From a virus, in IMG/VR virus record IMGVR_UViG_3300029106_000003, positions 1,317-65,316 of that record: DNA of 64,000 nucleotides; one strand, given 5' to 3'. Positions 1 through 64,000 of the stretch are shown here, piece after piece (position 1 is the stretch's first letter; each line of letters begins with the position of its first letter). A model generated the notes under the pieces. The model saw only the letters and a list, made by a program, of their open reading frames with translations, was not told the DNA's origin and ran no database searches. A program made the position numbers and the translations under genes.

Positions 1-435
1 CCGTATCGGGAAAGGTACTCCGTCATGCCAGAGGGGAAAATATCATAAATGTCTAATCGTTGGTTCATAACACTGCTTTTTTATGTTTTTGAAGAGAGAG
101 GGGATTTCTCCCCTCCCGATTAATAGAACTCGCCGTTGGCCCGTCTGCGTCTGCGTTCCCCCATTTCGTCATAGTACGAAGGAGGATAACCGGGAGCATA
201 ACGGTTGTTCATTCCACTGGAAGAACCTCCGCCATAATTCCCGCCGCCGTAACTGCCGCCATTATTGCCACGGAAGCCCATATCGCCGCCCTGCATTTCC
301 CGCATGGCAGCTTCATAGCCTTTCTTGTAGCCGTGCTCGCAACCTTCCTTGTAGGCCATTTCGAGCTCTCTACCGCCGCGTTCATTGAATCCTTCATATC
401 CACGGCCTTCTTCTAATATTGACCACATTCCCATA

Positions 436-978
436 TTACTTTTTGTTTTTAGAAGTTTCAGAAACACTGAGCTGTTCCATCAGTTTCTTGTTCATGGCCA
501 TTAGGTCGGCCATGCTTCTGCTCATTTCGGACATCTGCCCTTTGAGGGTGGCAATCTCCTGCTCCTGCCTTTGCTTCTCCGCAAATTCGGGATTCAAAAT
601 TGTCAATATCTTGTCGCACCCGGCAATCACGTTCTCGTGGTAATTACGCCGGTTCAGTTCGTCCAAGCTCTTTTGCCGGATAGCCGACACTTCCGAGTTC
701 ATGGCCTCTCTGGAACAAGATATGACGATGTTTCCGTTTTGCCCGAAGTCAGCGATGTCCGCCCCTGCCGGCAAGTTCTGGAACGTCGTGTTCTGCCCGT
801 TCACGCAGACCACCACGTCCACCACCATTTCCATCTGTGGTATCTGCCCGATAGGTGTCGGCATGGGGTACTTGGGCTTCGCAGCCGAAACGCTGACGAC
901 GGAACCTATATCCACTAAGGGATTTTCGTCCTTATGAAGGATAAATAACTGGTTGTTTGCTCGAAGATTCTGAAACAT
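436..978 (-). CDS. hypothetical phage protein (tail-region)
   Basis: 180-aa ORF co-directional with tail genes; no recognisable motif. Confidence 0.4.
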   Translation of the reverse strand: MFQNLRANNQLFILHKDENPLVDIGSVVSVSAAKPKYPMPTPIGQIPQMEMVVDVVVCVNGQNTTFQNLPAGADIADFGQNGNIVISCSREAMNSEVSAIRQKSLDELNRRNYHENVIAGCDKILTILNPEFAEKQRQEQEIATLKGQMSEMSRSMADLMAMNKKLMEQLSVSETSKNKK

Positions 979-1029
979 AGTTTTTTTTGATTTAATGGGA
1001 CTGCCCGATAAAAGGCAGCCCCGTGTTAA

Positions 1030-1491
1030 TTATTTGCTTTTGGCAGCGACGTTGGTTGCCGCCGTCGCCGTAGTAGGTCTGTACCCACCGTTGACAAGGT
1101 ACACTTCGTTGGTGTACTTGTTGTAATGGATTTCATAGATCCCAGTACCGGCTATATTCTCTACCGTCACCGGCTCGTTGTTGTAAGCCAGCAGAGGTCT
1201 CGTGTCCCCATTCGTCCCGATGAGAATGGGAAGCGTTGCGGTCGTTCCGGCGGGTATCGCCTGACGGAGATTGATATAGAATCCTCCCACATAGTCCCTG
1301 TTACGGAACGCATGGTCGGGAAGTTCCAAAGTCACGTTCTCCGTGCCGACCGTCACCGCCACCGTTGGCAGCGTGTTGAAATTCGCCCTGCCCAACGTCG
1401 GGAACGGAAAGGGAAACCCTGTAAAAAAGTTAGGCCACATATATACCTCCTTTCTTACTGGAATTAACCCCAGTAGTTGTTGCAACCGCAT
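1030..1491 (-). CDS. hypothetical phage protein
   Basis: 153-aa ORF, minus-strand operon. Confidence 0.4.
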   Translation of the reverse strand: MRLQQLLGLIPVRKEVYMWPNFFTGFPFPFPTLGRANFNTLPTVAVTVGTENVTLELPDHAFRNRDYVGGFYINLRQAIPAGTTATLPILIGTNGDTRPLLAYNNEPVTVENIAGTGIYEIHYNKYTNEVYLVNGGYRPTTATAATNVAAKSK

Positions 1492-2447
1492 CCGTAACCG
1501 CTGCGCCCGTATGCGACATCGCCCGCATAAGCTCCATAAGCGGCAGCCCGGTACAAGTCCGTGTTTACAGCCTGAATGTTCGGATATACCACGGGAACGG
1601 TATTGGGCAATTTACACTTGATGCCGTCCACATCGCTTTGGAGAGCCTGCAAACCGGCAGCGAGGGGAGCAATCTGTTGCCCTACCGCATTGAGAATGGT
1701 CGCATTCTGGTTACGTTGGGAGATTTCAGCCGCCAAAGTAGCCTTCTCTGCCGTCAAAGCGGTGATCTTGTCCTGTAAAGCCTGAGTTTGGATAGAATCT
1801 AGCTTCGCCAAAATGGCACGAGTGTTCTCATTGCCGCTGTCCACGAGGGAATGGGTTTGTTCCGAGGTGGCGATACGGGTTTCATATCCCTGTCTCTCGA
1901 TTGCGTTTTGCGTCTTGCAGCAGCAATCTGCGATTTGAGTCGCCAGCGTACAATTACTCGATTGAATGCTGTTGATGATCTGTTGTGCGGACATGCCCAC
2001 TTGGTTGCCGACACCCTGAATCAAGCCCTGAATGTTGCACAAGGCGGATTGTAACTGTTGGGTAGAGCAGTTCAAGGACGAAGCGAGTTGGTTGATGGCA
2101 TTACCGTTCCCTTGAATGGCCGACATCAGGTATTCACGTCCTACATCGCCGTTCAACTCGGCAGGAAGCCCGCCCCGGTTGCCAAAACCTCCGAATCCGT
2201 TACCGCCCCAGCAGAACCACAGCAGGATAATCCAAATCCACCACATGCCTCCGCCCCAAGCGTCCTGATTGTTCCTTCCCTGATTGAGAAGGGCCAAGAG
2301 TCCGGGATCGACCCCTTTACCGCCCATCAGGTTGGGCAATAAAGCCATGATGTCGAACTTGCTTCCGCCACCATTGGGCTCTTGATTGAAAACATACGTT
2401 CTTTCCATATAGATATAATTGATGGTTACGGCCAATATCGGCCGCAT
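1464..2447 (-). CDS. Gly-rich membrane-anchored coiled-coil protein with Cys-rich C-terminus
   Basis: TM segment MWWIWIILLWFCWGG, GG/NG-rich linker, long Q/A-rich heptad region, C-terminal GYGCGCNNYWG; true start uncertain (possibly internal MERTYVF). Confidence 0.4.
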   Translation of the reverse strand: MRPILAVTINYIYMERTYVFNQEPNGGGSKFDIMALLPNLMGGKGVDPGLLALLNQGRNNQDAWGGGMWWIWIILLWFCWGGNGFGGFGNRGGLPAELNGDVGREYLMSAIQGNGNAINQLASSLNCSTQQLQSALCNIQGLIQGVGNQVGMSAQQIINSIQSSNCTLATQIADCCCKTQNAIERQGYETRIATSEQTHSLVDSGNENTRAILAKLDSIQTQALQDKITALTAEKATLAAEISQRNQNATILNAVGQQIAPLAAGLQALQSDVDGIKCKLPNTVPVVYPNIQAVNTDLYRAAAYGAYAGDVAYGRSGYGCGCNNYWG

Positions 2448-2471
2448 ACAAACGTATGGCTATTGCCGTTG

Positions 2472-2771
2472 CTATCCTCTGATTTCGGTGGCTATCCTGT
2501 TGCTGACCCGTTGATTTGTCGTTGTCAGAATAAAACTTCCCGAACACCGCTGTTTCAGGCTGTTTTTCAATTTGTTCACTCCCTGTCGGGTCATGGAAAG
2601 ATAAGCGGCGGTGTTCTCCTCGGAGAAGCCGAGCGATACCAACGCACAGATGAGCAGGCAACGTGCGTCGACCGCATTTTTGTTCGCCCCGTTGATCAAT
2701 TCGCCGTAACACAGCTCACATTCCTCGCAAACGATTTGCAAGACGTGTTCAAAGATTTCATTAGTTTTCAT
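2472..2771 (-). CDS. small putative DNA-binding protein
   Basis: 99 aa; helix-turn-helix-like segment AAYLSMTRQGVNKLKN. Confidence 0.35.
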   Translation of the reverse strand: MKTNEIFEHVLQIVCEECELCYGELINGANKNAVDARCLLICALVSLGFSEENTAAYLSMTRQGVNKLKNSLKQRCSGSFILTTTNQRVSNRIATEIRG

Positions 2772-2965
2772 ATCTCTTGCCTTTTTAAATATTTGTTAAA
2801 TTATAGATTGTTGACACAATAAAAAACATCACGTTTCTGTTTAAAGGCTGTGAAAGCCTCGTAACATTCCCCGTGATGTTGTCTCTTGTTAGTTTTGGAA
2901 GAGCAGCAAGAGATTGAGGCTTTCCTCTTTATACTCCGAAGCCCCGGAAGGAGTCGTAAATCAAA

Positions 2966-3355
2966 TTATATCAAGAAACCCAGTCCTTTCAATTTTGTTA
3001 TCCATTTCACGATGTAAGGGAAGAGCAGCAAGACAATGCCACCGAGAGCCCACCAGCACCATCGGGGAGTCTTGTACTTTACTACCTCGACGGGGTATGG
3101 TACTTGTATGCTTTCCGTCTTGGATATATACAGCGTATCGGTTCTGTCCTTGAACCTATATATGTACTTGTATTGGAACTCCCGTATCGTGTCTCCCGAT
3201 TTCTCGATGAAAACACTGTCCCGCATGTATATGGAATCGAGCTGCACACGATTCAGATACACCGTGTCGCTCTTTGTCGTTTCCACAGGAACATACACAT
3301 GTCTGGTACAACTCGTCGCAGCCAAAAACAACAATAGGAATACGATATGTCTCAT
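2966..3355 (-). CDS. lipoprotein with C-terminal transmembrane helix (unimolecular spanin candidate)
   Basis: Signal peptide plus lipobox MRHIVFLLLFLAATSC; C-terminal TM WCWWALGGIVLLLFPYIV; ATGA start/stop overlap with upstream endolysin. Confidence 0.45.
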   Translation of the reverse strand: MRHIVFLLLFLAATSCTRHVYVPVETTKSDTVYLNRVQLDSIYMRDSVFIEKSGDTIREFQYKYIYRFKDRTDTLYISKTESIQVPYPVEVVKYKTPRWCWWALGGIVLLLFPYIVKWITKLKGLGFLI

Positions 3356-3750
3356 AGGCTCAGTATTTGTTTCCGGTTCTTCGATGTCGACACATAAGAC
3401 ACGTGCACCCAACTGTAATTGCTCTCGTCAATCAACTGGTCGAAGGGAAGGTTATCCCGAATCAACTCGAACAGCTTCTTGTTCTCCGTCTTGCTCCCTG
3501 CCGTTATATCCGCCGCCTCGCCCCTCATGTGCTGGCTCGTTTTCGCACCACCCACAGCGGCATTGAGTTTGGAACAACGATAGCCCGAATTGACGGTTAT
3601 CGCCTTCCCGTACATCTCCCGCAGTGGGTCTAAAACATGGGTGACAAGGTTCGACAACTGGGCCGACACTTCGGTCGTCGGGGTATTGTCTATACCCAGT
3701 TTATCGGCCGTTGAACTCTTTGTGAGTTCTTTCATCGTGAAGTATTTCAT
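3352..3750 (-). CDS. peptidase M15 family (D-Ala-D-Ala carboxypeptidase-like) endolysin
   Basis: NSGYRCSKLNAAVGGAKTSQHMRGEAADI matches Zn-dependent M15/DUF882 peptidoglycan hydrolase motifs (H..D, SxH). Confidence 0.7.
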   Translation of the reverse strand: MKYFTMKELTKSSTADKLGIDNTPTTEVSAQLSNLVTHVLDPLREMYGKAITVNSGYRCSKLNAAVGGAKTSQHMRGEAADITAGSKTENKKLFELIRDNLPFDQLIDESNYSWVHVSYVSTSKNRKQILSL

Positions 3751-4031
3751 ATCTCGAAGATTAAGTTTTCCATGTTGTTAATTCTGTCCGGCTCAGATAC
3801 GAGCAAATCCTCTTCCGGAAATTTTTCTTGAAATTCTTTCCATAACAGATACTCCATTTCCATGTATTCTTCACTGCCTCTTCTTATGCTTTCAGGAGAG
3901 ACCTCCACGATATGGAAGTTGGTCTGTATGTCGTAGGCATACCTGATACTTATTCCCGGTATTTTCGAGGCAATCGATTGAATCGTCTCGATGACAAAAT
4001 CCTGTACATTCTTATTCATGTCTTTCTTCAT
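3747..4031 (-). CDS. hypothetical protein
   Basis: ORF 3747..4070; probable start MKKDMNKN at 4031 because a terminator hairpin overlaps the longer ORF; ATGA overlap with endolysin start. Confidence 0.4.
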   Translation of the reverse strand: MKKDMNKNVQDFVIETIQSIASKIPGISIRYAYDIQTNFHIVEVSPESIRRGSEEYMEMEYLLWKEFQEKFPEEDLLVSEPDRINNMENLIFEI

Positions 4032-4040
4032 TTTTGGCGA

Positions 4041-4075
4041 CAAAAAAAGCGGTGACTTTTTTAGAATCACCGCTT
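4041..4075 (-). terminator. rho-independent terminator
   Basis: Minus-strand hairpin AAGCGGTGA(11-nt loop)TCACCGCTT followed by U7. Confidence 0.55.
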
Positions 4076-4156
4076 GTAACGAATGTATGAGAGAGTAGCC
4101 TTAGGGTTAGGCTTATCCGTTATTGAAAATGGGACAAACGTAGGCCGAAGGCATTA

Positions 4157-4348
4157 TCAATCCTCTCTCCTCAATTCATCGAGCCATTGTACTGGGTTGA
4201 CATCTTTTAGACGAGGATAAGCCTTTTCGATTAAAGAATTTAAATAACTTTCATCGAATTTTGGAGAATAATCAGCCGGTATCGGAGGTTTAGAATCCGT
4301 ATCGGACGAGTTCTGGACATAGGGGAATGAACCTTTTGTATCCATGTG
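4157..4348 (-). CDS. small hypothetical protein (third gene of PanA module)
   Basis: ORF 4157..4540 overlaps neighbour in another frame; likely real start MDTKGSF at 4348. Confidence 0.3.
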   Translation of the reverse strand, partial: HMDTKGSFPYVQNSSDTDSKPPIPADYSPKFDESYLNSLIEKAYPRLKDVNPVQWLDELRRED

Positions 4349-4356
4349 AACAATGT

Positions 4357-4704
4357 TTATTTTTTTCGGTTCGGGAAAATACCCTTTAATACGATATTGG
4401 CTAAACCTAATACATTGATAGTTGTCGTAGCCAGTAGAGATATCAATATTTCCGGTCCCAATGAAAATAATCCGATCCCGCAAAATACAAGAATGGCAAT
4501 TACTATGAATAACCATATGGGGATAATCCACATGACCCATCTGGCCAAATGTTTACGAAATTGTGTATCTTGTGAATATCGCTCCCGTATTTGTTCGGAT
4601 AAATTCTTGTCGTCTATATCGCCCAAATTTGAGTCGGGAGAAATATGGACACCATTCTCACTACGTAAATCCAAGCCGCTAAAAGAATCTTTCTGTTTAG
4701 TCAT
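4357..4704 (-). CDS. small two-TM membrane protein (candidate PanT toxin)
   Basis: 115 aa; hydrophobic helices WVMWIIPIWLFIVIAILVFCGIGLF and ILISLLATTTINVLGLANIVL; start overlaps stop of Panacea gene (ATGA). Confidence 0.5.
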   Translation of the reverse strand: MTKQKDSFSGLDLRSENGVHISPDSNLGDIDDKNLSEQIRERYSQDTQFRKHLARWVMWIIPIWLFIVIAILVFCGIGLFSLGPEILISLLATTTINVLGLANIVLKGIFPNRKK

Positions 4705-5213
4705 GCTTTGGGAGAAATTAGTGTCTTAAAATACTCTTGGATATAACTATCCGGGATTCTATCCCCCCAGCTGAATGAAGGCTGCTTAACGGTCCTATCC
4801 CACGGAGAACCGGGCTTGTGAGACCATTCCGTCAGATAGGCGGCAGTTTTAGAACCATAGCTGCCAAAGACCAGTTTCATCAGAGATTCCATTTCGGAAT
4901 CACGGGCTATTTTTTCAAGGTTTTCATCAGAAAGGGAAATTTCTGAAAAATCCTTTTTTATCAATTTATTTCGAGTGGTCGGGAAAACCGGACCATACGG
5001 CCAAGCCTGAGGGTGCTCGTTTGTCAAGCGTTCGTTCTTTACGTAAAGATATACTCCATAAGCTATATACAACAACTTTTGAAGCTTAGTCATGTTAATG
5101 AAAAACTTATTCTGGTTAGCAAACGCAATGATATAGTTTGCAACCGTAACGCTATCGTATTTATAGGTATCGCTTATCATCTTGTTGCAAAGTAACAAAA
5201 AATATCGTAACAT
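4701..5213 (-). CDS. Panacea domain (DUF4065, SocA/GepA-like) antitoxin-type protein
   Basis: VANYIIAFANQNKFFINMTKLQKLLYIAYGVYL ... PQAWPYGPVFP typical of DUF4065/Panacea. Confidence 0.7.
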   Translation of the reverse strand: MLRYFLLLCNKMISDTYKYDSVTVANYIIAFANQNKFFINMTKLQKLLYIAYGVYLYVKNERLTNEHPQAWPYGPVFPTTRNKLIKKDFSEISLSDENLEKIARDSEMESLMKLVFGSYGSKTAAYLTEWSHKPGSPWDRTVKQPSFSWGDRIPDSYIQEYFKTLISPKA

Positions 5214-5313
5214 GCAACCAATTCTTATACTTTTTTACGATAAATCAAACGGTGATTCCAAGAAGTCAAAGAACGCTTTCCCGTCGCCGGGTTATAAAAA
5301 TTCATTTTTTTCG

Positions 5314-5583
5314 TCAGGCAATCCAAACTTCGATTTGAATCACCAGCCCGCCCAGTATGGTCGCCAGCAAGTCGGCATACGACCAAGCCCCCGGCTTCTT
5401 CCACTCGTCGGCAGCCTCCTTGATACAGCCCGCTATGGCAGAGAACAGCACACAATATTCCGCCGTCGCACCTATCACGATGGCGAAGAAAGAGGCGATG
5501 ACACCTCCTGCGATAAAATGCAGCAGCTTGTCGTGGGGAATAGACAATAACAACCCTTTGATTCTCTCCAAAATTTTCTTCAT
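5314..5583 (-). CDS. small two-TM membrane protein (holin-like candidate)
   Basis: 89 aa; two hydrophobic helices, charged C-terminus. Confidence 0.4.
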   Translation of the reverse strand: MKKILERIKGLLLSIPHDKLLHFIAGGVIASFFAIVIGATAEYCVLFSAIAGCIKEAADEWKKPGAWSYADLLATILGGLVIQIEVWIA

Positions 5584-5584
5584 A

Positions 5585-6190
5585 TTATTCGTTATTTAAT
5601 CGGTGATAAAAATCGAGCTTGATACGGTCATAGACAGAAAATACATTGGTTTTAGCCCTGTCATCGTTCACCGTATGGGCATATATCTCGTTCTCGACAA
5701 CCTCTGCCACCCAGTCTATCCATTCAGGATTGGTATAACATGAAAGACGTTTACCCCGATAGGTAAAGTAGTCGAAACGGCTGTTCCTGTCCTCGTACTG
5801 GTTCGTGAGATTTCCGATAATTTTTTCATGCGTCCTATTCCTGTCGGATATATGGTTTTCCTTCCTAACTTGTTCGATAATTTCCAAAACCCGTCTGGCG
5901 GAAAGGTTGAAAAATTCACTCGTCATGTTCTTTATTCGAAGCTGCGTTTCCGGTCTAAGACCTTCCGATATGTCGGACAACATGTTATTCTGGTCGTTCG
6001 TTTTTTCGATAAGCTCTTTCAGGGATTCGCCGTAATCCTCCATACTCTTGGTGATAATCGATTTGAACCACTTGAAGCAGGCCACCATCATCATGGCCGA
6101 CAACACCAAGAAGAATGCTGCGGTCATCACCAAGAACCCCTGTTCGCTTATCCCTCTGGCTACCTCCGTAGCCTCGTTTATCCCTCCCAT
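5585..6190 (-). CDS. hypothetical membrane-anchored protein
   Basis: N-terminal TM (FLVMTAAFFLVLSAMMMVACF), coiled-coil rest. Confidence 0.4.
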   Translation of the reverse strand: MGGINEATEVARGISEQGFLVMTAAFFLVLSAMMMVACFKWFKSIITKSMEDYGESLKELIEKTNDQNNMLSDISEGLRPETQLRIKNMTSEFFNLSARRVLEIIEQVRKENHISDRNRTHEKIIGNLTNQYEDRNSRFDYFTYRGKRLSCYTNPEWIDWVAEVVENEIYAHTVNDDRAKTNVFSVYDRIKLDFYHRLNNE

Positions 6191-6191
6191 A

Positions 6192-6578
6192 TCAATGTTT
6201 CTGTTTTTCGATTAACAATCTAGCTTCTCCTTTGCAGGATTCCGCATAGGCGTTATAAGCCTCGAACTCCTCTGCTTTCGTATCTCTTTGCCGAAGTATC
6301 GCCAACTCCTCCGACAATGTATATTTCCGACGAATCAATCCGTTTACCGTTTCTCCGTAGTCTATTTGGGCAGGTGGTGTTCCCGTGTCGTCCTCCGTCG
6401 CTTCCGGTGCTTCCTCGTACTCATAGACTATCGCCCCGTTCCGGTAATACATCACGGGTATTTTTCCGGGTATCTCCTCGGGAGATGGGATAGAATCTAT
6501 TCGTATGAATCCTTCTATCAGGGTTTCGCCATAATAAATATTAGTGACTCTTTCGTCGTATATTTTAATTTGTATCAT
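6192..6578 (-). CDS. hypothetical protein
   Basis: 128-aa ORF, overlapping start/stop with neighbours. Confidence 0.4.
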   Translation of the reverse strand: MIQIKIYDERVTNIYYGETLIEGFIRIDSIPSPEEIPGKIPVMYYRNGAIVYEYEEAPEATEDDTGTPPAQIDYGETVNGLIRRKYTLSEELAILRQRDTKAEEFEAYNAYAESCKGEARLLIEKQKH

Positions 6579-8142
6579 ATCTGCTTACGTCTTCAATTAT
6601 TAAAACATTACCTTTTGTGGTGCTATAAACAAAGTTTTTATAATTTGTTTGACGCCATATATTGTTTTGCGAAACTATATCTGCATCTACCCCTCTAAAA
6701 GTTGAATTTAATATTCCATAAGGGTATCTGAAAACATACTTTCCATTATGTGTAAATGCTACTGTTAATCTGTCATCTACATTTATACAATACCCATATT
6801 CCTGCACATTGCCTATATCCCCAAAATTATAACTTGTTGTATTATTTTTATTTGATATATTACTCATATGGCAAATCATATTGCCATTTGAAAAAACATA
6901 TAGTAAGTTTATATTTCCTCCCAAATTTGGAAATGTAAGTTTTTCAAAAGTTAAATCTTCAAGATTTACTTTATACCCATCTTTTGTAAAGGCTATACCA
7001 TCTGTTATTTTTATGTACTTATAATCATAGGCTTTATTTGTAACTAAATTCCCATCAGCATCATACACATATATATGTGGTTTATCATATCTATGAAAGT
7101 AATATACTTTATTATCATAAGCATATACAGCCCCATAATATTTAAGTCCTTCGGGGTTGTCAAGATATTTACCTTCACTTGTTTCTTCATCATACATATA
7201 GACAATATTTACAAACCAACAAATTGCAAAAAATATTTTATTGCCTATTTTACAAAGCACATTTCTCATTACACCAGACTCCACCCTGTTAGATGTATTA
7301 GAAATGTTTACAGTGTATATCTTTTTGAAATATAAATCTGTCTTTGTGAAATTATTTGTAGTTATAATATAATACCCAGTATCATCAAATCTATAAACCC
7401 CTGTAACACTTGATCCAAATTCTGACAAATCAATACATCTTTGAATTGATATTGTACCATCTTCTTGACCGCTAAAAGGCACAAACTCCCCATTCTTATA
7501 CACATAAGAGTGCAAAGTCTCGCCGTCAATGTATATTTTATTCGGGTTGGTCTCGCCACTTGCTTCAATAGCATCGTAGTTTTCATAGACCTCTGATGCC
7601 TTTCCTTCGAGAGCTGTCACACGACCATCTACATTTTGAGCCGCTTGTGTCGCTTTATCGGCTGCCTCATTAGCGAGAGTTGCCGAGTTGTTAGCTTCCG
7701 TTGCGGCATTCTCCGCATTTCCTGCCGCTGTGTTGGCGTTCGATGTGGCTGTGTTTGTATCGGAAATAAGCCCTTCGAGCGTAGTTTGCATTTGGGAAAA
7801 ACTCGTCTCTCTTAGAACTTCCGCTTCGGCTCTATCACTCTCTGCCGAGGCACGGCCGCTTTCAGCCGATTCCCGTTTCGCTTCTTCTGCCGTCAATCTG
7901 TCGCCGAGAGCCTCTATATCCGTGGCCGCCTTGTTTGCCTTTTCAGCCGCTTGATTGGCAACTGCCGCCGCCTCTGTCGCAGGGCGTTGAAGCTCGGCGA
8001 TTTGCTCCGGCGTAAAATCGTCGTAGGTAAAAGGGTCTCCCTTGTCACCTTTTTCACCGGGCAAGGCAACCATTTCCTCCACCACGGCGGCATCGGGCAC
8101 TACCACCTGCTCATGAACAATTATGCAATCACTATCTGCCAT
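6565..8142 (-). CDS. tail fibre protein with collagen-like triplets and coiled-coil shaft
   Basis: GEKGDKGDP collagen-like repeats, A/E/N-rich heptad region, Tyr/Asn-rich beta-rich C-terminal domain; C-terminal 1 kb is markedly AT-rich. Confidence 0.6.
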   Translation of the reverse strand: MADSDCIIVHEQVVVPDAAVVEEMVALPGEKGDKGDPFTYDDFTPEQIAELQRPATEAAAVANQAAEKANKAATDIEALGDRLTAEEAKRESAESGRASAESDRAEAEVLRETSFSQMQTTLEGLISDTNTATSNANTAAGNAENAATEANNSATLANEAADKATQAAQNVDGRVTALEGKASEVYENYDAIEASGETNPNKIYIDGETLHSYVYKNGEFVPFSGQEDGTISIQRCIDLSEFGSSVTGVYRFDDTGYYIITTNNFTKTDLYFKKIYTVNISNTSNRVESGVMRNVLCKIGNKIFFAICWFVNIVYMYDEETSEGKYLDNPEGLKYYGAVYAYDNKVYYFHRYDKPHIYVYDADGNLVTNKAYDYKYIKITDGIAFTKDGYKVNLEDLTFEKLTFPNLGGNINLLYVFSNGNMICHMSNISNKNNTTSYNFGDIGNVQEYGYCINVDDRLTVAFTHNGKYVFRYPYGILNSTFRGVDADIVSQNNIWRQTNYKNFVYSTTKGNVLIIEDVSRYDTN

Positions 8143-8143
8143 A

Positions 8144-8491
8144 TCACTTGATGATTATATTGGTTTTGTAAACATCTCCATAGTCCCATTTGCCGTCATC
8201 GAAATCGGCATCCTCTATCCAGTAATGCCTCTCGACCGTGAGCAAGCCATAGCGGAAAGTTCCGGAATTGAATATGCCGTACAGCACGCCGTCACGGAAC
8301 ACACAGTTCTTACGTGTCTTCCCGTCGTAGCTCACTTCGCAACAACAACCGGCCTCGTCCTTGTAGATGAACTTAAACTTCTTCGTCTCGGCATCGATCG
8401 GGCTCCCGTTCTTGTCCTCAAATCCAATGGTAAACTTAATATCCTCCCACGAGTATTTCTCTTCGTACTTTTTGTCACTCATCGCTGCCAT
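8144..8491 (-). CDS. hypothetical protein
   Basis: 115-aa ORF. Confidence 0.4.
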   Translation of the reverse strand: MAAMSDKKYEEKYSWEDIKFTIGFEDKNGSPIDAETKKFKFIYKDEAGCCCEVSYDGKTRKNCVFRDGVLYGIFNSGTFRYGLLTVERHYWIEDADFDDGKWDYGDVYKTNIIIK

Positions 8492-8714
8492 CGGATAATG
8501 CGTTGAACATTTTTTCCACCAGAGCTTTCGTTTCCTCGACCGTGGAGGTCATGGAATAGACATTCATGTTAAAACTGCCTTGCCCGACAGTGACATGGCC
8601 TTTTTCCACACCGTTTTCCACAATTCGGTAATTGACCGCTTGCAGGGTTTCCACAGTCTCTTTTCCGTTGAACGAACGGCTGATGTTTTCGCTGATTTTT
8701 ACTAACTCAATCAT
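8475..8714 (-). CDS. hypothetical protein
   Basis: 79-aa ORF. Confidence 0.35.
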   Translation of the reverse strand: MIELVKISENISRSFNGKETVETLQAVNYRIVENGVEKGHVTVGQGSFNMNVYSMTSTVEETKALVEKMFNALSDGSDE

Positions 8715-8732
8715 AATGTTTTGTATTTATGG

Positions 8733-10004
8733 TTAACTGATAATCCCGCTGTCGGGAATGTCGAATGTCACGTTTTTGGATAGTGAGTCGAGTTGGACGC
8801 CGGCCTCGCCCGACGAGGAGACCCCATACACGGAACAGGTCAGGTAATAGGTATGGGCTCCCGGTGGAAGGTCCGGATGTATCGTCCCCAAAGGGATATT
8901 CAAAATGAGAATCCCTGCTCCCTTGTATTCGTAATCATATATCGCGAGGAATCCGGACCCCGAAATGCGGAAGGTGTATTTCTCACCCACCGGAGGATTT
9001 CCGTTCGGAAAACTGATACGCACCTGAAAGTAACTCGAAAGAAAAGTGAAATCCACGATTTTAATCGGGGTATATGTGCTGTTTATCTCGGCTGTCATGG
9101 CTATCGATGTGGGTATGGGGAAATAATCCGCCACGGTGATCTGTTTGTCGACCCCTGTCCAGTATTCGAACGACTTCTTATCGATAAGGAACAATGTCAC
9201 CTTCAAATTCGTCCCTATCGAATCCTCCCCCGGAAATGTGTCGCTCTGTCCGACAGGAAGTATCGGCGGAGTAGTACCGTCACTGAAAAACTTGACCTTG
9301 AAAGCGGAGTACCACACATTGCCCACCCGCAAGGTGGTTACGGTATTTGTCGAGGTATTTGTCAGCAATCGGGCAAAACTGCTTCCATTTCCATCGGTTG
9401 CCAAAATAGCCGGGTAATAATCGCCGATACTCTTGTCGGAGGCCAGCGACAGCCACGACTCGACGGGTACGCCGGTAGGATTCACCGAAGTGTCGTAATA
9501 GTTAATATCGACAAAAAGATACGGCACGTCCGCACTGATTTCGTCAATTTTACTTCCGGTAAGATTAGGTTCCGCATTGTGGTCGTAGCCGTCGAAATCG
9601 CTCAGGCGGCAAAAATCCGTCCCCGAGTGAGGATAGGCGACATAATCGAAAGAGGTATCATGGATAGCGACGATATTCGTGCCGTGCGGTATCGTAGCTT
9701 TCAAGCCATAGCGTATGCCTTGATTCTTATCCGTTTCGCTTCCTTCCCATTGATTGATGTATGTCGTGACCCCGCCGGATTGCTGAGGATAGTTGTCGGA
9801 TAGCGGTGCAGCCTGCGGATAGCGCACGGGTTTATGACGACTCCATTTGTTGATACGTCCCGGACGGCCACCCTGCAACAGGGGACGTTCGAGGGCAACG
9901 ATGTCGGCCACGTCCCATACCCCGTTTGCCGGGTATATTCCCAGCAGATTATACGGGTCGGTTATCGCTACCGGGGCTACGATCTTGTTTTTATCGATGG
10001 CCAT
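8733..10004 (-). CDS. tail or baseplate structural protein
   Basis: 423-aa ORF directly downstream of tail spike gene; beta-rich composition. Confidence 0.45.
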   Translation of the reverse strand: MAIDKNKIVAPVAITDPYNLLGIYPANGVWDVADIVALERPLLQGGRPGRINKWSRHKPVRYPQAAPLSDNYPQQSGGVTTYINQWEGSETDKNQGIRYGLKATIPHGTNIVAIHDTSFDYVAYPHSGTDFCRLSDFDGYDHNAEPNLTGSKIDEISADVPYLFVDINYYDTSVNPTGVPVESWLSLASDKSIGDYYPAILATDGNGSSFARLLTNTSTNTVTTLRVGNVWYSAFKVKFFSDGTTPPILPVGQSDTFPGEDSIGTNLKVTLFLIDKKSFEYWTGVDKQITVADYFPIPTSIAMTAEINSTYTPIKIVDFTFLSSYFQVRISFPNGNPPVGEKYTFRISGSGFLAIYDYEYKGAGILILNIPLGTIHPDLPPGAHTYYLTCSVYGVSSSGEAGVQLDSLSKNVTFDIPDSGIIS

Positions 10005-10008
10005 AGGC

Positions 10009-13000
10009 TCACTTTCCTCCTTTCCCTTTTAATTCGGACAATTCTTTTTTCAATCGTTCTATATCTTCCATAAGGGCTTTAACCAGACGGGCGGTCTCCT
10101 GCGTTGCCCCGGCTATGGTGTTGATATAGTCGGGCGACAGGTAGTTCAGAGCCCCGTAACCGTCCCCCGTTTCGTAGGCCATCGATGGCAATACCTCTTT
10201 CACCTTTTGGTACAACAGCCCCGTATGGGCTTCCCCGTCCACACCGCCCTTGTTACGCTTCCGTGCTTTTTCGGTGTATCGGAAATCGCATACCCTGCCC
10301 ATCGCCAAGAGGCGGTCGGTATAACTTCGGGTATAGTCGAAATCTCGCTTCAAACGCATGTCCGAAGTCGTTAGAGCGGTGACCGAGCCTTGTGCCGAGA
10401 TATTGCCTTGCGACGATATATCCCCTCCGGCCGTGATGTTACCGTCCGATGTGATATACCCGTTCGATCTGAGATAGTTTGTGGCCAATATTCCGCCATT
10501 ATAGATAGTAACCCTCTTGCTACCGGTTTCCGCCACGACTCCTGAACAGTAAATTCTTTCAACCCCATTTATATCTCCGCTCATGGAAATGCTGCCTACA
10601 TCTGTCAGATTACCCGAAACGTCACCCGTACCGTCAAACGGATTTCCCCAAATCGTCCGGATATTTTTAAGCCTGTCGGCGGCGATGGAATCGTTATCCG
10701 TCAAGGCGACAGACGGGGTCACCACGGTCAGCTTGCTCACGCCGACTGCCGGCATGGGAGACAACGATATACTATCCACACAGTTCTCGCAAGTCCCGTT
10801 CAAAGCCCCGTATGTGTTATAGACGAATATGGAGCAGGTCTGGTAATCCGTCTTGGCCGAAACCCAAAAACACACGCGTCCCCCGTACAAGAACACCTTC
10901 ACGTCACCCAAATCGTCACCGAAATGCGTACCGGCCGTAGCCGTAAACTCGACATCGTTCGGGGCATAATTATACGCCTGTACGATCGTATTGATAATTC
11001 GTCGGCTATAATATCCATTTCCGATCAGATGCAACGTCAACATAGCCGCCTCGGCCTCTTCGACTTTCGTGCGAATCAACCACCCGTTTCCGGTGGCTGT
11101 CTCATACATGCCGCCCCTCTTATACAGGAAAGCCCCGTTGTCAAGTCCGTTCAACTTTTTCGCATTGTCCGATTCGACCGCACGTCCGACTGTCAGCCCC
11201 GTATATGTACCGCTCACGTTGTTTATCTCGGCCAGCGAATAGGTAGGCTTGTTCGGCTGCTGCACCCAATCGTACAGGGTTATGCCTTTGGTGACAACGA
11301 TATTACCACCCGTTTTGCTGATCGCCGTCACCACATTGCCTGTACCTATCGTAGATGCGCCGGCGTTGGCGAGTTTCCAAATCTCGTTGATGGTGTAGGC
11401 GTTGAAGGTATCGGTAAGGGTGGCGTTGTCGAATGCGCCGCCCAGATCGTCGAACCCATACACGAGCTTGATGAGCCCTCCTTCACCACCGCCACCCCCT
11501 TCCCCACGCCATACACCAAGAGCGGATATTCCACCCTGTGAATACACATTAAATTTCGAGTATATCGTATTTTCCAACTCTGTGTCGAATTTCCACATAT
11601 CGTTAATACGGGCAAATCCTTCCTGCATTTGTTTTACAGTCCGTTGATACGATTGTTGCAGGGAAGCCGTCATATCATTGATGGCAGAAATCAAGTCGAT
11701 ATTCTTATTGGCAGATGCAACCTCTTCTTTCAGTTCTTGCGTATTCCCTTTTATTAGGTTGTTCCCGATGGTAATAGTCTGTTCGAAAGGATAGTCGAGT
11801 TTGGTTGTAAGGCTTATAACACGAGTAACATATGAATATCCTGCGTTTATGTATTCGACTTTTCTTCCTATGGATAAATCAGGATTGTTTTCATCGAACA
11901 CCACAGGATTAGATGAAAACTGGTAGTTGTTTTGGTCGGAAGAAAGCCGTTCTATTTCTTCGTTCATAGCTGTTTCCAGCCGTATGTACGCCGAATCTGT
12001 ATATTCTTCCGGCATTTTGACGTTGAATAGGATAATATCGTCATTTTCCGACGGTATAAGTCCCGTAATAGCAGGGATAATATAGTTACCTTCTTCCTCT
12101 TTATATTTAATCTCGAAATCTCCTTTTTTGACTTCGAAGCTTATGCCATCATCACTCGTTATTGTTTTACTCTCATCATGGTATATAAGCTCAAATTCCA
12201 TACCTTGCAAAGCCCCCGATTGGAAATGTACCGAAGGTTCCTTATTTGGTATACGCATACCATTCGGATTTTTTTCTTCGTCATAAGGGGAATTGTCGAA
12301 GTTAAATTCCGGTATTTGAAAATACCATATCGCATATTGGTCGTATATAGGGTCTCCATTTTCATCTGTGCCTATCTGTATTTTATCATTCGTTTCCGAG
12401 TCTATACGCCACATAAGGCGGAATCTGACATCTGATATGGAGAGTTCCGATGAAGGGTATATATCATCGAACAGGAGGATTTTGCTAAATATCTCTCCCT
12501 GTTGAAGGTTTGGCCTTATATCTTTATATCCGTTCGGATATTTTTTAGGGTCAAGAGTCAGCCGTTTGTTGACCAAATTGTTGACATTAGCACCTTTGTA
12601 TTCCTGTACGATGTTTCGAGTTGACCCGAATGCGTAAAATCGGGTATAATACCCATCTTTTCCCTCCGTGACCGAAGGTGTATTGATGTTTTCACCAACT
12701 TCGAGAGAAACAACAGCTCCATGTTCGGATTTCGACAGATGAATAATCATGGAATCTTTCTCAACCCACCATTCTGTATCAAACGCAGATGCTATACTGT
12801 TCAAGGCAGACAATATGTCGATTGATTGGAAAGACAAAGAAGTGGAAGCGTTAAGAGAAGAATCTACGGCGTAAGTCCATGTATCTCCGGTTTCGTTCTC
12901 GATAGCCTTGCAAATAACACTCATGAAATTGGCCGGGTTATCGGTAAGAGACCAATCCGGCTCCCGATTCGTTATCTCGTTATTCTCATCGTAAGAATAC

Positions 13001-13302
13001 ATGAAAAAAGGCACTTTACCCCATGATATAAATTTCGAATGAAATTGTGGTTTGTATTGAAATTCGACCTCGTTCTTTTGTTTTGGATTATATGGCTCCA
13101 AAAGAGAATATTTCTCACCATCGAGTATAATATAAGCCCCTACCGGAATCTCTTCATTTTGGTCCGAGTTCCACGACAATTCTACATAATCGGATTTCAT
13201 CAATTCCTCTACATGAACACACTCTTCTGTTATAGGAACTGATAAAATAGTCTCTCCTTGTATGTTTTTAATGTCTATCATGATGGTTTCGTATATCTTC
13301 AT
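10009..13302 (-). CDS. tail spike / tail-associated lysin-like protein with C-terminal intramolecular chaperone (peptidase S74) domain
   Basis: 1097 aa; C-terminal SDMRLKRD...LKKELSELKG matches autoproteolytic intramolecular chaperone domain of endosialidase/tail-fibre proteins; GGGGGEGG linker. Confidence 0.6.
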   Translation of the reverse strand: MKIYETIMIDIKNIQGETILSVPITEECVHVEELMKSDYVELSWNSDQNEEIPVGAYIILDGEKYSLLEPYNPKQKNEVEFQYKPQFHSKFISWGKVPFFMYSYDENNEITNREPDWSLTDNPANFMSVICKAIENETGDTWTYAVDSSLNASTSLSFQSIDILSALNSIASAFDTEWWVEKDSMIIHLSKSEHGAVVSLEVGENINTPSVTEGKDGYYTRFYAFGSTRNIVQEYKGANVNNLVNKRLTLDPKKYPNGYKDIRPNLQQGEIFSKILLFDDIYPSSELSISDVRFRLMWRIDSETNDKIQIGTDENGDPIYDQYAIWYFQIPEFNFDNSPYDEEKNPNGMRIPNKEPSVHFQSGALQGMEFELIYHDESKTITSDDGISFEVKKGDFEIKYKEEEGNYIIPAITGLIPSENDDIILFNVKMPEEYTDSAYIRLETAMNEEIERLSSDQNNYQFSSNPVVFDENNPDLSIGRKVEYINAGYSYVTRVISLTTKLDYPFEQTITIGNNLIKGNTQELKEEVASANKNIDLISAINDMTASLQQSYQRTVKQMQEGFARINDMWKFDTELENTIYSKFNVYSQGGISALGVWRGEGGGGGEGGLIKLVYGFDDLGGAFDNATLTDTFNAYTINEIWKLANAGASTIGTGNVVTAISKTGGNIVVTKGITLYDWVQQPNKPTYSLAEINNVSGTYTGLTVGRAVESDNAKKLNGLDNGAFLYKRGGMYETATGNGWLIRTKVEEAEAAMLTLHLIGNGYYSRRIINTIVQAYNYAPNDVEFTATAGTHFGDDLGDVKVFLYGGRVCFWVSAKTDYQTCSIFVYNTYGALNGTCENCVDSISLSPMPAVGVSKLTVVTPSVALTDNDSIAADRLKNIRTIWGNPFDGTGDVSGNLTDVGSISMSGDINGVERIYCSGVVAETGSKRVTIYNGGILATNYLRSNGYITSDGNITAGGDISSQGNISAQGSVTALTTSDMRLKRDFDYTRSYTDRLLAMGRVCDFRYTEKARKRNKGGVDGEAHTGLLYQKVKEVLPSMAYETGDGYGALNYLSPDYINTIAGATQETARLVKALMEDIERLKKELSELKGKGGK

Positions 13303-13313
13303 ACGATTTCAGT

Positions 13314-13349
13314 CAAAGATAATAAAAGTGTATGAAAAACATGCACTTT
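13314..13349 (-). promoter_or_regulatory. palindrome-type promoter (TATCTTTG -7 box plus 27-bp palindrome) for tail spike operon
   Basis: AAAAGTGTATGAAAAACATGCACTTTT adjacent to TAnnTTTG box about 12 nt upstream of ATG at 13302. Confidence 0.5.
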
Positions 13350-13351
13350 TT

Positions 13352-13771
13352 TTATGAATTTCTATCTGCTGGATTATATTCGACAAGTTTTAGAGAAAAT
13401 CGTGCTATTCCTCTCATGAATTGCGTAAATTGATTGCATGAAATATAGATTGTTTTGTAAGTAATATTTGGTTGATACTTTGTTTTTATATTTATTATGC
13501 CTGTTGCCAATTCTTCACAAAAGCTGTTGTATCTTGAAAAGAATTCTTCTTCCGTTTTTGCCGTCAGGTTAAAAGTTAAAGTGATATTTCGTTCATCGAT
13601 TTTAGGATTAGAGGACAGGACTCGTTTGCCATGTTCTAATCGAGACTTGTTTTCGATGAACTCTTTTAAAGGTGACGGTGTCATTAAGGAGGAAAGAGAT
13701 GATGTATCCATACTTATACCCCAAGTTGTATAGCAGTCTTTCCCATTTATGTAAAACTCTCCCGATGCCAT
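13352..13771 (-). CDS. hypothetical protein
   Basis: 139-aa ORF, AT-rich. Confidence 0.4.
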   Translation of the reverse strand: MASGEFYINGKDCYTTWGISMDTSSLSSLMTPSPLKEFIENKSRLEHGKRVLSSNPKIDERNITLTFNLTAKTEEEFFSRYNSFCEELATGIINIKTKYQPNITYKTIYISCNQFTQFMRGIARFSLKLVEYNPADRNS

Positions 13772-13772
13772 T

Positions 13773-14198
13773 TTATTTAAGTATAACTGAAGTTTTGTCT
13801 TTATTGATTTCTACAGGACAATTTCGTATGTTTATAAGTCTAATAACTGCGTAATTACGGGCAACTATTATAGCTCTGGCTCCATGCATGAGTATAACTT
13901 TGTGAACTCTAGTATTATCGTCAAATACTAGTTCCGCATTGGTATTGCCTATTAAAGCAATATTGGTATCATTACTTCTTTTTACATTTTTAGTGTCAAC
14001 AAACACGCAATAATTAGCAATATCATTACTCATCTCACGGAACGTTTCAATAGGAGGGAAGTTGTTCTTCTCACAAAACTCTATGCCTTGTGGTGTAAAG
14101 AACAACCATACTAGAGTTTTCCAGTCACTAACACCATAAGACTTATCGCAAGCTCCTTTTTGTAAAGCAGCCATCATTATTTCTTTTACTGTATTCAT
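13773..14198 (-). CDS. hypothetical protein
   Basis: 141-aa ORF, AT-rich. Confidence 0.4.
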   Translation of the reverse strand: MNTVKEIMMAALQKGACDKSYGVSDWKTLVWLFFTPQGIEFCEKNNFPPIETFREMSNDIANYCVFVDTKNVKRSNDTNIALIGNTNAELVFDDNTRVHKVILMHGARAIIVARNYAVIRLINIRNCPVEINKDKTSVILK

Positions 14199-14200
14199 AT

Positions 14201-17200
14201 CTATAAATCTTTAGTATTCCTATTGACTTGTGCTATATCGGATTTTATATCAATTAATAATTTCGTATATTTTGCAATGTCTTCTAAGTAGCTATTCGTA
14301 ATCACATGTTGATTAAGAATGTTATTTAGTATAGAATTGCTATTAGTTGATACAGATAAAAGAGAATTTAGAGAGATTACGGCTGAAATCATTTGATTTT
14401 TGATTTCTTCACCAGAAAGCTGCAACGCTGTAAACCGGCCGTTTAATTCCGTTGCTGTATCTTGTGACATGGTTTCAAAACCTCCGGCTTTCGACTTTTG
14501 TTCGGTGGTAGAACTTTCTCCCATGAGACTATCAGCCCAACCGAATTGAGCATCTATTTCTTGTTGAAGCTGTTCAGCCATGTTGTTGATGTAATCTTGT
14601 TCCCATTGAGAAAGCACGTTGTCGGCATAAAATTGTTGCAACTTAGTGCGTATTTCCTCCATTTTATTTGAGGATTTAATTGCTGCCTTAATGCTCTCTG
14701 TTACCATTTGTTGCATCATCTGCTTTACAACATCTTTTGCAGATTTAGCCCTATTCTCGCCAGAAGCCCATGCATCTGCATAAGCTTCTGCAAAGTTGTC
14801 AATAGCACTTTTTAGGTCTTCACCAAATATGACATTGATAGCTTTTTCTTTGTTATCAGAAATGAGATTGTTTATTTCGTCAATTTGATTTTCCCATTCT
14901 TTTATTCTGTCGCTATCTGTATTCTTTTTATCTTGTTCTTCTTTAATTTGATTTTGAATAAGTACTTTTTGTTGTTCTAGCAATTTATTTTGGTCTTCAA
15001 TCAAGCTGGAAGCACTCTTTCCGTAAGCAGTTTCAATGGACTTGCCTAACTTTTCATACGAACGGTCAAGTGTATCTACCTGATCTTGTAATTTCTGAAT
15101 CCGTTTTTCATTTTTTGCGTCGTGGATTTTTGCGATAGAGGAAGCAAGAGAGGAGACAAGACCGATGGCAGCACCAGCAGCAGAACCTATCGGTCCAAAT
15201 ATAGCACCTGCCTCTGCTCCTTGCATAGCTGAATTGAGGCCGTCCATAGCCACATTGATACCTTCGGCAATGCCTGACAGTGTATCAGATCCGAAAGCCT
15301 CTCCGAGATTTGAAAATGTGTCGGAAAGGAATTTGGCCACACTTAATACCTCACTCAATCCACTTCTTATTTCTTCAAGTCCATCTTGCAATTTTTTTGT
15401 ATTTGAACCGGCATCGAATACTTTTTTAAGACCATTAGCTAGTTTGTTAAACCCCGTTTCAGATTGATCTGCGGAATTACGGACATTATCTATACCTTTT
15501 CTAATTCGTTCTAATTCTTCGGGAGATTTACGCAATGTGTCGAAGGTCTCTTTTGTCATACCAAATTCAAGACCTTTGTTTTCGTCCCATTCGCCTGATT
15601 GCAAGAATTGGAATGCCCGTTCAGCTTCATTAGCAATGAGACGCATATCTGCAACTGTGTGTTGACGCATATCGTCAAACAATTTACTTATGGCAGACGT
15701 AGATTTATTCGCCTCTATATCCAAATCAGATAGTGCCCTTTTTGTTTCTTCGTCAATAGACTTCTGTTCCCATTCGTTTTTGCCTACCTTACGAGATTCG
15801 CCTTGCTCAATAATAGCATTACGCTTTTCATAATAGTTCCCGTAAGCGGCAAGATAATCGTTCATTGCGTTAATTTCATCATCGAGAATTTCTTTGGTCT
15901 GTTTATTCTTATTCTTTTCATTTAACCTATTTGCGGTATCAATATTTTCCTGTTGTTCAGTTGTTAGTCCATTCTCATTAAGCTTGGAGGGTTCAATCTT
16001 AGCTACTTTGTTTAACTCGGCCAGCTCTTTCTCTTTCTTTTTAATTTCTTTTTTCTGTTCTTCATAATAGTAGTTAATTTGCTTCAATTTCTTATCTTTA
16101 CCTTCTTCCCAGAGGGAGATTTCTTTCTCTTGATTTTTTTTACGAAGCTCAAGAAGTTCATCAACAAGTTTCTGCTCGGCCTCTTTTTGCTCTTTTGCTT
16201 GCTTATCTTCAGCCGCTTTATCAGATTTGGTTTTAGGCAGCTTTGCACGGAGTGCGTCAATTCGTGATTGTAACGCATTGTATTCCTTGCTTCCGCTTAC
16301 AGTTTCTCCCTGCTCTTTCTCTAATTTTGAGATTTGTGTTTTGACTTCATTGATTACTCTCAAATCTTTCTCACGTTCAAGTATAGTGTCTTGAAGCGAC
16401 TTGATATAAGCCTCTTGTTGATCCACTGCTTCTTTTGTTCCGCTGCCGTCTGCAAGGGCCTTTTTTAATGATGCAAGTGAGGTTTCAGCCTTCTTGATTT
16501 CTTCTTCAAGTTGGGAGATGGATTTACCTTCTGTTGTAAAAATATTTTCAGTAGGTGAATCAAATGAGGGTTCGGGAATGAAATATTTGTTTCTGTATTC
16601 TTCTAAATTTTTATTTCTTATTTCAGCTTGTCGCCTTATTTCAAATAGAAGTGTATTTGCACTTTCTCCCCATCCAGTAGATACATCATTAAAAATCCTT
16701 TGAATTTCTGTCGGTATATCTCGACCGCTATCCAGCCAGTTTAACCAATTTCGGTAGACTTTTAATCCAGACTCATCTCCATATTTTTTTGTAAATGCAT
16801 CATATACTTTTGTTAAGTTTTTTTCTCTGACGCTATTGTATATATCTTCTTCTTGTTTGGCAAAATTGGTATAATTTTGTGCGGCCATAGATTTACGTAT
16901 GGCTTTTTCTAATTTTTCATATTGTCCAGCAAGAGACCCTGTTTTATCAATTTCTTCATCAATGCCAGAAAGATACTTTGAATAGCCATTTACTATTTTT
17001 TCTTTTATAGCATACCATTCGTCAGACCATTTTTTAGCCTCCGTAAGTTGCCTATTAAGTTCCCTTAATGTGGACATTTCATTTAATGCAGCCACTTCGG
17101 TTTTACCAAATTCATCGTTCAGCCTTTCCTGTGCCTTTTCTGCTTCTGTTTGATAAGTGACTAATTTATAAATACCTAAACCTAGTGCTGTTACTGCCGC

Positions 17201-18232
17201 TGCTACTGCGACATATGGGTTGGCAAGTAAAGTCTTGTTGAGTAGGGATTGAGCTTTTTGTGTAAGCACCAGCCAACTATAATGTATTGCCTCTTTAGCT
17301 GTCAATGCAGTAATACCAGCAGCTTGAAGGTTATGTAATGCAGTAATAGCCATAAGCGCAGTTCTGTATGCTCCGTATGTACCGACCAATTCAATTAGTA
17401 TTTTTCCTACTTTTTCATAGTTTTCTATCAAATAAGAGACGCTGGATAATGCATCATTGATAATACCTTCATTCGCTTTGCCGATCTCGTTCAACATCAT
17501 CGAGAAACTATCTCCTATGTTAGAAATCTGTCCGGTAATGGTTTTGCTTTGTTCTTGCATTAAGTTAAAGAACATACCACCCTCGTTGGTAAGGTTCTGT
17601 ATGACTTTCTGAACCTCTGGAAACCCTATCATACCAGCTTCTACCATTCCTTTGATTTCACTTTCAGCTACTCCAAATTCTTTGGCAAGTTCTTTTATCA
17701 TTGGAATACCTCGTCCAGTGAATTGGTTTAGGTCCTGTGTATAAAGTCGACCTTGTGTCATAGTTGTACCATAGAGATATACTAAGTCTCCCAAAGGTTG
17801 TGAAAGTCCGGCTGCAATGTTCCCTAATCGTATAAGAGTCTCGTTAACATCTTCAGCAGAAGTACCGTAAGCCAGTAATTGACGAGCTCCATTGGCAACA
17901 CCTTGTAGATCGAATGGAGTTTTGGCGGCTGTTTCTGTGAGCTGAGCCATAAGGACGTTTGCCTTTTCACTACTTCCAAGCATAGTGGTAAAGGCGACCT
18001 CTAATTGTTGAAATTCACCTCTTACTTGTATAATATTTTGGATAAGTTCTTTTGCTGTAAAGCCAGCCCCAAAAGCTGCAGCTGCTTTCGTCATTTTGTT
18101 GAACATATCTTCTATGCCCAATCCATTTTTTTCTATTTCCTTAGAAGTATTGGTTACTCCGGTTTCTACTTCTCGTAGTTTACGAAGAAAATTAGAATTG
18201 TCGCCTGTTATATCAAAATGAAGTCCGGCCAT
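14201..18232 (-). CDS. tail tape measure protein
   Basis: 1343 aa, largely coiled-coil, hydrophobic Gly/Ala-rich stretch (AGAIFGPIGSAAGAAIGLV), position between tail tube and tail tip genes. Confidence 0.8.
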   Translation of the reverse strand: MAGLHFDITGDNSNFLRKLREVETGVTNTSKEIEKNGLGIEDMFNKMTKAAAAFGAGFTAKELIQNIIQVRGEFQQLEVAFTTMLGSSEKANVLMAQLTETAAKTPFDLQGVANGARQLLAYGTSAEDVNETLIRLGNIAAGLSQPLGDLVYLYGTTMTQGRLYTQDLNQFTGRGIPMIKELAKEFGVAESEIKGMVEAGMIGFPEVQKVIQNLTNEGGMFFNLMQEQSKTITGQISNIGDSFSMMLNEIGKANEGIINDALSSVSYLIENYEKVGKILIELVGTYGAYRTALMAITALHNLQAAGITALTAKEAIHYSWLVLTQKAQSLLNKTLLANPYVAVAAAVTALGLGIYKLVTYQTEAEKAQERLNDEFGKTEVAALNEMSTLRELNRQLTEAKKWSDEWYAIKEKIVNGYSKYLSGIDEEIDKTGSLAGQYEKLEKAIRKSMAAQNYTNFAKQEEDIYNSVREKNLTKVYDAFTKKYGDESGLKVYRNWLNWLDSGRDIPTEIQRIFNDVSTGWGESANTLLFEIRRQAEIRNKNLEEYRNKYFIPEPSFDSPTENIFTTEGKSISQLEEEIKKAETSLASLKKALADGSGTKEAVDQQEAYIKSLQDTILEREKDLRVINEVKTQISKLEKEQGETVSGSKEYNALQSRIDALRAKLPKTKSDKAAEDKQAKEQKEAEQKLVDELLELRKKNQEKEISLWEEGKDKKLKQINYYYEEQKKEIKKKEKELAELNKVAKIEPSKLNENGLTTEQQENIDTANRLNEKNKNKQTKEILDDEINAMNDYLAAYGNYYEKRNAIIEQGESRKVGKNEWEQKSIDEETKRALSDLDIEANKSTSAISKLFDDMRQHTVADMRLIANEAERAFQFLQSGEWDENKGLEFGMTKETFDTLRKSPEELERIRKGIDNVRNSADQSETGFNKLANGLKKVFDAGSNTKKLQDGLEEIRSGLSEVLSVAKFLSDTFSNLGEAFGSDTLSGIAEGINVAMDGLNSAMQGAEAGAIFGPIGSAAGAAIGLVSSLASSIAKIHDAKNEKRIQKLQDQVDTLDRSYEKLGKSIETAYGKSASSLIEDQNKLLEQQKVLIQNQIKEEQDKKNTDSDRIKEWENQIDEINNLISDNKEKAINVIFGEDLKSAIDNFAEAYADAWASGENRAKSAKDVVKQMMQQMVTESIKAAIKSSNKMEEIRTKLQQFYADNVLSQWEQDYINNMAEQLQQEIDAQFGWADSLMGESSTTEQKSKAGGFETMSQDTATELNGRFTALQLSGEEIKNQMISAVISLNSLLSVSTNSNSILNNILNQHVITNSYLEDIAKYTKLLIDIKSDIAQVNRNTKDL

Positions 18233-18277
18233 GAGTCTTTTCGATTAAAAGGGGTAGATGTAACATCACATCATTTG

Positions 18278-18313
18278 CAAATATACAAAAGTGTATGAAA
18301 TTCATATACTTTT
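18278..18313 (-). promoter_or_regulatory. palindrome-type promoter for tape measure operon
   Basis: AAAAGTGTATGAAATTCATATACTTTT adjacent to TATATTTG box (minus strand). Confidence 0.5.
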
Positions 18314-18422
18314 GATAAAATAGAATAGAGTTAATAAAGTTTAACTAATGTGTGAGTATAAATATTTTAATAAATGATTATTGTATTATACTTTTGACGA
18401 AACAATCTAAACAGCATAAGAT

Positions 18423-19583
18423 ATGGATTTCAAAGATACAATTCAACAGATTGTAGAGAAAATTGCTAAACAGAAGGATAGCATAGCAACGGAAGAAGCG
18501 ACAAAAAACTCTTTTGTAATGCCTGTGATAGCAGCATTGGGATATGATGTATTCAATCCCTTTGAGGTTGTACCGGAAATGGATTGTGACTTAGTTAAGA
18601 GGAAAGGCGAAAAAATAGACTATGCCATAATGAAGGACGAAAATCCTATACTACTTATAGAATGCAAGCATTGTAAACAAAACTTGAATTTACATGACAC
18701 TCAATTACAAAGATATTTTGTCGCTTCAAAGGCTAGGTTTGGGGTCTTGACGAATGGAATAGAATATCGCTTTTATACAGATTTAGAAAAGGTGAACATA
18801 ATGGACGAAAAGCCGTTCCTTGTGGTGAATATGCTCGATTTATCGGACAACGATATTGAGCAACTAAAAAAGTTTCATAAGTCTTATTATAATGAGCAAG
18901 ATATATTGAGCACGGCACAAGAGTTACAAATCACGATACAAGTAAAAGAAATGCTTAATCGTAATTTCCAAATGCCGGACGATGAATTTACACGTTATTT
19001 TGTCCGTAATCTTAATGATGGGAAATATACGGCAAAACTTGTGGATCAATATAGACCTATTGTTAAGAAATCCATTGCTTTGGTGATTAACGATATTATA
19101 TCCGACCGTTTAAATGTGGCTATGAAGAATGAGAATAAGGAGGAAAAACAGATACCACAGGAGGTTGAGAATGAAAATCAACAGCCGAACGAAATGAATG
19201 AAGAAAAACTTCCCGATGGTGTAGTATTTCAAGACCGAGAAAAAGGTATAGTTACTACACAAGAGGAGATAGATGCCTATAACATCGTGCGTAGTATATT
19301 GAGGCAGTATGTAGATGTATCTCGTATTCAATATAACGACTACAAGACTTATTTTTCCGTGAACATAGATGGTAGTACATGGTGGTGGATTTGCCGCATT
19401 TATATAGGGAAACGGAGTAAAAAAATATGCTTGCCAAAGGATAACTACAAGACGAATGAATGGATTGACATTGAGACTATCGATGATATTTTTAATTATG
19501 CCGATGGTCTTAAAGAGGGTCTTGATTTGGCATTGAAAGAGGCGAATTATTGGCTTGCAAAGAAAAATGAATTAGAAAAATGA
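18423..19583 (+). CDS. PD-(D/E)xK nuclease, HsdR N-terminal-domain-like (moron)
   Basis: VMPVIAALGYDVFNPFE...KIDYAI...LLIECKHCK gives the D...ExK core of type I restriction R-subunit N-domain; antisense to surrounding tail genes; AT-rich. Confidence 0.55.
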   Translation: MDFKDTIQQIVEKIAKQKDSIATEEATKNSFVMPVIAALGYDVFNPFEVVPEMDCDLVKRKGEKIDYAIMKDENPILLIECKHCKQNLNLHDTQLQRYFVASKARFGVLTNGIEYRFYTDLEKVNIMDEKPFLVVNMLDLSDNDIEQLKKFHKSYYNEQDILSTAQELQITIQVKEMLNRNFQMPDDEFTRYFVRNLNDGKYTAKLVDQYRPIVKKSIALVINDIISDRLNVAMKNENKEEKQIPQEVENENQQPNEMNEEKLPDGVVFQDREKGIVTTQEEIDAYNIVRSILRQYVDVSRIQYNDYKTYFSVNIDGSTWWWICRIYIGKRSKKICLPKDNYKTNEWIDIETIDDIFNYADGLKEGLDLALKEANYWLAKKNELEK

Positions 19584-19609
19584 CAAACGTAACTAATACA
19601 AATTTTAGA

Positions 19610-20074
19610 ATTATGAGAAAGTTTTTGCTAATCATAGTTTGTGCTTTATCCATTACATCTTGCTCAGATAATGATCCTGAGATATTATCAGTAATGATTA
19701 ATGTAAAATGTGATAATAAAATTGCATCTCCTTCTTTGGTTCGCTTATATGAATATGAAACAGCAAGAGACTTTGATGACAGCTATATGTCTACAATGGA
19801 GTACGGCGATTCTCAAGTTTTAAGAGATAAGTTGGGTAATGAGTTGACTCCCGCATATACATCTGACACGTTTTCTGGAATAAATATTTTTGAGGATATA
19901 AAAACAGGGGTATATTTGGCTGTAATACTTTATAAACCTGACGGCTTTACATGGCCTATGTTTTATTTTTATGGATATAAAGTAATTAATGTTGACGAGG
20001 ATAATAACGCACTTTTACATAATATATGTTTTTCTTATAGTGAATACGACCGAGGTAAATTCATTGAGTTTTAG
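19610..20074 (+). CDS. lipoprotein (moron; superinfection-exclusion candidate)
   Basis: MRKFLLIIVCALSITSC signal peptide plus lipobox; ORF track 19580..20074. Confidence 0.5.
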   Translation: MMRKFLLIIVCALSITSCSDNDPEILSVMINVKCDNKIASPSLVRLYEYETARDFDDSYMSTMEYGDSQVLRDKLGNELTPAYTSDTFSGINIFEDIKTGVYLAVILYKPDGFTWPMFYFYGYKVINVDEDNNALLHNICFSYSEYDRGKFIEF

Positions 20075-20787
20075 TCCCACTTCATGCCTTTTATTTTATC
20101 CATATTTTTAGGATCGTCCCCGTTTATAAATGTTCGGTCCGTAGATATATGATATTTCTTTATCTCGTCGTCTGTAAGGTATATAGATGTTATGTAATCA
20201 TTAAGTAACATATGCAGGTTGGCATAACTAATACCCCATACAACATAGTCAATAGTCCAGCCATAGCGTTCGCAGGCTATATCTATCAAAGTTCCATAAA
20301 TACTTTTACCTCCAAAGGTTATAGTGTTACACTTCTTTTTCTTGATTCTTGATATTTTTTCTTGTTCTTTTTTCTCAATATCAATCTTAAAGTGTTGAAT
20401 AAACTGGTCAATGTTATCCTTTGATAACACTATTATGAATAGTTGAGCAAGTTCTTCATTCGATAGGTTGTCTTCAAATAGCTTTCGTCTTTCATTTATT
20501 AGGTGGCTATTGAATAATTCTTCCTTTTTATCGAATGTATGGTAAGACAATATTTTGCATATAATATCTCTTTTGGAATCGCATAATCGTAATGCTTCCA
20601 TATATGGATTTATAGAAAGGAAGTCTTTATTTATTTCTAAATTTTCGGTAAGACGTGATAAAAGGTATATTTTACCCAATGTGGCAGGGTATAAGTAGAA
20701 TTGCATTTCTCCTATATGGAACTCATAAGGTCTTTCCATGATAGTATCTGCAATATCCATTTCTATTATTTTCCCTTCTTTGTCCAT
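20071..20787 (-). CDS. hypothetical protein (tail assembly region)
   Basis: ORF 20071..20883 begins at GTG; likely ATG start MDKEGKI at 20787. Confidence 0.4.
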   Translation of the reverse strand: MDKEGKIIEMDIADTIMERPYEFHIGEMQFYLYPATLGKIYLLSRLTENLEINKDFLSINPYMEALRLCDSKRDIICKILSYHTFDKKEELFNSHLINERRKLFEDNLSNEELAQLFIIVLSKDNIDQFIQHFKIDIEKKEQEKISRIKKKKCNTITFGGKSIYGTLIDIACERYGWTIDYVVWGISYANLHMLLNDYITSIYLTDDEIKKYHISTDRTFINGDDPKNMDKIKGMKWD

Positions 20788-20929
20788 GCAAAATAAATTA
20801 TATTGAGCGCAACTGTGGGGTCGAACCACAACTTTATACATGGAGTGTATATGTGCTACCGTTACACTAGATACGCAGAACACGTGGGTACGAAGCCCCC
20901 ACGTTTGGCTCTATCTACAACCTATTGAA

Positions 20930-21478
20930 TTATCCACCAACACTTGGATTAGGAGCTACTTCGAATTTATCACCGTCTCCAGACTCATCTTCAGGATCGC
21001 ATTCAATTTTACTGATGTTTCCACCGGATTCCGTCACGATGATTTTACCCCACTGAATTTGTTTTTTATCGGCGGCTGCTTTCAACGCATCAAAAGTGTA
21101 TGCCCAAACACCACCGTCAGCAGAAGTAAAAGTGTCTTCAACGGAAACTGTCGTTTTCTCCATGCAGAAACCTTGAACTTCTGGGTCTTCCGGTTGAACA
21201 ACAACAGCATAATTGTGTGCAACAACACCATCGCTATCACTTACAGGACGCTTACGTCCTTTTGCGGCACGAATGTTCAATGCCAAAGCATAGGTATTCT
21301 TTCCATACTTTACATCCTCATTTTCGCCTCCTTCGATTTTTGCTTCTTGTTTATCTCCTTTTGTTGTTGTCAACTGTGTAGAATCTTCCACAGGGGTAGG
21401 TAATTCCTCCCATTTAGGAGCAGAAGCATCCAAATCTTTTATAAATACACGGGGCTTACCCCATCCTATTACTGCCAT
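20930..21478 (-). CDS. major tail (tube) protein candidate
   Basis: 182 aa, position upstream of tape measure region; beta-rich. Confidence 0.4.
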   Translation of the reverse strand: MAVIGWGKPRVFIKDLDASAPKWEELPTPVEDSTQLTTTKGDKQEAKIEGGENEDVKYGKNTYALALNIRAAKGRKRPVSDSDGVVAHNYAVVVQPEDPEVQGFCMEKTTVSVEDTFTSADGGVWAYTFDALKAAADKKQIQWGKIIVTESGGNISKIECDPEDESGDGDKFEVAPNPSVGG

Positions 21479-21503
21479 GATATACCTAATTTATATTAAA
21501 AAT

Positions 21504-21926
21504 TTATTCGTTATTTATCTCTATGTACAGTTTGTTATTAATGAAATGCTCTGTATGTCCGTCTTCAAATGAAACTCCTGTTGAATCAGTTTTTTGACTG
21601 CATTGTGATGGAACCGTATGATATTCGTCTTTTCGTATAGAGAATAAAAACTTCGATAGTTCGCATAATTCACGAATTCGGATTGAATCTTTTTCCCATG
21701 TTTTGGTTTCAGAGTTCCATAAGTCTTTGACATATATATTGACATTCACATAAGCTCGTTGTATTTGTCCGCAACCTTCATTTGCAAGAACAGATATGAC
21801 TATATCTTCTTTATCAGATTTGTTGGGCCTTCCTCTGTCACTCAATTTACCGGAGACATTACATTCGAGTTCTGTACCTTTAATTTTGTGATAAACGAAC
21901 TTAGCTATTTCAATATCAGATTTCAT
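21504..21926 (-). CDS. hypothetical head-tail protein
   Basis: 140-aa ORF. Confidence 0.35.
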   Translation of the reverse strand: MKSDIEIAKFVYHKIKGTELECNVSGKLSDRGRPNKSDKEDIVISVLANEGCGQIQRAYVNVNIYVKDLWNSETKTWEKDSIRIRELCELSKFLFSIRKDEYHTVPSQCSQKTDSTGVSFEDGHTEHFINNKLYIEINNE

Positions 21927-22387
21927 TATTTCGCAATCTGTCTTTTAAGTTTTTCAAGCATCAATGGAACTTGTTCTCTTGCCCAAAGTTCGGTTGATGC
22001 AAGTACGTCTTTATTATCCATCGCTTCTACAAATTCAGCATAGTTCATTCCGGCGACTACGATAAGTACATAGTTATTAGAATATCTTTTAGCAAGTTCT
22101 TTCGCTAAGTCTTTACCTGTTTTTACACCTTCTGAACCTTGCTTCACTTGGTTGAAAGTTGAGTATTGAATGATGTTCTTATTATGAGCAATCACATATC
22201 CAACCGAACTACGCAAGTTGCCTGTTTGGTCGTACCAACTTTTATCACCTGCTCTATCACGAATTTTTGTAACGCATTGTTCGCCAAGTTTGGATAAAGC
22301 ACGAATAGTAAGACGCTCGACACGCTCTGCTTCTCTCATGAGCATGTCATGCACTTCGCTTAGCTTGGTGGTCATTCTTATACCCAT
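21926..22387 (-). CDS. head-tail joining/neck protein candidate
   Basis: 153-aa ORF in neck position; weak HK97 gp10-like feel. Confidence 0.3.
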   Translation of the reverse strand: MGIRMTTKLSEVHDMLMREAERVERLTIRALSKLGEQCVTKIRDRAGDKSWYDQTGNLRSSVGYVIAHNKNIIQYSTFNQVKQGSEGVKTGKDLAKELAKRYSNNYVLIVVAGMNYAEFVEAMDNKDVLASTELWAREQVPLMLEKLKRQIAK

Positions 22388-22722
22388 AGTTTACATTGTT
22401 TCTGGTAGCGATGGAAACCTTTCACACTAAACTCCCTTTCAATTCCTTCAAGCAGATGTATCTTAATCCTGTCACCGATCATGAATGTTCGACAATTTGC
22501 ACGTAGATAAACTGTATATGAATAGCTTCTTACAATACCATCGTCAAACTCTTTTTCAGAGGCTTTACCAGCAGGAACTGCGTCGCATTCAATACAGCCT
22601 TCCCAGTTAGTTTCTCCTTCATGATAATCACCGTTGCTATCCTCGTAACCATCTTTTGATACGAGGTACTGCAATCTGTGTGGATATAGTCTTATTACTG
22701 ACATATTACAAAAGGCAGTCAC
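22378..22722 (-). CDS. hypothetical head-tail protein
   Basis: 114-aa ORF. Confidence 0.35.
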   Translation of the reverse strand: MTAFCNMSVIRLYPHRLQYLVSKDGYEDSNGDYHEGETNWEGCIECDAVPAGKASEKEFDDGIVRSYSYTVYLRANCRTFMIGDRIKIHLLEGIEREFSVKGFHRYQKQCKLWV

Positions 22723-23044
22723 CTATATATACCATTGGCTTTGCCTCCAACTCTACCGAAGGTTCACCAATGGCATTATAGATTGAGTTAACACGTAACA
22801 GAATACGTTCTTTGTCTTTATCTGATAAAGAACCAAAAGACTTGTCTGCTTCAGAAAAATTGATAGCCTGAACTAAAGACCAAAGACAGTCAGCCAAAGC
22901 TCCCATATACTCCTTTGAGTTCATTGTATCTGAATCGCAATCACCAACTGGATTGAGTTTGCGTTTTATCATCACATTCTCTACAAAACCTTCTGGAATA
23001 GGGTAATGTATTTCGTCTATAAGAGCTTGCTGAATTGTCTTCAT
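22706..23044 (-). CDS. hypothetical head-tail connector protein
   Basis: 112-aa ORF immediately after capsid gene. Confidence 0.35.
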   Translation of the reverse strand: MKTIQQALIDEIHYPIPEGFVENVMIKRKLNPVGDCDSDTMNSKEYMGALADCLWSLVQAINFSEADKSFGSLSDKDKERILLRVNSIYNAIGEPSVELEAKPMVYIGDCLL

Positions 23045-23047
23045 GGC

Positions 23048-24358
23048 TTAACTATCTCCATTTGTTGTTTTATATGATTCAACAGCTTTTTTGAGCTTAG
23101 CTTCATCGGCATCATTCAATTTGTTTACAGCAGCAATTAACTTATCGTCTGAAATAGTAGTCGATAAGTTTTTACCGGTTATTTTATTGAACTCTGCGAC
23201 GAAGTTTGCTTTTATGTAAGCTTGTCCCCAAATGGTGATGTTCTTATCGGTAGAATCTTTTCCCTCTTCGGTAGTGTCAATCGTTTGAGCCTCTGAGATG
23301 TCAAGAGAGTAGATTTGGTCTACGTTTTCAATAACAGGGAGAACTAATGCTTGACCACTTGTAAATTCCTGCAAAGGATCATTTTTAGAATACTTGCTGA
23401 TAAGTTTGTATTCATCTACCGTGGAATAAATTACTCCTGCTACGGGATTAGTAACTTCTGCAAGTGTGCCCCAAACCAATGCGCCAACTTCTTGTGTAGT
23501 AAGGAATATTAGTTTGTTCGCATTCCACGGTTTGTACGGAATGCGTTTACCATTTTTCTCAGAAATTACTGTACGGTCAATCTTTAAGAATGTAATTCCG
23601 TTGTTGTCATCGGCAAATGCTTCGTCAAATAATGTAGCAGTAGGAACAGGTAACTTAGTGTTGCTGTCGAATGTCTGACCTCGATAGTTGGCAACCAATT
23701 CTTTTGCCCATTGTTCTTGTCTCATTTTATTGTAAGTCGATAACGAGATTGCTATCGTTGTAATTGAGTTTCCATCTGCGTCAGCTTTTGCAATAACACG
23801 CTTTATGTCATCAGAGGAAATAGTTCCAGCTGTTTCTACACCAAAGCTATTTTGCGGTAAATAGTTGAAATTTATGCGCAATCCAGTTCCTGTATTGTTT
23901 TCATCTTCAACGATTACAACTCCATCAGATAAAGCAGTTAAAAAGTTTGCTTCGTTCTTTTCATCGATACCAACAGAGCAAGCTACCGCATCGTTGGTTA
24001 GCTTGTTAGCTATATTAGTGAACGCAGCTCCTTGAGCTTTCATGATGTTGATTGTGTTGATCTGAGTCTCACGAAGAATTTTTTTCATTCCGACCTTTGG
24101 CAATGTACCATTTGCGTGTGCAATGGAGTCTCTCATCTTGGGAGGGAGAGGTGAGTCCATTGCTACCATGTCGGCCGCAACATAAGTTGTGTTAACTGAT
24201 GCACTTTCCCACTTTTGGTCTGCGGAATATTCTTTGCGAAGCATTGTCTTGTGAAGATATGTAAGCTGATTGCCTCGCTTACCATTGATTCTCTCGATGA
24301 TGGTTTGAAGTTTCGGGAAAATCTTTCTGATGTATTCAATAAATAGTGATTCTTTCAT
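23048..24358 (-). CDS. major capsid protein
   Basis: 436 aa following scaffold-like acidic protein, in TerL-scaffold-capsid order. Confidence 0.55.
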   Translation of the reverse strand: MKESLFIEYIRKIFPKLQTIIERINGKRGNQLTYLHKTMLRKEYSADQKWESASVNTTYVAADMVAMDSPLPPKMRDSIAHANGTLPKVGMKKILRETQINTINIMKAQGAAFTNIANKLTNDAVACSVGIDEKNEANFLTALSDGVVIVEDENNTGTGLRINFNYLPQNSFGVETAGTISSDDIKRVIAKADADGNSITTIAISLSTYNKMRQEQWAKELVANYRGQTFDSNTKLPVPTATLFDEAFADDNNGITFLKIDRTVISEKNGKRIPYKPWNANKLIFLTTQEVGALVWGTLAEVTNPVAGVIYSTVDEYKLISKYSKNDPLQEFTSGQALVLPVIENVDQIYSLDISEAQTIDTTEEGKDSTDKNITIWGQAYIKANFVAEFNKITGKNLSTTISDDKLIAAVNKLNDADEAKLKKAVESYKTTNGDS

Positions 24359-24378
24359 TTTTTTACCTCCTTTCTACA

Positions 24379-24780
24379 TTAATCGTGTAAGAATACAAGA
24401 GTTGGCAATGCCGTTTTCATAGCCGCTTTTATGTCGTCTATGGGGTATGGACTCGCCAAATCATTGACTTCGCCACTATACATAATACCAACCAATGGTT
24501 CACTAGTTGGTTTTGTACATACAACTACTCCTACATATTCATGAGAACCGGGAAGTGAGTCGTATCCATCGCCAGATGATTTTACGGGCATAGGTTTGTA
24601 CGTGTCTGTTGACGGATCACGAATAACAACGTGCCCGGCTTTAATAACCGGAAGGTTATAATTTGATACGTCAAGAGTACGACCTCCGATAATGCCAGCT
24701 ACATAATGCCGGATTACGACAGAATCCATTCCGGCATTGAGAACTTCCATTTCGCTTGATAAATTTGCTGTTGCACCCAT
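24379..24780 (-). CDS. hypothetical head protein
   Basis: 133-aa ORF between scaffold and capsid. Confidence 0.35.
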   Translation of the reverse strand: MGATANLSSEMEVLNAGMDSVVIRHYVAGIIGGRTLDVSNYNLPVIKAGHVVIRDPSTDTYKPMPVKSSGDGYDSLPGSHEYVGVVVCTKPTSEPLVGIMYSGEVNDLASPYPIDDIKAAMKTALPTLVFLHD

Positions 24781-24801
24781 TGTTACAATTTCTTTTTTGA
24801 C

Positions 24802-25510
24802 TTAGAAAGTGTTGACTAAATCTTCAACTTCTTTGTCGGTTAATACTTCGTCTTGTTTACCCGAACCTTTACTTCCGGCAGCAGGAGGGGTTGCCAATGT
24901 TGCCAAACCTGCATCTGCACGCTCTTGATTGTAATTCTTCAGGTCTTCCTCAACATCTGAATAGAACTCCTCGAAATCGTCGTCACTTTCAAAGTTCATC
25001 TTAGAGAAGCTTTTCAAGGTACGTGAACCGAATGTTCCAGTGTCTTTCAGCAGGGCTTCAAGTTTGGCTTTACGCAAGTTAGAAACTTTTTCACCTTCCA
25101 ATGCTGCAAAACGGGCTTCCTGTTGCTCTCTGAAAGACTTAAACCATGCGGGTTCTTCGTCTTGTTCATTTCCTTTGTTGTTGGGATTTTTCTTGTTTGA
25201 ACCAGCTGGACGAGAGCCGCCTTTTGACGTGTCATCGTCAACGTCGTCATCATCATCTTCTTCTGATTCGGGGTGTTTTTTCTTCCATTCGTCAAGCAAA
25301 CGGTTGGCTTGCGACTGGCCGAAAGTGAGGTAAGGGAGAACCGCTTCTATCTGCTCGTCGATTTCTGCGTTTACATCCTCTTCTGAGGCATCTTCTGCGG
25401 ATTTCAGGTTATCGGCAATATTGGCGGCGATACCCTTCAATTCCTTTGCGTTGAACCCTAACGCCTTCGCTTTAAGTTTCAACCTTACGAAAACTTGCTG
25501 TTGTCTGTTC
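24802..25510 (-). CDS. scaffolding protein candidate
   Basis: Highly acidic (EEDDDDDVDDD), helical, upstream of capsid; start MNRQQQ at 25510. Confidence 0.5.
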
Positions 25511-25528
25511 ATTTCATTTAGGTTTAAA

Positions 25529-25566
25529 CAAAAAAATAGTCTGCGTAGCAATGTAGCCAGCAGACT
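25529..25566 (-). terminator. hairpin plus U-run in leader of scaffold/capsid operon
   Basis: TAGTCTGC(15-nt loop)GCAGACTA followed by U7 on minus strand, lying between promoter palindrome (25658-25695) and start codon 25510. Confidence 0.5.
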
Positions 25567-25657
25567 ATTCGCATCTTCTTTCAGATGTGCCTCCGCCTAA
25601 ACGGACAAACAGGTGTTTACGACAAGTCGGGTGGCGTACATCTTCATACGCTTTTTG

Positions 25658-25695
25658 CAAATATACAGTAAAGTATATGAATTTCATACACTTTT
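25658..25695 (-). promoter_or_regulatory. palindrome-type promoter for head operon
   Basis: TAAAGTATATGAATTTCATACACTTTT adjacent to TATATTTG box. Confidence 0.5.
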
Positions 25696-25919
25696 CAATA
25701 AAATATTGATCGAGTTTTATTTTTTTTAAGAAAAGAGGATAATAAAGAATAAGACAAAGCAAGACAAAAACAAGATGGCTGGGAATGAGAGATTTATCAT
25801 CAAGTAACCAAAGGCAAGTGGAAGTGAATTTGCGTTATTATCCAGTTATTCTATTGAGAATGGCAAAGATTGTTTCGTCAGTGAATCTGAAAATTGCGTG
25901 TGAGGTTGCAGCTGAGATA

Positions 25920-26357
25920 CTATATAAGGCATTCATCGTTCATTGAAAGATAATCATTTTCAGTTAGAATAATACTGTCTAATAATTTTATATCAAATAT
26001 ATCTAATAGATTTTTAAGGGAGTGAGTCATTTTTATATCCTCATTACTAGGGTTTTTGTTACCGCTTGGGTGATTATGAACGAATATGACATTAGTAGAG
26101 AGGGTATCAATAGCATATTTGGCAATCAATCTTTTGTCAGCTAATGCGCTGCATATTCCTCCTTGAGAGATTTTAGCATACCCGGTTATATTGCAGGCTT
26201 TGTTCATCAATATAATGAATGCACTTTCGTAAATAAGAATATCTTCATGATAGAACTTTCTTGAGAAATTAGCAGAGTCTATAGAAGAATAAACTTTGAC
26301 AACTTCAAAATCTTGTTTTTTTGCTGTTATGCTGTATTCTACTGCTTTCTTTTTCAT
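25920..26357 (-). CDS. RadC-like JAB/MPN domain protein
   Basis: VHNHPSGNKNPSNED JAMM motif. Confidence 0.7.
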   Translation of the reverse strand: MKKKAVEYSITAKKQDFEVVKVYSSIDSANFSRKFYHEDILIYESAFIILMNKACNITGYAKISQGGICSALADKRLIAKYAIDTLSTNVIFVHNHPSGNKNPSNEDIKMTHSLKNLLDIFDIKLLDSIILTENDYLSMNDECLI

Positions 26358-26374
26358 TGCTCTTATGTATTTAG

Positions 26375-26563
26375 TTATGCTATTTCGAATTTGCGATTAG
26401 GATTGTATTTTTCTAGTCTTTTGAGTATATCTTCTGCACTATTTTCTAAACCGACAAAAGTGTAGAATGTAGGTTGGGCATATCTTTCGCCATTCTTCTT
26501 GATTGAATAAATAAATGCTCCTTTAGATAAACCTTTCGAATTTGTGTACTTTGTTGCTTTCAT
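26375..26563 (-). CDS. hypothetical small protein (MKAT start, cassette copy A)
   Basis: 62-aa ORF directly downstream of repeated promoter cassette. Confidence 0.4.
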   Translation of the reverse strand: MKATKYTNSKGLSKGAFIYSIKKNGERYAQPTFYTFVGLENSAEDILKRLEKYNPNRKFEIA

Positions 26564-26564
26564 C

Positions 26565-26700
26565 GTTTTTGTCTTTTAATTGTTAGTAATGTTGGTTTGT
26601 TTTAGTATTGTAAAGATACTCATTATCAGCGAGTTATCCAAATATTTGCAGCGTTATTTTGCTCATAATCAAGAGTTTAACTTTTGGTAACTTGGATATT
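26565..26700 (-). repeat. 125-bp promoter/5'UTR cassette, copy A
   Basis: About 90 percent identical to 37712-37840 and 51890-51990, each ending in ATGAAAGC start. Confidence 0.6.
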
Positions 26701-26708
26701 GTAATATC

Positions 26709-26735
26709 AAAAACGCCGACTTTCACAAGCCGGCG
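26709..26735 (-). terminator. rho-independent terminator after terminase large subunit
   Basis: CGCCGGC-loop-GTCGGCG hairpin plus U5 on minus strand. Confidence 0.45.
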
Positions 26736-26813
26736 TACATAAGAGCAATGAAAACTGCAATTATTAATAAATAATAAGACAGTCTTCGATACAAAGATAG
26801 AGGTTTATAGCGA

Positions 26814-28325
26814 TCATAAAAAGTCTTTTAGTAATTCTTCGTCACTAATAAAATCATAGTCAAGTGGATAAAATGTATTAGCAAGTGCATCCATATAGTC
26901 AGGCGAACGTTTGATACGTTTCTTGATTTCTTCTTTCGGTTCAATTATAATCCGTCCATCGCTTTGGAACTTCCAGTGTGTCTCGGTTGCTTCCTCCATG
27001 AGTTTATCACAAGGGGGAATAGCCGCCCCAAAACCGTTCTTCGGATTAAGCCAATCACGTAAAGACCAATAGCAGTAAGCTCGCATATTGGCAAATTCAT
27101 ATTGTCCGGTAAGGTCATGCAAGCCTCTTGCACTCTCGGAATACTTGCAAGAATAAACATTCCTATATCCAAGTTCTTCCAGTCGAGAATATACTCCAGC
27201 TCCTTCACCTATTGTATCGATGTACGCTTTGGATTTTTTGTCAGAAAGATATATGATGTGCATTCCTGCGACATGCATGTGATCCGCTTTTCCAGCAGAT
27301 TGGTGAACTTCAAATTTAGGGACATAGTTTCCGTATCGAGGGCAAAGTACACTTTCATCTCGACCCATACCAGCAACATCAGAACCAATCTTACATGATT
27401 TAGACGGTGTAAAACCTTCTTCTTGTAAACGATTCCAATTATCATTTGCAAGCTCTATCCATTCATACGGAATAAGTACATCTTCGGAGACTTTTGGAAA
27501 CATACCAAGTACCTTGACACGAAAAAGGTCATTAGGTCGGTATAGACCACCTTCCCACTTAAAATCACCTTCTCCTTCATTAAAATCTGCCTTCTGAATG
27601 GGAGAACACCAATTTATCACTTTATCTTTTACCCATTCATAATCTACTTGACCGGGAATGACTAATTTCCTTTTGACTACATTCTCTGCATTGAGTGAGT
27701 TTAACCGGAATTTCGCAAATCGATTGGATTTCATGGCTCGTGCGGCATAACCCGTAGTTATGTTAGGATTAAACACGATGAGTAAACGGGAATTTCCCTG
27801 TAAGTTACCTTCAATAGCATTATATGTTGCTTCTGAAATACCCGATGCTTCAGTAACGACGAACATTGTATTCACAGCGTGGAACCCAGACCATGCTTCA
27901 GTATTGTCATCACCAGCCTTAAACCCCGTTAAAAACCATTCTTCATAATCAGTCTTTATACCCGAAGACAACAATCTTCCCGGAAGAAAAACTGCATTTC
28001 TGTACAAGCGTGAGATTTCCGGGATCATAATATTCTGTACCTGCCTTGCTGTTGGTGCAGTCATGGCAATTTTTGTATTCTTGGATAATTTGCCATCTTT
28101 CCAACGTGGAGTGAGGTACATAAAACACATAGCAGCACATGCTGCAACGAAGTCCTTACCACGAGCTGTACCTGATGCAACAGCTGTCATAGGATTGTGC
28201 TGGACAGAGGATATGATAGATTGCTGCTCGCTGTCTAAACGAACCTTCAAAACATCACGGCAAAACCTATTCCAGTCTTCTATCCATGACTTTAAGTAGC
28301 GTATGTCCTTGCGTACATGGCTCAT
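26814..28325 (-). CDS. terL: terminase large subunit
   Basis: ATPase motifs VASGTARGKDF (Walker A-like), LLIVFNP (Walker B), nuclease domain IGSDVAGMGRDESVL / IDTIGEGAGV. Confidence 0.85.
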   Translation of the reverse strand: MSHVRKDIRYLKSWIEDWNRFCRDVLKVRLDSEQQSIISSVQHNPMTAVASGTARGKDFVAACAAMCFMYLTPRWKDGKLSKNTKIAMTAPTARQVQNIMIPEISRLYRNAVFLPGRLLSSGIKTDYEEWFLTGFKAGDDNTEAWSGFHAVNTMFVVTEASGISEATYNAIEGNLQGNSRLLIVFNPNITTGYAARAMKSNRFAKFRLNSLNAENVVKRKLVIPGQVDYEWVKDKVINWCSPIQKADFNEGEGDFKWEGGLYRPNDLFRVKVLGMFPKVSEDVLIPYEWIELANDNWNRLQEEGFTPSKSCKIGSDVAGMGRDESVLCPRYGNYVPKFEVHQSAGKADHMHVAGMHIIYLSDKKSKAYIDTIGEGAGVYSRLEELGYRNVYSCKYSESARGLHDLTGQYEFANMRAYCYWSLRDWLNPKNGFGAAIPPCDKLMEEATETHWKFQSDGRIIIEPKEEIKKRIKRSPDYMDALANTFYPLDYDFISDEELLKDFL

Positions 28326-28687
28326 TCCTCATCATCAGGCAATTCTTGCATCAGTTTCTCAAATGGATTGACAGTAACCTCCTGTTCCAGCCTCTCAACA
28401 TATCCTCTCTCTCGCATTTTGGTCTTACTAAGCCAAATGAGCATTGTGTTGTCTTGTTCTGTCAAAGCCTTTGAGAACATAACAGTTTCTAATTTATCTT
28501 TGAACGCTTCTTCTACTTCCTCCCATTGCTTCCTAAACTCTTCATCTTTCTCTTTCCACTTGTATGCAATGGAACGAGATATTCCGGCTGCCTCACACGC
28601 TTTCGTAACGTTAAGCAGTCTTGCATCAAGTGCATTCAGAAAAATCTCTTTCTTTTTCTTTACAGGAATCCTAAACTTCTGTCCCAT
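28322..28687 (-). CDS. terS: terminase small subunit
   Basis: 121 aa, HTH TKACEAAGISRSIAYKWKEKDEEF, immediately upstream of TerL with overlap. Confidence 0.6.
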   Translation of the reverse strand: MGQKFRIPVKKKKEIFLNALDARLLNVTKACEAAGISRSIAYKWKEKDEEFRKQWEEVEEAFKDKLETVMFSKALTEQDNTMLIWLSKTKMRERGYVERLEQEVTVNPFEKLMQELPDDEE

Positions 28688-29375
28688 CTTTATTTACCTC
28701 CAATACGTTATTTACTATTTCCAACATCTTACAAATGCTTAATGCCTGAGCCTTGATTTTATATTTCGCTTGGACTTTTGCACTGATTTCATTTAAATGG
28801 TGCATGGTTTCCATATCTACAAGAGTAAGATTTCCCAACTCTTTTTCCGAATAACACTCTAGCGTTTCCATGAGTTTGTCGAATGATGCTTTCTGCGTGT
28901 CTATGAACATCAGCGTTACAGGAACAATTTCGTTATTCGGCATTTCTACTGTGTAATTAATATCCTTTACACTTTCCAATACTTCGTTACTGATGTGTGC
29001 GTATTCTTTTAAGGCAACATCAGTTATTTCATCAAGTAGCTGTTTTAATACCTCCGCATCGTCTTGACCAACAATACTGTTGTGACTGAGTTGTGTCGCT
29101 AATAGCCAATCGTTGGAAGTGTTATTCTCATCAATATACATTACGTGAATAGAAGTAAGACCTGCCATCTTTGCTGCCTGTGTTCTATGATTACCACTGA
29201 CAACTGTATATGTACCATCATTATGCTTTACACAAAATGGAACAGATGAAAGCTGCCCATCTCTACGGATATTATTAACAAGTGCATTAAATGTGTCATT
29301 GCTCATAAAATGAGCATTCTTCTTGACAAATTTAATGTCAGAGAGTTGAACTTCCTCAATTTTAAATTTTTTCAT
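28671..29375 (-). CDS. ParB-like nuclease domain protein
   Basis: VVSGNHRTQAAKMAGLTSIHV ParB/Srx N-domain motif; start MKKFKIEE. Confidence 0.6.
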   Translation of the reverse strand: MKKFKIEEVQLSDIKFVKKNAHFMSNDTFNALVNNIRRDGQLSSVPFCVKHNDGTYTVVSGNHRTQAAKMAGLTSIHVMYIDENNTSNDWLLATQLSHNSIVGQDDAEVLKQLLDEITDVALKEYAHISNEVLESVKDINYTVEMPNNEIVPVTLMFIDTQKASFDKLMETLECYSEKELGNLTLVDMETMHHLNEISAKVQAKYKIKAQALSICKMLEIVNNVLEVNKDGTEV

Positions 29376-29376
29376 A

Positions 29377-31464
29377 TTACTCCTTTCTAGGTTCGTTACC
29401 ATATTTCTGTACAAATGCTTTTAAAATCTCATCTAAATTTCCACGAATACCTGAATCTTGAATATAGTGAAGTTTACCAACGCATCTTTCATGTAACTTG
29501 AATACTCCCCGATACTTCATACTTACGGGCTTATCAGTAAACACAGAAGTGGCAATTATACCACATTCATGCTTGTATCTTATATTCAATTCCTCTTTAA
29601 ATTCAGTTGAAAGCACACCTGTAATAAGTAATCTGCTTAGCTTTGGTATAGTATGGTCTATCACAAAATCTGACTTCATCCAAACTGCATCCATGCCGTA
29701 TTTGCTGACTTTTAAGAAATCAAACATACAAGCTCCAAATACGTAATTATCTAAGAACCATAAATAGCAGAATGGAGCCGAGCCTAATACTATACCTTTC
29801 TTCAAATATATCATACGTAGATAATCTATCTCTGACATAGAAGCACGCATAAAACGAAATTTGCTATTTTCAGAAATGGAATAATCATCTGGTAAACGTT
29901 TGTACTTTAATGGAGTAATAGCACGTTTATTAAAACTGCTATCACCAGTACTACTTACATTGGAATAAATATAAGTTCTCTGGTCTTTGAATACCTCTCT
30001 GCGTCCCATGAAACCATGTTGCGACAATGCCATGTAATTCACCTGCTCTTCATCTATCTCAGAATATTTTGTACGGATTCTTTCTTGCCAACCGAAATCA
30101 TTCAACAAGAAGCGTTGTAAAGCATTGCTTGTAGCTTTCATACCGGAATGAAACTCATTCTGATAAATCAAAATATCATTTTCATTGCAATTAAGTATAG
30201 CATCCGAAATATCAGCACAATACAGAACTTCAATGTTCTTTGATTTCAGATTATCAACGAGTTTCTGATAACGTTCTGTGTATTTCTTCTTGTAGTAATC
30301 TAAACGGGACACGAAGTCATCATATAGTGACTTATGGTAAATATCCTGTGAGTTCTTATGCTTTTTTATGGCATTGAAAAGATGAATAACAGCTACCATT
30401 TCGGAAGGATTGTCCGACTGTAAATCCATGAAACTATACTCGTCGTTGAAACGTAGCTCTTTTATCTCTCCCTTAATAGCTTTATACATAAGATAGATAA
30501 AATACTCTTTCGTATATACCTTTATCTCACGGTTAGTAAGCACTTGTTCTATATCCATGTAGTATGAGTTTACCACATGGGCGACATCAAATCTTGAAGC
30601 CTCTTTTTTGATGAAAGAAAGCATCCGGTTTGACTTCTTGAACATAGAGCCTACTACCGTAACATTATCCGAGTGTTCTGCCGCCCAAAGTAGCGGTTTA
30701 TGTCTTTGGGGAACTTTGGAATAGTCAATATGAAACACCTCAAGACACTTATCAATTGTGGAGAGTTGCTTATACTCTTCTATATTTTCATGCAGGTAGG
30801 CATACTCTACAAATGAATACATGAATTTGATTGTCTCCAATACTTTATCAAAGTTCCATGAACTGTTGAAGATTCTGAACTCTGCCGTGCCAATCTTGGC
30901 AATGGAACATAAATTGAGCCAATACCTGATATGTCCCCTGTCTGAACCATTGTTGAATACTTTTAGTAGGTTGTCGATATTATCAGCTTCTAGCACACGT
31001 TTCACCACATCATATGGAGGGCTTGGCACGAGGTATTTTGTTTCCCACCACTCGGCTATATCGAATATCCGCTTGATTGGATATGCTGTATAGTAGGAAA
31101 GGACAAACATACGCTTGATAACATTCAAATCCATATCTTTGATATACAGATGTGCGTCAAAGCCTTCATTCCACATGAGGTAACTTCCTGCATCTTTCAT
31201 TGTTTTGATGAAGCCTTTCAACTCCTGTAAGTCTTCCACACAATAATGGTATGGACGAGTGTTTATCTCGCCACCAAATTGACCGTGGTGTGTGACAGCC
31301 GAACCGTCCGAGTTATTCATCATGGTTAGCTTGTTGTCCGTCCATTTATAACCGACTGGAAGGGAAATGCATTGTTTGTCTCCATCGGCAAACTCCAATT
31401 CCATGCCAAACGTGCGGTTGGCAATGTAATCAATCCACGGCTTATCTATATTCATGTTCTGCAT
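29377..31464 (-). CDS. large protein with amidoligase-like (GCS2/glutamine-synthetase-fold) N-terminal domain
   Basis: N-terminal RTFGMELEF (TxGxExE first strand of carboxylate-amine ligase fold), HH pair; about 400 aa of unassigned C-terminal sequence; overlaps neighbours at both ends. Confidence 0.4.
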   Translation of the reverse strand: MQNMNIDKPWIDYIANRTFGMELEFADGDKQCISLPVGYKWTDNKLTMMNNSDGSAVTHHGQFGGEINTRPYHYCVEDLQELKGFIKTMKDAGSYLMWNEGFDAHLYIKDMDLNVIKRMFVLSYYTAYPIKRIFDIAEWWETKYLVPSPPYDVVKRVLEADNIDNLLKVFNNGSDRGHIRYWLNLCSIAKIGTAEFRIFNSSWNFDKVLETIKFMYSFVEYAYLHENIEEYKQLSTIDKCLEVFHIDYSKVPQRHKPLLWAAEHSDNVTVVGSMFKKSNRMLSFIKKEASRFDVAHVVNSYYMDIEQVLTNREIKVYTKEYFIYLMYKAIKGEIKELRFNDEYSFMDLQSDNPSEMVAVIHLFNAIKKHKNSQDIYHKSLYDDFVSRLDYYKKKYTERYQKLVDNLKSKNIEVLYCADISDAILNCNENDILIYQNEFHSGMKATSNALQRFLLNDFGWQERIRTKYSEIDEEQVNYMALSQHGFMGRREVFKDQRTYIYSNVSSTGDSSFNKRAITPLKYKRLPDDYSISENSKFRFMRASMSEIDYLRMIYLKKGIVLGSAPFCYLWFLDNYVFGACMFDFLKVSKYGMDAVWMKSDFVIDHTIPKLSRLLITGVLSTEFKEELNIRYKHECGIIATSVFTDKPVSMKYRGVFKLHERCVGKLHYIQDSGIRGNLDEILKAFVQKYGNEPRKE

Positions 31465-32317
31465 ACCTCAACTTAACTAAGGATTTATAATTGGGAATGA
31501 ATGTAACAATGTCTCCGATACAATAATCAGAACTGTCACCGTATACTTTCATTATCGTGTATTCGCTTGAGCTGTTAGAAAAGTCCAAATGGTTATCAAG
31601 GCAACGACATTCCCCCATATCAGCCATTGAATAACCGCAATCAAGTAGTATTTGATTCCGCTCAGGGTAAATGCCGATAACTTCTGTATGCAACTCGATA
31701 CCATTTAACCCTAACTTTTCATCATCGCTGTTATATGGGATTGTGCCAAATAGCATATATTCTCCAATGCGCACGTCGCTTATGAATTTAGGTAGATCTT
31801 CATTCTGTCCTAACCAAAAACTACCACCTAAACTGATAGATTCAATGTAACTATTCAGCTTAGACCATATTTCACACAATCGTTGCATATTCGGCCTGTT
31901 TCCATTTAGGCAACCGGAAGTAATCATACCATAAGCGTGAGAATTATCATCGCATTTACGAACCGTATTAGCAATCTGTCTTGCTTCAAATAGGCTTACT
32001 CCCTCTCTGTTGTCGAAAGCATTGATGGGAATATATATTTTTTTAATACCCTTATTTACTACACAATCCATTGCTTCATACGCAGTAACAGTTACTGTCC
32101 CTTTCTGATTATGAATTGCTTTTCCAATAGAGTAGCACACGCTATCTTCAAAGTGAAGCGAGAAAATGTCATTATCAACCCTATAATGGATATGTCTCCA
32201 AATATCCTCATAGAAGTCTTTGAACATGAGAGAGACAGGGACATTCACAAGCGTTTCCGCTTTCTTGATGTTCTTTATAACATTATCAGTATATATGATT
32301 ACTTTCATAGCTCCCAT
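31442..32317 (-). CDS. hypothetical enzyme (possible Cys-nucleophile hydrolase/transferase)
   Basis: 291 aa; YGMITSGCLNGN and LLDCGYSMADMG motifs; operonic with amidoligase-like and GNAT genes. Confidence 0.35.
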   Translation of the reverse strand: MGAMKVIIYTDNVIKNIKKAETLVNVPVSLMFKDFYEDIWRHIHYRVDNDIFSLHFEDSVCYSIGKAIHNQKGTVTVTAYEAMDCVVNKGIKKIYIPINAFDNREGVSLFEARQIANTVRKCDDNSHAYGMITSGCLNGNRPNMQRLCEIWSKLNSYIESISLGGSFWLGQNEDLPKFISDVRIGEYMLFGTIPYNSDDEKLGLNGIELHTEVIGIYPERNQILLDCGYSMADMGECRCLDNHLDFSNSSSEYTIMKVYGDSSDYCIGDIVTFIPNYKSLVKLRYAEHEYR

Positions 32318-33204
32318 TTTAAAATGATACGTTCAGCTCCTTTGTATTTCGTATCTCGTTTGAATGAGAACCCGACATTGGTGAAACTTTTTATGCTTGC
32401 TTCATTTTTAGGAGAGGTCATTGCAAATATCTCTTGTGCACCATTAGAAACCAATTTTGCGATATTCGCATTGAGAAGGAGGTACTGGAATCCATTTCCT
32501 CTGTAACCAGAACAGACAAAACATTTGTCGACGTATGCCGTACCGTATTCCGTAAAATAAGCAAGCGAGTAGGCTACAAGAGAACCGTCTAGCAATAAGC
32601 CATAACTGCAACCGGATTGCAAACATTTAGTTATATCCTGTGGTTCTGATGCAAAGCAGGTTTCAGGATTCGAGAGCATGGTTTGTTCCATTGCTTCAAT
32701 TTCAGAAATGTCAGACATGGACAGCGTTTTGATTTCCATCTTACACTCAATGCTTCCTATATCAGTGGGAAACAAAGGATCATATCTGTCTATCCATGCT
32801 TTAGATAGGAATACATCAATATCTGTTTGAGGTAGTAATTTTCTTCTGTAATTTTCAAAAATACCTAATACAAACTCTTTATGCTTAGTTAGTTGTTCAT
32901 TCTTCAAAGGGCACTTACCACTACGAAAAACAAAGCCTTTATTCACTGATTTTATCCACAATGGATAGGTACGACACATGATAGGTTTATAGCCGTTATC
33001 ACATGATTTGCAGTTTTTAGCGATACATTTTACCTTTTTACCGCCAAAATAATCATTATCTATAATTTGTAAATGGGATATTTCCTGTTCGTGTCCAGCA
33101 AATTCATGGGGTAGAATAACAATATGTCCGTCCGATCCGAACGAACAACATTTCCAACCGCAACCGGAGTTTTCGCATGCTCTTATTAGTCCTTTATCGT
33201 ACAT
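32305..33204 (-). CDS. YkgJ-like Cys-cluster domain fused to GNAT acetyltransferase
   Basis: N-terminal CENSGCGWKCC...CIAKNCKSCDNGYKPIMCRTYP (UPF0153 CxxCxxCC-like); C-terminal GYRGNGFQYLLLNANIAKLVSNGAQEIFAMTSPKNEASIKSFTNVGF (GNAT motif A/B). Confidence 0.5.
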   Translation of the reverse strand: MYDKGLIRACENSGCGWKCCSFGSDGHIVILPHEFAGHEQEISHLQIIDNDYFGGKKVKCIAKNCKSCDNGYKPIMCRTYPLWIKSVNKGFVFRSGKCPLKNEQLTKHKEFVLGIFENYRRKLLPQTDIDVFLSKAWIDRYDPLFPTDIGSIECKMEIKTLSMSDISEIEAMEQTMLSNPETCFASEPQDITKCLQSGCSYGLLLDGSLVAYSLAYFTEYGTAYVDKCFVCSGYRGNGFQYLLLNANIAKLVSNGAQEIFAMTSPKNEASIKSFTNVGFSFKRDTKYKGAERIILKWEL

Positions 33205-33426
33205 ATTCTTGGGTTGTATATAACTTCATATACATTTTGTGTTAAATCTGCCGAGCGTATTCCCGGCAGACTTAAACACAAATTCAATCATTCTTCAAGC
33301 TACTTACAAGAACACTTATGCAATTCTTCGGCTTCTTTCAGTCGTGTCAGATAGCAATTTCTATCACCCCGTAAACTGCACAAGCTTTAATGTTCTTGCT
33401 TTTGCTTATCGCTACTATAAGGGTTG

Positions 33427-33496
33427 AGCGGAAACAGGGAATCGAACCCCACTCTTTGGTTGGAATGCCAACGCTCTGCCGATGAGCTATTTCCGC
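33427..33496 (-). tRNA. tRNA-like gene with atypical anticodon arm (TCC/TTC region; possible 8-nt loop)
   Basis: GCGGAAATAGCTCATCGGCAGAGCGTTGGCATTCCAACCAAAGAGTGGGGTTCGATTCCCTGTTTCCGCT: good acceptor, D and T arms (TTCGATT) but anticodon stem-loop cannot be folded as canonical 5-bp/7-nt. Confidence 0.5.
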
Positions 33497-33574
33497 AATA
33501 TGGGCAGCCTGCAAACCGTTTATCAGAATTTCCACTGCCCTTCCTTGTACTTCGGTCGTTATTTCTTATCTCTG

Positions 33575-33647
33575 AGGTTGAAGTGGGATTCAAACCCACG
33601 AATAACGGTTTTGCAGACCGTTGCGTTAATCACTTCGCCATTCAACC
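33575..33647 (-). tRNA. tRNA-Cys (GCA)
   Basis: GGTTGAATGGCGAAGTGATTAACGCAACGGTCTGCAAAACCGTTATTCGTGGGTTTGAATCCCACTTCAACCT: acceptor 7 bp, anticodon stem ACGGT/ACCGT, loop CTGCAAA, T-loop TTTGAAT. Confidence 0.7.
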
Positions 33648-33727
33648 AAACCAATGCTGTCAAACCACCGCTTGCTTGGCAAATCTGACAGCATCCCATC
33701 AAACGCTATTGATGGTTGGCATTATTT

Positions 33728-34132
33728 TCAAAACAAACTCGCTTGTTCATAATTGGGCTCTTTCTTCTCAACAACTCCAAATTCTGTGATTTCAATACCA
33801 GTATTTTCTGTGATCCATTTTGCCAAAATATGGCGATGGCAGAAATCACCCGGTTTTTCGTAGCAACAAAGAGCAACGTCTTTTCCTCCGCTTAACATTT
33901 CAATTTGTTTCACGACTTGGTTCGCATCTTGGCTTGCCAATATTCTGTCGTAAAGTTTTAGGTATTCATCGTGGGAACAAGGTCCACTTACCATATAACG
34001 AGTCGGGCAAACATTCAGCATTTGTGGAATACCAGCTATAAATCTGGGTTTTCCGATTGCTACGCAAATCATATTAACTTCCGCCTCTTTCAGTTTTCGG
34101 ATATTACCGAAATACGATGTAAAAATCTTCAT
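33728..34132 (-). CDS. DUF488 family protein
   Basis: MKIFTSYFGN...GKDVALCCYEKPGDFCHRHILAKWI conserved DUF488 signature; longer ORF start overlaps promoter palindrome. Confidence 0.5.
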   Translation of the reverse strand: MKIFTSYFGNIRKLKEAEVNMICVAIGKPRFIAGIPQMLNVCPTRYMVSGPCSHDEYLKLYDRILASQDANQVVKQIEMLSGGKDVALCCYEKPGDFCHRHILAKWITENTGIEITEFGVVEKKEPNYEQASLF

Positions 34133-34153
34133 TTTTTTGTTCTTTTTACGGTG

Positions 34154-34190
34154 TAAATATATAAAAAGTATATGAAATTCATGCACTTTT
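34154..34190 (-). promoter_or_regulatory. palindrome-type promoter for DUF488/tRNA/GNAT-amidoligase/terminase transcription unit
   Basis: AAAAGTATATGAAATTCATGCACTTTT adjacent to TATATTTA box. Confidence 0.45.
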
Positions 34191-34209
34191 AGTGCTAAAA
34201 TTGTCTAAA

Positions 34210-34461
34210 CTACCACGTTTTTATTATTTCTATGACTTTTTCATATTCTCCAGCGTGTAACAATGACGCTTCGGTATGGAAATTTATATCAGTTAATCGA
34301 TATTCTATAAGTAAACAGGTATATTCATCACCAATTTTGCGATGGTTTTGATGTTTCTTGGCAAGTGATTCCAATTCTTTGCAAGATAGACAGTAGTGAT
34401 TCTTGCGATTAAGATTCCGCATCTTATTAACATCTTCTTCTTTCAAATCTTCGTATGTCAT
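34210..34461 (-). CDS. hypothetical protein
   Basis: 83-aa ORF. Confidence 0.35.
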   Translation of the reverse strand: MTYEDLKEEDVNKMRNLNRKNHYCLSCKELESLAKKHQNHRKIGDEYTCLLIEYRLTDINFHTEASLLHAGEYEKVIEIIKTW

Positions 34462-34958
34462 GGCTTAATCCTCCTCAAATTCGTCTTCATATACAAAAAT
34501 ATGTTTACCACTTCCACAAATCTCGACTTCCCATTTATGTATGTTCGGCCAATATTCGATTAGAATTATGTTTCTATAGCCTTTATATGGCTCTTTCAAT
34601 GTTGCTGTTCTCATTGCTCATGATTTATGTGATTTGATACTCGTTTCTTTTAGCTTAGCGAAATAATCAATCCGATCTTTGTCTTCATATCGCAATCGCT
34701 AGGAACATCTTTCTATGCTGTCTCTCTGTTTTTTACTAAGCATATCTGCATGTTTAGCCCATTCGATTGAACCGGCAGGAAGAAACTCAAACTTAGGGAA
34801 AAATTTTGTTTCATATGAAAACCTCACTATTCTAGCATATTCCCTCAAATCGTTTGTTTCTGGGTCTGTGGAATTAGGGGTCTCTATTGATTCACATACA
34901 ATTACCATACAGGGCTGGTATAGAAACACAATTTTATTTGCTTTCATTGCTTTTAATG

Positions 34959-35387
34959 CTAAAAATGTGGATCTATATAGTGATTTTGATAATGCAACAT
35001 AAGCAGAACTCCATCTTTGTAATGCTGCCCTTCTGCTACCCAATATCCATTCCTTCTTTTGGTGAACACTTTTGGTGCTCCTTCCAATTTTGGTAGGACT
35101 TCATATTCGCTGGCATAATAGTCTATACATTTGGTTTGATTGAAAGTAACTTCAATCTTGCATGGAGAAATAATTTTAGTAACTGTTGCCGCTCGTTTAT
35201 CCGAGTAATAGCAGACCGTACAGCCAAGTCCAACTTCGGGTACGAGATTTTTGATTGCGTCCAACTTCGCTTTTTCCTTTTGCTCTTGCCAATCTGAGAA
35301 TTTTATACCGCCGGGATATTTGCGACTTTCTATTTCGTGTAGAATAGCAAAACTCCCCTTGCTTGTTAATTTCTTTGATATTTCCAT
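34959..35387 (-). CDS. hypothetical protein
   Basis: 142-aa ORF. Confidence 0.4.
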   Translation of the reverse strand: MEISKKLTSKGSFAILHEIESRKYPGGIKFSDWQEQKEKAKLDAIKNLVPEVGLGCTVCYYSDKRAATVTKIISPCKIEVTFNQTKCIDYYASEYEVLPKLEGAPKVFTKRRNGYWVAEGQHYKDGVLLMLHYQNHYIDPHF

Positions 35388-35398
35388 TGCTCTGTATT

Positions 35399-35683
35399 TT
35401 ATCCGTTATACGTTGATGTTATTTCTTCTGCACGGAGTTCTTTTCTTAACTCACCGTTCCTATATATTCTCACGGCTACTATTCTAACTGTATCGGATAG
35501 GAAACGCCCGCAGTCATTAGCTAGCTTAACTTGTAATTGAATAGCTTTTGCTAAATTTTTAGTACGCTTTCTTATGGTTTTCTTGAATCCGAAAACATAA
35601 TCTTCGGTATCGATTTCGAACTGGTAGGTGTCAGAGTGTAGTATCTGACTCAATTCAGCTGTCATTTGTTGTATTCTATTCAT
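35399..35683 (-). CDS. hypothetical protein
   Basis: 94-aa ORF with conserved AAGAGCAATG start context. Confidence 0.4.
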   Translation of the reverse strand: MNRIQQMTAELSQILHSDTYQFEIDTEDYVFGFKKTIRKRTKNLAKAIQLQVKLANDCGRFLSDTVRIVAVRIYRNGELRKELRAEEITSTYNG

Positions 35684-36823
35684 TGCTCTTATTGTTTAAG
35701 TGGTTATTTTGGATATATAAAGATACAAATAATATATTGAATATCAGTAGTTTGTGTTTAAAATATTGCTTACTTAAACTTTGTTTAACTTTTTGTCTCT
35801 CAGCGACTTTTGGTCAAGTATCTGTGCAAACAAACCAGTTGCAAACACTATTTCACGTCCATACTTATCCTTGCATCGAATGTATATATCTGCATCTTTA
35901 CCAGACATATAAAGCTCATACAGATTATTGTATGGACGAATGCAATCACGGAACATTTCCGATGCTGTCTTTGGCTTACGATAACCACCTCTGCCCATAC
36001 TTTTCAAATAATAATGATTTACTTTTCTCTATCTCCTTGTCTGTGTCGATTCCGAGTTGTTGATAGAAAACAGAATTACCGGATAGGCATTCATGTGCTA
36101 TCTTCAATGTTCTACGTTCTTCTTTGGAGAAACCAACTCGAAAAGTAGAGAATATAGCTAATGCTTCTTTCAAATAGCCGGAGTGGAGTAGGGATATAGC
36201 TTTACTTGTTTTGGTTTCCATAAGGGTAAATTTCGATGTCTTCAAAATCATCGTCAGTAAGGGCGATTTCTTCTGTGTTTATCATTTCTTCTACTTTCTC
36301 ATGAGCGGAATCCATGTTTTCTGCTTCTACCACCACTACCTTCGAGTAGGTTTCGATTATTCTGAATTTGTATTTCATTCTATATCCCCTTTATTTAGTT
36401 TTGAATTTTGCAATCCTGCATGATACCCATCAATCCATATCAACAATTCTGTGGGTTTCAGATACCCGCTTATCCTGTGACATGGAATGCCCCCTTCTAT
36501 TACTCTATCCCCAGTAAATGATTTGTCGTGTATTACGAACGCATAATACCCATAAGAGAATGACGAAGCGGTTAGATGCATTTGATTAGCATGACAGTAC
36601 TTTTCTAATTGTTTTAATGCTTCTTTTTGTGTCATAACTGATGATTTATAGATTTTCGTTGATTTTCTTTTCTGTCCGTTTAATGAATCGTTTAATCATA
36701 TCTTCTAACTCATTCCTTAAATCGTCCTTGTCAAGATATGAGCGGAAAGTTTTCGATTGTAAAATATAAATGATAGCATACGATTTTTATCCGTTAGATT
36801 TAACAATGATTATTCGTCACTTA

Positions 36824-37465
36824 TTACCCCCATAATTTTACTGCAAGATCATAATTCTTTTGAGCTTCATTTACTGCTTTTTTGGCATAAGTAAGAGTGT
36901 AGGAGTGTTCACGTGGATATTTGCCTGACTTTACACCTTCATGATATTCTTTGGCTTCTTCCAGCTTGTGCGCATAAAAGTCAATACTTTCCGGCATAGA
37001 TAGGTTGATGGTTGTAGCACGCTTGTCCCAGTATTCGGCTTCTCTTTCATGTTCTGTTGCTTTGTCGCTAAATTCAACGCTTTTACCCATGTTTCTCCAA
37101 GCATCCGCTATTGCTTTTCTGTGTCGTCTTTCGCTATGATGTCCTATTTTAATAGGTTCTCCAAGTGAAAGAAAATCTCTGTCCTTATTTGACTTTTCGA
37201 AATATTCATGACTTTTTTTATTTGCTGATACAGACCATTCACGTCTACGTTCGGCTCTACGTTTTGCCCATTCTTGTACGTTGAATCCGTCAGCCCTTAC
37301 GATGGAGTAATAATAGAATCCGTCACGCTCAAATATCAGATTAAAAACGATACTTTCATTCTCTTTTCCATACTTGGTTGTAACTAGAATTTCCTCACCT
37401 CTTTCGTGCTTTTCTTCGCACTTTGCCAAAAATACGTTTGGCGCAAACTTGTAATATGTGTTCAT
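36824..37465 (-). CDS. DUF3560-like protein
   Basis: IKIGHHSERRHRKAIADAWRN motif. Confidence 0.45.
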   Translation of the reverse strand: MNTYYKFAPNVFLAKCEEKHERGEEILVTTKYGKENESIVFNLIFERDGFYYYSIVRADGFNVQEWAKRRAERRREWSVSANKKSHEYFEKSNKDRDFLSLGEPIKIGHHSERRHRKAIADAWRNMGKSVEFSDKATEHEREAEYWDKRATTINLSMPESIDFYAHKLEEAKEYHEGVKSGKYPREHSYTLTYAKKAVNEAQKNYDLAVKLWG

Positions 37466-37477
37466 TGCTCTTATGTA

Positions 37478-37708
37478 TTAAATTGCTAACTTTAATTTTT
37501 CTATATCTCGAATAAGCCTATTAGCTCTCTGCCTTTCATTGCTTGCAAAGTCCTCATTACAGATACTTTCATAGAATGCTGCATTTTCTTCTGCCTCTTT
37601 TAACGAAATCTCTTTGCGTTCTATCAAAGACTTTATTGCATCAATATCATTGCTATTAATGACTTCTTCTAAAGCTGTCCTTTTTGTTAATTCGATTGTC
37701 GCTTTCAT
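37478..37708 (-). CDS. hypothetical small protein (MKAT start, cassette copy B)
   Basis: 76 aa downstream of repeat cassette. Confidence 0.4.
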   Translation of the reverse strand: MKATIELTKRTALEEVINSNDIDAIKSLIERKEISLKEAEENAAFYESICNEDFASNERQRANRLIRDIEKLKLAI

Positions 37709-37711
37709 TGC

Positions 37712-37840
37712 TCTTTGTCTTTTAATTGTTAGTAATGTTGTTGTTTTAGTATTGTAAAGATACTCATTATCAGCGAGTTAACCAAATATTTACAGCGTTA
37801 TTTTGCTCATAATCAAGAGTTTAACTTTTGGTAACTTGAA
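37712..37840 (-). repeat. 125-bp promoter/5'UTR cassette, copy B
   Basis: Near-identical to 26565-26700. Confidence 0.6.
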
Positions 37841-37982
37841 ATGAAATATGAATGAAATGGAGTATCACGGACAATAGGTTTAATCTATTGGTTTTTATTA
37901 AAGTGACCCGGCTTTTGTTTCCACAGTGATATAGCCGGGCCACCGCTCTTGTTGTTTTGGAAGAGCACGTGTATTTGGTGTA

Positions 37983-38270
37983 TTAATCTCCACAATAACG
38001 CCCGCTTTGGTTTCTGTAATACTCTATTATACCTCTTTCCATTGCTGAGTCGAATACAATCGATTCGGGCTTTTGTGCGGGTCCCGACTTTTTCATTAAC
38101 CGGCGAGCCTCTTTTTCTGCCTTGCGGGCTTCCGCTTTCATCTTAAACCATGCGTTCCTCAAACAAGCACTGAACGACTGGCAGAACTCACGGCCGAGAA
38201 CCGAGATAGAGCGTTTATACATTGACCATGCCATTTTGAAGAGTTGCGATTTGTTGATTTTCGTTTTCAT
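37983..38270 (-). CDS. hypothetical basic protein
   Basis: 95 aa, K/R-rich. Confidence 0.35.
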   Translation of the reverse strand: MKTKINKSQLFKMAWSMYKRSISVLGREFCQSFSACLRNAWFKMKAEARKAEKEARRLMKKSGPAQKPESIVFDSAMERGIIEYYRNQSGRYCGD

Positions 38271-38298
38271 ATCTTTGTTTTAGTTTTATGATATAAAG

Positions 38299-38381
38299 AT
38301 ACAAGTTATATCTTGTATTTACAATAGTTTGAGCAAGATTTATCTTGTATTTAACTTTATTTATACAAGATATAGCTTGTA
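38299..38381. promoter_or_regulatory. operator-like inverted repeats in divergent control region
   Basis: ATACAAGTTATATCTTGTAT (38299-38318), CAAGATTTATCTTG (38334-38347), TACAAGATATAGCTTGTA (38364-38381); shared half-site CAAG/CTTG. Confidence 0.55.
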
Positions 38382-38428
38382 TATACTAATAAAAAAACGA
38401 CTTTTGTAACAGAAATAACTTTTAGGAT

Positions 38429-38692
38429 ATGAGAATAAGAGATATTATTGAGCAAAAAGGTATAACGACAAAAGAGTTAGCCGAAAGAATGGGAATTAGC
38501 CAAAGTGCATTGAACCAACATATATCAGGGAATCCTTCGATTAAAGTTCTTACTTCAATTGCTTCTAATTTAGGAGTTGATATATGGGAATTGTTTATAT
38601 CACCAGAAGAAGTACGCCCCAATAGCGATACTACTATATTGACGTGTCCTAAATGTGGAGCGAAGTTAAAGGTAATTGAGTCAAAAGATTAA
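38429..38692 (+). CDS. XRE-family HTH regulator with C-terminal zinc ribbon
   Basis: ITTKELAERMGISQSALNQHISG HTH; CPKCGAKLK. Confidence 0.65.
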   Translation: MRIRDIIEQKGITTKELAERMGISQSALNQHISGNPSIKVLTSIASNLGVDIWELFISPEEVRPNSDTTILTCPKCGAKLKVIESKD

Positions 38693-38695
38693 GCC

Positions 38696-39457
38696 ATGAA
38701 CGAGGAAATAACAAAGCTATTACTTCAATGCGACACGTTGAAAGCCCGTTTGTTGGGGCTGCGCCCATTACCACCGGATGCCCTGCAAAAGATAGAGAAT
38801 GCGTTTGCCATTGAATACACCTATGAAAGCAACCGGATCGAGGGAAATACGCTCACACTGCAAGAAACGGAGTTAGTAGTGAACGAGGGGGTTACTATCG
38901 CCGGAAAGTCAATGCGGGAACACCTTGAAGCGATTAACCACGTTGAAGCGATAGACTACATAAAGGACTTTGCAAAGGGAGGTATGGAAATATCGGAGCG
39001 CACAATCAAGGAAATACACGCTATTGTGCTACATGGCATAGACAGAGAGAATGCCGGACGTTATCGGGGCGTGCCTGTTATGATTTCGGGAAGTACACAT
39101 GTCCCTCCACAGCCGTATTTGATACAACCACAAATGGAGGCTTTTATGACAAGGTTTTCCGGAATGGAGGAGCAGGGCATTCACCCGGTGCTCATTGCGG
39201 CTTATCTTCATGATGAGTTGGTACGAATACACCCGTTTATAGACGGGAACGGGCGCACATCTCGGCTTCTGATGAATCTATACTTACTCCGCAACGGTTA
39301 TACGCTGGTAAATCTCAAAGGCAGCAACGAGGACAAAATAAGCTATTACAAGGCACTGGAAGCCTCTCATACGGAGAACAATCCGGCAGAGTTCCAAAAG
39401 GTCGTTATACGGGCTGAAATAGAATCTTTAAGCCGGTATCTCTCAATTGTAGGATAG
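38696..39457 (+). CDS. Fic/DOC family protein (class II, auto-inhibited)
   Basis: HPFIDGNGRTSR catalytic motif; N-terminal SNRIEG inhibitory (S/T)xxxE(G/N) motif. Confidence 0.8.
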   Translation: MNEEITKLLLQCDTLKARLLGLRPLPPDALQKIENAFAIEYTYESNRIEGNTLTLQETELVVNEGVTIAGKSMREHLEAINHVEAIDYIKDFAKGGMEISERTIKEIHAIVLHGIDRENAGRYRGVPVMISGSTHVPPQPYLIQPQMEAFMTRFSGMEEQGIHPVLIAAYLHDELVRIHPFIDGNGRTSRLLMNLYLLRNGYTLVNLKGSNEDKISYYKALEASHTENNPAEFQKVVIRAEIESLSRYLSIVG

Positions 39458-39616
39458 TATTGTCTGGATTTTAAAGATTATGAATGAAGCAATGATTTCA
39501 TTTGTAACTCGTTTAAGTTTATTTATTACCTGACACGACCTAAATTTAAAGTATAAGGAGACAAAAAAAAGGAGGGCGTTTTGCGTCCTCCTCGTTATGG
39601 ATCCTGCTTTATATAC

Positions 39617-39949
39617 TTACCACAAAGCAACCTTTCCGCCTATTCCCAAATCAAGGGTGGCCGTTGTAATTCCCAAAGCCTTAAAAACTTTGCTCATAGT
39701 AGGAAGTGTTATTATACACTTACCGCTTTCAAGTTTGGATATTTGCGACTTCTTTACACCTACTTTAGCCCCTAACTCTTCCTGTGTGAGGTTCTGTTTG
39801 AGCCTTTCTGCCTTGATAGCCTCTCCAATGTAATAAGCCTGCAAATCATCTTTGAGTTGAGCTTCCATAGCGTCCCTTTCGGGAGTGCCTTTTTCTCCCC
39901 AAACCTCATCTACTACCACGCTAAGTGGAGTTAAGTTCATCTTTGCCAT
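39617..39949 (-). CDS. higA: HigA-like HTH antitoxin
   Basis: LTQEELGAKVGVKKSQISKLESGK XRE HTH; immediately downstream of HigB-like gene. Confidence 0.6.
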   Translation of the reverse strand: MAKMNLTPLSVVVDEVWGEKGTPERDAMEAQLKDDLQAYYIGEAIKAERLKQNLTQEELGAKVGVKKSQISKLESGKCIITLPTMSKVFKALGITTATLDLGIGGKVALW

Positions 39950-39951
39950 AG

Positions 39952-40320
39952 CTATTTGTTTTTATCGTTGAAGTATTCTATTCTCAATTTCTCCGCCTTT
40001 TCTATCTCCTTTTTAGGCGTTTTCTGTGTCTTTTTCACTATCCCGTGAGTGGCTACTACCAAAGCCTCTATTTCCGTGTCCCAAAAAGCAAACAGGCGAT
40101 AACATACCCCGTTAAAGAGCGTCCGAAACTCCCATATATCGGAGTTCTCCAACTTCTTGAAGAGTTCCTTATCTATTTCCCCTCCCTCCACTTTAAGGAG
40201 ATTATAGGTTATTTTCTTTTGCGCCTTTTCTGGTAAGGAAGAAACAAACTCCCTTGCTGCGTCCATAAATGCTATTTTTATTCTTCGTCCGCTCATAAGG
40301 TTCAAATTATTACTCTGCAA
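39952..40320 (-). CDS. higB: HigB/Gp49-like RelE-family toxin
   Basis: IWEFRTLFNGVCYRLFAFWDTE...VVATHGIVKKTQKTPKKEIEKAEKLRIEYF matches Gp49/HigB family. Confidence 0.65.
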   Translation of the reverse strand: MQSNNLNLMSGRRIKIAFMDAAREFVSSLPEKAQKKITYNLLKVEGGEIDKELFKKLENSDIWEFRTLFNGVCYRLFAFWDTEIEALVVATHGIVKKTQKTPKKEIEKAEKLRIEYFNDKNK

Positions 40321-40486
40321 AGATATACAAAAGTTTCCATAAAAGCAAACTTTTGCGAGGATTTATTAGCTTGATAATTGGCTGACCCCTCCTACTTGTA
40401 AGCTCGGAGGGGAGATGTTCAGGAAATTGGGATCCGATATATTATAAACATCGGTATCTTTATATTAATGCTTAAAATATTACGTT

Positions 40487-40786
40487 TCATATCGCCTTAA
40501 AATCCAATCGGCCTAAATTGTCATTTATAGACTTAATGATACTTTCCTGTATCAAGGTTCCGCATTGGGTTGTTAGTTGTATAAAGTGATCTGTATCATT
40601 ATCTGATACAATTCCGTACTTGTTCTTCCAGTTGCAAAAAGAGTTCTCTATATCTCGCAATCCTGCCAACATGATTAATAACTCCCTTGTCTGTCCACTG
40701 ATGACTGCGTTACGCATGGTATCGACGCTACGATGTTCGATTACTTCTACTGTCTGCTCATCTTGTTTTAATTCGGTTGTTTCCAT
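40487..40786 (-). CDS. hypothetical protein
   Basis: 99-aa ORF. Confidence 0.35.
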   Translation of the reverse strand: METTELKQDEQTVEVIEHRSVDTMRNAVISGQTRELLIMLAGLRDIENSFCNWKNKYGIVSDNDTDHFIQLTTQCGTLIQESIIKSINDNLGRLDFKAI

Positions 40787-40992
40787 ATAAAAAAAGTTTA
40801 TTGTTTAACGATGTTAGGAATAGCGGGAATCCTCCCGGACACGTCCGCTACCGGTGGGATAGCTTACTTTCACAAGCGGCTGCCCCGTCTATAATTTAAC
40901 AAACATATAAAAGCACCCTATTAGGGTAGGGTAACCCGGAGCGGATAAACCGCCCCTTTGGATTTATAATAACTTTATGGTTATAGCTGATA

Positions 40993-41817
40993 TTATGCCG
41001 AGAGTTTGGTATTGAACAATTCAATGACAAACTTTCTACCTGATTCGGTCCAATACATGTGCTCTCTTGATTTCTGTACTCCGTTATCCATATAAGGGTA
41101 GGGGACATGTTTGGTAAATCCTTTACTGCGGTATTTGGCCGTGAGGAAGTAAACAGAAGATTGTCTGTATTGAACTCCCCATTCACATAGTAGTTTGTTC
41201 AGCTTTATAGCCGATACACCTAAGAATGCTGCTATCATGTTTGTCGTCACAAGTCCTTCACTCGACATGATTTCATCGTAACATTTACCTTTGGGGGCGA
41301 GGACCTTTATAGTATCGTCCTTTATGGATATTTCCTCGTCTTTTCTCTCGATGATAATTTGTTTCTGGGCATTTTCAGTTTCGAGCTGTTTTAATCGTTC
41401 TTCTCTTTTGGCAAGAGTGGCTTGTGCAATGGTTAGTGCACGTGCCATGATTTCTTCTGGTGTGTCTTCTTGCTTGGTGGAGATGTAGCCGCCTGTCTTT
41501 CGGATTGACGGAAGGACTTCACTTGTTATCCATTTGCGAAATGATTTTGCTTCTTGCTTCCTACTATCAAGAATAACATCATACATTCCGTCTTCATTAA
41601 CGAATAACATTTGTTGTATGCCTCCTGTTGTTTCAAGGGGGTAAGTTGAAATTACCTCCTTACTAAGTCTCTGATTTACGCCTTTTGATGATAATCCAAG
41701 ACATCTGCATAAATCACCTAAGCAAAATTTAGGATCATCGCTTGTACCGGCAGTACGGATTTCACCGAATTTAGGTGAATTAAAAATTTGAATGTTAGAT
41801 TGCATATCTGTAAGCAT
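40993..41817 (-). CDS. Bro-N / KilA-C antirepressor
   Basis: N-terminal FGEIRTAG...PKFCLGDLCRCLGL (Bro-N); C-terminal antirepressor KilAC-like region. Confidence 0.65.
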   Translation of the reverse strand: MLTDMQSNIQIFNSPKFGEIRTAGTSDDPKFCLGDLCRCLGLSSKGVNQRLSKEVISTYPLETTGGIQQMLFVNEDGMYDVILDSRKQEAKSFRKWITSEVLPSIRKTGGYISTKQEDTPEEIMARALTIAQATLAKREERLKQLETENAQKQIIIERKDEEISIKDDTIKVLAPKGKCYDEIMSSEGLVTTNMIAAFLGVSAIKLNKLLCEWGVQYRQSSVYFLTAKYRSKGFTKHVPYPYMDNGVQKSREHMYWTESGRKFVIELFNTKLSA

Positions 41818-42063
41818 TTAAAGATATGTTATAGGCAAACATAAAAAGCGGCTGCCATATACGCTGCTTACAGATAATGGGTTCCACTCCACAGAGCGAA
41901 ATATCTACGTATAGGCAACCGCCAATATATAAAAGTATAGGCATAAAAAAAGCCCAACTTTCTATTGAGCAAATTAACCGCTTGCCCTGCGAAATGGTTT
42001 ACCATTATCATGTAAGCATTACAAAAGTATTGAATTTTACGAGGTAATGCTAATTATTGGGCA

Positions 42064-42110
42064 CAAAATTAGAGCATGGAATCTTGAAAGTATATGAATT
42101 TCATACATAA
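42064..42110 (-). promoter_or_regulatory. palindrome-type promoter (degenerate copy)
   Basis: GAAAGTATATGAATTTCATACATAA with TAATTTTG box 14 nt downstream on minus strand. Confidence 0.35.
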
Positions 42111-42253
42111 TTCAACATTATTAACCTTTGAGGGCTATTATACGATTTCCTAAATCAGTGAATCGTAAGGCAGTATTAAAAGATACGAAAAGTAAGCACA
42201 TATGTAAATATTGGTAAGTATCTTGGTATCTATTGAAATTCATTTTATCTGAA

Positions 42254-43168
42254 TCATAATAGAGCTAATGCTTGTGTTACAATCGGTGTTAGTTGATTTG
42301 CTGCTATTCCCGTAGCAATACCTTGTATAGCGTTCAATGCCAATTTTAAGGTTTTCTTACCCCAAGATGGTTTATTACACTCTTCTTTTATCGTATCAAT
42401 TGCCATTTTTAGGTCTGAATTATCTATATCACTTGCTTTTTCTACAAGCTGAGAGATTACACTTTGTAGTTTTTCTTTTTGATCTTGGTCTGATATATAT
42501 AATGTAAGATCACTGTCTGAAATATTTCCTGTATTGACATTACCATCTCCTGTATTAGCTACTACTGAATTAATATAATAATTATTCATAATATTACTTA
42601 TCACTTTTTGTTCTTCAATTTTCGAAAAATCAATACCTGCATCAATTTTTTCGTCTAAATCTAGAAAAAATGATAACAGCTTTGACTTAAATTTATCAAC
42701 AATACACACCAATGAAGACACTGAGAACTCCTGCCATACTTTTTCTACATTCCCAGAAACATATTTGTTTACTTCGGTATATGCCATTGATGGAGAATTA
42801 ATAGATACATTGCCAGTTTTTTGGCTACTGCCTATATTTTCTATTTCGTTTAGTGAATGAACAATGCACACATGACTCATGCAATCATTTATGATAGCAT
42901 TATCAAAAATACCTTGAGGAATTATGATGTTTTGATACATTCCCACAAATGGTTGTGAAACATTGGCCTTTACAATAGCATTGAGAATTCTATAATCTGG
43001 AAGGTTTTCTGCATCTGGATATCCATTTTGTTCGTTTCTTATCCACATTTCAAAGTCATTATTACCCAATTTGGATGCGACTATCTGAGCTTTCAATAAT
43101 ATACCTTTAATCGGCTTATCATCGCCTAAGTCTTGAATGATTTTGTTTATTATCTCTTTCATAAGCAT
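42254..43168 (-). CDS. AbiTii-like abortive-infection family protein (candidate)
   Basis: N-terminal ILLKAQIVASKLGNNDFEMWIRNEQNGYPD resembles AbiTii N-domain; AT-rich island. Confidence 0.45.
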   Translation of the reverse strand: MLMKEIINKIIQDLGDDKPIKGILLKAQIVASKLGNNDFEMWIRNEQNGYPDAENLPDYRILNAIVKANVSQPFVGMYQNIIIPQGIFDNAIINDCMSHVCIVHSLNEIENIGSSQKTGNVSINSPSMAYTEVNKYVSGNVEKVWQEFSVSSLVCIVDKFKSKLLSFFLDLDEKIDAGIDFSKIEEQKVISNIMNNYYINSVVANTGDGNVNTGNISDSDLTLYISDQDQKEKLQSVISQLVEKASDIDNSDLKMAIDTIKEECNKPSWGKKTLKLALNAIQGIATGIAANQLTPIVTQALALL

Positions 43169-44232
43169 TATTTCATTCGAAAAATATTCATAGGAATAAC
43201 CTTCGGTTTACAGACAAACCAATTAATAAAATCAGCCTTATTAATGCGCATCACACTCATTAAATCCTCATCGGTATATCCTAATTCGTTTCGATACAAA
43301 TTTAGTGTTTCTTCCCACATCGTAGGATGTTCTACAGGAAGAGGTATTGGTTCAATTCTACTATATCCTTTTTTGGAAAAGTATATTTGCAAATTACGAT
43401 ACTGCTGATATGTAATAGCGTCCAAGTCCCTAGCCCTTCTAACTAAAGCATGCATAGATACTCGCCATTTTCTTTTGAGTATACCTAATATTTGTACATT
43501 CAAATTTTGCAACATTGGAAAAATTTCCTCCTCTGGCATTAAAAATTCTGAAGCAAATTCATCCGCTTGACGTTCTGCATCATCAGAAGAACAAGGCGGA
43601 TTTTCTAAATGCATCACCAAATGTCCTAACTCATGAGCCATTGAGAAGCGAATTCTGTCATTAGGCATTTGATTGTTAATAAACATTACTTTCTTATCGG
43701 AATCTGTTATTGTTGTTAATCCATCTATTTTATCGGTTCCAAAATCAAAACGAATAATAATAACACCGTTATTTTCAAGCAATGTTGATAAATTGGGAAC
43801 TGCACCATTGAAAACTTTTAGTTTATATCGTATATTACGAGCAATTTCTTTAGCTGACAAATTTTCATTTGGGATATAATTACCTAAAGTGTATTCTGGC
43901 AATTCAACAGCAGACATTAATTCATCAATGATCGCTTTAAAAATCTTTACTTTGGCAACAAAAGAATCTATTATTTTATTTGTAACAGTAAGTTTCTTTC
44001 TATAATAGAGATGCCCTAGTGGAGAAATCCCTTCACTACGCATAAAAAATGTTTCGGGAAAATCGTAGTATTTACACAATTTTTCCATTATATCTCTTGG
44101 TAGCTCTTGAAGTCCGTGCTCGGCTTTCGATAAAGACGATTGAGATATTCCTACAGCCTCAGCAACTTCTTTTTGCGTTTTTTGCCTTAACAATCGAACT
44201 GTTTCAAGTAATGAGAAATTTATATTATTCAT
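43168..44232 (-). CDS. XRE HTH fused to ImmA/IrrE (M78) metallopeptidase
   Basis: HTH QKEVAEAVGISQSSLSKAEHG; HEXXH MAHELGHLVMH. Confidence 0.75.
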   Translation of the reverse strand: MNNINFSLLETVRLLRQKTQKEVAEAVGISQSSLSKAEHGLQELPRDIMEKLCKYYDFPETFFMRSEGISPLGHLYYRKKLTVTNKIIDSFVAKVKIFKAIIDELMSAVELPEYTLGNYIPNENLSAKEIARNIRYKLKVFNGAVPNLSTLLENNGVIIIRFDFGTDKIDGLTTITDSDKKVMFINNQMPNDRIRFSMAHELGHLVMHLENPPCSSDDAERQADEFASEFLMPEEEIFPMLQNLNVQILGILKRKWRVSMHALVRRARDLDAITYQQYRNLQIYFSKKGYSRIEPIPLPVEHPTMWEETLNLYRNELGYTDEDLMSVMRINKADFINWFVCKPKVIPMNIFRMK

Positions 44233-44834
44233 ACAGCCTCTTTATTGTGGTTCGTTTTCTTAAATCTGGGTTTCTGTGCAACAATTTCTTTGTTTTCACT
44301 TTCTATTTCTACAACATCTACTATTTGTTGTGTCGGAATAGAATATTTCCATAAAGTGGTTTGTCCTTTAATATATTGCAGACTTAGCGTATTTATATTT
44401 TCCCTAAATGTATCTAATGTATATACTATGGAAATGACATGGCATCCTAATTCTTGATTTCGAATTTTATCCTCCTGCTTAGTCCTATTTCGAGTGCTAT
44501 CTGCCAATTTTATGATAAAAACATAACCTTGATATTCAAAAAATAATCGTTCATTTCCAGATATATTTGAAGTAAAAACAAAATGTTCTGAGGTCATCTG
44601 AGCAGAAAGTTCATTTTTTATTGCATTATATATATCTTCATGAAGACAATGAGATATTACGCTCATCGAGTTGAGCCCTTCGCGAAATTTTTCCTGTGTT
44701 TTACTTAAACCTGTTGTAACTCCAATTCTTAAACATTCTTCAAATTTATCGGTCAATACGGATGCTTTAAATTTATCCGAATTGAATTCATGTTCAGCAG
44801 GAAACACTGAGCATTGTATAATTTCTTTTGTCAT
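44229..44834 (-). CDS. hypothetical protein co-transcribed with HTH-ImmA
   Basis: 201 aa, ATGA overlap with downstream gene. Confidence 0.4.
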   Translation of the reverse strand: MTKEIIQCSVFPAEHEFNSDKFKASVLTDKFEECLRIGVTTGLSKTQEKFREGLNSMSVISHCLHEDIYNAIKNELSAQMTSEHFVFTSNISGNERLFFEYQGYVFIIKLADSTRNRTKQEDKIRNQELGCHVISIVYTLDTFRENINTLSLQYIKGQTTLWKYSIPTQQIVDVVEIESENKEIVAQKPRFKKTNHNKEAV

Positions 44835-45232
44835 AAATTCATTTTTTACTATTCATGACAACAAATATATAAAAAATATTCCATTTTCCGACAACATTCT
44901 ATATTAAAATATTCTATCGATGAAAAAACATCTTGTTTTATAGACATATATGACACATCTATAGTAAAAAGGCTATGTAGATTGTGAGTGTACACCGATG
45001 TTTATGAAAACGCATGGTTGGAAATAGTCTAATTACTAAGAGAAATTCAGTTTTAAAAGAAATCCCCATATCTTCACAAATAATGAAGTGCCCCCAAAAA
45101 GTTGTAACAGAAAAGGTGAAAAGAAAGCGATGAAAAATTAATCTCACCGCTTTTTATATGCCTCAAAATAGACGTGTGTAAACAAATGCCAAATTAGAGT
45201 TGTACAAACATCAATTCTTTAAATCAAAGGAA

Positions 45233-45562
45233 TTATCCGTATTTTATCGAGCAAGCCACAAACAAGGCCATAGCGCCGAATATGGCACTTGCTACTGCGA
45301 TGATGGTAGTTATAATCCATTTCCAGTCTATGGGATTGCGCAAGTTAGGATTGGTGGCAAGATAAATTTTTCCATATTTCGTTATGCGGACATCTTCAAG
45401 TTCATGCCCCTCGTTCCATAGACCTTTGACAAGACCTAATCTTTCCAGCGAGTCTACGCACGAAATGAATATATGGTGCGGATAAGTGTTTGGGCAGACA
45501 ATCCCGCTGCTGATTAAACGCAACACTTGCTTCTCCTGTTTTGATAGCTTGATTTGCTTCAT
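45233..45562 (-). CDS. small membrane protein
   Basis: C-terminal TM WKWIITTIIAVASAIFGAMALFVA. Confidence 0.4.
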   Translation of the reverse strand: MKQIKLSKQEKQVLRLISSGIVCPNTYPHHIFISCVDSLERLGLVKGLWNEGHELEDVRITKYGKIYLATNPNLRNPIDWKWIITTIIAVASAIFGAMALFVACSIKYG

Positions 45563-45572
45563 GACCGTTTCT

Positions 45573-46010
45573 CTACAATGACAGCAAAAACTTATACGCT
45601 TTAAGATACTTGTTCAATCTCGGTAAGTCTTCCTCTATTATTTGAGGTAAACGGGTTACGTCCAAATTGTCCTCCAAGTCGTGCAGCTTTACTTGTCTTC
45701 CAATAGGATTCAATCTACACCGTTTTATGAAATCGTCATAGATCTCATCATCGTTACGAGTGACAGAAAGTATAGCATCCACAATATTATGAGGAAAGCC
45801 TTCCATTAGTAAATATTCAGCAGTAACTTCGGTATCTTCTATCGTGTCATGCAATAAAGCTACTATGCGCTCCTCATCTGTTTTGCATCGGTTTGCCACA
45901 CGGATAGGGTGGAAGATGTAGGCTGCTCCAGCTTTATCGGTTTGTCCGCTATGGGCTTTGACGGCGATTTGAAGGGCTTTTTCTAATAGTGAATTTTTAG
46001 TACATGTCAT
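45573..46010 (-). CDS. HD-domain small alarmone hydrolase (SpoT/Mesh1-like)
   Basis: AHSGQTDKAGAAYIFHPIRVA...VALLHDTIEDT = RelA/SpoT hydrolase HD signature in a 145-aa standalone protein. Confidence 0.7.
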   Translation of the reverse strand: MTCTKNSLLEKALQIAVKAHSGQTDKAGAAYIFHPIRVANRCKTDEERIVALLHDTIEDTEVTAEYLLMEGFPHNIVDAILSVTRNDDEIYDDFIKRCRLNPIGRQVKLHDLEDNLDVTRLPQIIEEDLPRLNKYLKAYKFLLSL

Positions 46011-46227
46011 ATTCTGATTTGGGTATTTCTATACCTCCTAATATTATCTCGCAAACGGTTTCATTTGACTGTGATATTTCCTTTTCATTGCGTCTTCCTT
46101 TGTGCTTAATGAAAGCATTTGTCTTTCCATTTTCAAGAACAAGACGTATTGCAGATTCTTCAAAATCGTCTAAAATATAGACTTCTTCACCCGCTTGTAA
46201 TTTTTTTTGTAGGATATTTGGGTTCAT
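45997..46227 (-). CDS. hypothetical small protein
   Basis: 76-aa ORF between MuF and HD genes. Confidence 0.35.
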   Translation of the reverse strand: MNPNILQKKLQAGEEVYILDDFEESAIRLVLENGKTNAFIKHKGRRNEKEISQSNETVCEIILGGIEIPKSEYDMY

Positions 46228-46251
46228 ATTTATATGTAAAGATAATTATTT

Positions 46252-47871
46252 TTATCGGAAATGACTATAATATTCAATAGATTTTTCTACTATTTTTAGT
46301 GCTTCATTACTTGATTTATCGAGTATGCGCCATTGCTCATAATATTTATGTCCGAGACCACCTTCCATTCCTGTCTCATTATGTATTTCTTCCCAACGTT
46401 TTTTCCCAAGAATACGTTTCGCATCTTCCGGCCTTTCTTTTGCAAAAATCATACGTTCCGTATTAACTTGTATTTCCGCAGTAAGACCATTTGTGGTTCT
46501 TATGTTTACGATGTTTCCACTATATACCATGAATGATTCTGGTTTTTGCCTTTTAAGGCGTAAGAAGCCTTCCGTTTTGTACAGTTCTTCTAACACATCT
46601 TCTATTCGGGACTTCGGAACGATTATGGTTGTTCTTACAGCACCTTTAATATCGTATGGAGTTATACCTTCTGTGATGACTTTTCTTGTGATAGAAGTTG
46701 TACTCTTGAAATTAATAGGCGTAACATAACCACCATTTTTTATTGCGATCCGTTCTGCTATGGACTGTACTTCATCTCCCACTGATGATGCTCGTTTTAC
46801 AATTTCCGAAATGGAACTTTCAACTGTTATTTTCTGATAAACGGATTTATTATCACGCAAAAAGTATGGTAAAGTATTACGTTTTTTTGCTGTGCTGATG
46901 CGCTCTTGATTATCTAATACCCACTTTTTGAAAGCGTCCGGTACGTCTTTAACTTCGTTCACGCTTGCTGTCGTGGCTTCATTCCGACCGTCCCATTCCC
47001 AAAATTCTTCTTCGGTTTTTAGAATGGGTATCTTGTAACACCGGCAAAGGGGATGCCAACCGGTCCATTGGAAGTCTTTCGGGTACTTCCCAGCTAGTAT
47101 ATCGCAAATGTCTTGGAAAGGCTTTCCGTTACAAGTATGATTGTTGCTCAACTTGATTTCATATCCCACCACGAAGTCCATCTGCTGCCAGCGTAGATTT
47201 TCCGCTTGGCGGTATGCCATATTGATTTCGGAAGCAGCCAAACGGATAGAACGATACTCGCAATCCATTGCCCGTGATGCTTTTCCGAACCTTTCCTTGT
47301 AATCTTTTTGTAGTTGCGGGAAATCGAGCAGATATTTGGAGATTTGCTTACTTAATGTAATTGCACTCGTACCTTTTTGAATGGCACATGATATAGCTTC
47401 TTCAAGTTCTTGCTTATACAGAGTCGATTGATTCCACAACTTATCTGATATGGTAAATCCTTTATCCTTACGTTGCTGAAACGCTTTCAATGCATCATTA
47501 TTGGGCTGGTATAGGATTTCGTATTTCTCCTTTCCTATGGTTGCGCCATAAGTTTGCAATACTTTGTTGGCAAGAAGATCTTGAACTTCGTTGCTGTTTT
47601 TCCATTCTTCAGAAGTTCCACTATATATTACAGATCCGATGTCCTCAACGAACCGTTCTTGTAAGTCTCTTATCCGTTTCCTTGTTTGGGGATAATCCGA
47701 CCACATAAACGTCCTATCACTATCAATGGTAAAATCGGTAATTCCGACTATTTTAGCCGCCTCTAAATTCAAATCCTCGTATATGGATTCCACAAGCATG
47801 ACGTACTTGGCGAGCCGTTTATTCAGCTCGCCGTACTTGCGTTTCTGATTTGGAGTTTTTGGCTTTGCCAT
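46252..47871 (-). CDS. MuF/SPP1 gp7-like head morphogenesis protein with C-terminal RelA/SpoT-like nucleotidyltransferase (toxSAS-like) domain
   Basis: Phage_Mu_F motif NHTCNGKPFQDICDILAGKYP...WHPLCRCY; C-terminal YDIKGAVRTTIIVP and GLTAEIQVNTERMIFAKE resemble D-x-x-G-x-R and E-I-Q-I-R-T synthetase motifs. Confidence 0.6.
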   Translation of the reverse strand: MAKPKTPNQKRKYGELNKRLAKYVMLVESIYEDLNLEAAKIVGITDFTIDSDRTFMWSDYPQTRKRIRDLQERFVEDIGSVIYSGTSEEWKNSNEVQDLLANKVLQTYGATIGKEKYEILYQPNNDALKAFQQRKDKGFTISDKLWNQSTLYKQELEEAISCAIQKGTSAITLSKQISKYLLDFPQLQKDYKERFGKASRAMDCEYRSIRLAASEINMAYRQAENLRWQQMDFVVGYEIKLSNNHTCNGKPFQDICDILAGKYPKDFQWTGWHPLCRCYKIPILKTEEEFWEWDGRNEATTASVNEVKDVPDAFKKWVLDNQERISTAKKRNTLPYFLRDNKSVYQKITVESSISEIVKRASSVGDEVQSIAERIAIKNGGYVTPINFKSTTSITRKVITEGITPYDIKGAVRTTIIVPKSRIEDVLEELYKTEGFLRLKRQKPESFMVYSGNIVNIRTTNGLTAEIQVNTERMIFAKERPEDAKRILGKKRWEEIHNETGMEGGLGHKYYEQWRILDKSSNEALKIVEKSIEYYSHFR

Positions 47872-47877
47872 TGCGTA

Positions 47878-48240
47878 TTATTTATTTTCAACCCTGTCAG
47901 GTGCTGGCATTTCCAATAAACGAATAGCTTTAATTGTTTCTTTACCCTCTAGTATTGCTTTACATAAGCGGTGGTATCCATCGGCGATTTGTCCTACATC
48001 ATCAAGAATAATAGGATATTCAAGAGAACATTGATTCACTCGTTTGCACTGAAATATAAAACTATGAAGTTGATTACACTCAAACGGCTCTGCTGTCAAG
48101 TCAATATTCCATAAGGGCATATCAAGTATAGGGTATTCTTTTACTTTTGCAAAGTCATAGAGTGTTTGAGCTTTCCAGATCTTGTCTCCACGATGATATT
48201 CACTTTCGCTAAAAGTTATGTTATCTATAGGAACCTGCAT
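47878..48240 (-). CDS. hypothetical protein, weak ParB-like motif
   Basis: ILDDVGQIADGYHRLCKAI. Confidence 0.3.
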   Translation of the reverse strand: MQVPIDNITFSESEYHRGDKIWKAQTLYDFAKVKEYPILDMPLWNIDLTAEPFECNQLHSFIFQCKRVNQCSLEYPIILDDVGQIADGYHRLCKAILEGKETIKAIRLLEMPAPDRVENK

Positions 48241-48241
48241 A

Positions 48242-48589
48242 TTATTCTTTTTTTATATATACTTTGATTTCACCGGTAACATGGAGTTCATCACCAACTT
48301 TTTCAACGGAGTATTCTATTAGCCCCCTCTGGTTGATTGAGCTTACAATTGATTGGAGAACTTCATCCTTTACTTCTTTGATGAACATTTCATCTGATTT
48401 TCGATTAGACCAACCTTCATCAAGTTTCTTCTTTTTTCGGTAATCCTTGATTTCTTTTTTAGTTCGGGCAAGGCAGATACCAAGCTTCTTTGCTTCGTAG
48501 TTATCAACTCGTTCAATACTACTCAATCTTTCTTGTGGATTGATTTTTTCTGCTAATCTAATAAGCCAGTTTGATATTTTTGTCTTCAT
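48242..48589 (-). CDS. hypothetical protein
   Basis: 115-aa ORF. Confidence 0.35.
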   Translation of the reverse strand: MKTKISNWLIRLAEKINPQERLSSIERVDNYEAKKLGICLARTKKEIKDYRKKKKLDEGWSNRKSDEMFIKEVKDEVLQSIVSSINQRGLIEYSVEKVGDELHVTGEIKVYIKKE

Positions 48590-48664
48590 GATTTTAAGTT
48601 TTAAGCCAGCAGCGTAAACATCTGCTTACGCTGCTTTAACCTTTTTTACAGCTTGGCAGATAGG

Positions 48665-49165
48665 CTATTGTACAATTTCCCAGTCTTCTGCAAACACATC
48701 ACTGATGGATGGTACCCACGAATCAGCACGTCCCGTATTTTCGTTATAGATAAGGCATTGGCTTGTATAGTCAATAAAACCTTTTCCTTTCAGAATAAGG
48801 TCTTTTGCTGATTGAGGAAGCGATTGCATCTTGGGAATGGTATCGCTTTCAATATGTGCAGGCACTTGCTTGAATACCGTCAGGCCTTTGCCGTTCCAGC
48901 CGTTTCTACGGATAGCCCCACCTTGCTTCAAAACTTCGATAGCATCACCGAAACACATAGGAGTTTCTTTCTTGACTTCTCGATATGATTCTTCAAACAA
49001 TTCTTTGGGGGACCAACTTTCATAGCCATATTCAGCACGAGTGTGATATCCAAGCTTGCAAGATTCATGCTCTCCTATTTCACTTTTTACCAAACCTTTA
49101 CGGCAAGCTTCGCCTAATGTCATAGGTTCTGCTTCAATCTGTTTTGTGCTAATGTACTTTTTCAT
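48665..49165 (-). CDS. DUF2829-like phage protein
   Basis: FGDAIEVLKQGGAIRRNGWNGKGL signature. Confidence 0.45.
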   Translation of the reverse strand: MKKYISTKQIEAEPMTLGEACRKGLVKSEIGEHESCKLGYHTRAEYGYESWSPKELFEESYREVKKETPMCFGDAIEVLKQGGAIRRNGWNGKGLTVFKQVPAHIESDTIPKMQSLPQSAKDLILKGKGFIDYTSQCLIYNENTGRADSWVPSISDVFAEDWEIVQ

Positions 49166-49186
49166 GATAGTATATTTATTTACAAA

Positions 49187-49477
49187 TTAAACATCTTCCT
49201 CTTCATAAGCCATCTTTGCACTCATGACACCAACCGAACTTAGCATCCTGATAGAAAGCCCCTTTTGTACGTCAAGCTCAAAAATCATATTGTCATTGAA
49301 TTGAGCGGCAGGGTATTGATACAATAGCGCATAATCCATTCCTTCCAGCTTTGCGTATATACTAAGTGTGCCACTCTTCTCTCTGTCTATCTGCATTACA
49401 CATTTTCCAACAGAAGTAAACTCACAGGAATAGCCCTGTTTTTCTTTACTAAATTCTAGTACATCAGTTTTTGCCAT
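49187..49477 (-). CDS. hypothetical protein
   Basis: 96-aa ORF. Confidence 0.35.
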   Translation of the reverse strand: MAKTDVLEFSKEKQGYSCEFTSVGKCVMQIDREKSGTLSIYAKLEGMDYALLYQYPAAQFNDNMIFELDVQKGLSIRMLSSVGVMSAKMAYEEEDV

Positions 49478-49497
49478 AATATTTATATTTTAGATTA

Positions 49498-50898
49498 TTA
49501 TTCCGGTTCTTCGAATATATTGCTTATCCTGCTTCTGGAAGCATCTGCATCTTCTTTTTGGATTTGGGCAAGAGTTTCTTGTGGATCAGTAGAGATACCT
49601 AAGTTCTTGATGGCCTCTAATTGGCTGACAACTGCTTTTCCACCACTTGCTGTAACCCATTTTTCTATTTCTGACTTTTCATCATTTTGGATAAACGGAG
49701 TTATGATGTGCTCAACCTCAACATTATCTACTTCATTTTTCCAAGAAACATTCATCATTTTTAGAAAGGCTTTGATTACGCTACATTCACGTTCAAATGC
49801 TTCTATCCATGCACCACTTTCATCTCCAACCTTTAAATGAGCGTCAGTAAGTAAAGTCTGCCTTGCATCAAATCCGATATTGCCAAGAGACTTCATGTTT
49901 TCGAAGGAAATATCCGGCATTTGTGATTGTGACCAGAACAACTCAACAAGGGTATCGACATGATATTTTAATGCCTCGATAGATTGTGCCCATGAAACAT
50001 AGGACACGTCCCCGTTTTGTTCTACTCGGTAAACTCTACGGCTTTCTCCTTTATCTTCTCCTCCTTTTATGCCACCTGCTATTTTTAGGATAGGAGCGGA
50101 GTTATATGCTATGACATCGCTATTGCGTGAGAGGGTATATTCGATTTCTTTTCTGATATAGGAAAGACCGTGATAAATGGGAACAGGACGATAAACGTAT
50201 ACTCCAGGTATTTTCAGAATAACGACCGGTTCTGATTTTACTAATTCCCAGCCGTTTCCCTGTTGTTTCCATTTATAATGAATGTTTGCCGTGTATGTCT
50301 CGAAATAGGTAACTTCTTCATTTTTGGCCTTTTTTGTGTATTCAAAAGACATTGCGATCATATCGCCAAGCTCATCAAGTAGAGGGTATAAGCTAACACC
50401 GTCCATTGGTGAGTAGGTTTTGCATTTTAGCTTATATTTACTTTTAAAGCCGTATAGAGTGTTGGGATTCTCAACTGTGTACCAAATGGTGAACACTTCG
50501 CATGAAGCAAAGTAAGCATTGCCTCGCTTAATATTCTCACTGTCAATACGGGCATACTTATATATCGCTTCAATCGCTTTCGCAATACTTTGGCGGGTTT
50601 CATTGTCTTCTATATTGTGATATACACGTTTAACCGGGATAGCGAACATGAATTCAGTCATTCGCTTGGTGAGGAGTTTTTCAAGTCCGATGTAGATACG
50701 GGAAGCTTTTTCTGTATCTCCATTAGAGCGGATCTTATCTTTACGGGTAACTGTGTCAGATACTATATCATGTTCTGTTGGTTCGTAGTCTTTGAGAAGT
50801 TTATCCCATGAGGGGACTGTTACAGACTTTTCTTTCAAATCGTTGATTATGTTATCAACGGGCCGCGTACTGTCTAAGATAGAGGTGATTTCGTCCAT
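49498..50898 (-). CDS. portal protein
   Basis: 466 aa, SPP1 gp6-like composition, located upstream of MuF-like gene. Confidence 0.6.
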   Translation of the reverse strand: MDEITSILDSTRPVDNIINDLKEKSVTVPSWDKLLKDYEPTEHDIVSDTVTRKDKIRSNGDTEKASRIYIGLEKLLTKRMTEFMFAIPVKRVYHNIEDNETRQSIAKAIEAIYKYARIDSENIKRGNAYFASCEVFTIWYTVENPNTLYGFKSKYKLKCKTYSPMDGVSLYPLLDELGDMIAMSFEYTKKAKNEEVTYFETYTANIHYKWKQQGNGWELVKSEPVVILKIPGVYVYRPVPIYHGLSYIRKEIEYTLSRNSDVIAYNSAPILKIAGGIKGGEDKGESRRVYRVEQNGDVSYVSWAQSIEALKYHVDTLVELFWSQSQMPDISFENMKSLGNIGFDARQTLLTDAHLKVGDESGAWIEAFERECSVIKAFLKMMNVSWKNEVDNVEVEHIITPFIQNDEKSEIEKWVTASGGKAVVSQLEAIKNLGISTDPQETLAQIQKEDADASRSRISNIFEEPE

Positions 50899-50976
50899 TT
50901 GAGTAGAATATTACTTAATATTCGTTTTTACTTGGTGCAAATATAATAAAAGTCGCGTAATTTATATCACTTTTAT

Positions 50977-51249
50977 TTATAAATATCCAACTAATTTGAT
51001 AGCTTCATGCATGTAATAAGGGAAATTAATGACAGCAATCTCACCAGAATATCCACAACGCCATAATTCAGCCTGCCAATCTTGTATATCATCACGTTCA
51101 TCAATATTGTACTTCTTCATTAAATCTCTCATGATAGCGCAATCCTCATATCTTTCCGTAACTTTAGCAGAAGAATAAAGATTGAGTAAGACGTATTCTC
51201 CATAAAGGAGGAGTACTTTTTCAAATATATCAAGTCGATCTTGTGTCAT
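50977..51249 (-). CDS. hypothetical protein
   Basis: 90-aa ORF. Confidence 0.35.
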   Translation of the reverse strand: MTQDRLDIFEKVLLLYGEYVLLNLYSSAKVTERYEDCAIMRDLMKKYNIDERDDIQDWQAELWRCGYSGEIAVINFPYYMHEAIKLVGYL

Positions 51250-51257
51250 ATCTATTT

Positions 51258-51575
51258 TTAAAAGTCACACATTATAGTATATTTAGTTTGCAAAATCTTT
51301 AGAACCTTCTCTGTTACATGAATTATATTTTCATTATACCTTCTTACGTTTCTACCATATCCCTGTATGTCTTTGTTTATCTCCTGGCGAAGTGTAGTAC
51401 TTTTAGGCAAACTGATTTCATAGAAATTGCCATCAATTGAAGTTATCAACATATCAGCTTGCTTCTTTTGACAATCAAGTTCTGTTTCTTTGTATTCACC
51501 TTTGGGAATGAAATTAGGATTGGGTACTAAGTAGCCTTCTGCTACTACATTTCCATTTATATCATATACTTTCAT
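51258..51575 (-). CDS. hypothetical protein
   Basis: 105-aa ORF. Confidence 0.35.
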   Translation of the reverse strand: MKVYDINGNVVAEGYLVPNPNFIPKGEYKETELDCQKKQADMLITSIDGNFYEISLPKSTTLRQEINKDIQGYGRNVRRYNENIIHVTEKVLKILQTKYTIMCDF

Positions 51576-51862
51576 AATCGTGTTTTCATGACATTATCAG
51601 TAATTTTGTTCCCTGTACTATCAAATACTTCTATGGTTGGTCTACCTCCGTTATCAATAGGAGAAATAGCCTCTGATGTTTCATATAAAGTTTCTCCGTC
51701 TGTAACCATTATCTGCTTGTCATCTTCAAAACAAAGTACATCTTCACCTTCCCATGATTTTATTATTTCTAACGCTTCTTTATAACTTTCTGCTTCGATA
51801 GAAAACTGAGTACGCTCCCAACATGTTACTTTGCGGTCCTGATAAAAATCAAATGTTTTCAT
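51572..51862 (-). CDS. hypothetical small protein (MKT start, cassette copy C)
   Basis: 96 aa downstream of repeat cassette. Confidence 0.4.
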   Translation of the reverse strand: MKTFDFYQDRKVTCWERTQFSIEAESYKEALEIIKSWEGEDVLCFEDDKQIMVTDGETLYETSEAISPIDNGGRPTIEVFDSTGNKITDNVMKTRL

Positions 51863-51889
51863 TGCTATACTATTTTAGTAAATAATATT

Positions 51890-51990
51890 GGTTTCTTTTA
51901 GTATTGTAAAGATACTCATTATCAGTGAGTTAACCAAATATTTACAACCTTATTTTGTTCATAATCAGGAGTTTAACTTTTGGGAACTTT
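51890..51990 (-). repeat. 125-bp promoter/5'UTR cassette, copy C (more diverged)
   Basis: tattgtaaagatactcattatcag...gagtttaacttttgg shared with copies A and B. Confidence 0.55.
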
Positions 51991-52217
51991 ACAATTTCCG
52001 TTTATATCCTGCTTTGTCCCATTATAAAATCTCATCATGTTTATTCTTGTATTAATTTTTTGCTTAATATTTTTCTTTTTGAGTTGTTCACCCCACTGAT
52101 AGGCTTCCTCAATGACACTCTTGCAATGTTTCTTCTCCCAATTCTCGCAGAAAGGATATGACTTGTATATACTCTCAATCATGTTTCAAATAATTTTTTA
52201 TAACTCATATTTTACTC

Positions 52218-52652
52218 CTAATTTTCATCAAATATGCTTTCGATTTTTTTGTTCACCCTGTCACATGTATCTCCAAAGGAAATGGCAAAAGATTCGTCGC
52301 CTACACGGTCTATGATGGATCGCAGGTCACGGGCGATGTGGTTGAACGCCCGCAGTTCTTCCAGCATAGGGAGGGTAACAGTGCCGTCATATTTTTTCAG
52401 TAGCGAAAGTAAATCGACAGCGGAGGATTCTGCAATGTCCGCCAACACTGGGATTTTTCTCAGGAGGCGATTACATTTATCTTTGTCCTCTTTGCTCATG
52501 GTGTCGGTGATTGTTTTTGCCGTGACTTGCTCACGGGTTTGTAGTAGCCGGTCGTATTGCCTTCGTAAGTTGTCAAACAGAGCGAAGTCACCCCTTCTCA
52601 GAGCCTTCTCCATCTTCCGGCTGTACTCCTCTTTCAATATTTCAATGTCCAT
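52218..52652 (-). CDS. hypothetical protein
   Basis: 144-aa ORF. Confidence 0.4.
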   Translation of the reverse strand: MDIEILKEEYSRKMEKALRRGDFALFDNLRRQYDRLLQTREQVTAKTITDTMSKEDKDKCNRLLRKIPVLADIAESSAVDLLSLLKKYDGTVTLPMLEELRAFNHIARDLRSIIDRVGDESFAISFGDTCDRVNKKIESIFDEN

Positions 52653-52881
52653 GATTATTCCAAAGTTTAACTAATTGTTTTTCTGTATATGGTTCTTTTA
52701 CACCCATATTTGCATTCACATACCATATTCCTATGGAATCAACAAGTATGAACTCATTTATCTTTATCTGGTATATCTCACTATCGGGGTGTGCTTCTTT
52801 TACAGCAATTAATGTATCTCCATTTGTATAGCAGCTTGTTAGTATAAGCGATACTAATAAAAGCAATAAAAATTTCTTCAT
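52642..52881 (-). CDS. small lipoprotein
   Basis: MKKFLLLLLVSLILTSC. Confidence 0.45.
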   Translation of the reverse strand: MKKFLLLLLVSLILTSCYTNGDTLIAVKEAHPDSEIYQIKINEFILVDSIGIWYVNANMGVKEPYTEKQLVKLWNNHGH

Positions 52882-52883
52882 AG

Positions 52884-53621
52884 TTACTCCTCCCACTCGA
52901 TTTTAATGGTTGTAATATAGCCATATTCTATACTTCTATTTTTCAAGGCATCTTCCTTAGTTAAATAAGCACAACAAACTGTATCCTCGAAATCTTTATA
53001 GATATTAATCCACCCCTCTTTCTTTTCGGGGAGCATCATGAGGTCTCTTTCAGTTCCAACATTACATTTTCCATCTTTGTTGTAATAGAATATAGCTTCA
53101 CATCCTTTATCTTCCAATAATGCTATAATTGGATAATTACCTTTGTTAATAGTATCAAAGCAAATAATCCTTGCCTTTCTACCATCACGAGTACATACAG
53201 GTTTACCGGCTTTGGCTGCTTCGAAGTCAAAGGGTTTTAGATTCAATTTCTTTTCTTCCATATTTTCTAATTTTAATTCGGTTTCTACTAAAAATGAGTC
53301 TTTATCACAGGAGTCAAAATTACATGCTTGCTCTTTAAACAAACAGTGCACACATGAGTATCCATCAATAGACCTCAATCTTTGAAGTACTTTACCCTCA
53401 TAAACAAAAGGCTCTCCGACCTTTTCAAGTTTCTTGAAGATTACAGATTTACCATCTTTTCTATTGCTTGATAAACATTCTCCTCTTATCTTAAATGCAT
53501 CAATACAATGAATATTATTCTGGACAGTTAAATTACAATTCTCACATCCAAAAGATTTTGTATGAATACACTGATACCATTCTCCGTTGTACTCAAATAT
53601 TTCTCCTACTTTTCTTTCCAT
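52884..53621 (-). CDS. hypothetical Cys-rich protein
   Basis: 245-aa ORF. Confidence 0.4.
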   Translation of the reverse strand: MERKVGEIFEYNGEWYQCIHTKSFGCENCNLTVQNNIHCIDAFKIRGECLSSNRKDGKSVIFKKLEKVGEPFVYEGKVLQRLRSIDGYSCVHCLFKEQACNFDSCDKDSFLVETELKLENMEEKKLNLKPFDFEAAKAGKPVCTRDGRKARIICFDTINKGNYPIIALLEDKGCEAIFYYNKDGKCNVGTERDLMMLPEKKEGWINIYKDFEDTVCCAYLTKEDALKNRSIEYGYITTIKIEWEE

Positions 53622-53992
53622 ATCTTACTGTATTTTAATCGTTCAAATTCTATTATCTCCTTATCCCATAGTTGGGCCACGAAATGTTCTAACTGGCAGC
53701 CCTTGGATTTTTCCCAACCGGGGCAAAGGCATATCGCATCGCATTCCATTAGTGCCTTTATATCGTTTCCCAGAAGTTCATGATAGGGTTTGTCCAAATC
53801 GGGGTTTACATCGAAGTCTATCGGTGTGACGACACGGTAACCTTCCCCTTCGAGGACTCCCGAAACGTATAGTATTTCACTTTCCACTTCATCGAAGTCC
53901 CTGCCGGTGATGGGTAGGGAGATGTAGATTTTCTTTTTATTCATTTTCAATGATTGCTTTATAATATTATCTGTTATCTCCATTTCCGCCAA
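53606..53992 (-). CDS. nucleoside 2-deoxyribosyltransferase-like (DUF4406-type) protein
   Basis: KIYISLPITG...LMECDAICLCPGWEKSKGCQLE pattern. Confidence 0.4.
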   Translation of the reverse strand: MAEMEITDNIIKQSLKMNKKKIYISLPITGRDFDEVESEILYVSGVLEGEGYRVVTPIDFDVNPDLDKPYHELLGNDIKALMECDAICLCPGWEKSKGCQLEHFVAQLWDKEIIEFERLKYSKIWKEK

Positions 53993-54293
53993 TCACACCC
54001 CTTTGTTTCCGGGAAGCTAATTTGGTATAGTTCATTTCTCCGATTTTTTCAAGCGTATATCCTAAGTCATGTGAGAGGGTAGCGATATACCAAAGCACAT
54101 CGCCGAGTTCCTTTGCCAATTCGCATTTTATGCTTTCTGAGAAATCTCCGTTGTGGTCTCGTAGTACCTTTTTTACTTTATCCGATACTTCGCCGGCTTC
54201 TCCAGTCAGTCCGAGTGTCGGGTAAATTATGTTATATTCTCTCCGGTATTGAGCTGTTTCAAGTGCCTTTTTCTGATATTCATTCAGTGTCAT
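53967..54293 (-). CDS. MazG-like NTP pyrophosphohydrolase
   Basis: LGLTGEAGEVSDKVKK...LAKELGDVLWYIATL. Confidence 0.7.
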   Translation of the reverse strand: MTLNEYQKKALETAQYRREYNIIYPTLGLTGEAGEVSDKVKKVLRDHNGDFSESIKCELAKELGDVLWYIATLSHDLGYTLEKIGEMNYTKLASRKQRGVIGGNGDNR

Positions 54294-54425
54294 TTTTATT
54301 CTCCTTTTTAGTTATAATATTGATTATCTCATTATGTTTGGTATTAAATCTTTGATGTATGCCCTGCGAACTATATTTACATCACGTAAAAAGAGGAAAA
54401 GACCTTGTTCGTCCGTAATCATATT

Positions 54426-54962
54426 TCATTTTAAATCGAATATCTTGCTTGAATCCCTAATAGAATCAATAGACATCTTGGCACTCATTTGCCCCATAAA
54501 TTCAGCGAAATCCATCGCCCGATCCCAACTAGACCATCTATGAGTAATCTCTACTAGTTCAAAAGCATTTAGTAATACCAATTTTTCGTTTTTCTCTCTC
54601 AGGTCATTTACAGCATTTCTTACTCTGTGATAAAGCTTGCAATTATATCTTTTTGCGTTATACGGTTCCGCACCTTCTCTTGGTTCAATACTACGATATT
54701 TAACCGAAAACGAAGGAAGTTTATCTTCGCACATTGCATTATATACATCACTCTCTACCGGGCCATATGGCATAGCATAGAAATTATCGAATATATCCAA
54801 AAGGTCATCGCCTCCATCTTTCTTAGGAGCAGCAGCCAAAAACAGCAGCTTCATGGCTGTAAGTTTAGGAAACGGTTTGCCCTTAATCGTTTCATGATTA
54901 TCCCGCCACTCCTCAAAAAGATGGAGCATATAATCAAATGCCTCTATTTTATCTACTTCCAT
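54426..54962 (-). CDS. Panacea domain (DUF4065) antitoxin-type protein, second copy
   Basis: LTAMKLLFLAAAP...FYAMPYGPVESDVY. Confidence 0.65.
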   Translation of the reverse strand: MEVDKIEAFDYMLHLFEEWRDNHETIKGKPFPKLTAMKLLFLAAAPKKDGGDDLLDIFDNFYAMPYGPVESDVYNAMCEDKLPSFSVKYRSIEPREGAEPYNAKRYNCKLYHRVRNAVNDLREKNEKLVLLNAFELVEITHRWSSWDRAMDFAEFMGQMSAKMSIDSIRDSSKIFDLK

Positions 54963-54966
54963 AATT

Positions 54967-55608
54967 TCACTTTACCAGTTCGAAATCATACACAAATACA
55001 TAGGGGTTGTTCTCCCATGTGCCTTTACCGCTTATCTTGTCGATTAAGTATGAATAAGCCCCTTGTGGCGTGCAAAAAGGATCTTTTTTTAATGTCGGAA
55101 TATAATATGCGTCCATAAAATGGGTATCTTCACTGCCGACTTTGCCTTTTATTATTCCCTCTTTCAAACAATCTTCATCTGAAATATCTTGTAACCGTTC
55201 AGCACGTACATTAGTTATGCGGATTTGGTGTGGCATTAGCTCTGGCTTCACATACATTTTATTTGTCCAGCCTGCACCGTTTGGGAATAAATTAGGATTG
55301 CACTCATCATTGTAAAAGGAATTGTAGCTTTGAGCTATGGCTATGATTTCACCTACTTTATACGGGAGTCGGAATATGCTACCACCTTCCAGCTTTGCTC
55401 CATAACCACAGAACTCACAATAAACACTACCATCTTCGTTGACAACCAAACTCATGGGTTTGTCCTTCCAATATGCTGATTTATACCAACAATGTACCGT
55501 AGAACAGTCCTCCGGTTGTGGATTCATTATCCGCCTTGTCTGAGTTTTTATACCTTCAAGTACGGCTTGTGTGAGTCCGTTTTTATCATTGAACATTATT
55601 TTCTTCAT
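54967..55608 (-). CDS. ASCH/PUA-like domain protein (candidate PanA partner)
   Basis: MFNDKNGLTQAVLEGIKTQTRR N-terminal ASCH-like signature; 4-nt gap to PanA gene. Confidence 0.4.
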   Translation of the reverse strand: MKKIMFNDKNGLTQAVLEGIKTQTRRIMNPQPEDCSTVHCWYKSAYWKDKPMSLVVNEDGSVYCEFCGYGAKLEGGSIFRLPYKVGEIIAIAQSYNSFYNDECNPNLFPNGAGWTNKMYVKPELMPHQIRITNVRAERLQDISDEDCLKEGIIKGKVGSEDTHFMDAYYIPTLKKDPFCTPQGAYSYLIDKISGKGTWENNPYVFVYDFELVK

Positions 55609-55791
55609 ATTTCAATCGCCATTAATTAAATCCAAATTATAAATACATAATCGCTATTAACTGTACGATTTATATCATTAGTCTCATAAAGCGAAGCTAC
55701 TTTAATAAGTTTTGACTTATCTTCCACTTTTTCAAGTTCGTCAATCAATTCTTGTACTGTCATATTCTTTTCTTTTTAAGTCTTTCAACCT

Positions 55792-56325
55792 CTATTCCTC
55801 CTTTATAATTTCTTTCATGAAACAAATCCAGTGTGTATTAGATCGTTTGCCGGATATATGCCCGAATATTGGTTTTTCAGGTGTGAGTTTGAGAACTTCC
55901 GACACTTTGATGTCGGTCTCGTTCCATTTGAAAATCAAAAATCCTCCGGGTTTCAGGACTCTAAAACATTCTTTAAATCCCTTTGCCAGCATATCACGCC
56001 AATCTGAATACAGAGCTCCATATTTAATTTGTTGGTAGCCTGTTGGCGATGCTTTTTCGTTCAAACTTCCGTACATATCTGCCATCTTTGACTTTCCAGC
56101 ATTCCTTAATAAGTGAGGCGGATCGAAAACTACCATCGAAAAAGATTTATCCTCATAGGGCATATTTGTAAAGTCGGCTTGTATGTCGGGATTTACTTCA
56201 AATAATCTACCATCGCATAAATGAGTAGATACCTTTCGAATGTCTTGAAAAAGAACTCTTTCGTCATGTTTGTCGAAGTAGAACATCTTTCCCCCACAAC
56301 AGGCATCTAATATCGTTTTTCTCAT
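55792..56325 (-). CDS. DNA methyltransferase (N6-adenine or N4-cytosine; DPPH motif)
   Basis: ILDACCGGKMFYF (motif I) and VVFDPPHLL (motif IV). Confidence 0.7.
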   Translation of the reverse strand: MRKTILDACCGGKMFYFDKHDERVLFQDIRKVSTHLCDGRLFEVNPDIQADFTNMPYEDKSFSMVVFDPPHLLRNAGKSKMADMYGSLNEKASPTGYQQIKYGALYSDWRDMLAKGFKECFRVLKPGGFLIFKWNETDIKVSEVLKLTPEKPIFGHISGKRSNTHWICFMKEIIKEE

Positions 56326-56654
56326 TGCTCTCCTCCTTTCTTCAATTCAGCAATGAGGGCATCGGCACATTCTATTGCATATTGCGCTTGTGCCATTGTA
56401 TTTTTGAATCCTGTTGTGTCATTGTTATGTTGTTCAGCAGAAGTCATCATATCTTTGGCTATCTCATACCTGCGTTGCTCCCAATCAATGTTCTTGTGTT
56501 TTTCTTCTTTAATAAATTCAAGCTCTGATTGCACGTATGTACACCAACTACGCTTGTTATCAACATATTGACGCTCCACTCCTCTTTTGGTGATAATATT
56601 TTCTATCCGTGATACCTCTATGACTTCGCCAGTCGATTTAATTTTTGCTTTCAT
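56322..56654 (-). CDS. hypothetical protein
   Basis: 110-aa ORF. Confidence 0.35.
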   Translation of the reverse strand: MKAKIKSTGEVIEVSRIENIITKRGVERQYVDNKRSWCTYVQSELEFIKEEKHKNIDWEQRRYEIAKDMMTSAEQHNNDTTGFKNTMAQAQYAIECADALIAELKKGGEQ

Positions 56655-56685
56655 TGTTCTCCTCCTTTCATAAGTCCGGTTTCTC

Positions 56686-56907
56686 TCATATCCGTATACT
56701 TTTTACTCTTATTTCCATTAACTCTAATAATGCCTTTCTCAAATCTCTATCCATGCCTACGCCGGAAACATTTTCGAAATAACATTGCCATACTTTCTTA
56801 TGGCTGTCGAAAATGATTAACAGGTCGTGTAACCCGATTGTCGGCTTATGAGACAGTATCTCCGATACGATGTCTTCTAGGGGTTCTGTTGGTGATTCTT
56901 TTTTCAT
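56686..56907 (-). CDS. hypothetical protein
   Basis: 73-aa ORF. Confidence 0.3.
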   Translation of the reverse strand: MKKESPTEPLEDIVSEILSHKPTIGLHDLLIIFDSHKKVWQCYFENVSGVGMDRDLRKALLELMEIRVKSIRI

Positions 56908-56975
56908 AACTTATTGTTGAAATAGTCTTACCCGTAGCCTAATTACTGTATGATCTACATCTAACAACCCTATCC

Positions 56976-57278
56976 TCATAAGTCACTGAGATTAAAAGTT
57001 TTTATTTCCTCCTCGGTGAACCAATATTTGACTTTGAGAGGCCTTATGCTGTAAAGCATTTCGTCGTAGCTATTCCTATTGTATATCTCGTCTAATCGGC
57101 TATATAGTTGCTTAGCTCTGTCTATGTCTTCATAGATAACTCGCTGAACTTCTTCATGAGAACAGTTGATAATATGCATCGAGAAAACATATACTTGGTT
57201 ATTCCTTATGTCAAGATAAATAAATATTACAAGCGTCATAAAAAGAATGGCTAATCCCGCTATCAATGTTATTTCCAT
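56976..57278 (-). CDS. small membrane protein
   Basis: N-terminal TM EITLIAGLAILFMTLVIFIYL. Confidence 0.35.
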   Translation of the reverse strand: MEITLIAGLAILFMTLVIFIYLDIRNNQVYVFSMHIINCSHEEVQRVIYEDIDRAKQLYSRLDEIYNRNSYDEMLYSIRPLKVKYWFTEEEIKTFNLSDL

Positions 57279-57299
57279 GTCATTTCTCCTTTCTTAATT

Positions 57300-57812
57300 T
57301 TACTTCAAATCATTCATTTCATATCCCATGTTAAACAGCCATTTGAGCTCTTCCCATTCCTCGAACGTGAGGCTGGTGGTTCTGATTCGTTCCCATTCCC
57401 GTTCCTTTCCCTCATGCCTTTTCTTGTCCTCATAGAACCGCAATAGTTTCTCTCTGTCGGCTCTGAATTCTCGAAGAGACCTTGTTATCACCATAGGGTC
57501 GAAAACTCCGTAGAACGTCCCGTAAAGCCCTTGCTTGAACCGCTGGAAGAATACCATGAACTCGGTGAGCTTGAAATCGCCATAGCCGGAGATGATGATA
57601 CGGGCTATCTCCTCGTATTCCTTTTCCGTCATTCCGTCCTTGCGGACTCCCGAAAATTCGGCGAGGTCGAGAAGCTGTATTTCCAGCCACGACTCGGCGA
57701 TGTGACTGCCGAACGTCCTCGACACACGGGCTATGCTCGGAGCCTTGCCGATAAAGCAGCGTTCGAGGCTCTGGCAATAGCGGCCTTGATTGTCGGGGCT
57801 AAAAAGGCAGAG
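57300..57812 (-). CDS. hypothetical replication-region protein
   Basis: ORF 57300..57944 overlaps upstream gene; probable internal start. Confidence 0.35.
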   Translation of the reverse strand, partial: LCLFSPDNQGRYCQSLERCFIGKAPSIARVSRTFGSHIAESWLEIQLLDLAEFSGVRKDGMTEKEYEEIARIIISGYGDFKLTEFMVFFQRFKQGLYGTFYGVFDPMVITRSLREFRADREKLLRFYEDKKRHEGKEREWERIRTTSLTFEEWEELKWLFNMGYEMNDLK

Positions 57813-58596
57813 CATATTCTCCCCCGTCTTGTAGGTTGCCAGTATCTCCCGTTGCCAGCTTGGTGGCGATGGCTTCTGCAAACTCTGCATATCGCTCCTG
57901 TTTGGTCTTGGAATTAGGTTTTTGATGGATTCCGGATTGCTCATCTCGTGCTCGTTTTAGTTCGATTATTAACCAGCGGGCAAAGTGTTGTTGTGCATCG
58001 CTGACGCTTTTTCTTGCAATACCCTCGTTTTGAAGTTTACGGATATATGCCTCGATATATAACATCGATTCGTTCTCGTCGATGTGGTTGTTCATCGATA
58101 GCGTTTCTATCCACGTTTGATTTGAGAGTAGTTCTTCACGCAGTTCTGTCAGTGGCTTGTCAACGTCTTTGCCAAAATCATCTTCTTTTTCTTTGCTTCT
58201 CGATAGAGAAGTTTCTTTTAAATCATTATCATTTTCATTATCATTATCATTATCATTTAAGCCCCCACTGGCTCGTTTGGCTCCCACTGGGTTATTTGGG
58301 GTCGAGTGGCTCGTTTGGCTCCCACTGGACTTTGATTTAACCGTTTCAGAGTTTTTGTCATTACCTCCTTTACGCCCGTTGTTCCGGTTTCTCTCGACAA
58401 TGCCCTGATATTTGAGTTCATCTATCTCGAATTGATTCTTGAAAAACTCAAATGCCATTTCAATGTCCTCCTCTACCGTAACCTCCTCGCCAAGTTGATA
58501 TTTGAATATTGCTCGAAACAGCCTGCCCAGTTGTTTGTCCGATAATTTCGATATGGGTTTATAAAATGATTTATAAATCAAAAAGCTGTCTTTCAT
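57799..58596 (-). CDS. replisome organizer / replication initiator-like protein (DUF4373-like N-terminus) containing internal iterons
   Basis: N-terminal LSDKQLGRLFRAIFKYQLGEE; ND-repeat linker; DNA direct repeats inside gene. Confidence 0.45.
   Translation of the reverse strand: MKDSFLIYKSFYKPISKLSDKQLGRLFRAIFKYQLGEEVTVEEDIEMAFEFFKNQFEIDELKYQGIVERNRNNGRKGGNDKNSETVKSKSSGSQTSHSTPNNPVGAKRASGGLNDNDNDNENDNDLKETSLSRSKEKEDDFGKDVDKPLTELREELLSNQTWIETLSMNNHIDENESMLYIEAYIRKLQNEGIARKSVSDAQQHFARWLIIELKRARDEQSGIHQKPNSKTKQERYAEFAEAIATKLATGDTGNLQDGGEYALPF
58227..58327. repeat. candidate origin: ATCATT hexamer repeats plus 22-bp iterons
   Basis: (cattat)n 58227-58260; TGGCTCGTTTGGCTCCCACTGG at 58269-58290 and 58306-58327, extra CCCACTGG at 58264. 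Confidence 0.5.
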
Positions 58597-58802
58597 TTAT
58601 TCTCAATATTGATAGTGAATGCCCCCCCGTTCAGGGTCTTGTGCTTGTCAATCTCACCGGTTTTGCATAGCTCGTTTATCTCGGATTTGAGTGACCGGAT
58701 AACCACCGACTGTATTTCGGTAAAGCTCGCTATGGAGGGCTCCTTGTTATTCTTTTTCTTTTCCTCGATAATGGAGGATATAACTTGCTTGGCTATAATC
58801 AT
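58593..58802 (-). CDS. hypothetical protein
   Basis: 69-aa ORF. Confidence 0.3.
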   Translation of the reverse strand: MIIAKQVISSIIEEKKKNNKEPSIASFTEIQSVVIRSLKSEINELCKTGEIDKHKTLNGGAFTINIENK

Positions 58803-58829
58803 GGCTATTCTTGTTTTAACAATTCTGGG

Positions 58830-59519
58830 TTATGAGAATACAGCCGGCAGGTACTTGTGCCGGTAAACGTTTTTCAGATAGGTTATCATTTGGTCGTAGC
58901 TCTTGATAAAGCCCTCGTTGATAAGGTCGGCGACTTTTCTTTCCAGCTCGTACAATTCCCGCTGTTTCTTTTCTTCGCCGTATTGGTTGCGGATATTCCT
59001 TTCATGCTCGTTGAACACAATCCAGTTCAACGCTTCGCCTACTTTCTGCATGGCTTGGGGCATGAAGTCTTTCCGAACGATCTTTGAAACAGCCGAGCCT
59101 AGTTTGTTGTAGGCATCGCCGGCTTCGTTGCGGTACTTTATCATTTCGTCATAGACGAATTTCAACACCTTAACTTTAAACGACGGGTTAATCCACATTG
59201 CAAAATCGATGAACAGTAAGGGCGACATCCAAACAGCTCCTGCCTCTTTGCTCCCGTCTTTGTTGGTTCTCGATTTATTTATTATAAGTATTTGATTTAT
59301 AGGTTTTTCGGAATTCCGAATTTGATCGTCGTCATTTATAAGAGCTTTTATAAACTCTTTTGTCTTACTGTTTTCGAGATAGTGGTTAACATTTTTCTTG
59401 TGGTTGTTGCCTTCGTTCCACTGTTTCAACAATTCGGATGCACAGAAAAATCCGTCTTTGGTACGTTGGGTCACATCTATGTTACCCATTCGCCTTTTCA
59501 TCAGTTGGTTCGTTTTCAT
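58830..59519 (-). CDS. KilA-N domain protein
   Basis: TKDGFFCASELLKQWNEG ... AVWMSPLLFIDFAMWINPSFK. Confidence 0.6.
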   Translation of the reverse strand: MKTNQLMKRRMGNIDVTQRTKDGFFCASELLKQWNEGNNHKKNVNHYLENSKTKEFIKALINDDDQIRNSEKPINQILIINKSRTNKDGSKEAGAVWMSPLLFIDFAMWINPSFKVKVLKFVYDEMIKYRNEAGDAYNKLGSAVSKIVRKDFMPQAMQKVGEALNWIVFNEHERNIRNQYGEEKKQRELYELERKVADLINEGFIKSYDQMITYLKNVYRHKYLPAVFS

Positions 59520-60028
59520 AGCGTATTTTTATTTATTGATTTTTGATTGGATAAATTGCAAATACGAAATCCGTGTAGATTTTCGTTTTCTATGCACCAG
59601 CATAACATCTCGTAGGCGGCATCGATAATATCTTCATGTTCGGCAGTGACATAAATGTCTTTATAACAAACCTGTACAAGTAAATCGAATGTGCATTTTA
59701 TCATTAAAGGGCTTGCATACTCATCAATCATTTGTCTGGGCAACAAATCCAAAATATCCTGCAAAGTGAATGTGGGTGCGGTTTCTGCCTCCATATTGTC
59801 AAATTTGTTTGGGACAATACCAAAAGCTAAACTCCAACAATTTTCCACCTCTTTCCCGTCAATTTTGGTAACTTTAACCCAACATGCACTTGCATAGTTT
59901 GTATTTAATCCAAGTTCTTGCAAGTGCTTCATCTGCTCTATTGATAATACTTGTTCGCTCATAATACTAAAATTTACATACCACAAGAAGGTGAATTTAT
60001 GATGTTTTCGTTGTGGCAATATGTGCAC
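59516..60028 (-). CDS. hypothetical protein
   Basis: 170-aa ORF. Confidence 0.4.
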   Translation of the reverse strand: MHILPQRKHHKFTFLWYVNFSIMSEQVLSIEQMKHLQELGLNTNYASACWVKVTKIDGKEVENCWSLAFGIVPNKFDNMEAETAPTFTLQDILDLLPRQMIDEYASPLMIKCTFDLLVQVCYKDIYVTAEHEDIIDAAYEMLCWCIENENLHGFRICNLSNQKSINKNTL

Positions 60029-60222
60029 ATAGATGTCATTGGCGAATAAACTCTACCGCATTTAGGGCATATCCAGCCCTGCATACCGACAAATGTCTGA
60101 GCTTTTTCGAGTCTTGTCATCTCAATAGCTTTTAAGGCATCATCTTCTGAAACTCTACGGTATATATGCCCGCCTGCGCAATCTTCTACGCTTACCGATT
60201 TTATAAATTCTTCTGCTGTCAT
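59974..60222 (-). CDS. small zinc-ribbon protein
   Basis: CPKCGRVYSPMTSMCTYCHNE. Confidence 0.4.
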   Translation of the reverse strand: MTAEEFIKSVSVEDCAGGHIYRRVSEDDALKAIEMTRLEKAQTFVGMQGWICPKCGRVYSPMTSMCTYCHNENIINSPSCGM

Positions 60223-60223
60223 A

Positions 60224-60835
60224 TCATTTGTTTATTTTAGATTCAACGACTTTGTATTTAATGGGCAATCCGGAGCAGGTGATGGCGAGCAGGGCAGAGT
60301 CCCTTTCTTCTTGGTTGCTGCGGGGGCTGTTAAACTCTATCCCGCTCATCTGGCACAACCGCTTCAATTCTTCATGGGTGATCTTGCCGTCTTTCCCTTG
60401 CCAGCACTTGCGCAATGGGGATTGCTCCATGACTTGTATTCCGTAATGCCTCAGCATTTCGACTATCTTGCGACCGGTCTCTTGGTTACGACCTACATGC
60501 TCGCCTTTCTTGGCTGCGCTCGCCCGTGTGTCTTTCGGTGACAAATGCCAGTTGGATTTGTTTTTCCAACCTGCCTCGACATATACCGCCACTCGTTCAT
60601 CGTTTTTATTGCAGTGCTCATGAAGTTTTTTTATGCCCTCTACCAACAAGGGGAATGGGCAAACACTCATCTCCATTTTCATTTTCCTTGTGTCCAATAC
60701 GGAGTAGCCGCTACGCTCCACGTCGGGGTCTATCCCTATCAATACATCGTATTTGAGTTTTCTGTTGTATGTGGCCTGTTCTTCCATTATATTTTGTCTT
60801 TTTATCAGAAAAGTTTCTTTTGTATAGATTCGCAT
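60224..60835 (-). CDS. RuvC-like Holliday junction resolvase
   Basis: VLIGIDPDVERSGYSVLD N-terminal RuvC motif. Confidence 0.55.
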   Translation of the reverse strand: MRIYTKETFLIKRQNIMEEQATYNRKLKYDVLIGIDPDVERSGYSVLDTRKMKMEMSVCPFPLLVEGIKKLHEHCNKNDERVAVYVEAGWKNKSNWHLSPKDTRASAAKKGEHVGRNQETGRKIVEMLRHYGIQVMEQSPLRKCWQGKDGKITHEELKRLCQMSGIEFNSPRSNQEERDSALLAITCSGLPIKYKVVESKINK

Positions 60836-61893
60836 GATTTGTCCGTGAACAGTTTTCGGAATATGTGGAAAAGGACATCTACGACGATACTGTTACCTGC
60901 CATCACATATTGCCTGCTGTCGCTTATTCCCGCATTTTGAATCTTGTTTATATCCGATTCGCTGACACCCATTAACCGGAAACATTCTCTCGGTGTCAGC
61001 CTTCTTATCTTTTCCAGACACAGAAAGTTATTTTCCTGCCACGAGTTGCTTGTTATCGCAGGGCATATCGTGTATGTCCCTCCTTTGTTGAATCCTCTGC
61101 TGCGTTGTATTATCTCGGGTTCCGAATATTCCCCCACGATTATCGAATTGTCGGTCGGACTTAATGCTCCGTTAGCTCTCAGACAATTGGCTGTGCCATC
61201 ACTTGTTTTAGGCAACCATAAAAAGCCTGTTCCTTTTTTTACGTGAGCGATGTTGTGTCTTATGAAACCTTTTATCATTTTCTCGCTCAAAAAATACTTT
61301 TCGTCCACGTCGCATTCGAGAATGTCCCTCAATCTCTTTTCAATGGGTAAGGGTTCCGGGAAATAATACGATTCCGAGTCTCGTATCGAAATCATGAATA
61401 CTCTTTCCCTGTTATGGGGAATGCCGTAGTCTTTCGCATTCAGAACCTTCGTATGGTTCGTGTACCCTAATTGGGAAAGGTATTGTTCCCATGCCGATAA
61501 AAAACACTTGTATTTCCTTCCGGTAAGGGACTTTACATTTTCCATGAGCAGGTATTTCGGCATCTTGGTCTCTATCGCTTTCTCGCATTCCCATAACAGG
61601 CTGCTGCGTGTCCCGCTGCCTTTCTCCAATCCCGCCTGCTTTCCGGCCGTTGAAATGTCCGTGCAGGGGAAAGAATATGTGAACAGGTCGAAGTCGGGAA
61701 CTTTTGCCCAGTCTATATGGCATATATCCCCGAAGTTCCTGTCTCGGTATTGAGGATATACGGCATTATGGGCTTGTATGGCGTACTTGTCGATTTCCGA
61801 CCAGCCGACCAGATCGTAACCGATTCCGAGCCGGTCGAGTGCCATGCACTGGCTGTCATATCCGCTGAATGCTGTAAAGACTTTTAATTGCAT
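60805..61893 (-). CDS. DNA cytosine-5 methyltransferase
   Basis: FSGYDS (motif I), FPCTDIS (PC motif IV), ENV (VI), QYVMAGNSIVVDVL (X); start MQLKVF. Confidence 0.8.
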   Translation of the reverse strand: MQLKVFTAFSGYDSQCMALDRLGIGYDLVGWSEIDKYAIQAHNAVYPQYRDRNFGDICHIDWAKVPDFDLFTYSFPCTDISTAGKQAGLEKGSGTRSSLLWECEKAIETKMPKYLLMENVKSLTGRKYKCFLSAWEQYLSQLGYTNHTKVLNAKDYGIPHNRERVFMISIRDSESYYFPEPLPIEKRLRDILECDVDEKYFLSEKMIKGFIRHNIAHVKKGTGFLWLPKTSDGTANCLRANGALSPTDNSIIVGEYSEPEIIQRSRGFNKGGTYTICPAITSNSWQENNFLCLEKIRRLTPRECFRLMGVSESDINKIQNAGISDSRQYVMAGNSIVVDVLFHIFRKLFTDKSCESIQKKLF

Positions 61894-61914
61894 ATCTTTC
61901 TCTTTTTGTTCGGC

Positions 61915-61945
61915 AGGCGGGACTCGAACCCGCATGATAGGAGTT
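61915..61945 (-). other. tRNA 3'-end fragment (T-arm plus acceptor 3' strand), candidate att core remnant
   Basis: GCGGGTTCGAGTCCCGCCTGCCGAA on minus strand with no complementary 5' half. Confidence 0.4.
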
Positions 61946-62243
61946 TTCCTAAGACTTTCACTTAGTAGTTTTAATTTGTGAGGTTGCGCTCACCGTGCGA
62001 TACTTTCGTATGCCTAAACTCGGAGGAGAATTGTCAAGCGGTAATTTTTATTTTACGGCTACGCCTCTACAAGCTGTGCCATTGCCAACCTATCTATAAG
62101 AGCTACACTTTATCGTATACCAATTCCGACACTGCCGATACCACCTAAAACACTTATGGCTTATTTCTCCCCGCAGTTCCTTCCTCCGTATGGTGCTCGA
62201 CCACGTACCCGGTTCTGCTTGCGGGAATGTCTCACATTATGTC

Positions 62244-63074
62244 TTATTTTATGAATTTATTCATGTCGAATATCATTGAACCACCACCGGTAACTGTCGG
62301 TAGATTCCCGTTCCACTTCTCTATCATATTCTGCTGTATTATCAGAGTGGATAAGGAGGCTGATATTTTTCGGTTATATTCAGCCTCGGCATCTCCTTTT
62401 ATTTTCAATGCGTCTGCCTGTCCTTTCGCTTCGGCAACCTTTTTCTTTGCCGCTGCTTCTACTGCTTTTACTTCATTTTCTATTTTCAAAGCATCTTGTA
62501 CAGCCTTGTTTTTGGCATCTATGGCGGCAACCAAACTCGGTGGATATTGTAAGCCGGATGTCATTTGTTCGAGCTGGAAATTCTCTGCGAGCAACTCTTT
62601 GGACAGTCTGTCTTCTATGGCCTTCTCAAACTCTTCCCGTTTGCTGACCAGCTCGTCGGTAGTATAGGCATTTAACTGTATTCGAAATGCATTCTTTACA
62701 TAGTTATATAGGGTCGTATTGATTATGTCGTCTAAATTGTCTTTTCTATATTTCACGAATACTTGTGCGGCTTTTCCGTCTACTATCTTCAAGGAAATGG
62801 TCGGATCGACAGAAAATGATGAACCGTCTTTGGCATTGATAGTGAACGGTTCATAATCTACCGTCTGGACAAATGTAGGATATTCATAAACAGCTGTGGT
62901 TATCGGATTATACCAAACTGCACCGGTAACCAATGCTACATTGTCAACGCCTTTGGAATCTCCATAAAGATTGACTTTAATGCCTTCGTATCCGGCATCT
63001 ACTCGCTCGTAACAAGAGGTCATCGCCATTGATGTGAAAACGGCTATCAAGCCGATAATGAACTTACTTTTCAT
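62244..63074 (-). CDS. SPFH/band-7 domain lipoprotein
   Basis: Signal peptide plus lipobox IAVFTSMAMTSC; prohibitin-like body then coiled-coil tail. Confidence 0.65.
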   Translation of the reverse strand: MKSKFIIGLIAVFTSMAMTSCYERVDAGYEGIKVNLYGDSKGVDNVALVTGAVWYNPITTAVYEYPTFVQTVDYEPFTINAKDGSSFSVDPTISLKIVDGKAAQVFVKYRKDNLDDIINTTLYNYVKNAFRIQLNAYTTDELVSKREEFEKAIEDRLSKELLAENFQLEQMTSGLQYPPSLVAAIDAKNKAVQDALKIENEVKAVEAAAKKKVAEAKGQADALKIKGDAEAEYNRKISASLSTLIIQQNMIEKWNGNLPTVTGGGSMIFDMNKFIK

Positions 63075-63258
63075 GTTTCTTTTTTAATTTGATTGATGTT
63101 AAACAATTGGTCTTTATTGAAATGGATAGTATGAAGCAAAAGAGGATACAACCTAATATGTTTTCTACTGTGCTAGGAGTAGAAATCATTGTCAATGACG
63201 CTGTGATACCGGCCATGAATAGTATGAACCAAATAAATATAGTTATGATCGTTCTCAT
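63064..63258 (-). CDS. small membrane protein
   Basis: 64 aa, two hydrophobic helices. Confidence 0.3.
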   Translation of the reverse strand: MRTIITIFIWFILFMAGITASLTMISTPSTVENILGCILFCFILSISIKTNCLTSIKLKKKHEK

Positions 63259-63656
63259 TATATCAGGTCCATGATTTTTGTTTTCACAATTCCGTCCAAC
63301 CGCATATCGTTAAGGCCTTGTCTCATGTGTTCTTGCATAAGGCGGTTGGCTTCGGTGATGTCTTTGGCGCAAACGAGGTTGTAGTACTTCGTTTCCTTTT
63401 CATTGCCGTTGTCATCGATGAATATGTCTATCAACGTGGCTTTGTAGAAGGGCTTGCCTTCTTCCTTCTCGTTTACTATCTCGACGACATTAGAGCGGGT
63501 GATAGAGATTACATCGCAATTTCCGTTGTATTGTTCCAGTCCTTTGGCTTCGGCCTCGGCAAATAATCCTACATCGGTGATGAAGTGTTCGACGACTTCT
63601 TTCATCTCTCCTTTGCTGTTCTCTTTTTCTACTTTCAGTTTGATTTCGTAAAACAT
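63258..63656 (-). CDS. DUF4494-like protein
   Basis: MFYEIKLKVEKEN...KATLIDIFIDDNGNEKETKYY pattern common in Bacteroidota. Confidence 0.45.
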   Translation of the reverse strand: MFYEIKLKVEKENSKGEMKEVVEHFITDVGLFAEAEAKGLEQYNGNCDVISITRSNVVEIVNEKEEGKPFYKATLIDIFIDDNGNEKETKYYNLVCAKDITEANRLMQEHMRQGLNDMRLDGIVKTKIMDLI

Positions 63657-63668
63657 CGCTTTTATTTT

Positions 63669-63989
63669 TTATCGGTTAAAAACTTCTTTGAACTTCTCGT
63701 CGAGGGCATTCAATATTCTCATTCGCTCAGCCGCTCTACCTTGATTATCAGTAGTGTAAATTCTCATTAACAATTGCTCTCGTGAGCCACAAAAACAGCC
63801 ACATGTATAAAATGGAGCAACATTGGGATAGTTGTGTTTATACCAGATATGAGTAGTACCTTGTACTGACACATAGGTATCTTTTACCGTAAATTGAAGT
63901 TCTTCCGCTTCGTAATCGGGCTTGTTGGGATTTCTTGCCGCATTACTGCGGACAACACAGTCGCTATCCTTTGCCAGTTCTGTGAGCAC
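63669..63989 (-). CDS. hypothetical protein
   Basis: 106-aa ORF. Confidence 0.35.
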   Translation of the reverse strand: MLTELAKDSDCVVRSNAARNPNKPDYEAEELQFTVKDTYVSVQGTTHIWYKHNYPNVAPFYTCGCFCGSREQLLMRIYTTDNQGRAAERMRILNALDEKFKEVFNR

Positions 63990-64000
63990 ATCGGCGGGGG

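Follow-up and report, generated by a model that had tools for sequence, protein, structure and literature searches.

The window analysed here, a stretch of 64,000 nucleotides of viral DNA, carries a three-gene cassette that is, with a probability of about 0.78, the known polymorphic toxin-immunity module Apk2-Tis1/IapK-Aph1 in the version of a Barnesiella-type (Bacteroidales) phage, with a toxin domain that appears catalytically dead or strongly attenuated. Direct support comes from homology and fold, from gene order, from conserved residues and from the recurrence of the allele in nature, and (p)ppApp synthesis, toxicity and both immunity mechanisms are known from experiments on homologues (PMC10083569, PMC12226406). 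Since the system corresponds to the published Apk2-Tis1/IapK-Aph1 module, the nucleotide is taken to be (p)ppApp and the hydrolase to be (p)ppApp-specific. The genes are as follows.

46252-47871, minus strand: gene for the MuF-Apk2 fusion protein, 539 aa (head-morphogenesis plus (p)ppApp-synthetase-type toxin domain); open reading frame, PHROG 7625 at E=8e-93
45997-46227, minus strand: gene for the Tis1-fold (IapK-type) immunity protein, 76 aa; starts 24 nt past the toxin stop; 14-nt overlap with the next gene
45573-46010, minus strand: Aph1, putative 145-aa HD-domain (p)ppApp-specific pyrophosphohydrolase; PDB 7SMG at E=6e-76

The MuF-toxin gene and the HD gene at 45573-47871 had been observed in a preliminary description of the sequence, and this observation was confirmed. 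Its interpretation stands in part: the architecture was borne out, whereas the system is not new, a gene had been overlooked, the proposed Pfam check gave no match and the quoted motifs are damaged. The evidence speaks neither for nor against phage counter-defence, the alternative raised there. The HD gene does lie two genes downstream, but the 76-aa immunity gene in between had been missed.

The MuF domain of characterised members is the part associated with the phage head and portal, and the same would hold here. The Tas1-like RelA/SpoT-fold domain at the C-terminus would transfer pyrophosphate from ATP to the 3'-OH of ATP, ADP or AMP, by which (p)ppApp is made, ATP drained and growth stopped in characterised members. 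The small Tis1-fold protein would bind the toxin and occlude its active site, and Aph1 would hydrolyse (p)ppApp to return usable nucleotides. In the window allele, two changes, D410G where a catalytic Asp is otherwise invariant and G449V where the acceptor-site motif G-Y-S-G has an invariant Gly, would leave the toxin dead or strongly attenuated, with MuF head function and both immunity genes maintained. We infer that MuF-Apk2 would be packaged into the virion and injected, a putative route for every Apk2.

The 539-aa protein is about 73% identical over its full length to the Bacteroides Apk2 A0A373G481 (sequence from the supplement of PMC12691689), and proteins 97-99% identical to it are assigned to Barnesiella intestinihominis by NCBI. 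Its head-related part and the neighbouring portal gene are located as follows.

46837-47871, minus strand: MuF/SPP1-gp7-like N-terminal domain, aa 1-345; PHROGs 7625, 1657, 115 and 4728
47035-47142, minus strand: NHTCNGKPF...WHPLCRCY motif, within the MuF domain
46849-46872, minus strand: cassette junction, aa 334-341, LPYFLRDN; similarity to MuF proteins with other toxins stops just past it
49498-50898, minus strand: SPP1-type portal gene, four genes upstream of the MuF gene; Pfam SPP1_portal at E=3e-33, PHROG 64

The PHROGs matched by the MuF domain are head morphogenesis or minor head protein families, and the N-terminal part of phrog_16625 (Bxa) is matched as well. Pfam and NCBIfam searches with the MuF domain returned no match, and nothing was found for the full 539-aa protein in Pfam at E<=0.1, for its two halves at E<=10, or in NCBIfam. 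The portal gene near the MuF gene places the latter in a phage head module, the setting of the MuF-type N-domain in Apk2 systems; the window also has genes for terminase, major head protein and tape measure, at other places. Megablast found nothing in the INPHARED phage collection that matched the 3.1-kb region, and a promoter and terminator scan of the block did no better than on shuffled sequence. At one related locus (L001), the MuF N-domain is shared up to ...LPYFLKDN and is followed by a Bxa-like ADP-ribosyltransferase cassette in the place of Apk. Half-coverage homologues of 878 and 687 aa were considered as toxin-domain swaps and rejected, as they are the same protein with an intein insertion.

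The features of the C-terminal part are these.

46255-46821, minus strand: Apk (Tas1-like) RelA/SpoT-fold toxin domain, aa 351-539
46642-46644, minus strand: codon 410, GGT (Gly), GAT (Asp) in the common allele; family-invariant Asp column
46525-46527, minus strand: codon 449, GTA (Val), GGA (Gly) in the common allele; syn3-type G-Y-S-G motif

The earlier proposal of a polymorphic toxin of the MuF type whose C-terminus has a RelA/SpoT fold (toxSAS-like) was right, as judged from the PHROG and Tas1 matches and from experiments on the B. caccae homologue (PMC10083569). The domain has the RSH synthetase fold and is of the Tas1/Apk type found in Apk2, so the absence of such similarity, which would have spoken against the proposal, was not encountered. 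The suggested HMM check against RelA_SpoT (PF04607) failed: neither the full protein (E<=0.1) nor the C-terminal 190 aa alone (E<=10) matched any Pfam family. Homology is detected only with Tas1 and at the level of fold. The catalytic motifs quoted earlier do resemble those of RelA/SpoT, but they are not intact, with G410 and V449 in place of an invariant Asp and Gly. For annotation, this is a caution that resemblance to a 'D-x-x-G-x-R' motif can conceal a mutated active site.

Among 144 diverse relatives reaching down to 36% identity, 17 columns of the toxin domain are at least 97% conserved; the window keeps 15 of these and changes exactly D410 and G449. Both columns are invariant in this set (D in 144/144, Tas1 included, and G in 144/144). 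In alignments, G410 falls on Tas1 D327, three positions ahead of R330, on D121 of SaEAS and, by our own motif alignment, on D264 of RelSeq; SaEAS D121A is inactive (PMC12691689) and RelSeq D264G abolishes synthesis (PMC13299517). The active-site set of syn2 Asp and Arg, syn3 G-Y-x-G and syn4 E-x-Q is thus incomplete, deviating at G410 and V449. Because these residues replace the invariant catalytic Asp and the invariant syn3 Gly, the toxin is probably not active, a reading that draws on conservation and on what mutants of homologous enzymes show, rather than on mutants of Apk2. It is predicted that (p)ppApp synthesis from ATP and toxicity, both seen for the B. caccae, S. pneumoniae and M. haemolytica homologues (PMC10083569, PMC12226406), are lost or strongly reduced in the window allele.

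It is quite unlikely that the allele has remained an active (p)ppApp synthetase which tolerates the substitutions, for instance through metal coordination by D407, and works as B. caccae Apk2-Tis1-Aph1 does. The open reading frame is fully intact, with no stop or frameshift, and R413, Y450, G452, E466 and Q468 are kept. Both immunity genes, too, are intact and conserved, which fits a toxin that still needs neutralising. D407 does sit three residues upstream of G410. Nevertheless, position 407 varies freely (D 32, K 29, E 22, Q 20) and is therefore not a conserved substitute for D410. Activity is also opposed by the invariance of D410 and G449, by the inactivity of the equivalent Asp mutants of RelSeq and SaEAS, and by two changes at invariant residues in one allele, along with an elevated non-synonymous fraction in the toxin domain. 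The window protein is modelled as folded (pLDDT 93), by AlphaFold, which is insensitive to point mutations.

The doubly substituted protein is a real allele, found on 7 contigs; on the three of these that were compared, from separate assemblies, the 2.6-kb module is within 0-1 nt of that in the window. Compared with the common allele, the toxin domain has 5 non-synonymous and 5 synonymous changes, against 8 and 45 codon changes in the MuF domain (Fisher p=0.025), the latter indicating strong purifying selection; this and the enrichment test below rest on small counts. Close relatives also carry substitutions at other invariant toxin residues (E466G, R413K, G452E, G505C, H508R/Y, R515C/L), and with 410 and 449 left out, 6/15 invariant positions are polymorphic vs 25/172 others (p=0.02). 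Among 119 distinct close relatives, drawn from the best 120 of ~3,100 homologues in an order of similarity to the query that inflates the apparent frequency of G410 and V449, column 410 is D in 103 and column 449 is G in 112. D410G alone is present in 15 of the 119 and on at least 34 contigs, intein-bearing alleles among them; so frequent an allele might be tolerated rather than null, which is a point for retained activity. The homologues found with the toxin domain are mostly fragments.

D410G is seen on several backgrounds, and G449V on both wild-type-like and D410G backgrounds. A diversity-generating retroelement was set aside as the source of variation on the pattern of the changes: G449V arises from G to T, which is not what adenine mutagenesis gives, and the sites that vary lie scattered. 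It may tentatively be proposed, as a possible though doubtful scenario, that the Apk2 catalytic site has been knocked out repeatedly and independently in the gut Barnesiella phage population, with Aph1 and Tis1 left intact.

Apk2 systems have a small Tis1-like/IapK immunity gene directly after the toxin gene, and so does the window. The 76-aa protein has the Tis1 three-dimensional fold. It scored 20.6 bits against Tis1_ImmP (PF24154; cut-off 27, E=4.8e-4), and all 22 of its relatives (22/22) matched that family at E<=0.01, the best at 1.4e-7; a profile search of PDB sequences did not reach Tis1. In Tas1-Tis1 and Apk2-IapK, the binder occludes the acceptor-nucleotide site of the toxin (PMC10083569, PMC12226406), and by analogy the 76-aa protein is a putative binder that would block the same site.

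The proposal that the HD protein is an alarmone hydrolase acting as enzymatic immunity appears right, in view of the 7SMG match and of experiments on the B. caccae homologue (PMC10083569). The 145-aa protein is near-identical over 138 aa to PDB 7SMG, '(p)ppApp hydrolase' (phmmer), has the HD-domain fold and keeps the catalytic H...HD motif (H34, H54-D55). It falls just below the cut-off of Pfam HD_4 (25.0 vs 27.2 bits) and matches PHROG 990 at E=2e-47. The residues D24 and R119, together with R96, D116 and K133, separate Aph from (p)ppGpp hydrolases (PMC10083569), and all of their equivalents in the window (D25, R120, R97, D117, K134) are kept. The ~88% identical B. caccae Aph1 hydrolyses pApp, ppApp and pppApp and not ppGpp (PMC10083569), and window Aph1 is by analogy a putative (p)ppApp-specific hydrolase. 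It is very improbable that the C-terminal domain is instead a tRNA 3'-CCA pyrophosphokinase (CapRel/FaRel2-type toxSAS) or a (p)ppGpp synthetase, with the HD protein as a general alarmone hydrolase. In a contig scan with Aph1 covering one genome per species, B. caccae and Barnesiella prophages were absent, and the 80 loci were for the most part unrelated HD/SpoT genes.

The block may include a fourth gene, which begins 10 nt past aph1.

45233-45562, minus strand: open reading frame, 109 aa

It is called directly past the 145-aa gene at loci L081 and L084-L086 despite mosaic flanks, and its hydrophobic C-terminus has weak matches only (DUF6486, 'smalltalk').

Aph1 differs from the common allele by 0 non-synonymous and 2 synonymous changes and so shows strict purifying selection next to a probably dead toxin. 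If the kept genes served mainly phage or lysogen protection rather than self-immunity, the immunity genes would persist beside a dead toxin for that reason. Such a role, in which Aph1 (with Tis1) would act against Apk toxins of related superinfecting phages or of T6SS, or against (p)ppApp-producing defence toxins of the host, is unlikely as the main one, although it may coexist with the best explanation. It would agree with the cross-protection by Aph1 against non-cognate Tas1 (PMC10083569), with the interchangeability of hydrolase immunities (PMC12226406), with an anti-Thoeris Tad2-like gene in the same head-gene block as the module, and with L001, where an Aph1 homologue (80% identity) lies downstream of an ADP-ribosyltransferase MuF that has its own ADP-ribosylglycohydrolase. 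However, retention may reflect recent inactivation or operon hitch-hiking, and most Aph1 homologues elsewhere are not phage-associated (PMC10083569).

The module adds little in itself. MuF-RelA-like toxins were catalogued already in 2017, the Apk2-Tis1-Aph1 cassette is known biochemically and structurally (2023-2025), and Apk2-like MuF toxins with adjoining Aph1 have been noted across Bacteroidales. The role of MuF toxins is debated, as injected weapons, colonisation factors or lysogen burdens, and recurrent catalytic substitutions beside a strictly conserved (p)ppApp hydrolase in a widespread gut prophage would be a natural experiment on it. The data suggest that toxin activity is dispensable or costly for the window phage and that immunity is valuable of its own. 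If repeated inactivation is real, toxin activity may be selected against in lysogens and immunity kept against the toxins of relatives, with an 'immunity-only' state as the end point; another possibility is that the dead domain has taken on a non-catalytic role in the virion.

The closest known system is Apk2-BcTis1-Aph1 of a Bacteroides caccae ATCC 43185 prophage (BACCAC_01148/01147/01146; Ahmad et al., PNAS 2023, PMC10083569), whose three genes match those of the window in kind and order and likewise lie in the head module of a Bacteroidales prophage. Its toxin domain is ~72% and its Aph1 (PDB 7SMG) ~88% identical to those of the window, the Tis1 fold is common to both, and all Aph1 specificity residues are kept in the window. 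It differs in host lineage (Bacteroides vs Barnesiella-type) and in the MuF motif (WHPNDLCY vs WHPLCRCY), and its toxin has Asp and Gly at the two positions where the window has Gly and Val, as read from a fragment in the PMC12691689 supplement assigned to A5ZE37 by list order and 96% cluster membership. The Apk2-IapK-Aph1 prophages of Streptococcus pneumoniae SPNA45, Mannheimia haemolytica and Pasteurella multocida (PMC12226406 and its reference 11) likewise combine MuF and adenosine 3'-pyrophosphokinase with a binder and a hydrolase; they are distant in sequence and host and are likened by description. In these, hydrolases are interchangeable, whereas binders are largely cognate-specific (PMC12226406). 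Tas1-Tis1 (Apk1), a type VI effector-immunity pair of Pseudomonas aeruginosa PA14 (PDB 6OX6), relies on PAAR delivery (T6SS) rather than MuF and is without an Aph1 partner, and Tas1 has D327 and the G-Y-S-G Gly, both of which the window allele lacks. In Bxa-Bsi-BAH of a Bacteroides stercoris prophage (PMC11699363), the toxin chemistry is ADP-ribosylation, in contrast to (p)ppApp synthesis. FaRel-ATfaRel (Jimmy et al. 2020, PMC7229694) pairs a (pp)pApp-producing RelA/SpoT-fold toxin with an adjoining small alarmone hydrolase as antidote, as in the window. Members of the toxSAS group are stand-alone small synthetases without a delivery domain, and the window toxin is the C-terminus of a 539-aa head protein; the module acts like FaRel-ATfaRel in its use of a hydrolase antidote and is not a toxSAS member.

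The window is the genome of a tailed phage, or a prophage. Its portal gene, of SPP1 type, is located four genes upstream of the gene for the MuF head-morphogenesis protein. Further along on the same strand as the module are genes for a large terminase, a major head protein, a tape measure protein and a tail-fibre-like protein, with anti-repressor, KilA-N and methyltransferase genes in the rest of the window. Gut metagenomes are rich in proteins 97-99% identical to the 539-aa MuF product, for which the NCBI name is Barnesiella intestinihominis. In the assembly index, 432 blocks list the common allele, the usual form in relatives with Asp at 410 and Gly at 449. The tightly packed genes of the module and two neighbors are as follows.

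46252-47871, minus strand: 539-aa protein
45997-46227, minus strand: 76-aa ORF, starting 24 nt past the stop of the 539-aa gene
45573-46010, minus strand: 145-aa HD protein, overlapping the 76-aa ORF by 14 nt
45233-45562, minus strand: 109-aa ORF, starting 10 nt past aph1 (the 145-aa gene)
48665-49165, minus strand: 166-aa Thoeris anti-defence Tad2-like protein (PF11195, E=3e-18), between portal and MuF

All motifs quoted in the preliminary description were found; the HD gene was correctly placed two genes downstream, but the intervening 76-aa gene had been overlooked. The 109-aa ORF, which has a hydrophobic C-terminus and weak DUF6486/'smalltalk' matches only, directly follows the 145-aa gene also in four comparison loci (L081, L084-L086), though their flanks are mosaic, and could belong to the block as its fourth gene. 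Related phages vary in whether they carry the Tad2-like gene. Gene order is unusual for a head module: some 18 kb of regulatory and accessory genes stand between the portal and MuF genes (46252-50898) on one side and the genes for the large terminase (26814-28325) and the major head protein (23048-24358) on the other.

For the N-terminal ~345 aa of the 539-aa protein, the PHROG hits are to families labelled 'head morphogenesis / minor head protein' (phrog_7625, E=8e-93) and to the N-terminal stretch of phrog_16625, the Bxa family. Pfam and NCBIfam searches of the protein recognised no family, and the proposed check against PF04607 returned nothing when the isolated C-terminus was searched against Pfam at E<=10. 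The predicted RelA/SpoT fold was nevertheless borne out, as the last 190 aa had a single match among solved structures, to Tas1 (6OX6_A, E=2.3e-25 over 182 residues), a (p)ppApp-synthesising type VI effector of Pseudomonas aeruginosa, indicating affiliation with the Tas1/Apk clade. In 42 of the 120 closest homologues an intein interrupts the MuF gene at an identical site, between L275 and C276 (WHPL/CRCY; window 47044-47049), either in a form of 339 aa that has a LAGLIDADG-like segment or as a 148-aa mini-intein (proteins P0046 and P0091). It starts with Cys, carries TPEH as block B and ends in GSN before Cys, and its N-terminal part resembles the solved intein 6ZGQ (E=2e-5); the window allele lacks it.

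The overlooked middle gene is a Tis1-fold immunity gene. Its product matches PF24154 'Tis1 immunity protein' below the Pfam threshold (20.6 bits, E=4.8e-4), and 22/22 members of its family match the same model (best E=1.4e-7); a Foldseek search with the 76-aa protein did not recover the Tis1 match. The 145-aa protein is nearly identical across 138 residues to PDB 7SMG '(p)ppApp hydrolase' (E=6e-76), which is Aph1 of Bacteroides caccae. It keeps the HD motif and the equivalents of D24, R96, D116, R119 and K133, residues experimentally tied to the (p)ppApp specificity of Aph1 (PMC10083569), in agreement with its earlier description as an alarmone hydrolase.

Compared with the consensus of 119 near-identical relatives, the 539-aa protein shows five departures, two of which, G410 (consensus D) and V449 (consensus G), fall within the motifs flagged earlier. 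Among 144 diverse toxin domains (36-72% identical, including Tas1), drawn from an exhaustive search yielding 593 relatives at 50% clustering, these columns are Asp in 144/144 and Gly in 144/144, as invariant as catalytic E466. Seventeen columns are at least 97% conserved, of which the window keeps 15 and alters just these two. With published Tas1 numbering equal to the PDB-chain index + 21 (checked on R330, E382, Q384, N370 and K353), R413 corresponds to Tas1 R330 and G410 to Tas1 D327 and SaEAS D121; by motif alignment, G410 also occupies the position of RelSeq D264. D121A 'inactivates the enzyme' in SaEAS (PMC12691689) and D264G eliminated synthetase activity in RelSeq (PMC13299517). At 449, Val stands in place of the Gly in G-Y-S-G, the syn3-type motif of the acceptor site. 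The residues read earlier as D-x-x-G-x-R (D407, G410, R413) do exist, but the register is off: D407 lies in a freely variable column of the 144-domain alignment and the supposed Gly is the mutation. What was quoted as a catalytic motif is a mutated active site. Toxin activity is probably lost or strongly reduced in this allele (probability about 0.75), and this copy most likely combines a functional head protein, an inactive toxin domain and two intact immunity genes.

The G410/V449 form is a real allele. Exactly this 539-aa sequence was found on 7 contigs; three of these, from separate assemblies, were compared at nucleotide level and differ from the window by 0-1 nt over a 2.6-kb block, with both immunity genes intact in all three. 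Both codon changes are single-nucleotide, GAT to GGT (410) and GGA to GTA (449). The toxin domain of a D410G allele from an NCBI assembly (P0026, locus L089) lies 3 nt from that of the window, indicating that the window haplotype is that of the D410G lineage with G449V added. A wild-type-like toxin background carries G449V as well (P0050, locus L087; 12-13 contigs), pointing either to two origins or to transfer by recombination.

Codon changes in the window relative to the common allele (synonymous, non-synonymous)
MuF domain: 45, 8
Toxin domain: 5, 5
Tis1: 5, 3
Aph1: 2, 0

The toxin domain differs from the MuF domain in these counts (Fisher p=0.025). Furthermore, 31 distinct sequences among the 119 close relatives are altered at one or more of the 17 invariant toxin positions (D410G/N, R413K, G449V/E, G452E, E466G, G505C, H508R/Y, R515C/L), several of the changes being present on 2-12 contigs. 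Polymorphism affects 8/17 invariant versus 25/172 other toxin positions (p=0.003), a comparison in which 410 and 449 are favoured by the ranking of relatives on similarity to the query; without them it is 6/15 versus 25/172 (p=0.02). Being small counts from a biased sample, these figures are only suggestive of altered selection on the toxin domain.

In locus L001 (7630-10420 of NZ_CABUOD010000003.1, a Parabacteroides MAG), the order of portal, Tad2-like gene, 120-aa gene and MuF matches the window, and past ...LPYFLKDN the MuF protein continues into an ADP-ribosyltransferase domain (Pfam E=3e-17). Next downstream comes an ADP-ribosylglycohydrolase (E=2e-37) and after it a homologue of Aph1 sharing 80% identity with that of the window, indicating that the toxin cassette was exchanged while Aph1 was kept, there as an apparent orphan immunity gene. 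This retention, and the strict conservation of Aph1 beside a probably dead toxin, would fit an independent protective role. The natural knock-out alleles would offer a useful lead on the cost or contribution of MuF toxins.

Downstream of the module lies an accessory island, in place of which phages with the common toxin allele carry a SocA_Panacea gene and then the small terminase. It and other features of the window are listed below.

38696-44834: accessory island, also holding a 201-aa ORF and a Gp49/HTH pair
43168-44232: HTH + M78 (ImmA/IrrE-like) protein, in the island
42254-43168: 304-aa ORF, in the island; its L081 counterpart is annotated AbiTii
40993-41817: Bro-N/ANT anti-repressor, in the island
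38696-39457, plus strand: Fic of a Fic/HTH pair, in the island
29377-31464, minus strand: 695-aa amidoligase + phage GNAT-like domain protein, just upstream of the terminase gene
20805-20876, 33426-33496 and 33574-33647, minus strand: three tRNA-like genes

The tRNA-like genes comprise tRNA-Gly(TCC), tRNA-Cys(GCA) and a third for which an abnormal 'anticodon' of two bases was called. GC content is 0.47-0.51 at 1-4000 and 8000-12000 versus 0.32-0.41 across most of the remainder, the latter patch spanning a 1097-aa tail-fibre-like gene.

MuF-RelA-like fusions were already catalogued in 2017 (PMC5576092), and Apk2-like MuF toxins adjoining Aph1 have been noted across Bacteroidales (PMC11699363). 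The three-gene cluster BACCAC_01148/01147/01146 of a B. caccae prophage encodes Apk2, a MuF-fused synthetase of (p)ppApp, together with BcTis1, a Tis1-like binder, and Aph1, the hydrolase (Ahmad et al., 2023; PMC10083569). Apk2 was toxic in Escherichia coli and made (p)ppApp, BcTis1 and Aph1 each protected partially, and Aph1 cleaved pApp, ppApp and pppApp but not ppGpp (PMC10083569). Homologous modules in Streptococcus pneumoniae, Mannheimia haemolytica and Pasteurella multocida prophages behave similarly (PMC12226406). The supplement of PMC12691689 provided sequences for comparison: the window protein shows ~73% identity over its full length to a Bacteroides Apk2, which in its toxin domain shares 96% identity with the B. 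caccae protein, and ~72% identity to the B. caccae toxin fragment. The MuF toxin and hydrolase architecture proposed earlier therefore stands, and the nucleotide, which had been left open, is (p)ppApp, the module being almost certainly the characterised Apk2-Tis1/IapK-Aph1 system. The kind of system is already known; the window copy adds a member from a different Bacteroidales lineage.
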